NCBI GenBank assembly: GCA_048882505.1 | Contig: JBHLRO010000002.1 | Location: forward strand, 1-32,000 | DNA length: 32,000 nt | DNA from: Candidatus Thorarchaeota archaeon | GTDB lineage: Archaea; Asgardarchaeota; Heimdallarchaeia; Hodarchaeales; Hodarchaeaceae | Reading direction: 5' to 3' | Part shown: piece after piece, positions 1 through 32,000 of the stretch | Numbering within the stretch: position 1 is the first letter of the stretch | Layout of the letters: every line of letters begins with the position of its first letter | Notes under the pieces: model-generated | What the model saw: the letters and a program-made list of their open reading frames with translations, nothing else | Databases searched by the model: none | What the model was told of the DNA's origin: nothing | Position numbers and translations under genes: made by a program

Positions 1-85
1 CCTTTTATCAGGGCATAAATTGTCTCTAGGGAAGTCCAACAACCATAGGTACAAAGATGGGTTTAAGAAGACCAAACAAAGGTAT

Positions 86-1429
86 CTAGGTTCCGACACG
101 CCAGCTTGCTAAATACTTTTCCTGTTCTGGAGTTAATTCTTCCAACTCGATGTCTAATGCTAGACACTTCAATCGAGCTACCGTGTTATCAATGTCCTTC
201 GGGATTTCTACGACCTTTCCACCGATGGTAATTAGTTGATCCTTATTTTGTACTATATGTTCAGTGGCTAACGCCTGCAAGGCGAATGAAAGATCCATCA
301 CGCTGGGTGGATGGCCTTCTGCAGCAGCAAGATTAATCAAACGGCCCTCACCAAGTAAATTGATCCGATGGCCATTTTTTAAGGTGTATTGATCCACAAA
401 CGGACGAATTCGTATTTTTTTTGTAGCCATTCCCTCTAGTACAGGAATATTAATCTCTACATTAAAATGTCCCGTATTAGAAACAGTTACTCCATCTTTC
501 ATGACCTCAAAGTGCTCTTTACGAATCACGTCCTTACATCCAGTCGCTGTGATAATGATATCTGCGATTTTAGCCGCTTCATGCATCGGCATGACTTCCA
601 TTCCTTCCATTACCGCTTGAAGAGCCGCATGGGGTTCGATTTCGGTCACGATGACTCGGCGAGCCCCCATCCCTTTGGCTCGCATAGCCACCCCCTTTCC
701 ACAATGGCCATACCCAGCCACTACAAAAACTTTGGATGCAATCAGATCAGCTGTAGAACGGAGGATACCATCGATACTCGACTGTCCCGTTCCATAAACG
801 TTGTCAAATAGATTTTTACTAGGGGATTCGTTGGTGGCTAAAATAGGATAGAGAAGCGCCCCATCATCTGCCATGGCCTTGAGTCGAATGATTCCAGTTG
901 TTGTTTCTTCGGCACCTGCCCAAACGTCATCAAGAAAACCCGTTTCATCTCCTATCACAGTTTTTACGACATCGATCTCCTCACCGCTTTCCCCCCGTTT
1001 CAGTTTGTGTAGCGTCCCAACTAGGTCAGCTCCATCATCGATCGTGATATGAGGACGGGCTCTGATAACATGCCCGATCGCTCGATAATAACCTTCGTTG
1101 TCCATGTACTTCCAAGCATACACGTGCACACCTTTCTCAACGAGAGCGGCCGCTATTTCATCCTGGGTTGAAAGTGGATTCGATGCGCACAAGTGTACTT
1201 CTGCGCCACCAGCCAGCCATGCCTCACACAATTGAGACGTTTCCTTTGTGACATGTAAGCAGGCACCAATTCTGACCCCGTTAAAGGGCCGTTCTGATTC
1301 AAACCGTTCTTTAATTAGCTGAAGAACAGGCATGCGACCAGCAGCCCATGCCATGGTGTTCAATCCGTCACCTTTCAGTGATAGGCTCTTAACCTCATAA
1401 TTTGGTCCCTTTTCTGTTTCAATTGACAA
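86..1429 (-). CDS. ahcY: S-adenosylhomocysteine hydrolase (adenosylhomocysteinase)
   Basis: Motifs HVTKET, SNPLSTQD, DDGAD, EETTTG, KNLFDNVYGTGQS, GYGHCGKG (NAD binding), GHFNVEI and GHPPSVMDLSF; TTG start. Confidence 0.97.
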   Translation of the reverse strand: MSIETEKGPNYEVKSLSLKGDGLNTMAWAAGRMPVLQLIKERFESERPFNGVRIGACLHVTKETSQLCEAWLAGGAEVHLCASNPLSTQDEIAAALVEKGVHVYAWKYMDNEGYYRAIGHVIRARPHITIDDGADLVGTLHKLKRGESGEEIDVVKTVIGDETGFLDDVWAGAEETTTGIIRLKAMADDGALLYPILATNESPSKNLFDNVYGTGQSSIDGILRSTADLIASKVFVVAGYGHCGKGVAMRAKGMGARRVIVTEIEPHAALQAVMEGMEVMPMHEAAKIADIIITATGCKDVIRKEHFEVMKDGVTVSNTGHFNVEINIPVLEGMATKKIRIRPFVDQYTLKNGHRINLLGEGRLINLAAAEGHPPSVMDLSFALQALATEHIVQNKDQLITIGGKVVEIPKDIDNTVARLKCLALDIELEELTPEQEKYLASWRVGT

Positions 1430-1563
1430 AGTATTTCACCAAAGACCATAATATCATTTACTTTTTACTGTAATAATGATGTCTTCGAGAGGTATAAATA
1501 CACTTCATACCGATATGAGCTATTATTTTTGCAAACTGATATAAATCAACATCTAGTTTACTA

Positions 1564-2493
1564 ATGCTAATGAGCAGCTTGGTTGAATCAACTTCCATTG
1601 TCGAACCTCTTCTCCGCAGCTTAAGTCAACGGCGCAATCCGTCTCTTCGTGGATTAACTGCTGAATTAGGTTATTCCTCGTCTTGGATAAGGAAACAAAT
1701 TAAAAAATTAAGACAGGAAGGAGTTATTACTGCTTGGCAGTTCGTTCTACACCCTTCTGCATCTCTTCAGCAGCGACGGATCCTCTTCTTTCTCTTGAAA
1801 ACCAATCCCAATGAACCTCAGATTGTGGAGGAATTGTTAAGAAAGTATACCACTGAAAAACTCAGCAGCCTAGAGGGGGTGACTGGAGAATATTCAATAA
1901 TGGGTCGATTTCATTTTCCTTCAGGAGCCGAGTTTCTTGCATCCTTGGATCACCTTTACCAGCTGATTGGAGGATCTGGGTTTCAAAAATACGAGTTGCT
2001 CGAGGTTATCAGTGTACAAAAGGAATGGGGATTTATCGTACCTGAGTCGAGTATATCAATCAAGCGTGCAGAATATAAGGTCTTACAGACCATTCAGGAA
2101 CTTGGAAAAATCCAACAATTTCCCCCATCAACTTATGATATTGCAAAGAAACTGGGTAAACATCAACCGTCTATATATCGTCAACTGAAACGTTGGAAGA
2201 GGGGTAATGTCATCTTGGGATACTCTGTAAGAACCACTTATTGGCAAGAACACTATATCCATGCCTATATCCAAATTAAGGCCCCATTGGGCAGGTACCA
2301 AGTAGCGATTGACTTCTGTCATCAAGATACACATGTTGTTGATTGCTTCCGGACCAATCACGAGTATAGCCTCTTGATTAAAACCCGACATTCAACCTTA
2401 ACTGACCTTAATGACTTTTTAAAGGCACTTTACAAAAATACAGAGGTTACGGATACAATAACGCATATTATTTTGGATGAGCTTCGGTTTTAA
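1564..2493 (+). CDS. Lrp/AsnC-family regulator with two tandem HTH + RAM units
   Basis: Two HTH segments (LTAELGYSSSWIRKQIKKLRQEGVI; IAKKLGKHQPSIYRQLKRWKRGNVI), each followed by a RAM-like domain (VTGEYSIMGRF; TNHEYSLLIK...LNDFL); divergent from ahcY. Confidence 0.85.
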   Translation: MLMSSLVESTSIVEPLLRSLSQRRNPSLRGLTAELGYSSSWIRKQIKKLRQEGVITAWQFVLHPSASLQQRRILFFLLKTNPNEPQIVEELLRKYTTEKLSSLEGVTGEYSIMGRFHFPSGAEFLASLDHLYQLIGGSGFQKYELLEVISVQKEWGFIVPESSISIKRAEYKVLQTIQELGKIQQFPPSTYDIAKKLGKHQPSIYRQLKRWKRGNVILGYSVRTTYWQEHYIHAYIQIKAPLGRYQVAIDFCHQDTHVVDCFRTNHEYSLLIKTRHSTLTDLNDFLKALYKNTEVTDTITHIILDELRF

Positions 2494-3216
2494 CTAAGTT
2501 CGTATGAGATAGATAGGGCCTAACACGGTATAGAGGATGGCGATAAATAATACTCCAGCTAATGTCAAATAATGAGGGAGAAAAACAAACATAAGTACAA
2601 CAATCCCTGCGATACTAATAGCAACCATATCCGGGGTTTTTCCTCGCTTTGGTGTAGGATATTTGATAGTCAGGATCATTAACACGCCAATAGTTAGAGT
2701 TATGAGGGTTAGCACGGTTCCGTTCTGTGGGAAAAGCCACGTGAATTCTGGATGTCGTGCGAGCAATGTACATGAACCCATGAGGAGGGCCGCCGCTGGT
2801 GAGGGGAGTCCGTCGAAATGAATGACTGTAGGTTGACTGGCAAAGCGAACGAGACGAATCCATCCACAAATCGTATAGAATCCTGCAATACCCAGTGAGA
2901 ACATACTCGTGTTGCTCCCCTGCCCCAGATCTAATAGAGGGGCATTAAGGAGCATTATGCCTGGTAGAATAGCGAATGTGATTACATCTCCAATGGAATC
3001 GGAGTAAGCCCCTAGTGATGAACTCATGGGAGCGCGTTTCGCCATTTTTCCGTCAAGAAAATCAAATATGGCCCCAAAGATCAATAATTGAAATGGTAGA
3101 TAAAGGAACTCTTCAGGTAAATACAGAGAAACGATAATTCCAACAATCCCACAGATAGCATTGAGTGCTGTGAATAGAAAAGCTAGAAGAATATATTTGT
3201 TGTAAATAGTCCCCAT
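2494..3216 (-). CDS. pssA: CDP-alcohol phosphatidyltransferase, archaetidylserine synthase (PssA type)
   Basis: DFLDGKMAKR-x7-G-x3-DS-x2-D motif, RLVRF and FDGLPSP; hydrophobic; abuts psd. Confidence 0.9.
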   Translation of the reverse strand: MGTIYNKYILLAFLFTALNAICGIVGIIVSLYLPEEFLYLPFQLLIFGAIFDFLDGKMAKRAPMSSSLGAYSDSIGDVITFAILPGIMLLNAPLLDLGQGSNTSMFSLGIAGFYTICGWIRLVRFASQPTVIHFDGLPSPAAALLMGSCTLLARHPEFTWLFPQNGTVLTLITLTIGVLMILTIKYPTPKRGKTPDMVAISIAGIVVLMFVFLPHYLTLAGVLFIAILYTVLGPIYLIRT

Positions 3217-3852
3217 TTAACTGGATCCCCCTTTCAGTTCTGCCAGTCGAGTGATTCCCGCCCTCGTTCGATCGTTTTCCTTCACAATAATTCTATATTT
3301 ATTCGAAGGTAGATGAACATCTACTTCGCTCCCATACCTGATCATACCGAGACGTTCGCCCTGTTGAACAGATTCCCCTTCGTTCAGGTAACATATTGCA
3401 CGGCGAGCTAGGATTCCAACGATTTGAACCACGGAGAATTTTCCCGTTGATGATGCAATCCGAATTGCTTGTCGGGCATTTTCAACGGTTCCACGATGGA
3501 GAAATGAGAAAAATGGCCAATTCCTACCTGATTTCCTCTGAATAGAAGTTATTGTACCAGTAATCGGCGCGCGGGTTACATGCACGTTGAATAGAGACAT
3601 ACGTATCCGAATAATTCCCAGAGAATGATCAATCACATAGATCCTTCCGTCTGCAGGTGCCAAAACTGATCTAGCATCAGTACTTACTGTCCTTCGAGGA
3701 TCCCGGAAAAACATTAGGTGCCCACCTAACAAAATTAGAAAGACCGGAACCAAAATCAGTAAGGCAGGATAAACCAGCCCATAGAAGAGAAACACGGGAA
3801 GGAGTGTCAATAGTGCTAAGGTTATTATTTCATGACCCTTGGCTAGACGCAT
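3217..3852 (-). CDS. psd: Archaetidylserine/phosphatidylserine decarboxylase proenzyme
   Basis: APADG, RMSLFNVHV and the GMIRYGSEVD self-cleavage motif (G-S pyruvoyl site); N-terminal membrane anchor. Confidence 0.93.
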   Translation of the reverse strand: MRLAKGHEIITLALLTLLPVFLFYGLVYPALLILVPVFLILLGGHLMFFRDPRRTVSTDARSVLAPADGRIYVIDHSLGIIRIRMSLFNVHVTRAPITGTITSIQRKSGRNWPFFSFLHRGTVENARQAIRIASSTGKFSVVQIVGILARRAICYLNEGESVQQGERLGMIRYGSEVDVHLPSNKYRIIVKENDRTRAGITRLAELKGGSS

Positions 3853-4036
3853 TATTACTCATAACATCCTTGGCGAATAGATGCATTTTCGGGCCTTTTT
3901 CAAGGTTCCATTACTTTTTATGGATGTACTATCCTGATATCCCTTACTAAGGGTGAGCACTCTTCCACATAGCGCCGCTTTAAAAAATCTAAAGTGGTTT
4001 TTCAAATCAACTGGTTTCAGAAGTTGTGGGCATAAA

Positions 4037-4621
4037 ATGAGTGAAACTTCAAATCAAGTAGATCTATCGCCAAACGCTATTATTCAGTTGGCCCAAGATA
4101 TCCAACAGGCGAGTAAGTTACGAGCATTGGAATTACAAAAAGAAAAACTCCAAGTACGTGCAGAGCTTGAGGGCCTAGAGGTGGCTGACGAATTAGAAAA
4201 AGTCATTCAAGAATTGGAGGCGCTTAAGGAACAGCAGACCAAAACTACCAATAATTGGCTACTTGAGCTGATCCAAAAGAAGTCCGTTTTTGATACCAGA
4301 CTCCAAAAATTGACCGAAAAAAGAGGCCAAATTCAAGACTCTGTGTTTAGTGCTCTTGAAACAGAATATAAAGAGGAAAAGCAAGCAATCGACCAACAAC
4401 TGATGTCAATAAAAGCCAAACTACGCCAAATGGTTGCTGATGCTTCCAAGGGTAAGAAGTCCTTAACATATGCCATAGAGGAACTCGAAGTTCGGAAAGA
4501 AATCGAGGATATCCCCGATGAAGAATTTCAAAAGCGAAGGAATGAATTGAAGGAAGAACTAGCCCAATCAGAGGCCCTGCAAGAAGCATGCAATTTGATA
4601 CTGGAACAGGTGGAGTCTTAA
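4037..4621 (+). CDS. All-helical coiled-coil protein, CdvA-like coiled-coil domain (tentative)
   Basis: E/K/Q/L-rich heptads with two helical-hairpin turns (KLTEKRGQIQDSVFSALETEY; LEVRKEIEDIPDEEFQKRRNEL). ATG at 4037 preferred over the track start at 3953. Confidence 0.6.
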   Translation: MSETSNQVDLSPNAIIQLAQDIQQASKLRALELQKEKLQVRAELEGLEVADELEKVIQELEALKEQQTKTTNNWLLELIQKKSVFDTRLQKLTEKRGQIQDSVFSALETEYKEEKQAIDQQLMSIKAKLRQMVADASKGKKSLTYAIEELEVRKEIEDIPDEEFQKRRNELKEELAQSEALQEACNLILEQVES

Positions 4622-4935
4622 TGACTATTGAGTTTTCGGATCGTTTGAATGACGCAAAACAGCTGGTAGCCGAACATAGGGTTAAGAAGTATCTCATTGA
4701 GAACGAAATTGAGTATTGGGTGGTCGTAGGTAGCACACGTGAATACTTGGTTTTTATCAATCCTTTTTGGTGCCGCTGTTATGATTTCCAACAACGGCTT
4801 CTAACTGAAACGGTAGTACAGTGCAAACACGTCCTTGCAGTTCAGTTAGCATGTCAGGAAAACAAATATGCTACCGTCGCCCTAAGCAAAGATGAATATG
4901 ACTATATTCGGCCCTATTTCCTATTATCCACCTGA
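4621..4935 (+). CDS. Small SWIM zinc-finger protein
   Basis: CRCYDF-x10-CKH (CxCxnCxH); ATG at 4621 overlaps the upstream stop (TAATG), so it is preferred over the track start at 4588. Confidence 0.85.
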   Translation: MTIEFSDRLNDAKQLVAEHRVKKYLIENEIEYWVVVGSTREYLVFINPFWCRCYDFQQRLLTETVVQCKHVLAVQLACQENKYATVALSKDEYDYIRPYFLLST

Positions 4936-5934
4936 TTGAGGATTTCCTAGCAGATTTTCAAATAGTTGATAAAGGAAAACCTTGATCTGTGTAATATCAA
5001 GGCTTTCGGGGTGATTATAGCCAGCCGCCGAAGGATGTCCGCCGCCAGATCCCCCAAACTCCTCAATTAGGGCTGGAATTACATCTCTACCTAGAGAGAT
5101 CCCTGAATCCTGGGGAAAAGAAGGCGCGGTCCTGATACTGATCCGTGTTTCCATCTTGCGTCGCGCGATTACAACAGCAATATCGCTCCCTAAAGTTACC
5201 AAAGTTCTAGCAGCGGCCGCCTCGAAGGAACTAACATGCGAAACTAGTAGGATCGTCTCATTAATTTGCCATCGTTTCGCCCGCTGGGCCGCCTTAATGC
5301 AAGCTATTTTCTCAGGAGGCATCCGTGGATCTGATAACAACATACCCACTTCAGAGTAGATTTCGGGGTGGCCATTTAGTAAATAGGATACACACTGGAA
5401 TAAGGCGTCATCTCCATACAAGAATCGTCTTGTATCAAAAATTAATCCTGCAAGTAAGGCTTGCCTGACTTGCTTGGTAAGAGAGATCCCTGAACTGTAA
5501 AACATGCCTGCAACTATTTCGGTGGTTGCACGGAATGTTTCAAGTCGAAAATCGAAATCAATGGTGAAAACAGTGTCTGTTTTGACGTGATGATCTATGA
5601 CCGCTATTGATTTGTCGTTTGGATTCATTTGATTGTCGACTTGATTTGTATCTAAGTAAATAATCAGTAATGGAGCGGTGAGTCGATTGAATGGTATGGC
5701 ATCGAAGATATGACCCGTCAGACCAAGTAGTTCACGACCCAGTTTACTAATATCTTCTTCAACCACTTGAACGGGTAAATTGGGATTAAGAGCCTTGATT
5801 AACTGGGTCATAGCAATGGCAGCTCCAACGGCATCCAGATCCGCCTGGGGATGAAGTTTCAAACCTACCATCCCCTGAAATTGTTTTACGAATGCAATAA
5901 ATCTGTCCACAGAGGGCATGTTACGCATCCGCAA
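4924..5934 (-). CDS. DHH-family phosphoesterase (NrnA-like, DHHA1 domain)
   Basis: HPQADLDAVG, IDHH, GLIFDT and GGSGGGHPSAAG; true start may be the ATG at 5919. Confidence 0.9.
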   Translation of the reverse strand: MRMRNMPSVDRFIAFVKQFQGMVGLKLHPQADLDAVGAAIAMTQLIKALNPNLPVQVVEEDISKLGRELLGLTGHIFDAIPFNRLTAPLLIIYLDTNQVDNQMNPNDKSIAVIDHHVKTDTVFTIDFDFRLETFRATTEIVAGMFYSSGISLTKQVRQALLAGLIFDTRRFLYGDDALFQCVSYLLNGHPEIYSEVGMLLSDPRMPPEKIACIKAAQRAKRWQINETILLVSHVSSFEAAAARTLVTLGSDIAVVIARRKMETRISIRTAPSFPQDSGISLGRDVIPALIEEFGGSGGGHPSAAGYNHPESLDITQIKVFLYQLFENLLGNPQSGG

Positions 5935-5964
5935 AAGAATGACTCTCTTTACCTGGTTTATAGA

Positions 5965-6070
5965 TGGGGACGGCGAGATTCGAACTCGCGACCTCTTGGT
6001 CCCGAACCAAGAATCATCTGGTCACCGCTCGTACACCAAGACAACAATAACCAAGCTAGACTACGTCCCC
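5965..6070 (-). tRNA. tRNA-Pro(CGG) with a 31-nt D-loop intron (21/22; 6017-6047)
   Basis: Acceptor GGGGACG/CGTCCCC, anticodon arm CTTGG-TTCGGGA-CCAAG, T arm GCGAG-TTCGAAT-CTCGC; BHB central helix TGGT/ACCA with bulges TA|T and GA|T. Confidence 0.93.
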
Positions 6071-6093
6071 TATAATTCAAAAAATCATGGGGA

Positions 6094-6501
6094 TTAAAGG
6101 TCTTCAAATCCTTCTTCAATTTCAGCTTCTTCATCAGGCACAACCCCCTCGGTGGGCTGAGGTTTGGGGGCAGCAAGGCGTTGTGCCACATATTCCCCAT
6201 ACTTTTCTAAGAGCCTTTCAATTTGATCATTATTCAAGCGCTCTCCAAGGACGCCACGTACATCAACTGGTGTTTTCGGATTAATATTTACCAATTGAAC
6301 TGCCAATATGCGAGGTATATCGAACTCCGTCATTAGCGCAGAGAGGATCTCCTCAGAATATGCGGCATCCTTAGACAATTTTTCTGCATGTTGGGCAGTT
6401 ACTCGTTGGACATAATTGATGCCTGCCTGTTCTCGAATCAGGAGAAGCTCGTGAACTCGACCTAGAGGGATAGGCTTTTCTTCTAAGATTTTTCGTACCA
6501 T
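6094..6501 (-). CDS. rpo4: RNA polymerase subunit Rpo4 (RpoF)
   Basis: ILEEKPIPL...V..LL, INYVQRVTAQHAEKLSK and LAVQLVNINPKT; conserved position downstream of rpl21e; acidic tail. Confidence 0.88.
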   Translation of the reverse strand: MVRKILEEKPIPLGRVHELLLIREQAGINYVQRVTAQHAEKLSKDAAYSEEILSALMTEFDIPRILAVQLVNINPKTPVDVRGVLGERLNNDQIERLLEKYGEYVAQRLAAPKPQPTEGVVPDEEAEIEEGFEDL

Positions 6502-6527
6502 TCAACTACATCCTATGATCAAATCAG

Positions 6528-6824
6528 CTAGGCCATCTGTGTCCGAAGGTGTTCTGGGCGAGCTATGATTTTCTTCTTTGCTTTACCATCAGTGACTTGA
6601 ACCACGTAACTTGCCCCCCGTTTTTCCAAGACAACTCCCGTTTTCCCATGGAAACGTCTATGGGGGCGGCCTTTCTGAACACTAGGTTCTATCACAATAT
6701 TGACTCGGGAATCTATCGCATATTCTCTAAGTGAGTGTGAAATTGGGGGTAGGCCACGATTGCGGGGATGCTTCGAAAAAACGCGTCGTGTCCGAAAATT
6801 GGTACCCTTAGATTTTCTGACCAT
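6528..6824 (-). CDS. rpl21e: Ribosomal protein eL21
   Basis: SKGTNFRTR, IEPSVQKGRPHRRFHGKTG and KKIIARPEHL. Confidence 0.97.
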   Translation of the reverse strand: MVRKSKGTNFRTRRVFSKHPRNRGLPPISHSLREYAIDSRVNIVIEPSVQKGRPHRRFHGKTGVVLEKRGASYVVQVTDGKAKKKIIARPEHLRTQMA

Positions 6825-6990
6825 TTTTAAAAACCTCTGGTGCCTTATAAGAGGAACAGAGAGCCTGAGGATGCTTTTATCTTGGAAGCGACGAGAGAAG
6901 CTATTTTTTTCTTTCTATTTGTTATTATTGTTGTTTCAGATTTTCTTGTCTGATTTGTTTATGAACACGGTATTAATCCAATGGCGTTAT

Positions 6991-8343
6991 TTAGAGAGAT
7001 GATTCCGGAGAAAATACCTTAATTACATCCAGATATTTCACTGTTGCTTGTGTCCCTACCAGACCTGCAAAATTCGGCTGGGTGCGTTCCTCATCACCGT
7101 TAATTAACTCTTTCACATAAAGCCCCCCTTCACAGACGATATGAATTGTCACATATTCGGTTGTAATTGATTCGATTTCAAAGCTAATTACCTTTCGCGT
7201 TCGAATCTTATCTGCACGCCGGTGAGAGACACGAACTGGCGTTCGTTGTTGGATAACAGAATTGGACAGATGCTTAGCTGCGGCATAAAGGCGGTCTTCA
7301 GTTACATTTCTTTCCGGTTCCAAAACCACAATTGCGCGATATCCTTTGGCAATGCGGCTGGACTGGGTTTTGAGTTCACGAACCTTTGTTCGCGTTGTAA
7401 GGCCATCAAATTCAACCTCGACTTTTCCCTGCGCGTTCTGGTCAATAGTGGCTTTCAGCTGAGCCAGATTGAGAGTACGTTTCTTTGGTTCAGAAATTTC
7501 AAGTGTAAACGGTCTGCCGTCTCCCAACATTCTAGCATCAATATCTTCTCGGCCTGCCCCATGAAACTTACTATCGACTCCCTGTGCTGCTGCAAGAACT
7601 GGTCCCGAGATAAACTCTTCAACTGATTCTTGGTACATTTTTCCTGTAGATCCACATCTCTCACATCCTTTACCTCTACATTCTCTACAAAACCACTTGG
7701 ATTGGGGAATTCCACGAGCCAGCTTGCGATAACGGCCTAGAATGAACAACGGGTTACTCTTGAGCTTCACCTCGTTTTTAACCAGGTCAAAAAGAATAAC
7801 AAGATCAGGGGCCTTAAAATCCACTTCGCTGTGTGGTAACTCAGATAGGATGCGTTTTCCGATTTCCCGATTGAATTCAGATTTAATGGATTCACCAAAC
7901 TCGATGCCAAATGTACTTCGAATATTATCCTCGCCATCTAAAATATCAGAAGGAAATCGGCATCCTACTAGGAATGTCCTAAATTCATACTCCGTCAACT
8001 GTGGAACCACATCTCGGACATGTCTTTCCAGAGTATCCTCCGATAATCGATCCTTACAGATTTCACAAATCGAATTGTCAAAGGAAATTTCCGGGTAGTA
8101 CCGTTGGACCGAAGTGTTCCCTACAGGAAAACCTTTTGCAAGCAATGAGGTCTTTGGGAGTTCTTTCGTAACCAATCGATAATTGTTTTCCCATTCCATT
8201 AGTAATGCGATCTTAAGGGCCTTCCCCCGCTCCATATTTGAAAGTCCCGATAACAGGTTGCCGAACTGTCTCCCAAGGCAGGAATTGCAGCAGTGAAAAG
8301 TTTCGATCAGCTGTTTGGCTTTCTGTATGATTTGCAACTCCAT
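6991..8343 (-). CDS. pus10: tRNA pseudouridine(54/55) synthase Pus10
   Basis: N-terminal CCNSCLGR...CEIC, THUMP region, GRYRKLARGIPQSKW, catalytic HGAGREDIDARMLG, QQRTPVRVSHRRAD and GGLYVKELINGD. Confidence 0.96.
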   Translation of the reverse strand: MELQIIQKAKQLIETFHCCNSCLGRQFGNLLSGLSNMERGKALKIALLMEWENNYRLVTKELPKTSLLAKGFPVGNTSVQRYYPEISFDNSICEICKDRLSEDTLERHVRDVVPQLTEYEFRTFLVGCRFPSDILDGEDNIRSTFGIEFGESIKSEFNREIGKRILSELPHSEVDFKAPDLVILFDLVKNEVKLKSNPLFILGRYRKLARGIPQSKWFCRECRGKGCERCGSTGKMYQESVEEFISGPVLAAAQGVDSKFHGAGREDIDARMLGDGRPFTLEISEPKKRTLNLAQLKATIDQNAQGKVEVEFDGLTTRTKVRELKTQSSRIAKGYRAIVVLEPERNVTEDRLYAAAKHLSNSVIQQRTPVRVSHRRADKIRTRKVISFEIESITTEYVTIHIVCEGGLYVKELINGDEERTQPNFAGLVGTQATVKYLDVIKVFSPESSL

Positions 8344-8507
8344 CGATAAAGACCACCAAGGTTATTAGGGCATCATGGCCCCCTTGATATGAAGTCTGTT
8401 AGTCATCAGATTGAGGGGAATGGGAGGTTATTTGACGATGCGAGATTTAATCAGGGTTTCGAAGCATTCGGTAGATCTGTTTTACGGCCCAGGAAGGCGT
8501 ATGAATC

Positions 8508-9056
8508 ATGTCCCGACATTTTATCATCCTCTCGAACACGGTAGATTGTAGAAAACCCCTCTCGTTGAATAATTTGACTGGATTTGGGCGGTTAGATGTT
8601 CTCTGTCGTTGTATTACAGCCACCTTCTTTCTTTCAAATGCTTTCCGCAGGGAGACTCAACTTAGCATCTTTTTCCGTTTGAACGAGCTGCTTCTTAACA
8701 TTAACGGAAAAAAGGCAGAGGGAATCAATCCTGATGAACGTAGCATAGCAGGTGTTTTGAAACGCGTCTTTAAAGGGAGAATCTCACGGGGAATTACTTT
8801 GGTTCCAGCTACCCTCCAAGAGATCTTGACTTTCCACCTCCCAACTGTCCTTGATGTTCACGGGAATAAAAATTTCACCGAGCTCACTCAGCAAGATGTC
8901 TTTCTCATTGGTGACCAAATTGGATTTACAGACACCGATAGACAAATGTTCTCGGATGTTAGCAAGGTGGAAAGTCTAACCATTGGATCACACGTCTACC
9001 TAAGTTCACAGACCATTACCATCCTCCACTATCTGCTCGACCAAATTCATAAGTAA
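8508..9056 (+). CDS. trmY: tRNA (pseudouridine(54)-N1)-methyltransferase, SPOUT
   Basis: GRLDVLCRCI...SNAFRR, INPDERSIAG, FLIGDQIGF and SLTIG...YLSSQTI; divergent from pus10. Confidence 0.9.
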   Translation: MSRHFIILSNTVDCRKPLSLNNLTGFGRLDVLCRCITATFFLSNAFRRETQLSIFFRLNELLLNINGKKAEGINPDERSIAGVLKRVFKGRISRGITLVPATLQEILTFHLPTVLDVHGNKNFTELTQQDVFLIGDQIGFTDTDRQMFSDVSKVESLTIGSHVYLSSQTITILHYLLDQIHK

Positions 9057-9208
9057 ATCAGAAGATGAAAAAAAGCCTCCTCGTTATTCGAGAAACCCGT
9101 AAACAAACTCACCAAGGATGTAAGAGTAGGAAGTCATTATAAAAAACGGAAGATAGATAAATCCTTGACATGCAGGAATGACTGACTGCCTCTAGGAGGC
9201 ATACAAAA

Positions 9209-10567
9209 GTGCTCGATTCGCTCAGCTCGTCTCTAAGAAAGGCCATTATGAAAATCCGAGGGTCTCCCCTCGTTGACGAAAAGGTTATCAATGAAGTTAT
9301 CGAGGATTTAGAGAATGCCCTACTTGCGGGCGATGTGAAACTCGATCTGGTATTAGATGTCACTGCACGAGTTAGAGAAAAGGCCCTCAAAGATGACATT
9401 CCCATGGGCGTTTCACGGACAAATTACACAATAAAAGTGTTATATGACGAACTTACCGCTCTTCTTGGGAAAAGGTACACCCCCTTAAGATTGAATCCTG
9501 ATGAAAGATCTATTCTGATGTTCATTGGTATCCAAGGGTCTGGAAAAACAACATCCATTGGAAAAGTAGCAAATTATTACAAAAAACGTGGGATGAAGGT
9601 AGGAGTTATTGGAGGAGACACATTCCGGCCTGGAGCACTTGCCCAGCTCCAACAATTACTGGCACCTATCAATGTGGAGGTTTACGGCGAAGAGAAGGAA
9701 AAAAAAGCCATTAAAGTTATTAAAAATGGCCTCAAGCACTTCGAGCCCCAAAAAACCATCAATCTTGTCTTAATTGATACCTCAGGCCGTCATAAAGAGG
9801 AAATTTCTCTTTTAAAAGAAATGGCCGATATCAGCAAGGTTGCCAAACCCACGGAGATCATTCTCGTAGTTGATGCCACCATTGGCCAGCAAGCTTGGTC
9901 TCAAGCGGATGCATTTAACCGTGCTACTCCGTTCGCTTCAATTATCCTATCCAAGATGGATGGTTCGGCAAAAGGTGGCGGAGCCATCTCGGCAGTCGCA
10001 ACGAGCGGCGCAAAAATCCGTTTCTACGGTGAAGGTGAAAAAATCGAAGACCTCGTAGAATTTAATCCAACACGATTTGTTGGTTCCTTGCTAGGAATGG
10101 GCGATATTGAGGGATTGGTAACCAGTGTTAATGAATTGCTCGATGCTGAGAGTACTGCGGAATTAACTCAGGCCTTTAAAAGAGGTAAAATAACACTCCG
10201 TCACTTCAAAATCCAAATGGAAAAGGCTTACAATCCCAGCGGGATCGGAAAGATGCTTTCCAAAATTCCACTCATCAGCGGAATTATGCCCCAGTCTCAA
10301 TTGGATGCTGAAGCGCAACAAGGGGTAAAACGGTTTGTTGCAATTTGTAATTCCATGACCGATGAAGAACTTGATGATGCCCGGATCATACGTGGGAGCC
10401 GCATCCAGCGAATTGCTCGCGGGTCTGGAACAACTCCCCAGGAAGTTAGGGAACTCTTGAAGCAGTTCAATATGATGACCAAGCAATTCAAGCGGATGCG
10501 CAAAATGAGGGGTCCCCGTGGTGCCCCAGGCAATATTCCTCCTGGAATGGAAGGCATGTTTGGCTAG
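9209..10567 (+). CDS. srp54: Signal recognition particle protein SRP54
   Basis: GIQGSGKTT, DTFRPGA, DTSGRH, SKMDGSAKGGGA and M-domain SMTDEEL...RIQRIARGSG; GTG start. Confidence 0.98.
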   Translation: MLDSLSSSLRKAIMKIRGSPLVDEKVINEVIEDLENALLAGDVKLDLVLDVTARVREKALKDDIPMGVSRTNYTIKVLYDELTALLGKRYTPLRLNPDERSILMFIGIQGSGKTTSIGKVANYYKKRGMKVGVIGGDTFRPGALAQLQQLLAPINVEVYGEEKEKKAIKVIKNGLKHFEPQKTINLVLIDTSGRHKEEISLLKEMADISKVAKPTEIILVVDATIGQQAWSQADAFNRATPFASIILSKMDGSAKGGGAISAVATSGAKIRFYGEGEKIEDLVEFNPTRFVGSLLGMGDIEGLVTSVNELLDAESTAELTQAFKRGKITLRHFKIQMEKAYNPSGIGKMLSKIPLISGIMPQSQLDAEAQQGVKRFVAICNSMTDEELDDARIIRGSRIQRIARGSGTTPQEVRELLKQFNMMTKQFKRMRKMRGPRGAPGNIPPGMEGMFG

Positions 10568-10593
10568 CCATTCGGTCTATTGGCGGGGAACTG

Positions 10594-10605
10594 TTTTTAT
10601 TTTTT
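10594..10605 (+). terminator. Oligo-T tract, candidate archaeal terminator of srp54
   Basis: TTTTTATTTTTT about 27 nt after the stop codon. Confidence 0.4.
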
Positions 10606-10669
10606 CTCAAAAATCCTTTTGATAATTATGTTGATATAGTCTGTTACTCATAATGAGTCATCTCGTGAC

Positions 10670-10829
10670 GCTGGGGTGGCTTAGCCTGGTATAGCACCTG
10701 GTTTGGTCGAGTTTGCGCCTATAGCGCGGGACTCATAATCTGAGATCTGTTCTCATACAATTTATAGGGCAATATATGCGCAACAGAGGAGAAATCCCGA
10801 AGTCGGGGGTTCAAATCCCCCTCCCAGCA
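10670..10829 (+). tRNA. Elongator tRNA-Met(CAT) with two introns: D-arm (about 22/23; 10693-10722, 30 nt) and 37/38 (10738-10793, 56 nt)
   Basis: Acceptor GCTGGGG/TCCCAGC (G1-C72, so not initiator), anticodon arm CGGGA-CTCATAA-TCCCG after splicing, T arm GGGGG-TTCAAAT-CCCCC. The D-intron boundary is ambiguous because ATAGC is repeated at both junctions. Confidence 0.9.
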
Positions 10830-10862
10830 CTCCACTGACACCATGATTCCTAGCTATGTCAT

Positions 10863-10965
10863 GCTCCGATAGTGTAGCTTGGCCCATCATTTAGGGCTCT
10901 CACCCCTAAGACTTCACTGATTTGATGTGAAGGAGGATACCCGGGTTCAAATCCCGGTCGGAGCA
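10863..10965 (+). tRNA. tRNA-Glu(CTC) with a 28-nt variable-loop intron (45/46; 10911-10938)
   Basis: GCTCCGA/TCGGAGC, TAGGG-CTCTCAC-CCCTA and CCGGG-TTCAAAT-CCCGG; BHB with CCTA/GAGG, bulges AG|A and AT|A, inner helix CTTCAC/GTGAAG. Confidence 0.92.
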
Positions 10966-11118
10966 TTCACTATTTATATTGATCTTGTCTGTTTATCCTC
11001 CTAGCCGCTTTTGAAATTGATAGAATACGAAGAAAATTAATATATCTGCGAAATTCAGTCCCAAAAGGAGATCTCCTCTGAAGTATTGCCTCCACTAATG
11101 GTGATTTGTTGAATATGA

Positions 11119-11267
11119 GCCCCGATGGTGTAGTTCGGTCTAGCATTGATGGCTGTCAAAGGCATCTTATCGAATATTGTCTTTTCGACGGCCTGCAGAT
11201 CCCATCCGACGCGGGTTCAAAAGATTTGAGTTTTTTACTCAATCTGAAACTCCCGCTCGGGGCGCCA
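11119..11267 (+). tRNA. tRNA-Asp(GTC) with two introns: 37/38 (11159-11200, 42 nt) and T-loop 59/60 (11222-11250, 29 nt); CCA encoded
   Basis: GCCCCGA/TCGGGGC-G-CCA; BHB CTGT/GCAG with AGGC/GCCT; second BHB TTCA/TGAA with bulges AA|A and AC|T. Confidence 0.94.
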
Positions 11268-11293
11268 ACATTTCTAACAGTAGAAGATATCCA

Positions 11294-11397
11294 GGGCGCA
11301 TAGCTCAGCTAGGTAGAGCGATGGGCTTTTAACCCATTGGTCGGGGGTTCAAAGCTGTGTCAACTTCGATTGCACAGTGAAAGTCCCTCTGCGCCCG
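11294..11397 (+). tRNA. tRNA-Lys(TTT) with a 30-nt T-loop intron (59/60; 11354-11383)
   Basis: GGGCGCA/TGCGCCC and ATGGG-CTTTTAA-CCCAT; BHB TTCA/TGAA, bulges AA|G and AG|T, inner helix CTGTG/CACAG. Confidence 0.94.
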
Positions 11398-11434
11398 TTT
11401 CTTTATGTCATGAGATCATGAGACAAAAACAATT

Positions 11435-12011
11435 GTGAATGAAATCAATCAACGGAACAAAATAGACAAGCCAAATCCAGATAACAATTGGGAGACGTTC
11501 ATTCGACTTCCTCTAGTAATGGGGGATCCTCTCCACGAAGAAAACTATACCCGAATTATGAATGGGATTCGATTTCGAATACGAGCGTTGATAACCTCGC
11601 TAAGGGAGAATAATTACATTAATTGGTGTTTTTTCCTAATTTATGGAAAGGGAAATGGGGTTCCAACAAGGGTAGACGATCGCAATATGTATTTTCATTT
11701 ACGCCCTAGTTTTGGTAAAAATCTAACAGAAACGGAGATTCAAAACCTACTACCTGATTAATGTCTAGTTCCTCTTGAGGATACATGGATTCGAAAAACA
11801 GATGTCATTCTCAGGGGGGGAAATTAGGGGAATAAACAAAGAACTCCTGAAGAATGATGATATAACCCTCGCCTGGAAAATCATTGGAGAGGCGTCTGAA
11901 TGGGTCTTGAGTATTTTAAATGTCTATGAGGATGACCATAACATTCCACGCCACCAGATAGCCCAGGTTCTACATTTCTTCCCAAATCTGCTACAAATGC
12001 CTATACAATAA
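11435..12011 (+). pseudogene. Disrupted gene, possibly lanthionine-dehydratase-C-terminal-like fold; in-frame stop plus frameshift
   Basis: ORFs 11435-11761 and 11775-12011 read as one protein across TAA 11759-11761 and a G7 run at 11814-11820. WCFFLIY...YFHLR and LHFFPNLL resemble that family's WFFIRY..HLR and HxxxNxL motifs. Confidence 0.6.
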
Positions 12012-12592
12012 TTGGTGTGACGGGATAAATGACGGGCAACATTTGTGCTGAAAAAAAGAGTGAACTATGGAGTTTTCACAAACTTTGGAGAAAAAAAGAA
12101 GCAGGAGGAGGGTTCTTTATTGTCCTTCATTGGCCAGTTGGTTCGTTTGGGGGCATCGGTCAGACCTCCTTTGGTCAATTAGATTACAGGATTACGTGAT
12201 TATTTCAACCGAGTATTGACCAGCAACAATTTAAATACCCAAATTTTCTTTGTCTCACGTAAGCTTGAGTATTTATTGAGTAAAGTACTGCAAAGCCCTG
12301 AGGCTTCAGTATATGGATGATCACTATCAGACAAAAAAGAACCAGTGTCTCGTGCCAGTTTCGAAAGGAGGATCAGAAAACAAAGACGAAGGATATGCGA
12401 TGAGGCGGAAAAATGAAGATTGATTTAGAAAACGCGCTCTCTCTCACCCCCCCGCGATCTATGAATGTGGAAAATCTAGACATAACTGTGTTTTTTTGAC
12501 AAATATCACAAGGTTGCTATCTGGCTCTACATATTCAAAACCATTTCTCATTCAATCAAAAAACCCTTTCGGCCTAGCTTCAAATTGCTGTT

Positions 12593-14119
12593 TCAACCTG
12601 TTAAGATCATAGGTGGATGCCAAGCAGAATTCCTCGAATCATACCAAGAAAATTTGATTCTTTGAGGATAGTGGTATGAAATTACCTGTCGAGTTTGACA
12701 ATTATACTCCGTTTCGAGGCTCTCAGCATCTTTCGAAGTCAAAAAAGCCCAGAGAAAAAGATGTTCCTCCGAGAAAAACATTCGAGTATAGGGCAGTCCA
12801 GTAATTACCTGATTTAGATCATTTAAAGAAGAGACGGATGATTTTATCTCGAATAAATAGGGGGAATAGTTGTAATGCAGTCTTGGTGAGTCAAAAGCGA
12901 GTGCACACACATTCTTATCATATAAAAATTTAAGCAGACCTCTTTCTCGCGCGGATTGTTTGATTATATCACGGTTTTGTCGTTTTGTCGGTATTGGATC
13001 TAGAGGTAGGTCTTCAAAATAATAGATCGCCCTGTGTTGGCAGAAGAACTGGATGAGAGCTAGCGGATCAGAAAACTGCGTGTAATGCCAGGTTTGATTG
13101 AATTCGGGCGTGATATAGAAATTATAGTCATGAGTAATGGAACCGGGAGGGGAACTATCTTGCCACCCCTTCCCCAGCGAATAGCGCGCTAATGAGAACG
13201 AAACCCGCTCAGTAAGGATTTCGTCCATTTCCAGACTAAGAACTCTGTGGATATGTTCATTATGTTCCATGAAACCCTTGAGATCCTCAAGAAAGGCCTC
13301 TGGAATGACCAAATATCCTGAATATTCGTTTTCTCGGTCTGGAACACGATGAATTCGGCTCGCACAAAGAGTTCGATCTTTTGAGTTTTGGAAATCAATG
13401 ATCCGCGTTAATGGCGTGTTTTCTGCTAGCTTAAGGTGAAAGTAGAGATATTTCAAACCAAAGGCTGGCGTATGAAACCACAAATTCCATTTCGACCCGA
13501 GTAATTTGAAAAAACTGGCCAGCTCCCGCATTGTTGGAAACGTGTGAGTATCTGTCGTGATCTGCTTCTTTAGTTGACGCGAACGTAATGAATGGATGCC
13601 CCGCTCTTTGATGGTCTGATAGACATTTTTTAAAGCAAATAATTGTGCTTCTGTAAGGTTTAACTCAATTCTAGTACAAATTAGTTGGAGCTGTTCCCAT
13701 AACTGGGATTCGAGGGGAATTTGGTTCTTAATAAGTAAAAAACCCCCTTCGGTCTGGGAATGTCGTTTGAACGGTTTAGCTAAATAGGCATAAAAACTCC
13801 TGCCATCATATTCAGCTAAAGAAAGCATAAGATTTGCAGTTTCGAAATAATCGATCGAAAACCACAGAAACGGATATTTAAGATATGTTCGTGCCTGATA
13901 ATACTGACGATTATAGTCTAGAAACCGCTTTGAAAGTCTCTCACGTTGAAAGTCCGCTTCCTCATAGTACTTCAAGGTCTCAAAGAACACGGTTAATAAT
14001 TTTTGCTCTTCAGAAGAATAGCGTTCGATATATGGTGGAAGCTGGTCTATGACCGTTTGGAGAAGCTTTTTGTGTGTCTTTATTAGCCAAACCACCTCAC
14101 TTCTCTCCGAAGTTTCCAA
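12593..14119 (-). CDS. Hypothetical 508-aa soluble protein, possibly with a degenerate wHTH / Lrp-like central region
   Basis: Long ORF with no hydrophobic spans; helical segment LTEAQLFALKNVYQ...RELASFFKLL followed by PAFGLKYLYF. The CDS is well supported; the product is a guess. Confidence 0.6.
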   Translation of the reverse strand: METSERSEVVWLIKTHKKLLQTVIDQLPPYIERYSSEEQKLLTVFFETLKYYEEADFQRERLSKRFLDYNRQYYQARTYLKYPFLWFSIDYFETANLMLSLAEYDGRSFYAYLAKPFKRHSQTEGGFLLIKNQIPLESQLWEQLQLICTRIELNLTEAQLFALKNVYQTIKERGIHSLRSRQLKKQITTDTHTFPTMRELASFFKLLGSKWNLWFHTPAFGLKYLYFHLKLAENTPLTRIIDFQNSKDRTLCASRIHRVPDRENEYSGYLVIPEAFLEDLKGFMEHNEHIHRVLSLEMDEILTERVSFSLARYSLGKGWQDSSPPGSITHDYNFYITPEFNQTWHYTQFSDPLALIQFFCQHRAIYYFEDLPLDPIPTKRQNRDIIKQSARERGLLKFLYDKNVCALAFDSPRLHYNYSPYLFEIKSSVSSLNDLNQVITGLPYTRMFFSEEHLFLWAFLTSKDAESLETEYNCQTRQVISYHYPQRIKFSWYDSRNSAWHPPMILTG

Positions 14120-14758
14120 ATATCACTAAGATTGAGCTGAAATAATAAATAGCTTGCTGTGACTTAATAAAGTCCTTTTAAAAACAGCGAAAATCTCTGA
14201 CTCATGATCGTAAGAACCATTATTTTAACACAAAGAATGTATGAATTCGGAACAGAAAGATTGAGATGCGACCAAAACGGTGATAATTTAAGGAGGGTGT
14301 AGAAGAAAACGCAAGGGGGAGCGTCTTCAAAATATCTTCTGATTTTCACATACATTAAAAAGACAGAGAAAACCTGACAAATAAGGGTGTAAAAGATATT
14401 GAGAAGGGGTCTCCGCAAGTTCGGAATTTTCTTCTTATTTCTCAATTTAATGAGTCTTTCACAATTTATGGGTAGAAACAATAATAAATAGTCGTATCGC
14501 CGAAGAGAGAGATTGGAGAAAGGTTAGGCCTAGGAATTACCAAGATCACAGTTTTTTCTGTCTCAAATGCAGAGGATTTTTTGTCTCAAAGGATGAAATA
14601 TCCTACTCGCCCCCGTTTTTCTGCACTTTTTTTTTATTGTCTCTTCACAGATTTTTGATTTTAAATGTAAGAGAATGCTTGGAATATTGCGCGAGAAGAC
14701 ATTAAATAAGCTAATAATATAACAGTTACAATTATAACAGCAGTAAGGCCTTAATGGT

Positions 14759-15439
14759 CTATTCAGTGGTACTATTAATGGCATCTCTTCCCTGTTTGAA
14801 AAGAAAGACCGAAATAATTAGCATAAACGTAAAAACAATCGCAATAATCATTAGAATAGGTATCAATGTGATCTCAGCTTCGTAGATCAAGACGTCTATG
14901 AATGGCAATGTTTCAAGTAAAGATTCGTCGTACACGATTATGCCCCCTACAGCTCCAACCAAAAGAATGACTCCAAATCCCACGAAAGTAGAACCTCCAT
15001 AAAGAACTTGGATGAGGGTTCTCGTTTCATATATGTCGCTATGGTTGACCGTTACGACAATGAACCGTAGAACTCCTGCTATGATAAATAATTGCATCCC
15101 TACAAGAGCTCCTATCACCTTAATCGTTAGAAGGTCATCTTGAAAGCTATTAGTTAACCCTAGTAATGCGACATTAATATCCAATGGATTAGGATTAATG
15201 ATCCCGGAAGCATCAATAAGTCCGAGGTATATTGCTGGCAGGACTCCAACTAGTCCAATTATTCCGCACACATGTGCCACAAAATCGAGTCGAGATACAA
15301 TATTTTTGCCAAAGCGACTTTCGAAATCAATAATCCCCCTTTTTTGGAAAAAATTGATCCAGAGTGCCATCAAAAGCGTGAGAGTGGTAACAAACCAAGC
15401 TCCAATGGGAAAATGGACAGCTGGAGGATGTAACGCCAA
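14759..15439 (-). CDS. DUF2231-like membrane protein
   Basis: N-terminal LHPPAVHFPIG motif and about 5 hydrophobic helices. Confidence 0.75.
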   Translation of the reverse strand: MALHPPAVHFPIGAWFVTTLTLLMALWINFFQKRGIIDFESRFGKNIVSRLDFVAHVCGIIGLVGVLPAIYLGLIDASGIINPNPLDINVALLGLTNSFQDDLLTIKVIGALVGMQLFIIAGVLRFIVVTVNHSDIYETRTLIQVLYGGSTFVGFGVILLVGAVGGIIVYDESLLETLPFIDVLIYEAEITLIPILMIIAIVFTFMLIISVFLFKQGRDAINSTTE

Positions 15440-15573
15440 TTCAGATTTAACTCCTATTTTTTTTTCGGAAATTCCGTCCAGAACAGGTGAGTACCTGACG
15501 CTTTATTTGGCTGCTCGTCCGATAAGAACATTGACTCTAATTTTGGTTCTTTCATTTGGTTAATATAAGAAAT

Positions 15574-16851
15574 CTACTCAGAAGCTGGCGTTTCCTGGGG
15601 ATGAGATCTGATGTTACCCAACAGAAGAATGAGGAGCGCAACCGCCGAAAACAGAGCACCAAATAAGAATGGTAAAGGAAAATCTATCTCATATAGTCGA
15701 CCTGCGATAATCCCCCCCGCGAGCCCTGCGAATCCCATACTAGTCTGGAGAAGCCCAATGCCTGTGCCCTTCAGGGCTGAAGGGAGTAAATCCACCGTAT
15801 ACGCCTTTTGGACGCCGTCTGTAGCAGCATAAAAGGCCCCATAAATACCAAAAGCTAGAATAAGAGCAAAAAGATGGGTGGTGGATGCAAAAATCAAGCA
15901 GGTAATAATGAAAAGGATTAATCCCAGACTGAAAACCTTTTTTCGTCCATAACGATCAGACCAGCCACCGAATGGGATGGAAAGTCCACTATACACCACA
16001 TTGAACCAAATAAAAAGCGCAAGCGTCATTGCCAGTTGATTAAAAGGAGTATCTGTGAAACCGATGGTACCAGCAAGAATAGTCTTTGTATGGAGAATAA
16101 ATAGAAGAATGGTAAAATTGGCGAGACCAAAGATGACTGAAATGAATAAAAACAGGTAATAGTCCCTAGGTAAGTTTTTGAGATTTTGCAAGAGACCTGT
16201 GCCGATTGGGGTCTTTTTCTCTCTACTGTAAATAGGAGTTGAAAGAAAAATAATAGGAACCACGGCAAATAATGAAATGAAGGAAGAAAGGATGATAATA
16301 AGCCGTAGGAGGGTTGTTTCTTCTTCTAAATACGAAAATAGCGTGATCACTATTCCTAAAGTAATCATGGAGCCGAGAATTGCCCCTGCAGTATCCATCA
16401 TCCGATGAAATCCGAAAGCTTTCCCACGTAACTGAAATGAAACACTGTCTGCAAGTAAAGAATCTCGTGGGGCCCCTCGAATTCCCTTTCCTAATCTTTC
16501 GATCGGTTTTAATATCGCGATCTGTTCCCATGATTGACTCAAACCGATACCTAACTTGGCAAAGAAAGGAATGCCATAACCGATTGCAATCAATTGGCGT
16601 CTTTTGCCCGTTTGATCCGCGAGATATCCCGAAATCACCTTAACGATATTTGCAACAGCATCTCCAAGTCCTCCAACAAACCCAATAACTAAACCCGATC
16701 CACCAAGTGCCGCGAGATAGAGGGGGAGGATAGGGGTCATCATTTCCCCTGAAACATCTGCCAGAAACGATATTAATCCCAACAGTACAACATTTCGAGT
16801 CAACCAGCTCGATCGTGTATCTGTATTGGGTGTAGACATGGTAAAAGCCAT
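15574..16851 (-). CDS. MFS transporter
   Basis: About 12 TM segments; SGYLADQTGKRR and GGWSDRYGRKK (motif A-like); ERLGKGIRGAPRD. Confidence 0.93.
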   Translation of the reverse strand: MAFTMSTPNTDTRSSWLTRNVVLLGLISFLADVSGEMMTPILPLYLAALGGSGLVIGFVGGLGDAVANIVKVISGYLADQTGKRRQLIAIGYGIPFFAKLGIGLSQSWEQIAILKPIERLGKGIRGAPRDSLLADSVSFQLRGKAFGFHRMMDTAGAILGSMITLGIVITLFSYLEEETTLLRLIIILSSFISLFAVVPIIFLSTPIYSREKKTPIGTGLLQNLKNLPRDYYLFLFISVIFGLANFTILLFILHTKTILAGTIGFTDTPFNQLAMTLALFIWFNVVYSGLSIPFGGWSDRYGRKKVFSLGLILFIITCLIFASTTHLFALILAFGIYGAFYAATDGVQKAYTVDLLPSALKGTGIGLLQTSMGFAGLAGGIIAGRLYEIDFPLPFLFGALFSAVALLILLLGNIRSHPQETPASE

Positions 16852-16982
16852 TTTTTACAGATTTACATAATTAGATAACTGAACTATACATTTTGACTAT
16901 CATTTTAAGGATCGATAGGATGACTTGGCCTGAACTATTAGTTGATTGGAATCCAAGTAAAGGAGTTACAAACCTATTGAAA

Positions 16983-17915
16983 ATGGTCATTGTTGGGCAG
17001 GAGTCGTTTGCGGGGAAGATAGCAGAAAATATTTCATCAGCGAGGTTTTTTCCTCTTGAAAAACGCTTGTTTCCTGATGGAGAGGTATGTCCACGATTAG
17101 TGATTTCCGATCCTAGTCAATTGGAAGGTACTCATGCCATTGTTGCATTGCAATTGGAATTGGGCCAATGTGTGAACCAATACTTAGTTTCTTTACTGTG
17201 GACACTCTATAACGTGAAGCGCTATCGACCAGCGATCCTCACATGCATCATGCCATATCATCTGTACTCTAGACAAGACACAGAATTCCGAGAGGGAGAA
17301 CCGTTCTCCAGTCGATATCTAAGCGAGGCTTTGGAAGCTGCCGGTATTGACAATTTTATGACGGTCAATTCTCACTCATATGGTAAGACGGATCTGGGAT
17401 ATTTTTTCCCTAAATCACGAGCGATTGGTTTGTCGGCTGTTTCAACCCTAGCCCGAGCGTTGAGAGAGCATCTAGACTCACCTGTGGATGTAATCTGCTT
17501 CTCACCCGATGAGGGCGCACTACAATTGGCCCAAGAGGCCGCTCAAGGTCTTGGGTCACCATATTATGGGGCCATTAAGAAAGAGCGAGACCGTGATACA
17601 GGAGTAATTACTCAGACATTCATGGGGGTTGGTATTCCCGTAGAAGGGCATCCAGTTGTGATTATAGATGATTTGGTAAGTTCAGGGGGAACCATGATGG
17701 GAGCCGCAGAACTTCTCAGAGAAAAGGGAGCAACAGATGTGTATTATCTTTATACACATCCTGTACATTCTTCAGAAAGATTCAAACGGATACTCGAATC
17801 CAAACCCCGTATGGTGTTTGCTTCCGATACCATTAAAACAAACTTTAATGGGATGACGGTTGTTAGTGTAATTCCCCTTCTTAGTGACGCAATTAAGCGC
17901 CTGCCAAGTGCCTAG
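16983..17915 (+). CDS. prs: Ribose-phosphate pyrophosphokinase
   Basis: FPDGE, PYHLYSRQD..F..GE, SPDEGA, KKER and IIDDLVSSGGTM; ATG at 16983 preferred over the track start at 16893. Confidence 0.93.
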   Translation: MVIVGQESFAGKIAENISSARFFPLEKRLFPDGEVCPRLVISDPSQLEGTHAIVALQLELGQCVNQYLVSLLWTLYNVKRYRPAILTCIMPYHLYSRQDTEFREGEPFSSRYLSEALEAAGIDNFMTVNSHSYGKTDLGYFFPKSRAIGLSAVSTLARALREHLDSPVDVICFSPDEGALQLAQEAAQGLGSPYYGAIKKERDRDTGVITQTFMGVGIPVEGHPVVIIDDLVSSGGTMMGAAELLREKGATDVYYLYTHPVHSSERFKRILESKPRMVFASDTIKTNFNGMTVVSVIPLLSDAIKRLPSA

Positions 17916-17922
17916 GAAGTAA

Positions 17923-18087
17923 TTAACTAGGTCGGTGTCTATCTATTAACTCACGAATGGCCGAACGGACGAATTCTGAGCGGTTAGGATATTTTCCTTT
18001 TCGAACGAGCTTTGCCATTTCATCGATATCTTTTTCGTCTATATAGATCGTTACTGTGCGGATGATATCTACCCCTGCTGGAAACAT
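17923..18087 (-). CDS. Ribbon-helix-helix (CopG-type) regulator, CdrS-like
   Basis: RTVTIYIDEKDIDEMAKLVRKGKYPNRSEFVRSAIRELI; ATG at 18087 preferred. Confidence 0.82.
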   Translation of the reverse strand: MFPAGVDIIRTVTIYIDEKDIDEMAKLVRKGKYPNRSEFVRSAIRELIDRHRPS

Positions 18088-18167
18088 AAAGGAATTTCCA
18101 GCATAAGATAGTTCTTCATAGACTAAAAAAAGCTTACCGCAAAATTTTGCATCCGGGACTGAAATCA

Positions 18168-19478
18168 ATGCAGCAGACCCAAGAACAGAAAAAAAAAGTA
18201 TCAGTGATGAATTATGGCTGTACTGCCAATCTCAGTATAGCTGAGGGAATGATGGGTATTTTACGGAACACTGGTTATACTATCACGTCATCAGTTGATG
18301 AGGCGGACACGGTGGTGGTAAACACCTGCATTGTAAAGCAAAACACGGAGCATCGAATGAAAAGTCTCCTATTGTCCTTGGCCGAAACAAAAGAGGTCGT
18401 TGTCACAGGCTGTCTGCCCGTAGCGATGCAGAGTTGGGTCGAACAACATGTCCCTGCCGCCAAAATTCTGTTTCCGGAAAACGCAGATCAGCTCCCTGGA
18501 TTGTTGGAGGACATACCACTTGTTAACACCTCTTGGGAAGATCCCGTCGACTGGGCCCGTCTTTACGATGCTCCACGAATCCGTTTCAATCCGGTGGTAG
18601 GTAATATTGAAATTAGCCGAGGGTGCCTCGGCCAATGCACATTTTGTATTGTCAAAAGCACAAAAGGGCATCTTCGGTCACGTAGCCCAGATAATATTCT
18701 CCATGAGATCAAAATCGCCCTTACAACGGGAGTTAAGGAGATACGGTTAACCTCGCAAGATGTGGGACCATATGGCTGGGACCTAAGGCCACGACAGGAT
18801 ATTACTTCATTATTGTGTTCAATTGCTACTCTTCCAGAGCAATTCTTTGTAAGACTCGGGATGATGACCCCTAAATCTGTGGCAAGATATATAGATCCAC
18901 TTATAGAGCAGCTAATGCAGGAAAAGATCTATACACATCTTCACCTTCCAATCCAATCAGGGGCCAACTCAATACTCCGTGCGATGCGTCGTCTGGAGAC
19001 CGCAAAATATTTCACCGATCTAGTTCACCACTTGAGAGAAGAAGTTCCTATGTTTACCCTAGCCACAGATGTAATCGTCGGTTTCCCCGGAGAATCCCCA
19101 CAAGATTATGCAGCCACCCGTAACCTACTTAAAGAAGTTCGACCCGCCATTGTTAACCTTTCTAAATACACAGATCGACCTGGAACATCTGCAGCCCAAA
19201 TGGGCAATAAAGTACCTTCCCATATCAAGGCAAAGCGAAGCCAAGAAATAGGAACCCTTATTCGTCAAATTACATACAGTGAACTGAAAAAATGGGTAGG
19301 ATGGGAAGGGACGATGTTAATCAATGAACGTGGAAAATATCCCGACCAGTTTGTCGGGCGAAATTCGTCCTATTTACCTGTGGTGCTTTCTGGGGGTAAT
19401 CTTAAGCTAGGAGATTTCATTCAGGTTCAAATAATAGATGCGGGGCCAACCTATCTCATGGGCGAAGAAAAACGTTAA
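18168..19478 (+). CDS. tRNA methylthiotransferase, MtaB/e-MtaB (ms2t6A37) type, radical SAM
   Basis: UPF0004 domain (YGCTAN, VNTCIVK, TGCLP), CLGQCTFC, TDVIVGFPGE and a C-terminal TRAM-like segment; ATG at 18168 preferred. Confidence 0.9.
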   Translation: MQQTQEQKKKVSVMNYGCTANLSIAEGMMGILRNTGYTITSSVDEADTVVVNTCIVKQNTEHRMKSLLLSLAETKEVVVTGCLPVAMQSWVEQHVPAAKILFPENADQLPGLLEDIPLVNTSWEDPVDWARLYDAPRIRFNPVVGNIEISRGCLGQCTFCIVKSTKGHLRSRSPDNILHEIKIALTTGVKEIRLTSQDVGPYGWDLRPRQDITSLLCSIATLPEQFFVRLGMMTPKSVARYIDPLIEQLMQEKIYTHLHLPIQSGANSILRAMRRLETAKYFTDLVHHLREEVPMFTLATDVIVGFPGESPQDYAATRNLLKEVRPAIVNLSKYTDRPGTSAAQMGNKVPSHIKAKRSQEIGTLIRQITYSELKKWVGWEGTMLINERGKYPDQFVGRNSSYLPVVLSGGNLKLGDFIQVQIIDAGPTYLMGEEKR

Positions 19479-19538
19479 ACCTTTTAATTTTCGGTGAATT
19501 CATCCTCTTAAGAATTAAAATCCCCTTAGAACGGATTA

Positions 19539-19546
19539 TTTAAATA
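19539..19546 (+). promoter_or_regulatory. Candidate TATA box for tRNA-Leu
   Basis: TTTAAATA starting 36 nt upstream of the mature tRNA 5' end. Confidence 0.55.
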
Positions 19547-19574
19547 GTTTGAAATGTAGAATGCCCCGTTTGAA

Positions 19575-19740
19575 GCGGGGGTAGCCAAGCCAGGTCAAAG
19601 GATATCAGGGCTAGATGGTAACTCTATGTTATCGCAAGGTGCCGACCAAAGGCGCTGGACTTAAGATCTGTTGGCTTGATGGCCATATATAGGTGATCCA
19701 GTCTTATAGAAGTCCGGGGGTTCAAATCCCCTCCCCCGCA
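19575..19740 (+). tRNA. tRNA-Leu(TAA) with two introns: D-loop 21/22 (19599-19649, 51 nt) and 37/38 (19666-19695, 30 nt)
   Basis: GCGGGGG/CCCCCGC, CTGGA-CTTAAGA-TCCAG after splicing, long variable arm; BHB GGTC/GACC (AA|A, AA|A) and CTTA/TAGG (AG|A, TG|A). Confidence 0.93.
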
Positions 19741-19760
19741 TTCATTTTTTTAATAGAAGG

Positions 19761-20549
19761 ATGTTGAAACATTGGAGAGGCCATGTCTTGCATAATCCAT
19801 ACGAGAAGAAGACTCTAGGAGACACTTTGTCGGTCGTATTAGTTGGGCCTTCAAAACCACAGAATTTAGGAAGCATTGCACGTGTTGCAATGAATTTTGG
19901 GATTTTGAATCTCATTCTCGTTGATCCTGCTTTGGATATCACGGATCAGGGTCATCTTTCAGAAATAATGGCCGTGGCAAGGCGAGCAGGAACGATCATC
20001 GATTCTGTCAGAATTTTTGATGATTTTCAAACAATAAGAGACAACTTCAGATTTTTAATTGGAACTACGGCCCGTACTGGTGGCGATTATAATCTACTGC
20101 GTGTAGCACTGCCACCAGAAGCGTTGCTATCCACTGATATTGGGAGTGAAAATCTGGCGGTTGTATTCGGTCGTGAACAGTACGGCCTTTCTAATAAAGA
20201 AATCGGCCTTTGCGACTTGGTAATCAGCATTCCAACAGAGAAAATTTACCCAGTCATGAATCTCTCTCACGCCGTGGCAATTATACTTTATTTTCTGTAC
20301 CAAAGATTTTGTAAATTGCCCCAAACCATGGATGATGGTCCTAAACACCGAGCGGCAAAATATCAAGAAAGACAGCAACTACTCGAATATTTCGAACAGG
20401 TAATTCAACGCTCAAAATATTATCCAGAAAAGCAACGGGTTGCGAAGCAAGCATTCTCAAACGTCCTCTCCCGAGGTTATGTTACTGGACGGGAGGTATC
20501 GACTCTGTGCGGCGTTTTGAAATGGATTGCCCTTAACCTGACAGACTAG
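19761..20549 (+). CDS. trmJ: tRNA C32/U32 2'-O-methyltransferase, TrmJ/TrmH SPOUT family
   Basis: PQNLGSIARVAMNFG, IGTTAR, VFGREQYGLSNKEI and VMNLSHAV. Confidence 0.88.
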   Translation: MLKHWRGHVLHNPYEKKTLGDTLSVVLVGPSKPQNLGSIARVAMNFGILNLILVDPALDITDQGHLSEIMAVARRAGTIIDSVRIFDDFQTIRDNFRFLIGTTARTGGDYNLLRVALPPEALLSTDIGSENLAVVFGREQYGLSNKEIGLCDLVISIPTEKIYPVMNLSHAVAIILYFLYQRFCKLPQTMDDGPKHRAAKYQERQQLLEYFEQVIQRSKYYPEKQRVAKQAFSNVLSRGYVTGREVSTLCGVLKWIALNLTD

Positions 20550-20622
20550 ATGGAACTTTTAAATCAAAGTTTAGGGGGAAAGAATGGCTCAAAACTCTAT
20601 AAAAAATCTTCAAGAATGGTTT

Positions 20623-20693
20623 GCGCCGATAGTCTAGTGGTAGGACTCCAGTCTGCCACACTGGTGGCCCGGGTTCGAGTCCCGGTCGGCGCA
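20623..20693 (+). tRNA. tRNA-Gly(GCC), no intron
   Basis: GCGCCGA/TCGGCGC, CCAGT-CTGCCAC-ACTGG and CCGGG-TTCGAGT-CCCGG. Confidence 0.97.
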
Positions 20694-20695
20694 TA

Positions 20696-21706
20696 CTATC
20701 GTATACCTCCTTGAAAGGCATCCCAACCTCGCATTGGGACGGGCGTGGAAGTACCACCAACTTCTAGAAAGACGCCAGAATTTGATACACATTCCCCGAT
20801 TACAAGGTATTTTAGATCATTCTGCTCAAAAGTACGTTTTAGCTCGTCTAGTTGCGCAGGGGAGATAGTGAAAACAAGAACATATTCCTCTCCGCCGTAT
20901 AGAGTGATATCTTGGGCCACCAAATTTGTTTCTAAATATGGTTCAAGTTCGGGGTAGATTGGTAGCGTACGGAGTAAAACTCCTACATTTGAGGCTTGAG
21001 CTAGCCAGTGAAGGGATATGGCTAATCCATCTGAACAATCAATTGATGCTGTTGCCAACCGATGCTCACTGAGCACCCTTCCAGCTAAAATTTGTGGCAT
21101 AGGCTCGAAAAGAAGGTTCAATGCACGGTTCATAAGATCAGTGGGCACCTCAGAGACTCTCCGCTGTTCAGAAGATAGAAGGTAATCAAGTCCTATCGTA
21201 GTAAGGCCAAAATAACCCGTAACACATACTAGATCTCCTATGGCAGCATCACGTCTAGTCAAGATTTTTCCTGATGGAATGGATCCAATTCCCACACCCG
21301 TCAAGACCGTTTCTTGTGAAGAGCCTAGGTCTCCACCTAGGTATCGGGCCTGGTATTTATGGGCTGTAATTTGGATCGATGAAACTAACTCTTTCAGTTC
21401 CTCTTCATACATAGAGTTTTCAAGTGCCAGTGATGCCAAGAACAGTTCAGGCAGCGCTCCTTTTGCCGCGAGATCAGAAAAAGTTGTTGCAACAAGTTTG
21501 GTTCCAATTTGGGACCAGGTTTGCTGTGGAAGAAAATCAGACGCCCTTGACATGGTATCTACATTTACGAGAATGTGCGGAGGGGTGTTAGAGTAGAGAT
21601 AGGCATCCTCGTTTTGTCCTAGATGAGGCGTTGTATCCAAAAACGCTTGTAATAGTCGGATTGTTGCTACTTCCCCTAATTTTCCTAATGTTTTCAGATG
21701 CGTCAT
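20696..21706 (-). CDS. thiL: Thiamine-monophosphate kinase
   Basis: LGEVATI, NEDA, SDLAAKGA, LGGD, RRDAAIGD, IDCSDGL and GGEEY. Confidence 0.92.
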   Translation of the reverse strand: MTHLKTLGKLGEVATIRLLQAFLDTTPHLGQNEDAYLYSNTPPHILVNVDTMSRASDFLPQQTWSQIGTKLVATTFSDLAAKGALPELFLASLALENSMYEEELKELVSSIQITAHKYQARYLGGDLGSSQETVLTGVGIGSIPSGKILTRRDAAIGDLVCVTGYFGLTTIGLDYLLSSEQRRVSEVPTDLMNRALNLLFEPMPQILAGRVLSEHRLATASIDCSDGLAISLHWLAQASNVGVLLRTLPIYPELEPYLETNLVAQDITLYGGEEYVLVFTISPAQLDELKRTFEQNDLKYLVIGECVSNSGVFLEVGGTSTPVPMRGWDAFQGGIR

Positions 21707-21781
21707 CTTGAGAGTCTTATTTGTGTTTCATTATAAGAAGATTTTAAGACGTGACGCCCTAAGGTATTAATTGAGTGAAAA

Positions 21782-22915
21782 ATGAGTACTGAGACGGTTG
21801 AGACCTCCTCTGAAGCAATTCCTACTAACGTTGATTCACGCGCCAAACTTCGGGCGTTTATTCTACCTATCATCGCTGTAATATTGCTAGCGATCGTATT
21901 TTCCGTTATGACCTTGAATTTCTATCAGGGCATACAGCAAGCACCTCCTGACATTTCTCCCGTTCCAGAAAACCCTGATGATCCAGTAGGCGGCATTGCA
22001 CAAGGGGCACTCCTCAATATGCTCTTCTATGTGGGCGTGGCGTTCCTTGGAGGAATTCTGGTGTTGATCATAATCAGGAAGGGGCTAATCCAGCTCCTGG
22101 TCTACTTTTTTGCCGCGATGATGGGATTTTCCTGGTTCGTTTTTGGGTTGTTTTATGGCACTATTGTCCTGGTCGAGGGATTAGATCTAATTTGGTTGTG
22201 GCTTCCCCCCTTTATCCAAGCTGGAATTGAGGAATTTTTAGCATGGAAGATTCTGGTAGGAACACAAGAAATTTCTGTCATTGAGATACTAATTTACGCC
22301 TTCGCACTTCTTTTAGGGTTATTAGGTACGGTTTCATTCGGGATTCAGACGTTTGACCGAATCTGGGTGCGGAATGGGATGATGGTGTTTTTTGGAGCCA
22401 TGCTAGGTTCGATGCTTGCGATTCATCTTGGATTGCTTACTGTATTTCTCATCTTGATAGGATTGGCTGTCTATGATATCTACGCGGTGTTCCGTGGGCC
22501 CTTGAAAGGCATTATTGATCACGGACGTCAGACAGCTGCAGAGGTGGAAGAACAAATGCAATTCCTTGAAGAGAATGGTATCAAGTATGAGAAAGTGCCC
22601 CTGCTTCCTGCGTTGCCTGTATACTCCACTCCGCTTATAAACATTGGACTCGGAGATTTCGCTTTCTTTAGCATGCTTGCGAGCGCTGTGGTCGTTATCA
22701 GTAGTGGACTAGCCAACTTTTTTCCGCTTCTTGCGACCCTTGTGGGATTGTTTATTGGCGCTTATTATACTTTTAAGTTTTTAGAAGAAGAACGGGCCTT
22801 ACCTGGACTTCCTCTCCCTATATTCGGAGGCATGGGGTGTCTTATCCTAAGTGTTCTCGGCGGATTGATCCTGGGGGTGTTTACCTGGGACTCCATAATA
22901 GCATTATTCGCCTAA
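21782..22915 (+). CDS. Presenilin-family GxGD intramembrane aspartyl protease
   Basis: About 9 hydrophobic helices; YDIYAVF, IGLGDF and RALPGLP (PAL-like). Confidence 0.9.
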   Translation: MSTETVETSSEAIPTNVDSRAKLRAFILPIIAVILLAIVFSVMTLNFYQGIQQAPPDISPVPENPDDPVGGIAQGALLNMLFYVGVAFLGGILVLIIIRKGLIQLLVYFFAAMMGFSWFVFGLFYGTIVLVEGLDLIWLWLPPFIQAGIEEFLAWKILVGTQEISVIEILIYAFALLLGLLGTVSFGIQTFDRIWVRNGMMVFFGAMLGSMLAIHLGLLTVFLILIGLAVYDIYAVFRGPLKGIIDHGRQTAAEVEEQMQFLEENGIKYEKVPLLPALPVYSTPLINIGLGDFAFFSMLASAVVVISSGLANFFPLLATLVGLFIGAYYTFKFLEEERALPGLPLPIFGGMGCLILSVLGGLILGVFTWDSIIALFA

Positions 22916-22978
22916 TCCTCAGATGATGGTTTCATTAAATGATGGCCTAAAGAAGAGACAGGAGCACAATCTAGAGGA

Positions 22979-23353
22979 TTACATCACGAACAGAGTATCG
23001 CGTTCGAGTTGACACAGATATTCGTATACTTTTCCTTCAATATCGATGCCCAAATGGCCAGCAAGGACCAATGAGTTTAGAAAGACAGTAATGATCTCCT
23101 CAGCAACTGCATCATTATTTAACAAATTAGGGTCTTTCATTCGCTCCAACTGATCTAGTAAGCGTTGATTTACAAAAGGAGATTTTAAATGACGATTTTT
23201 AGTGTAACAGCTAAGGAGGGCTTTCATTCGATCTTGGATCTCTGAGACTGACATGTAATACTGCATAAGAAGATCACTCTCAATAATTAACCTTTTCGTG
23301 TAATGTCTTGAAAGTACCCATTTATTAACCTTTTCTCGAAACTCCATTTCCAA
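22979..23353 (-). CDS. Hypothetical protein, degenerate MazG-like all-alpha fold (tentative)
   Basis: C-terminal AEEIITVFLNSLVLAGHLGIDIE follows the MazG EExxDxxxxxxxLAxxLGIDL pattern but lacks the Asp. Confidence 0.55.
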   Translation of the reverse strand: MEMEFREKVNKWVLSRHYTKRLIIESDLLMQYYMSVSEIQDRMKALLSCYTKNRHLKSPFVNQRLLDQLERMKDPNLLNNDAVAEEIITVFLNSLVLAGHLGIDIEGKVYEYLCQLERDTLFVM

Positions 23354-23822
23354 TTTTGAATCTGTTGTAACGATTTTTGCCGAATTTTTGTCGGTGGGAG
23401 GATTTTTTGTCAGGTCTGGATCAAGGCCTCCACAGGAAGTGTAGGGGCGAGGGTCTTTTCCTCAATTATAGAGGGTACCACGTTGACTGAAATCCTAGCG
23501 AGGCTAAAAGGCTTAAATAGAGAGAGCGGCATCCAAGTGTAACTGGGGTTATTAACCGACAAAGTTGAGAAGTGGAATACTCCCCCTATTCTGAGGGTTT
23601 TTTGGGGATGAGATAAGAGTGCTATGCGAACTAGATCACAATCATACCCAAAGCCTTAGATCTAAATACAAAGCCCGATTTTTTTGGCTTTGCCACCCGC
23701 ACTAGCATATAAATCTATGCTCAAGATGTCCCTCCTATTAGAGAATCTAACCCGATTCAGGCGTTAGCCACAGCTAAAACACGAAAAATCATGCATCTTC
23801 ATGATTTCAAGGAGTTAAATCG

Positions 23823-23984
23823 ATGCCCATCACCGATCCTGAGAAACGAATCATCGCACGTCAAGCACTCTTAGAAATGAGCATTTGCAGAAAGTGTTAT
23901 GCCCGGAATCCTCCAGGTGCAACCAAATGCCGGCGCTGTCGATCAACACGTTTACGACCGAAACGCAAAGAACGAGCAGGATAA
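23823..23984 (+). CDS. rpl40e: Ribosomal protein eL40 (53 aa, not in the ORF track)
   Basis: Hand translation MPITDPEKRIIARQALLEMSICRKCYARNPPGATKCRRCRSTRLRPKRKERAG; CxxC...CxxC zinc ribbon; no ubiquitin fusion. Confidence 0.96.
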   Translation: MPITDPEKRIIARQALLEMSICRKCYARNPPGATKCRRCRSTRLRPKRKERAG

Positions 23985-24000
23985 ACCGCATATCAAAGTT

Positions 24001-25524
24001 CTAGCCTGGTACAGGGGTTTTTGTCGGGAGAATTTGACGACCATTTCGGAAATAAGCCCAAAAGACTAGCACAGCCGCCAGATAAAACACTGTGGCCAGA
24101 ATGAAGGGTGAATAGAAGTCCCCAATATCCATCATATAGGAACCCAATAAGAATCCAACAGCAGTGAAGATATTCATTCCAGCTACTCTTAGTGCTTCCA
24201 TAGTTACCCGTTCGGAATCATTTACCACTTCCATAGCAAGGGCAGACTCAGTCGGAGTAGTTGCATTCATGAAAAATCCACGGAGTAGATAGAATCCCGC
24301 CGCAACCAGTAATCCTGGAGCAAAAGGAAGGAGCAGTAAAAATGGAAGGCTTAACAATCTGGTGCCTACAATAACTTGGACTTTTCCAAACTTCTCTGCA
24401 ATGATCGGCGAGGTAAAATTTCCCAAAGCAGTAGCCAATGCGCCTAGTGCGAAAACCACTGCAATTTCCGCAGGATTAGCATTAAAGAATAACAAAAAGA
24501 ACAGCGAAAAGAAATAAACGAACATTCCAGCCCCTAATCCGATGCAGATTGCACTCAACACAAAAACCCCTACAGTTCCCCAGTTTGTCACGTTTTTGAA
24601 GCTCATTCTTGTTGTAATTGATTCTTGTGCCCGTTTTCGAAGAGCAGGATCCTCACTCAAAAATATAGCAGGAATAAGACTTCCTAACCACAAAGCTACT
24701 GAGACCAAGAGCCCAATCTGTAATACAAATATGGCGGCGGTTCCAGATACAACTGCTGTTTGATATAGAATCAAAGCAATTCCTAGGGGAACCACACCTC
24801 CCAAGAGGTTACCACTCATCATAGCTAATGTGGACATACCGTCTATGGTCGAAAACAAATAAACTCGTTCTTTTTCAGAGCTTTGCTCATATATGAAAGG
24901 ATTTTCAGCGATATTATGTATAGACATCACTGCAGAGCGAATGATCTGCGCTACAACGATAACCCAGGGCACAGGCCATAGAATCACAATCAAAATCATG
25001 ATCGCTCCCCAGAAATCTCCAAAAATAAATGACCATTTCTTCCCGATTCGGTCAACGAAAATTCCTGCAAAGGGAGAAATAATTCCGGATATCAACGAAC
25101 CAATAGCAAGGAGGATCCCCACAAAGAAAACTGCGCCTATTGTGACTCCGAAAAACTCAATACCAGCAGGAAATAAGTACAGTAGATAAATATTGAACAG
25201 TACGGTTCGGACGCCATAGGTAAAGGACATACCTTGTATGTGGGCTGAAAATTTCTTCGCGTTGTCCGAGAACGCGATAATCTTTTGATAATATGTAACA
25301 GGAGAGAGTATATCTCGACGTGGCTTAATAAATAACCAAATTGAAAAAGTTAGAATCGATAGAAACAAAATGAGAGCCAGTACGACAAGTAATAACTGAA
25401 CGGGACCAGCACCGTCTCCAGTATCGAGAATCCCCTCAGAGAGACCTTCATGAGCAGAAGCTTGATAAACAATCGTAAAACTGAGTATAACGATGAATGA
25501 GAGAAGTAATTGACGTTTCCTCAT
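24001..25524 (-). CDS. MFS transporter with extra N-terminal signal peptide + HEG loop + TM helix
   Basis: Motif A-like GIFVDRIGKK and AEKFGKV, about 12 TM from residue ~95; N-terminal extension of about 90 aa. Confidence 0.9.
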   Translation of the reverse strand: MRKRQLLLSFIVILSFTIVYQASAHEGLSEGILDTGDGAGPVQLLLVVLALILFLSILTFSIWLFIKPRRDILSPVTYYQKIIAFSDNAKKFSAHIQGMSFTYGVRTVLFNIYLLYLFPAGIEFFGVTIGAVFFVGILLAIGSLISGIISPFAGIFVDRIGKKWSFIFGDFWGAIMILIVILWPVPWVIVVAQIIRSAVMSIHNIAENPFIYEQSSEKERVYLFSTIDGMSTLAMMSGNLLGGVVPLGIALILYQTAVVSGTAAIFVLQIGLLVSVALWLGSLIPAIFLSEDPALRKRAQESITTRMSFKNVTNWGTVGVFVLSAICIGLGAGMFVYFFSLFFLLFFNANPAEIAVVFALGALATALGNFTSPIIAEKFGKVQVIVGTRLLSLPFLLLLPFAPGLLVAAGFYLLRGFFMNATTPTESALAMEVVNDSERVTMEALRVAGMNIFTAVGFLLGSYMMDIGDFYSPFILATVFYLAAVLVFWAYFRNGRQILPTKTPVPG

Positions 25525-25694
25525 GAAAAGACCAAGTATGCTCTATACACCCGCCTTCCATCCAATCGGTTGAAATTTGGTCTTATTCGAAAATCATAGC
25601 ACGAATAACCTGAAAAGCTCTTGAAATAGGCATAAAAAGTTTGTACTGACTTGGTCAAGGATTTGAAAAACATTTGATAATATTTATGAAATTT

Positions 25695-25976
25695 TTACAA
25701 TCCAAGATCCTTCCTTAGCTCTTTGTACATATTCAGGCCAATTTTCGTTAAAGTATAGCATTTTTTATTCTTCACTATCTTCGATCGAATCAAATTCCAT
25801 TCGTTGAGTTGTTTCACTCGTTTTGTCACGGCAGCATCAGACTTAGCATATATTGTCTTTTTTAAAACCTTTGTTGGGATAAATGGGTCTTTTTTTTTAC
25901 GCCTATTCCCCAAAACTTTGATGATGTTCAATATAGAAGCGGGATATTTTACCATGAGTTCACTCGGAGGAGGCAC
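25695..25976 (-). CDS. Small basic winged-helix DNA-binding protein
   Basis: SDAAVTKRVKQLNEWNLI...KKCYTLTKIG (wHTH recognition helix plus wing YxLTxxG); start may be the ATG at 25955. Confidence 0.72.
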   Translation of the reverse strand: MPPPSELMVKYPASILNIIKVLGNRRKKKDPFIPTKVLKKTIYAKSDAAVTKRVKQLNEWNLIRSKIVKNKKCYTLTKIGLNMYKELRKDLGL

Positions 25977-26313
25977 CAGCTCTTTTTTGCGCCAATTTAT
26001 ACTCTTCCTTCGTCAATCCGCTTTTACTCAATATTAAACCCTCTTATTTTCTAAACTAACCATTTCCTCCTCTTACTATGGCAAACGTTATTTCTCCCCT
26101 TCGTTCTTTTCTTGGAATTACTATTTGCTTTCTCTTGAGCCTATCGCTTTTTGATGTCCATTGCCTAGGGCTAGAGATTCTTTCTCTTTTTTTGCGGTTT
26201 GAATCCGACAAAACCGTTTTACCAGAGAAGGGCCATAGCGTTGCTATAAATAACCGAAAAAAATACAAATATACGAATTTCGTAGAAAGTATCCGATCTA
26301 TAAGATCGGATGA

Positions 26314-26808
26314 ATGAGGTTCAAGGAGGTGAAAAAAACGCGTTATCGAGGGAAAGCAGCTTTAGTTCTGTTCTTAGTGGTGCTATCTTTCGTTGGGTTG
26401 ACTAATACGTTCCCAGTTAAGGCCTCAGACGTGTATAAAATAACCGTAAAGACTTATTACCTCTACGTTGATTATGAAACGTACGATAGTGGTGAGAACG
26501 GTGAATTCAGATTTCAGTGTAGCTATGAAAGTGATCACTCGCCTCTATATTCTAGCAATATATGGAGCCTCCCAAGTTATAGCTCTCGAAGTTATCAGGA
26601 GGTGATAGATGTAGAATGGCTTCCATGGTATGACAATGTTTATTTGCGGCTTATAGAATATGATTATGGGCCCTACGATGTCGTAATTAATTGGCATAGT
26701 AAATCAGTGTCTTCATTGCATAATGGTAATAACATTATTACCTATTATGACGGTACAGGGTTAATCTGTAAATTTCTAGTGATAAAAGAAGATTTTGGTA
26801 TTGGTTAA
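26314..26808 (+). CDS. Secreted beta-rich protein, possibly C2-like
   Basis: Basic N-region, hydrophobic core and VKA|S cleavage-like site; Tyr/Asp-rich strands; DSGENGEFRF and YLRLIEYDYGPYDVV. Confidence 0.7.
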   Translation: MRFKEVKKTRYRGKAALVLFLVVLSFVGLTNTFPVKASDVYKITVKTYYLYVDYETYDSGENGEFRFQCSYESDHSPLYSSNIWSLPSYSSRSYQEVIDVEWLPWYDNVYLRLIEYDYGPYDVVINWHSKSVSSLHNGNNIITYYDGTGLICKFLVIKEDFGIG

Positions 26809-26853
26809 CAGTCTGATTTCTTAGTTTCCCTGAATCCATCCAATTCATGATAG

Positions 26854-26883
26854 GCTGTGCCGAACTCGGCACAGCTTTTTTTT
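26854..26883 (+). terminator. Perfect 10-bp GC-rich inverted repeat followed by T8
   Basis: GCTGTGCCGA-AC-TCGGCACAGC-TTTTTTTT, 45 nt after the stop of 26314-26808. Confidence 0.7.
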
Positions 26884-27111
26884 CTCATCCAAGGGTTAAG
26901 ATATGCGAAATAGCAGAAACGCGTCATGCACTTAGTCTGAAAGAGGCATGTAGACAAAATTAGACACTATTCATAAAGCTTTTAATCTAAGTAAAACATT
27001 GAAATAATGCAAATGGTCTTGTATCCAGCTGCGGTCAAGTTCAAAAATGGGGTAAATTCCTAATAGCTAGGTTTGTCAGCATTGAGGTAGATTTATGAGG
27101 TTCAAGGGAAA

Positions 27112-29997
27112 TTGAAACGACTCCTGGTTCTGAAAGAAAAGATCTTGTTTTTCATCCAAGCACTACGAATAAACCTATATGTTTCCTTAATTACACTAAT
27201 TGGGTTAAGCATTGCTCTTTCTACTGTCTCATCTTCTTTGCTTTATTTGGAAACGAGTCGAAGCAATTATTACCTCTCCTTGCTAGAACAGGATTATTTT
27301 GAAGCAAAAGTAATCTTTGAACACCAACCAAATACAATTCAAAATTTCGATAAAATGGATATCTTGACACTCCAAGAAGCTCTTGAGCAAGAAATCCAGA
27401 TGCGTGGATTAGAGAGGGAATTTTCCCGCCACCCGCTTTCTCCCATTTTTTACTTAAGGAATAGGCTGGAGTTTTTAAATCAAAGCGATTGGGATAGCTT
27501 TTACGCCTTCAATTTTAATGAATCAATTCTTGCGGATTGCATTGAAGGGAGCTATCTGCCAACAACTATGAACCAAACGATTCTTCTTACTTGGTCAGTT
27601 TTAGATTTCAAGGTTAACGATCAATTTAATATTTCATTCCGTAACTATAACGAAGATAAAGTATACTACACCCACACCTTGCAGATCTCGGGGATAATTA
27701 CGCCCGATACGTTAAGAAAAACTTCCCCCCTAAATGATTATTTCTTTTTCCGCGGGGCTGATCCTAATAGAATTGTCATTCTTACTGATTTAGGAGAATT
27801 TACCAAACTATTTGGCAAAATCGATACAAATGTTCGTGGATTAACGAATTCAGACCTTCTTGCTTTCACTCTGATGTTTCGGTTTAATTTGCAGGTCTCG
27901 CATATTGGAGATCAAAACGCAATTCAGATCCTTCCCCAGTTAGTTTCCTTCTTGAAAGAGACAGGTAAAGCTTTTCGTCTTAATGGCTTTTATTTGAATA
28001 GAGTGTGGCAACATGAGCTTTCCGAGCTAATCAGTAATGTAGAAGAGTTTAATTTTTCCTTTTTTTATTTTCTGATTCTTTGTATTCCGATTTTTTCCTT
28101 GACAATCCTATTGGTAGGATTTTCTCTACGTCTAACAACTGAACGAAGAAAAAAGCGTCTTACCTTGTTTCAAATGCGTGGGATTTCGTCGAGATCCTTA
28201 ATGGGTATTCTTTTTATCGAAACTCTAGTTATTTCTTTGATGGCATCTTTGATCAGCATCATTCCTGGGACCCTGGGATGCCTATTGATCCTTACAACAA
28301 GTGGATTCCTAACTTTCAATTTTCAATCAATGCCTGCCCTTCTGGTAATTCCACAGAATTTTTTTGGCGTAATTTTCATCATAAGTGTTTGTTTCACCAG
28401 TACGACTTACCTCTGGCCTATGTTTCGCTTAATTAAATCCACGCTTCCGTTTTCGATCCAAAATTCTGAAACTAGAAAAAAAACCCAAAGGAGTTCGTTT
28501 ATTGGGAACCTTGATCTCTTTCTCTTCATTCAAGGCCTCTTGGGACTCTTGGTTTTGATTTTCATTATGCAAGTTATCAAGGAAACGCATTCAACTATTG
28601 GAACCCAGCTCTTGAACCTTCTTCTGCCGCTCATTTTCTTGTTAGTGATATTAAGTCCATTTAGTTTCCTAATTGGATTCATTTTCACCTATAATCGGTT
28701 TATCCCCTCAATAATTCAGAGAATCGGGAATTATTGCTGGAAAAAGGATTGGGGCCTCTTAGCCACCGCCTCAAGAAATCTTGCTGTCGATATAACAATA
28801 ACACGTCGGACTACTCTCCTTACTGCTTGTACCTTGAGTTTCCTAATGATTTTGTCCAGTCTACCGCTCTCCTACTATCATTATGATATTGATCAACGTT
28901 TCTACAACGTTGGAGCTGATGTGAGTATAAGCGGTATTTCTTCCGAATCGGAAGTGGTTCAGGACTTGAAATCCCAATTGACCGCGATAGGAGGATTAAA
29001 TGTCACCATAATTTCAAGAACGGGATTCGATGTTCTTGATGCCAATGGGGTGGTACATTCTCTTCTTTTCTTAGGAATAGAAGAGAACTTCCTTCAAGTT
29101 GCTCATTGGCGAAGCTATTATGATGATCAACCACTCTCCGAATTAGTCTTGTCGTTGTTCAATTCGTCTGAGTTGTATCCCGTTCTTATAGACACCTCTA
29201 CGGCCCGAGAAGCAAATTTGACTGTAAAAAATATTTATCGGCCTTTTATCCAAGAACCTGAAGTGATGGAATTCTCCGTGATTAATGTGAATGATTTTTG
29301 GCCTGGTTTCATTTTGACACGGCAAGGAAATTATCATTACCTAATAACAAAGAGAGAATTGATAGAGAATATTTCAAAAACTATTCAGAGATATGCGCAA
29401 AATCATGATGACATTGTTGGATTTTGGGCTTTTGGTGATCGAATTTTGGGGAAGCTACTTCCTGAATATGATCCTAACGATGTTATGACTCAAATAATGG
29501 ATGTGACTAGTGCAGCTGAAGATGAATACGATGTAGTTACTGCTCGATCAAGGTTAGAGCGAGGGTACCAAAAGCTTTTAGATCAATTTTTGTGGATAAT
29601 TACCAATTTTAATTTCGTTGACTCACTCATCATCGTTCTGATCGTCATTTCTCTCTTTACCTTGATGCGACTATCAGGTCATGCGACTGAACTTGGCCTA
29701 AGTAGAGCTTTGGGCATGAAATACCCCCAAGTGTTTTTTTTGATGTTTATGGAACCACTGTTGCTATTTCTGATAAGTGGGATCCCTGGAGGTTTTGTGG
29801 GATTAATAATATTGGCTTTTTTTGCGGCATGGCTTTCCCCACTCCTTTTGTCTCCTCCACCATTTCTCTTGACCCTTAACTTCCCTGTTTTTATCTCAAT
29901 ATATGGAACAGTATTTGCGGCAACGGCGTTCGCTGGAGGACTCACAGCTCTCTTGGCGACAAGAGCCAACATTTCGAAGATTTTAATGGTGGAATGA
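27112..29997 (+). CDS. FtsX/MacB-type ABC permease with two FtsX domains
   Basis: ERRKKRLTLFQMRG and ELGLSRALG FtsX motifs, two large extracellular loops, TM clusters; TTG start. Confidence 0.88.
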   Translation: MKRLLVLKEKILFFIQALRINLYVSLITLIGLSIALSTVSSSLLYLETSRSNYYLSLLEQDYFEAKVIFEHQPNTIQNFDKMDILTLQEALEQEIQMRGLEREFSRHPLSPIFYLRNRLEFLNQSDWDSFYAFNFNESILADCIEGSYLPTTMNQTILLTWSVLDFKVNDQFNISFRNYNEDKVYYTHTLQISGIITPDTLRKTSPLNDYFFFRGADPNRIVILTDLGEFTKLFGKIDTNVRGLTNSDLLAFTLMFRFNLQVSHIGDQNAIQILPQLVSFLKETGKAFRLNGFYLNRVWQHELSELISNVEEFNFSFFYFLILCIPIFSLTILLVGFSLRLTTERRKKRLTLFQMRGISSRSLMGILFIETLVISLMASLISIIPGTLGCLLILTTSGFLTFNFQSMPALLVIPQNFFGVIFIISVCFTSTTYLWPMFRLIKSTLPFSIQNSETRKKTQRSSFIGNLDLFLFIQGLLGLLVLIFIMQVIKETHSTIGTQLLNLLLPLIFLLVILSPFSFLIGFIFTYNRFIPSIIQRIGNYCWKKDWGLLATASRNLAVDITITRRTTLLTACTLSFLMILSSLPLSYYHYDIDQRFYNVGADVSISGISSESEVVQDLKSQLTAIGGLNVTIISRTGFDVLDANGVVHSLLFLGIEENFLQVAHWRSYYDDQPLSELVLSLFNSSELYPVLIDTSTAREANLTVKNIYRPFIQEPEVMEFSVINVNDFWPGFILTRQGNYHYLITKRELIENISKTIQRYAQNHDDIVGFWAFGDRILGKLLPEYDPNDVMTQIMDVTSAAEDEYDVVTARSRLERGYQKLLDQFLWIITNFNFVDSLIIVLIVISLFTLMRLSGHATELGLSRALGMKYPQVFFLMFMEPLLLFLISGIPGGFVGLIILAFFAAWLSPLLLSPPPFLLTLNFPVFISIYGTVFAATAFAGGLTALLATRANISKILMVE

Positions 29998-30001
29998 TAG
30001 C

Positions 30002-30886
30002 ATGCTCCTAGAATGTAAAGACCTCATTAAAATCTATTCGTCACCCGTTGAGGGCCTAAATTTTCCCGCACTTCGTGGGTTACATTTCTCACTCCGAGGA
30101 GGAGAAATGGTCTCAATCATCGGCCCTTCGGGCGCAGGAAAAACCACGCTATTTCGCTTGATCAGTGCCTATGATCGACCAAGCTCGGGGGAAATCTGGT
30201 TTGAGGGGGATCTGATCAATCAGTTTTCTGAGGCTGAATTATCAGAATATCGAAAGAAGATAGGCATAATGTACCAATCACCTAGAGAGAACTTGGTATG
30301 GGGAATGAATGCATTGGATAATGTATTATTTCCTATGCGATATTCCGGGAGGTTTATTCCCTATCACAAACAAAGAGCGCGTGATTTACTAAAGAGAGTG
30401 GGGCTAAAGGGGAAAGAATCAAGAAAACCAGCACAGCTTTCAGGGGGCGAGCAACAGCGAGTTGCCCTTGCAGTGGCCCTTGCGAATGAGCCCAGCTTGT
30501 TACTTGCCGACGAACCTACTGGAGAACTCGACAGTGTTACAACATCCGTAATAATTGATTATTTTAAAGAATTAAATGAAGAACTTGGGGTAACTATCTG
30601 CGTGGCAACCCATGACCATCGTTTTTCTACCAGAACCGATCTTACTTATCAAATTCAAGATGGACGATTAACTGCATATCAGTCTCAGAAGGAGGGGATT
30701 CTAAGTTCTGAAGAACGAGAGGAAATGGCCATCATTGACTCCAATGGAAATATAAGGCTGCCGGATGAAGTCTTAAAGCATTTTGAGGGTGTCACTTCAG
30801 CGAAAGTGGTTGTGAAGAAGGATAAGATCGAATTGGTAAATTTAAGTTCAGACCAAAAGAAGAAGAAGGTAGAGAGGGATGACTGA
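30002..30886 (+). CDS. ABC ATPase (LolD/MacB type) with C-terminal AbrB-like domain
   Basis: GPSGAGKT, LSGGEQQRV, LLADEPTG and THD; tail IIDSNGNIRLPDEVL. Confidence 0.93.
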   Translation: MLLECKDLIKIYSSPVEGLNFPALRGLHFSLRGGEMVSIIGPSGAGKTTLFRLISAYDRPSSGEIWFEGDLINQFSEAELSEYRKKIGIMYQSPRENLVWGMNALDNVLFPMRYSGRFIPYHKQRARDLLKRVGLKGKESRKPAQLSGGEQQRVALAVALANEPSLLLADEPTGELDSVTTSVIIDYFKELNEELGVTICVATHDHRFSTRTDLTYQIQDGRLTAYQSQKEGILSSEEREEMAIIDSNGNIRLPDEVLKHFEGVTSAKVVVKKDKIELVNLSSDQKKKKVERDD

Positions 30887-31583
30887 AAACGAATCTCTAT
30901 TTAGATTAGAGAACCTACATCGATATTATGTCAACAAAGCTGAAATTGTAAAAGCAATCGACGGAATTGATTTAACCATCAATTCTGGGGAGTTTGTTGT
31001 CATTTTAGGCCCCTCGGGGTCTGGAAAAACAACATTACTAAACTTGCTTGCTGGACTAGATAAAACTACAACGGGTTCTATATATTTTAACGGGCAAGAC
31101 GTGTCCCAACTTAGTGATTCTGAACTTTGTCACATCAGACAATTTGACATAGGAATCATATTCCAGTTTTATAATATGCATCCAGCGTTTAATGTCCGAG
31201 AAAATGTGGAGTACCCCATGTTGATCTCTAAAGTTCCACGAGAAAAAAGGCGAAAAAGAGCTAGTAATCTACTTCAACGATTGGGGGTATATGAGAAACG
31301 AGAAAGTTTACCCTCAGAATTGTCGGGCGGAGAAAAACAGTTGGTAGGAATTGCTAGAGCATTGACAAATGACCCCACGGTTATTATTGCCGATGAACCA
31401 ACAGGAAATCTCGATTCCGAAAATGCTGCTTCGGTAATTGAAATCCTTTTGACAATAAATAGGGAAGGAAAAACTATAGTAATGGTAACTCATGATGAGA
31501 CGTTGGTAAAGGAAGAAATGCGCGTTTTGACGCTAGTAAATGGAAAAATAAGGACTCATGGTGCCGACTCCACTGGTCCGTAA
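30879..31583 (+). CDS. ABC ATPase (LolD/MacB type)
   Basis: GPSGSGKT, LSGGEKQ, IIADEPTG and VTHD; overlaps the upstream gene by 8 nt. Confidence 0.95.
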   Translation: MTENESLFRLENLHRYYVNKAEIVKAIDGIDLTINSGEFVVILGPSGSGKTTLLNLLAGLDKTTTGSIYFNGQDVSQLSDSELCHIRQFDIGIIFQFYNMHPAFNVRENVEYPMLISKVPREKRRKRASNLLQRLGVYEKRESLPSELSGGEKQLVGIARALTNDPTVIIADEPTGNLDSENAASVIEILLTINREGKTIVMVTHDETLVKEEMRVLTLVNGKIRTHGADSTGP

Positions 31584-31689
31584 CTTTGAAACTTAGTTCA
31601 AGCATATTTTTCCAGTCTCCTGGGGCCCCGTTTTTTTATCTGAATGGGCGCCTCGCCTCTCAATATTTAAATGAATATGAAATCGGCTT

Positions 31690-31941
31690 TTACCGAATAT
31701 TAAACCCTTTGCCGAAGTTCAGCTCGATGCAAAGGTCACAGGGCAAGGAACTCTTTATTTTACTAATAATGCTGGCAAAGATAAGAAGACCGAGTCCAAC
31801 TAGGGCGGATTGGATGGGGCCTGTCACATCCCCCGTATCGAGAACCGTATCATGGTACCCTTCATGGGCTGTGACAGTTTGACCAAGTACGAAGAGGGGT
31901 AAGAAAATTAGACCCAATAAAAGCGTATACGGTTTTCTCAT
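31690..31941 (-). CDS. 83-aa membrane microprotein: signal peptide, HEG-x4-LDTGD-x2-GP loop, TM helix, CxxC tail
   Basis: Colinear homology to the N-terminal appendage of the MFS at 24001-25524 supports coding status; ATG at 31941 preferred over 31953. Confidence 0.72.
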   Translation of the reverse strand: MRKPYTLLLGLIFLPLFVLGQTVTAHEGYHDTVLDTGDVTGPIQSALVGLGLLIFASIISKIKSSLPCDLCIELNFGKGFNIR

Positions 31942-32000
31942 GGTAGAACCCAAACAGAAGTTAATCCTGAAGAGGAGGATTAGGGATTACTCTACGGGAT

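Follow-up and report, generated by a model that had tools for sequence, protein, structure and literature searches.

Disrupted tRNA genes have already been described in Asgard archaea. Kaneta et al. (2018, PMC5829648) reported them together with an (alpha-beta)2 EndA carrying an L1 loop, a 2024 study found 92-95% of tRNA genes to be intron-bearing in Asgard (PMC11291895), and a 2026 preprint describes repeated independent gains across 90 Asgard genomes (bioRxiv 10.64898/2026.10.13.758758). The 2018 and 2026 reports deal with the same superphylum as ours and with bulge-helix-bulge (BHB) introns at the same preferred sites (D-arm, 37/38, T-arm and variable region). Those reports and our data also have in common genes with several introns, species-level gains, the failure of annotators to see such genes, and an EndA of (alpha-beta)2 type with L1 loop, in our case predicted. 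Their focus is on Atabeyarchaeia and Jordiarchaeia, with ~2.2 introns per gene and more than 90% of genes interrupted. Several Heimdallarchaeia lineages are there stated, without more detail, to have fewer than one intron per gene, and the name Hodarchaeales was not found in the searchable text of the Asgard intron papers.

The window analysed here, that is, the whole stretch of 32,000 nt under study, encodes an SRP54 with 95% identity to 'Ca. Heimdallarchaeota archaeon TM2S.58' and 74% to 'Ca. Hodarchaeum mangrovi'. These named relatives place the host, as judged by this marker gene, in Hodarchaeales, and the Asgard host that a preliminary description of this DNA had supposed is borne out. 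Cutting out nine segments of 28-56 nt leaves clean cloverleaves in place of six long genes, most of which had gone unrecognised (Table 1). The predicted spliced products measure 74-75 nt (Leu, 85 nt), and ARAGORN assigns to each a regular cloverleaf with the expected anticodon; in 6/6 genes removal of the inserts restores the standard fold with all conserved positions, as for archaeal BHB introns. The preliminary description had counted nine introns in six of seven tRNA genes, six of them non-canonical, and all were recovered where it had put them, the non-canonical sites being 21/22 (Pro, Leu), 22/23 (Met), 45/46 (Glu) and 59/60 (Asp, Lys). We consider it very likely that the six genes function in their Hodarchaeales (Asgard) host and that the BHB introns interrupting them are spliced out by proteins. 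The anatomy, the motifs, their conservation and the presence of the enzymes are observed, and from them we infer the actual cutting and joining.

Table 1. tRNA genes of the window and their introns (H, h and h' as scored in the BHB motif; p from shuffled introns).
Feature	Coordinates	Strand	Length (nt)	Mature tRNA or intron site	BHB motif	p
tRNA-Pro(CGG) gene	6070..5965	-	106	mature 75 nt		
Pro intron	6017-6047	-	31	21/22, D-loop	relaxed HBh'; H4, h1, h'6	0.0075
tRNA-Met(CAU) gene, elongator Met or Ile2	10670-10829	+	160	mature 74 nt		
Met intron 1	10693-10722	+	30	22/23, D-stem 3' side	H3, h1, h'3	0.046
Met intron 2	10738-10793	+	56	canonical 37/38	H3, h5, h'4	0.0055
tRNA-Glu(CUC) gene	10863-10965	+	103	mature 75 nt		
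Glu intron	10911-10938	+	28	45/46, variable loop	relaxed HBh'; H3, h0, h'6	0.019
tRNA-Asp(GUC) gene	11119-11264	+	146	mature 75 nt; CCA encoded at 11265-11267		
Asp intron 1	11159-11200	+	42	canonical 37/38	strict hBHBh'; H4, h5, h'4	0.001
Asp intron 2	11222-11250	+	29	59/60, T-loop	strict hBHBh'; H4, h5, h'4	0.0005
tRNA-Lys(UUU) gene	11294-11397	+	104	mature 74 nt		
Lys intron	11354-11383	+	30	59/60, T-loop	strict hBHBh'; H4, h5, h'6	0.001
tRNA-Leu(UAA) gene	19575-19740	+	166	mature 85 nt, class II		
Leu intron 1	19599-19649	+	51	21/22, D-loop	relaxed HBh'; H4, h0, h'2	0.0055
Leu intron 2	19666-19695	+	30	canonical 37/38	H4, h6, h'1	0.024
tRNA-Gly(GCC), seventh gene, found by ARAGORN and Rfam	20623-20693	+		without intron		

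A BHB motif had been said to be reconstructable at each junction, and we found that its score (H, h, h') lies above shuffled-intron controls for 9/9 introns (p = 0.0005-0.046 each), and that each chosen junction also outscores nearly all alternative registers within the same gene. The two 3-nt bulges with a 4-bp helix take the strict hBHBh' form in three introns, both in Asp and the one in Lys, and a relaxed form in the other six. Among the latter, H is 3/4 in both Met introns and in Glu, h' is 1 in Leu 37/38, and the outer exon helix (h) has 0-1 bp in Pro 21/22, Met 22/23, Glu 45/46 and Leu 21/22. Junction repeats span 0-6 nt across the introns; at Met 22/23 and Leu 21/22 a 6-nt repeat makes the boundary ambiguous and the register is the one with the best BHB fit, so for these two the BHB evidence is partly circular. 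In Met intron 1 the repeat allows seven equivalent registers, from 19/20 to 25/26, of which 25/26 also gives H4 but h'0, and 22/23 gives H4 in one orthologue (alignment checked by hand).

In the likely mechanism, the precursor folds so that bases -6 to -3 of the exon, just ahead of the cut, pair with bases -6 to -3 of the intron, which would form the 4-bp helix between two 3-nt bulges. In the 59/60 (T-loop) and 37/38 (anticodon-loop) introns the adjoining tRNA stem would serve as the outer helix, and this would explain why these introns have strict or almost strict motifs. Introns of the D-loop and variable loop, in HBh' form without an outer exon helix, would rely on the loop of broad specificity in the alpha subunit of EndA.

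The genome is predicted to encode a Crenarchaeota-like two-subunit EndA with a specificity-loop lysine. Its alpha subunit (182 aa) aligns end to end with the alpha subunit 3p1z_B of the (alpha-beta)2 EndA of Aeropyrum pernix (PDB 3p1z, 3ajv; E 1e-41); lysine K44 of the Crenarchaea-specific loop (CSL) aligns to a lysine, and the catalytic Tyr, His, Lys region is conserved (K44 and L1 loop assigned after PMC5829648). As in A. pernix there is a second, non-catalytic-looking paralogue, beta-like but very divergent. It has 213 aa and, by eye, no obvious counterpart of the catalytic His; its best match is an EndA-like protein of M. kandleri, and the A. pernix beta subunit is matched weakly (E 0.006). 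RtcB is encoded as well, and the genome holds both the ligase and two EndA paralogues, the alpha with its L1/CSL lysine, predicted to handle relaxed motifs. The catalytic domain is homologous to that of eukaryotic TSEN (Sen34, E 4e-10; Sen2, E 7e-5), and site 37/38 is also used here, in Met, Asp and Leu. TSEN, however, measures from the mature domain to locate its sites, almost only at 37/38, whereas five positions are used here, 21/22, 22/23, 45/46 and 59/60 included. The introns described here appear, from their sequences, to be defined by local BHB shape and not by mature-domain distance, and to connect them with how the TSEN ruler of eukaryotes arose is speculation.

It is quite improbable that the four inserts with a minimal outer helix (Pro 21/22, Met 22/23, Glu 45/46 and Leu 21/22) are something other than EndA introns, that is, expansions retained in the tRNA or removed by another route, with only the strict ones being true introns. 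Besides that short helix, H is 3/4 in two of these four, RNAalifold gave neither covarying structure nor a useful consensus for the Leu 21/22 region, because the introns are too variable in length to align well, and the same caveat stands in a preprint, according to which some D-arm insertions of this kind may have imprecise boundaries or not be introns (bioRxiv 10.64898/2026.10.13.758758). Yet an essential tRNA with a single gene copy would have its elbow destroyed by 30-51 nt left inside the D-loop or variable loop, and these inserts are missing, with exact boundaries, from orthologues or paralogues: the intron-free Pro-UGG paralogue (G000:C11:64-140) aligns across the gap of the Pro-CGG intron, and intron-free 75-nt orthologues in G023 fix the Glu variable loop as 4 nt. 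Moreover, G18-G19 are predicted to pair with the 3' end of the Leu 21/22 intron in 17/17 orthologues, and cleavage of HBh' introns of the D-loop in vitro is documented for an A. pernix-type EndA with L1 loop (PMC5829648).

The reading of all nine as introns also draws on their distribution. In up to 17 congeneric genomes the exons are the same and each intron is either exactly in place or cleanly missing; introns number 2-4 in Met (genes of 160-221 nt), 1-3 in Glu, 1-2 in Asp, 1-2 in Lys and 2-4 in Leu, and Glu and Lys genes without introns exist in a sister family. The Met 37/38 intron is found in 13/13 orthologues, and the Leu 21/22 intron, which here holds the invariant motif GGGCTAGA at 19608-19615, in 17/17, another family of the order included. 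The Asp 59/60 intron is missing in G005 and G010. Positions also alternate within the same gene: Glu-CUC has 45/46 in four genomes (shared with G016, G004 and G010) vs 37/38 in eleven other congeners, with 59/60 too in all but G012; in Lys-UUU, 37/38 replaces 59/60 in most congeners, and G004 carries both. The SRP54 tree (14 genomes) leaves deep branches open.

Within the central helix of the 59/60 introns, 18 cases pair exon A57 with U(-6) of the intron and six pair G57 with C(-6) (rows of Met, Glu, Lys and Leu; the G57:C(-6) cases in Met and Leu), with seven misfits, namely five A:G, one G:U wobble and one A:A from a mis-registered Asp row. Exon and intron have thus changed in a compensatory way at position 57. 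The Leu 21/22 helix, whose H has 3-4 bp in 15/17 orthologues and 2 bp in two, shows a double change from U20:A to C20:G in one of them. At both places the predicted junction helices are kept in relatives by compensating changes.

Exons are near-invariant among congeners while introns diverge, which argues against decaying pseudogenes with working counterparts at other places or in DNA left out of the assembly. An assembly 94.6% complete, in which tRNA-Tyr and Lys-CUU genes were searched for and not found, leaves room for tRNA genes missing or missed; nevertheless, the Pro, Glu, Asp, Lys and Leu anticodons each turned up there in one gene only, about two thirds of the tRNA genes of the genome are interrupted likewise, and we hold decay to be very unlikely. 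The three CAU genes of the assembly all differ in sequence, one being the initiator. Least likely of all, to a degree that makes it barely credible, is an origin of the inserts as artefacts of assembly or as miniature mobile elements lodged in tRNA genes. The 6-nt direct repeats flanking the Met 22/23 and Leu 21/22 inserts could recall a target-site duplication, but a miniature transposon would be multi-copy with terminal inverted repeats, and the inserts (28-56 nt) show junction repeats of 0-6 nt only and no sign of multiple copies. An all-against-all comparison of 42 introns gave no families, the best pair scoring 20 vs shuffled maxima of 18-25. The same intron-bearing DNA occurs in the independent MAG G016 (95-98% identity) and in contigs from several studies. 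A search for RNA runs containing the locus gave none. Joints seen in four DNA-contig runs proved to be cross-mapping at 85% likeness, and those runs confirm the DNA only.

Genome-wide we counted ~47 introns in 44 tRNA genes, or 1.07 per gene, 57% of them non-canonical; 30/44 genes (68%) are interrupted. The failure to find Tyr and Lys-CUU, for which the only lead was a partial copy of tRNA-Trp, means that this census is incomplete. The window is indeed intron-rich, but calling it intron-saturated was an overstatement, with 1.29 introns per gene vs ~1.07 genome-wide, a density that makes it typical of its genome. This load falls below the Atabeyarchaeia and Jordiarchaeia phenotype (~2 or more introns per gene, >90% of genes) and is nearer the mean of 0.91 that the 2026 preprint gives for 'other Asgard families'. 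Thermoproteales (Sugahara 2008; Fujishima 2010, as cited in later papers) likewise have numerous introns at non-canonical sites, with as many as several in one gene, relaxed BHB motifs and a heterotetrameric EndA with Crenarchaea-specific loop. They differ in lineage, and in that introns of related sequence turn up there in more than one gene, a pattern interpreted as transposition, whereas here no likeness exceeds that of shuffled introns. Several introns at non-canonical sites with BHB-like junctions are also known in Cyanidioschyzon merolae (PMC3728597), but there in a eukaryotic nucleus and with permuted genes, of which none was seen here in a non-systematic search.

Standard tools had been expected to miss or mis-call these genes, and both that we ran on the window did so. 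ARAGORN in default mode found only the Gly gene; in intron mode it called Pro as Thr and Met as Ala and missed Asp, Lys and Leu, while the Rfam search missed Asp and Leu. As a validator of all single deletions ARAGORN was too permissive, with hundreds of matches per gene, and introns were therefore chosen by length, BHB geometry and orthologues. A strict BHB scan by itself was rejected as well, since it gave false matches even within the intron-free Gly gene, and the BHB was never used on its own. Our coordinates locate, to the exact base, six tRNA genes that escape common tools or are misnamed by them; automated annotation would therefore show the genome short of several tRNAs.

The novelty for Asgard that was first attached to this locus does not stand, given that the preliminary description itself would yield to a pattern already catalogued, as this one was in 2018, 2024 and 2026. 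Because heavily interrupted tRNA genes were already reported in Asgard archaea, our finding is a new example, ordinary for Asgard, and not a new kind. With it Hodarchaeales, the order usually placed nearest eukaryotes, joins those Asgard lineages whose tRNA genes hold many non-canonical introns, the load in this genome being moderate, about one per tRNA gene. That intron sets differ between congeneric species fits the published repeated recent gains without changing that picture. We also observed that D-loop and T-loop introns are predicted to pair with the elbow nucleotides G18-G19 and U54-R57. Such elbow pairing, together with the invariant motif in the old Leu 21/22 intron, could at most hint at a role in folding or modification beyond that of tolerated inserts. 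As a tentative and rather doubtful proposal, the genus Hodarchaeum may swap the sites of introns in a given tRNA gene over species-level spans of time, and some introns may order folding or modification. If true, Hodarchaeum would be a natural system for catching the gain and loss of BHB introns in the closest known relatives of eukaryotes.

Seven tRNA genes were read in the window, six of them spanning 103-166 nt, and nine introns could be placed across these six by bulge-helix-bulge (BHB) geometry (Table). In this geometry, positions -6 to -3 at the end of the exon and of the intron build the central helix (H), one bulge consists of exon bases -2 and -1 plus intron base 1, the other of intron bases -2 and -1 together with the base that opens the 3' exon, and two further helices lie between the exons (h) and inside the intron (h'). 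After in silico splicing, the products measure 74-75 nt (Leu, 85 nt) and ARAGORN folds each as a regular cloverleaf. All nine positions match exactly those proposed in the preliminary description. The expectation that standard annotation would miss or mis-call these genes was also borne out: ARAGORN in default mode recovers one of the seven over the whole window (Gly-GCC), and the Rfam tRNA model misses two and finds five, three of these with big insertions or truncated alignments. A 3' CCA is encoded in the Asp gene (11265-11267), as in the initiator gene on another contig of the assembly, and is absent from the other six tRNA genes of the window. The canonical introns of both Met (10738) and Leu (19666) start with ATCTG.

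Table. Introns of the window and other features of the window and of the host assembly (G000; C11 and C16 are contigs of it).
Feature	Coordinates	Strand	Intron site and length	H, h, h'	Remarks
Pro-CGG intron			21/22, 31 nt	4, 1, 6	
Met-CAU intron	window 10693-10722		22/23, 30 nt	3, 1, 3	flanking repeat TATAGC
Met-CAU intron			37/38, 56 nt	3, 5, 4	
Glu-CUC intron			45/46, 28 nt	3, 0, 6	
Asp-GUC intron			37/38, 42 nt	4, 5, 4	
Asp-GUC intron			59/60, 29 nt	4, 5, 4	
Lys-UUU intron			59/60, 30 nt	4, 5, 6	
Leu-UAA intron	window 19599-19649		21/22, 51 nt	4, 0, 2	flanking repeat CAAAGG
Leu-UAA intron			37/38, 30 nt	4, 6, 1	
Pus10 (Psi54/55 synthase)	window 6991-8343	-			
PF04013 RNA methyltransferase	window 8508-9056	+			presumably TrmY-like
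508-aa open frame	window 12593-14119	-			no Pfam match
MiaB/MtaB-type radical-SAM methylthiotransferase	window 18147-19478	+			
SpoU-family methylase	window 19761-20549	+			
Presenilin-family membrane protease homologue	window 21782-22915	+			PF01080, E 3e-10
tRNA-Trp	G000:C16:32765-32962	-			three introns
tRNA-Trp partial copy (3' part)	near C16:10640-10760	-			near-identical; about 22 kb away
tRNA-Trp 5' fragment	near C16:33075-33140	-			just upstream of the gene
tRNA-Ser(UGA)	G000:C16:7959-8130	-			three introns
Initiator tRNA	G000:C11:13193-13297	+	37/38, 26 nt		

A BHB motif alone is weak evidence, since three 'strict' hits arise from the stems of the Gly gene, which has no intron, and each junction was therefore tested in two ways. 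Against 2000 shuffles of the intron, the BHB scores of the nine junctions gave p values of 0.0005-0.046, and only 0-3 of 54-116 equal-length registers elsewhere in the same gene scored as well. The strict hBHBh' motif is found in three of the nine introns, and all four D-arm and variable-loop introns take the HBh' form, without outer exon helix; the canonical introns that are not strict are those of Met, with an H of 3, and Leu, with an h' of 1. The boundaries of the Met and Leu D-arm introns are ambiguous because both are flanked by 6-nt direct repeats, while those of Glu and Pro are set by intron-free relatives, Glu orthologues showing a variable loop of 4 nt (45/46) and the paralogue Pro-UGG showing the 21/22 site.

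SRP54, encoded immediately upstream of the Met gene, shares 95% identity with its counterpart in 'Ca. Heimdallarchaeota archaeon TM2S.58' and 74% with that of 'Ca. Hodarchaeum mangrovi FT_5_011', the latter being identical in the congener G005, and these matches place the host in Hodarchaeales. The host genus holds at least 21 further species genomes, and in their orthologous tRNA genes the exons are nearly unchanged and the introns exactly present or absent. Met orthologues have 2-4 introns (sites about 14/15, 22/23, 37/38 and 59/60) and Asp orthologues one or two. The Glu-CUC 45/46 intron occurs in the host, in an independent MAG (G016) and in the congeners G004 and G010; in 11 others it is replaced by one at 37/38, joined in 10 of them by one at 59/60, and an extra D-loop intron is present in two genomes and no intron at all in one of a sister family. 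Lys-UUU is interrupted at 59/60 in three genomes, at both sites in one and at 37/38 alone in the remainder. All 17 Leu-UAA orthologues, which extend to another family of the order, carry the 21/22 intron, and up to four introns occur in this gene altogether. The same intron-bearing DNA, 95-98% identical, is found in the independent MAG, and such DNA recurs in contigs from other studies.

Pairing across the junctions also covaries. For introns at 59/60, base 57 of the exon and base -6 of the intron change in concert: 18 cases have A:U, 6 have G:C and 7 do not fit, the Asp rows of this comparison being out of register by one base. Within the Leu 21/22 helix, almost every orthologue pairs G18-G19 with CC, and a double change from U:A to C:G is seen in one. 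We also found within this intron the motif GGGCTAGA (window 19608-19615), invariant in 16 of 16 congeneric orthologues in an intron otherwise variable in sequence and length; its GGCTA complements UAGCC at exon positions 8-12. The motif is not a genomic repeat, with 6 hits in the genome versus about 16 expected by chance. The interrupted tRNA genes are, with high probability, biologically real.

Structure-seeded searching across the entire assembly, with three genes resolved by hand, gave 44 tRNA genes and about 47 introns (1.07 per gene), 30 genes having at least one and 15 at least two. Twenty introns are canonical and 27 non-canonical (D-arm 13, T-loop 9, variable region 4, and one at 7/8 or 8/9). 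This census revealed no additional gene with the window's Pro, Glu, Asp, Lys or Leu anticodon, and the three CAU genes differ in sequence, one being the initiator. The initiator intron contains GAUGA ... CUGA, a possible K-turn, and the T-stem apparently has one extra base. The tRNA-Ser(UGA) gene is interrupted right behind the 5' acceptor strand, at 7/8 or 8/9, by an intron of some 45 nt, the others being one D-arm and one canonical; the locus is unreported by Rfam and called tRNA-Tyr by ARAGORN in intron mode. The canonical intron of tRNA-Trp (62 nt) carries C-box (AUGAUGA) and D-box (CUGA) motifs like those of the known Trp-intron guide RNA of Haloferax, and the partial copies of this gene could mark an integrated element with the tRNA as attachment site. 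None of the methods used recovered a gene for tRNA-Tyr or tRNA-Lys(CUU) from the assembly; these genes may have escaped assembly, or they could be split, permuted or interrupted very heavily.

The genome encodes two EndA paralogues, on contig C18 in the regions 41332-41586 and 72299-72559, and a single RtcB. Over its full length, the EndA of 182 aa aligns with the Aeropyrum pernix catalytic alpha subunit (3p1z_B, E 1e-41), and one of its lysines lies at the position of K44 in the Crenarchaea-specific loop, a residue that confers broad substrate range (PMC5829648). The 213-aa paralogue is divergent and without obvious catalytic histidine, as fits a structural beta subunit. The anatomy of the genes, their conservation and the presence of the enzymes are established by these data. 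Most likely, precursor tRNAs fold into BHB motifs, both bulges are cut by (alpha-beta)2 EndA, a step that we infer, and the exons are joined by RtcB. D-loop and T-loop introns pair with G18-G19 and U54-R57, and so their removal would have to precede formation of the tRNA elbow. Genes for tRNA modification are interspersed among the tRNA genes of the window.

A survey of four Asgard genomes found (alpha-beta)2 EndA carrying the L1 loop, and its authors suspected disrupted tRNA genes that had escaped identification (Kaneta et al., 2018, PMC5829648). In Atabeyarchaeia and Freyarchaeia, 92-95% of tRNA genes bear introns, many non-canonical (Valentin-Alvarado et al., 2024, PMC11291895). A 2026 preprint presents a census of 90 Asgard genomes (10.64898/2026.10.13.758758), which describes D-arm introns that tRNAscan-SE frequently misses, numerous gains that are independent and often terminal, no general pathway by which introns arrived, and several Heimdallarchaeia lineages with less than one intron per gene. 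In contrast to Thermoproteales, the host genome shows no sign that introns were copied between genes, and no intron families were found among its introns. The 1.07 introns per gene, the absence of intron families and the turnover at species level fit the published Asgard picture, and the tRNA introns of the window are one more example of this already published Asgard trait.

Follow-up and report, generated by a model that had tools for sequence, protein, structure and literature searches.

An 83-codon open reading frame that shares a His-LDTG N-terminus with a nearby MFS transporter is very probably the stranded 5' end of the transporter gene in an Asgard archaeon

Introduction

Why should a small open reading frame (ORF) carry the same N-terminal motif as a membrane transporter encoded a few kilobases away? 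The question is raised by the window analysed here, the 32,000 nucleotides at positions 1 to 32,000 of contig JBHLRO010000002.1 from a Candidatus Thorarchaeota archaeon, in which a 507-aa protein of the major facilitator superfamily (MFS; P0001) begins MRKRQ...YQASA/HEGLSEGILDTGDGAGPVQ and an 83-aa ORF, counted from its ATG at 31690-31941(-), contains ...QTVTA/HEGYHDTVLDTGDVTGPIQ (slashes mark predicted cleavage sites). A reading made from the sequence only had proposed that a portable extracellular module occurs here twice, once fused to the transporter and once as a free microprotein. Our analysis supports a different origin for the small ORF, and leaves a conserved appendage on the transporter that deserves attention in its own right.

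Results

The two N-termini follow one layout, signal peptide-A/HEG-x4-LDTGD-x2-GP-TM, and in BLASTP they are identical at 20 and similar at 29 of 44 positions with 0 gaps (E 4e-12). At the DNA level, GTATCGAGAA, which comprises the codons for (I/V)LDT and nothing more, occurs exactly twice in the window (25421-25430 and 31835-31844) against 0.08 occurrences expected. The similarity is therefore real homology, and the shared pattern and shared DNA string on which the sequence-only reading was built are both confirmed. It was also right that the motif has no known family, as the first 75 residues of the MFS protein match no Pfam family and nothing in Pfam, NCBIfam or the PDB sequences matches over the motif. 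The features of the locus are collected in Table 1.

Table 1. Features of the locus, in window coordinates
Feature	Coordinates	Strand	Remarks
MFS gene P0001, 507 aa	24001..25524	-	Chimeric and intact; codons ~95-507 resident, codons 1-~94 came with the inserted segment
Signal peptide, codons 1-24	25453..25524	-	MRKRQ n-region, h-region, A-S-A c-region; n/h/c layout by sequence reading
Predicted extracellular peptide HEGLSEGILDTGDGAGP, codons 25-41	25402..25452	-	His25 and L33-D34-T35-G36 invariant in alignments A1, A3 and A5
Extra transmembrane helix TM0, codons 42-66	25327..25401	-	Precedes the canonical 12-TM core
6522-bp segment	25243..31764	.	Absent from G016, which has 108 bp (MFS codons ~60-95) at the orthologous site
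Winged-helix-like (wHTH) gene, 93 aa	25695..25976	-	Directly upstream of the new MFS 5' end, co-oriented
28-nt direct repeat, left copy	26015..26042	+	25/28 identical to 31681-31708
Predicted secreted or membrane-anchored protein, 164 aa	26314..26808	+	No family
FtsX-type ABC permease, 961 aa	27112..29997	+	Pfam FtsX, E 1e-12
Two ABC ATPase genes, 294 and 234 aa	30002-30886, 30879-31583	+	Pfam ABC_tran, E 1.6e-33 and 3.6e-35
28-nt direct repeat, right copy	31681..31708	+	Overlaps the stop codon of the stub ORF
Stub codons 60-83 and stop	31690..31764	-	Read-through into inserted DNA, including PCDLC ('CxxC')
Stub codons 1-59	31765..31941	-	Old 5' end of the resident MFS gene, encoding the leader, the His26 ectopeptide and most of TM0
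Former promoter/upstream region of the resident MFS gene	31942..32000	-	Kept before the stub; inside the 96.2% blastn block with G016:C88

The origin of the small ORF is visible in a genome of the same genus, G016 (Heimdallarchaeota MAG TM2S.58), in which the syntenic MFS gene is uninterrupted and encodes 508 aa. In blastn, positions 341-576 of its locus L024 align to window 32000-31765 at 96.2% identity and positions 685-8991 to window 25242-16940 at 90.4%, and between them the two blocks enclose 6522 bp in the window versus 108 bp in G016 (alignment A4). Synteny continues 3' of the MFS gene, where genes of 377, 336, 262 and 443 aa are common to G016:C88 and window 16940-22915. Over residues 1-59 the small ORF shares 93% identity with the N-terminus of the syntenic 508-aa MFS protein (G016:C88) and 80% with that of a second copy (G016:C146), whereas residues 60-83 align to nothing in G016 or in any homologue. 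The intact transporter of the window shows the complementary pattern, with 41-57% identity to the G016 orthologues over residues 1-90, 73-80% over residues 91-120 and 83-100% beyond residue 120. Since the first 59 codons of the small ORF match the MFS gene of G016 and not the MFS N-terminus of the window, the ORF consists of the old promoter, 59 original codons and 24 codons of read-through. What the two N-termini represent is thus a pair of alleles for the 5' end of a single gene, not two independent genes, and we consider it very probable that the 83-aa ORF is the front end of the MFS gene, cut off and stranded by a 6.5 kb replacement.

The direction of the event, as we infer it, would start from the arrangement kept in G016, a single uninterrupted MFS gene of ~508 codons whose product carried a Sec signal peptide, the invariant His, a short acidic LDTG peptide and TM0 ahead of the 12-TM core. 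In the lineage of this genome, 6.5 kb of DNA from an unsampled relative would have recombined into that gene, with one crossover inside the MFS body near codon 95-105 that looks homologous and a second at codon 59 that looks illegitimate. With the incoming DNA would have come ~94 codons from the start of a divergent MFS allele, the wHTH gene, the gene for a small secreted protein and the FtsX-type ABC operon; because those ~94 codons were supplied, the transporter would have survived intact, in chimeric form. What remained of the old 5' end, its promoter and codons 1-59, would have come to lie 6.2 kb upstream, where it now runs through 24 foreign codons to a stop and so creates the apparent microprotein.

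The earlier proposal that the 83-aa ORF is a gene in its own right, that is, a functional single-pass membrane microprotein evolved or kept for its own sake as a partner, decoy or regulator of the MFS protein, or as a metal or redox relay with His outside and CxxC inside, is highly unlikely on this evidence. In favour of that proposal, the reading frame is open, its ATG, leader and ectopeptide are all intact, as is a hydrophobic stretch of 18 residues, and its native upstream region is kept at 96% identity; expression is thus possible. Against this, it is unique to this genome: a near-length search of 5.8 billion clusters returned only the ORF itself, the 1.84 billion representatives likewise held no small homologue, and its closest relatives are the N-termini of the two full-length MFS proteins of G016. 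Its PCDLC lies in read-through of inserted DNA without a homologue. In addition, the sediment still harbours the intact allele. Sample X3 has loose ends at 31777 and 25197 that agree with the uninterrupted G016-type gene to within 0-1 mismatch, and contigs assembled from further samples of this sediment study, the only study from which the samples come, include both the interrupted and the intact allele. This points to a recent event that left little time for selection, and the stub, if expressed, would most likely be neutral, a by-product of that recent event. Among weaker matches to the ORF, one in its own genome (C1:359696) is an unrelated zinc-ribbon/TM protein, and those with E > 0.01 (L006, L008, L011 and others) are unrelated membrane proteins.

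It is exceedingly improbable that the interrupted arrangement is ancestral and that G016 acquired its contiguous gene by deletion. Recombination between two homologous modules in direct repeat, 6.4 kb from each other, is conceivable in principle, but the 108 bp of G016 (codons ~60-95) have no counterpart in this genome, which contradicts a deletion, and between the would-be crossover and about codon 95 the identity of G016 to P0001 is just ~55%. The gene is, moreover, contiguous in both G016 copies and in all Heimdallarchaeal and Kariarchaeal homologues. Finally, a mis-assembly joining two strains or loci is scarcely credible: the genome is a MAG (83 contigs, 3.7% contamination) and a G016-like strain co-occurs in the same study, but a separate Logan assembly of run X1, probably the source of the assembly, yielded a 10-kb contig covering 24900-32000, a contig assembled independently from a second sample (X2) covers 31438-32000, crossing the 31765 junction with one difference, and the chimeric MFS reading frame is kept perfectly, unbroken, across 25242.

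We return to the replacement and to the DNA that it would have brought in. The segment contains no integrase or transposase, and no near-identical copy of it was found in its own genome or in 21 congeneric genomes. Searches of its own genome, the genus, the class and JGI metagenome contigs returned no donor with the wHTH-MFS pair or the exact ABC operon, which weighs against the replacement account, and in scans of JGI metagenomes the new MFS 5' end had no close relative. The 93-aa gene has only weak matches to HTH_45, DUF505 and PRK14165 and no orthologue among 82 other genomes of the class, and the 164-aa protein has nothing above the Pfam cut-off and no NCBIfam match. An orthologue of the ABC permease does exist in G004:C105, at 68% DNA identity and with no MFS gene beside it. 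The 28-nt repeat has two copies only in the whole 4.3 Mb genome. That it flanks the ABC part hints at a separate cassette insertion, and hence at two events in place of one. A recurrent MFS-ABC cassette was suggested by locus L063, in which a 3' MFS fragment lies beside an ABC operon; the ABC proteins of the two loci share just 28-30% identity and their permeases cannot be aligned, and L063 was treated as a separate event.

The appendage on the transporter itself is a real, conserved and unnamed N-terminal feature that is known only on a small MFS subfamily. An exhaustive HMM search of 1.84 billion representatives returned 41 proteins; in the 19 whose sequences were examined, all but the stub run into the MFS 'FSRNARLY' segment or are an MFS fragment, and the remaining matches cover the TM1 part of the profile only. 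Short matches (P0009, P0015, P0020, P0036 and P0050) all extend into MFS TM1, and a profile of the module alone retrieved 10 longer proteins, all of them PF07690 MFS proteins. The portable module of the sequence-only reading did not survive its own proposed profile search for fusion partners, as these searches found neither a stand-alone homologue nor fusion to more than one protein family, and hence no independent microprotein family. Its expectation that His and LDTGD would be conserved fared better, wholly for the His and in part for the motif. A24, H25, L33, D34, T35, G36, F54 and I57 are invariant in alignments A1 and A3 (11 rows for LDTG), and H25, encoded by CAT in P0001, is invariant in 18 full-length proteins, remote bacterial-type homologues included, one of them from a bacterial MAG (Acidimicrobiia); two further metagenome members also keep it. 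LDTG is kept in most archaeal-type members, with LNTG in P0014, LDTA in L080 and no motif in P0013. The ectopeptide has a net charge of -1 to -4 in correctly scored homologues. The module-only alignment has no conserved 7-mer. Homologue neighbourhoods revealed no conserved partner gene that hints at a substrate.

The protein that bears this appendage is a member of Pfam MFS_1 (PF07690; E 5.1e-26, 91.9 bits, cut-off 33.4), and it scores only 28 bits against TIGR00900 (DHA3/2.A.1.21 H+ antiporters), for which the NCBIfam cut-off is 319.6. Its AF2 model (pLDDT 81) has 12 helices beyond TM0, and Foldseek gave NorA, NupG and VMAT2 as best matches at probability 1.00. These carriers, together with MdfA, are 12-TM antiporter-type MFS proteins and the nearest solved folds; they share with P0001 the MFS_1 family and the 12 core helices, and NorA and others reach a TM-score of 0.8 by target, whereas phmmer found no sequence match among PDB chains. 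Compared with NorA-type carriers, P0001 has ~90 extra N-terminal residues, comprising a cleavable-type leader, a His-led acidic ectopeptide, TM0 and a conserved cytoplasmic linker. TM0 reaches a Kyte-Doolittle peak of 3.0 over residues 44-62 and is modelled as a helix at residues 41-66 (pLDDT 70-83); the signal-peptide region has pLDDT < 50. A modelled strand at residues 32-34 may pair with a hairpin in the TM1-TM2 loop, in a region where pLDDT is only ~40-70.

Discussion

The leader has the basic n-region, the h-region of 7-15 residues and the small residues at -3 and -1 of a Sec-type signal peptide. Across homologues with the extension (alignments A1, A3 and A5) the Ala-His junction after the leader is invariant, and more widely leaders with an unambiguous start codon are 17-28 residues long; position -1 is Ala, seldom Gly or Ser, and position -3 is in most cases A, V or L, giving readings such as ASA/H, VTA/H, VSA/H, VRA/H, VDA/H and ALA/H. 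In several members only 17-19 residues precede the His, as in MKKWSIPLLIFPQRVSA/H, and such leaders are too short to span the membrane, which argues for cleavage. On these features, the leader is probably cleaved before the His; the mature protein would then begin with this residue, exposed on a short acidic ectopeptide tethered by TM0. The predicted topology is one in which the leader exports the N-terminus and TM0 returns the chain to the cytoplasm, so that the MFS core stays N-in.

An invariant His directly after an A-x-A type cleavage site invites comparison with CopC, YcnI, LPMO and PmoB, in which signal-peptide cleavage creates an amino-terminal His copper site. Those sites lie in folded beta-sandwich domains with at least one further conserved His, whereas the MFS peptide has 7-18 residues, no folded domain, no match to a Pfam copper family (residues 1-75 match no Pfam family at all) and no conserved second His, which occurs only in some members (HEGYH, HSEH); the invariant residues of the ectopeptide are H, L, D, T and G only, and we do not assign it to the histidine-brace or amino-terminal-His copper families. 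Nor is it an ATCUN motif (NH2-X-X-His), as the conserved His is at predicted position 1 and position 3 is G, E, D or S. The resemblance of LDTG to the D-T/S-G signature of aspartic proteases is a coincidence of strings, as it lies in a peptide of at most 18 residues between a leader and a TM helix and there is no protease Pfam match. Any role of the His, metal binding included, is putative; speculatively, the His-1/acidic peptide might bind a cation or dock on the TM1-TM2 loop. We consider it unlikely that the full proposal holds, namely that the acidic His-1/LDTG peptide left by leader cleavage and tethered by TM0 is an extracellular appendage of an undescribed kind, one that binds a cation or metal or docks on its own carrier and that gates or feeds the members of a small MFS clade of Heimdallarchaeia and remote bacterial-type homologues (at least one Acidimicrobiia MAG), and that the stub is expressed and competes with it.

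The locus resembles gene stubs found beside islands and cassettes in its conserved promoter and first 59 codons followed by unrelated read-through, and in the intact allele, which a sister genome and the same sediment both retain. It differs from the usual stub in that a homologous replacement 5' end came along, in that the target gene was not inactivated but became chimeric, and in that there is no integrase or transposase. Our findings remove a tempting false lead, as the motif-sharing "microprotein" beside a transporter is a gene stub whose origin is visible in a sister genome, and they provide a clear natural example, from an Asgard archaeon, of an insertion that replaces the 5' end of its target gene while the gene survives as a chimera, with both alleles still to be found in the same sediment. 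They also draw attention to a His after a signal-peptidase-type site on an MFS carrier that is conserved from Heimdallarchaeia to remote bacterial-type homologues. To our knowledge MFS proteins normally have no cleaved leader, and our literature searches turned up no account of cleaved leaders in MFS carriers or of the His-LDTG motif; this small clade would therefore offer a cheap and testable case of an exported N-terminal peptide that may modulate a carrier.

Shared N-terminus and distribution of the module

The N-termini of the 507-aa major facilitator protein (MFS; P0001) and of the 83-aa ORF align without gaps over 44 residues, 20 of them identical (BLASTP, E 4e-12), which bears out the leader-A/HEG-LDTG pattern that the sequence-only reading had seen in both (here and below the slash precedes the His). 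The 10-mer GTATCGAGAA, codons for (I/V)LDT, likewise occurs once in each ORF, as that reading had noted, and nowhere else in the window. The first 75 residues of P0001, motif included, have no Pfam match, and the MFS_1 match begins only at about residue 100.

Features of the MFS locus and of the segment between the two module copies
Feature	Position	Strand	Remarks
MFS ORF, 507 aa	24001-25524	-	N-terminus ...YQASA/HEGLSEGILDTGDGAGPVQLLLVV...
Winged-helix-like (wHTH) gene, 93 aa	25695-25976	-	
28-nt direct repeat, left copy	26015-26042		25/28 identical to right copy
Secreted-type protein, 164 aa	26314-26808	+	Matches no family
FtsX-type permease, 961 aa	27112-29997	+	
ABC ATPase, first	30002-30886	+	
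ABC ATPase, second	30879-31583	+	
28-nt direct repeat, right copy	31681-31708		
Small ORF, 83 aa counted from ATG	31690-31941	-	N-terminus ...QTVTA/HEGYHDTVLDTGDVTGPIQSALVG...

When the class was searched with residues 1-100 of P0001, the extension appeared on MFS genes of 498-521 aa only, in G016 (a same-genus genome, Heimdallarchaeota MAG TM2S.58) and in seven of the 12 genomes of a second family; the named records that carry it are Candidatus Heimdallarchaeota and Kariarchaeota MAGs. An HMM of the first 133 positions, searched exhaustively against 1.84 billion representatives, matched only 41 proteins, and our statements on these matches rest on the sequences read, not on all 41. Every match read that reaches the N-terminal positions shows small-x-small/His, and each short match read is an MFS fragment running on into TM1. 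Among the database homologues, LDTG is present in P0012, P0009 and P0015, reads LNTGE in P0014 and is absent from P0013; the proteins of a remote group, about 504 aa long, carry A-x-A/HG(G/D)...AGPL(A/S)W before the extra helix preceding the 12-TM core (TM0), also without LDTG. Residues A24, H25, L33, D34, T35, G36, F54 and I57 are invariant in alignments A1 and A3, H25 is invariant in the 18 full-length proteins of A5, and the His is kept in two further metagenomic members (SG/HEEDFGSSLDTGD and SA/HEEPLIRRLDTAS); of the proposed signature, conservation thus held for the His and only in part for LDTG. The more distant relatives P0025, P0033 and P0046 begin at a cytoplasmic FSRNARLY motif and have no extension. 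One Acidimicrobiia MAG holds a family member matching only in the MFS TM1 region, and the homologue P0065 neighbors a GAF-HisKA_3 kinase and a GerE regulator. A portable module had been proposed, and a module-only profile run against longer proteins gave 10 matches, all of them PF07690 MFS proteins. The conserved, unnamed appendage with its invariant post-leader His stands, and its portability does not, as only MFS N-termini or fragments were found. In these searches and alignments the module proves genuine, narrow in range and without a name, and it is joined to this MFS clade throughout.

Architecture and putative function

Ahead of the His, a basic n-region leads into a short h-region, frequently with a Pro, and the segment ends with A/V/L at -3 and Ala at -1. 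Its whole length is only 17-19 residues in several members (e.g., MKKWSIPLLIFPQRVSA/H), too few for a helix that spans the membrane and a usual size for Sec leaders that are cleaved. Cleavage would make the His residue 1 of a 7-18-residue peptide of net charge -1 to -4, anchored by TM0 and followed by a conserved cytoplasmic linker and a standard 12-helix core, and leader and TM0 together would let the core retain its usual N-in orientation. The AF2 model of P0001 (pLDDT 81, pTM 0.80) has NorA, NupG and VMAT2 as its nearest solved folds, builds TM0 as a helix at 41-66 (pLDDT 70-83) and, at low confidence, draws a short strand, I32-D34, near the TM1-TM2 loop hairpin. With carboxylates close by, a free His at the amino terminus could bind a cation. 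Unlike CopC/LPMO/PmoB-type sites, the module has no folded domain, conserved second His or profile match, the features that define such sites; nor does it have the His at position 3 of an ATCUN motif, its own being at predicted position 1, and the likeness of LDTG to the aspartic-protease signature is superficial.

The small ORF as a stranded gene stub

Among relatives' genomes, the best matches to the 83-aa protein are the N-termini of 529- and 523-residue open frames of G016, both encoding 508-aa MFS proteins, to which its residues 1-59 are 93% and 80% identical. By its position, the MFS gene on G016 contig C88 is orthologous to the MFS of the window: the same 377-, 336-, 262- and 443-aa genes follow it as at window 16940-22915. 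Two blastn blocks pair C88 341-576 with window 32000-31765 (96.2%) and C88 685-8991 with window 25242-16940 (90.4%); window 25243-31764 (6522 bp) therefore occupies the place of 108 bp in G016, MFS codons ~60-95. In alignment A4 the DNA of the small ORF follows the G016 gene to codon ~57-59 and thereafter diverges completely, and the 5' end of the window's MFS turns G016-like only near codon 100. Compared in 30-residue bins with either G016 orthologue, the P0001 protein is 41-57% identical over residues 1-90, 73-80% over 91-120 and 83-100% beyond 120. This profile makes P0001 a chimera, its foreign first ~94 codons joined to a resident body; the 83-aa ORF is the resident gene's own promoter and first 59 codons, continued by 24 read-through codons of the insert up to a stop. 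That 24-codon tail, including a PCDLC resembling CxxC, has no homologue. What had been taken for a free microprotein is the front of the resident MFS gene, a stub that was stranded when 6.5 kb of DNA was recently put in its place by insertion/replacement; the MFS next to it is a recombinant chimera. A second whole MFS gene lies on a 3.1 kb G016 contig (C146), with 87.5% DNA identity to the window's gene; either true paralogy or strain heterogeneity in the G016 MAG, which has 8% contamination, could explain it.

Were the interrupted arrangement ancestral, G016 would have lost the segment by recombination between the two modules. This scenario fails because nothing in this genome corresponds to codons 60-95 of G016 and, past the supposed crossover, identity to P0001 is only ~55% until about codon 95; all other family members are moreover contiguous genes.

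Contigs assembled separately speak against an assembly artefact. In the Logan assembly of run X1, which is probably the source sample, 24900-32000 is covered as one piece, and in X2, another sample of that study, a contig covers 31438-32000, crossing the 31765 junction, with a single difference. Contigs of X3, a third sample, depart from the window at 31777 and 25197. Beyond these points they fit the intact C88 gene, with one mismatch after 31777 and none after 25197, and encode LGIIVFSVRL and SLMYGVRTIL, respectively. One sediment study thus contains both the interrupted and the intact allele, which suggests that the event is recent. Over window 24900-25200 and 31777-32000, the X2/X3 contigs represent a G016-like variant with an uninterrupted MFS gene.

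The inserted segment and a similar case

Segment 25243-31764 contains no integrase or transposase and has no second copy in its own genome. ABC operons of congeneric genomes are only 64-68% identical to the window's, the best match (contig C105 of the relative G004) having no adjoining MFS. The wHTH gene has no orthologue among 82 genomes of the class; like the 164-aa gene, it is orphan cargo of the insert. In the JGI metagenomes scanned, nothing closely related to the new MFS 5' end was found, nor was a source of the insert found in the own genome, congeneric genomes, the class or these metagenomes. The 28-nt direct repeats, the only two copies in the 4.3 Mb genome, flank the 164-aa gene and the ABC operon, and may be the trace of a second cassette insertion nested in the first, or of a duplicated piece of promoter. 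Their left copy, just upstream of the wHTH gene, includes TTTAATATT, which is TATA-like, on the minus strand. The first ABC ATPase extends ~70 residues past its ABC domain, with a weak DUF6953 match; its G004 orthologue shares this extension, and the operon of locus L063 has a similar layout.

L063 belongs to another Heimdallarchaeal genome (GCA_037928875.1, JAGSHL010000027.1; 9388-10276, 17380-18045). There a 122-aa 3' fragment of that genome's own MFS, with a full copy 7 kb away, adjoins the first 130 aa (a 5' fragment) of a hydrolase that is present in full 8 kb further on. The ABC operon flanked by these two fragments is a different one, with a large permease and with ATPases 28-30% identical to the window's. 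Insertions of ABC cassettes that leave gene stubs behind may be recurrent in this group.
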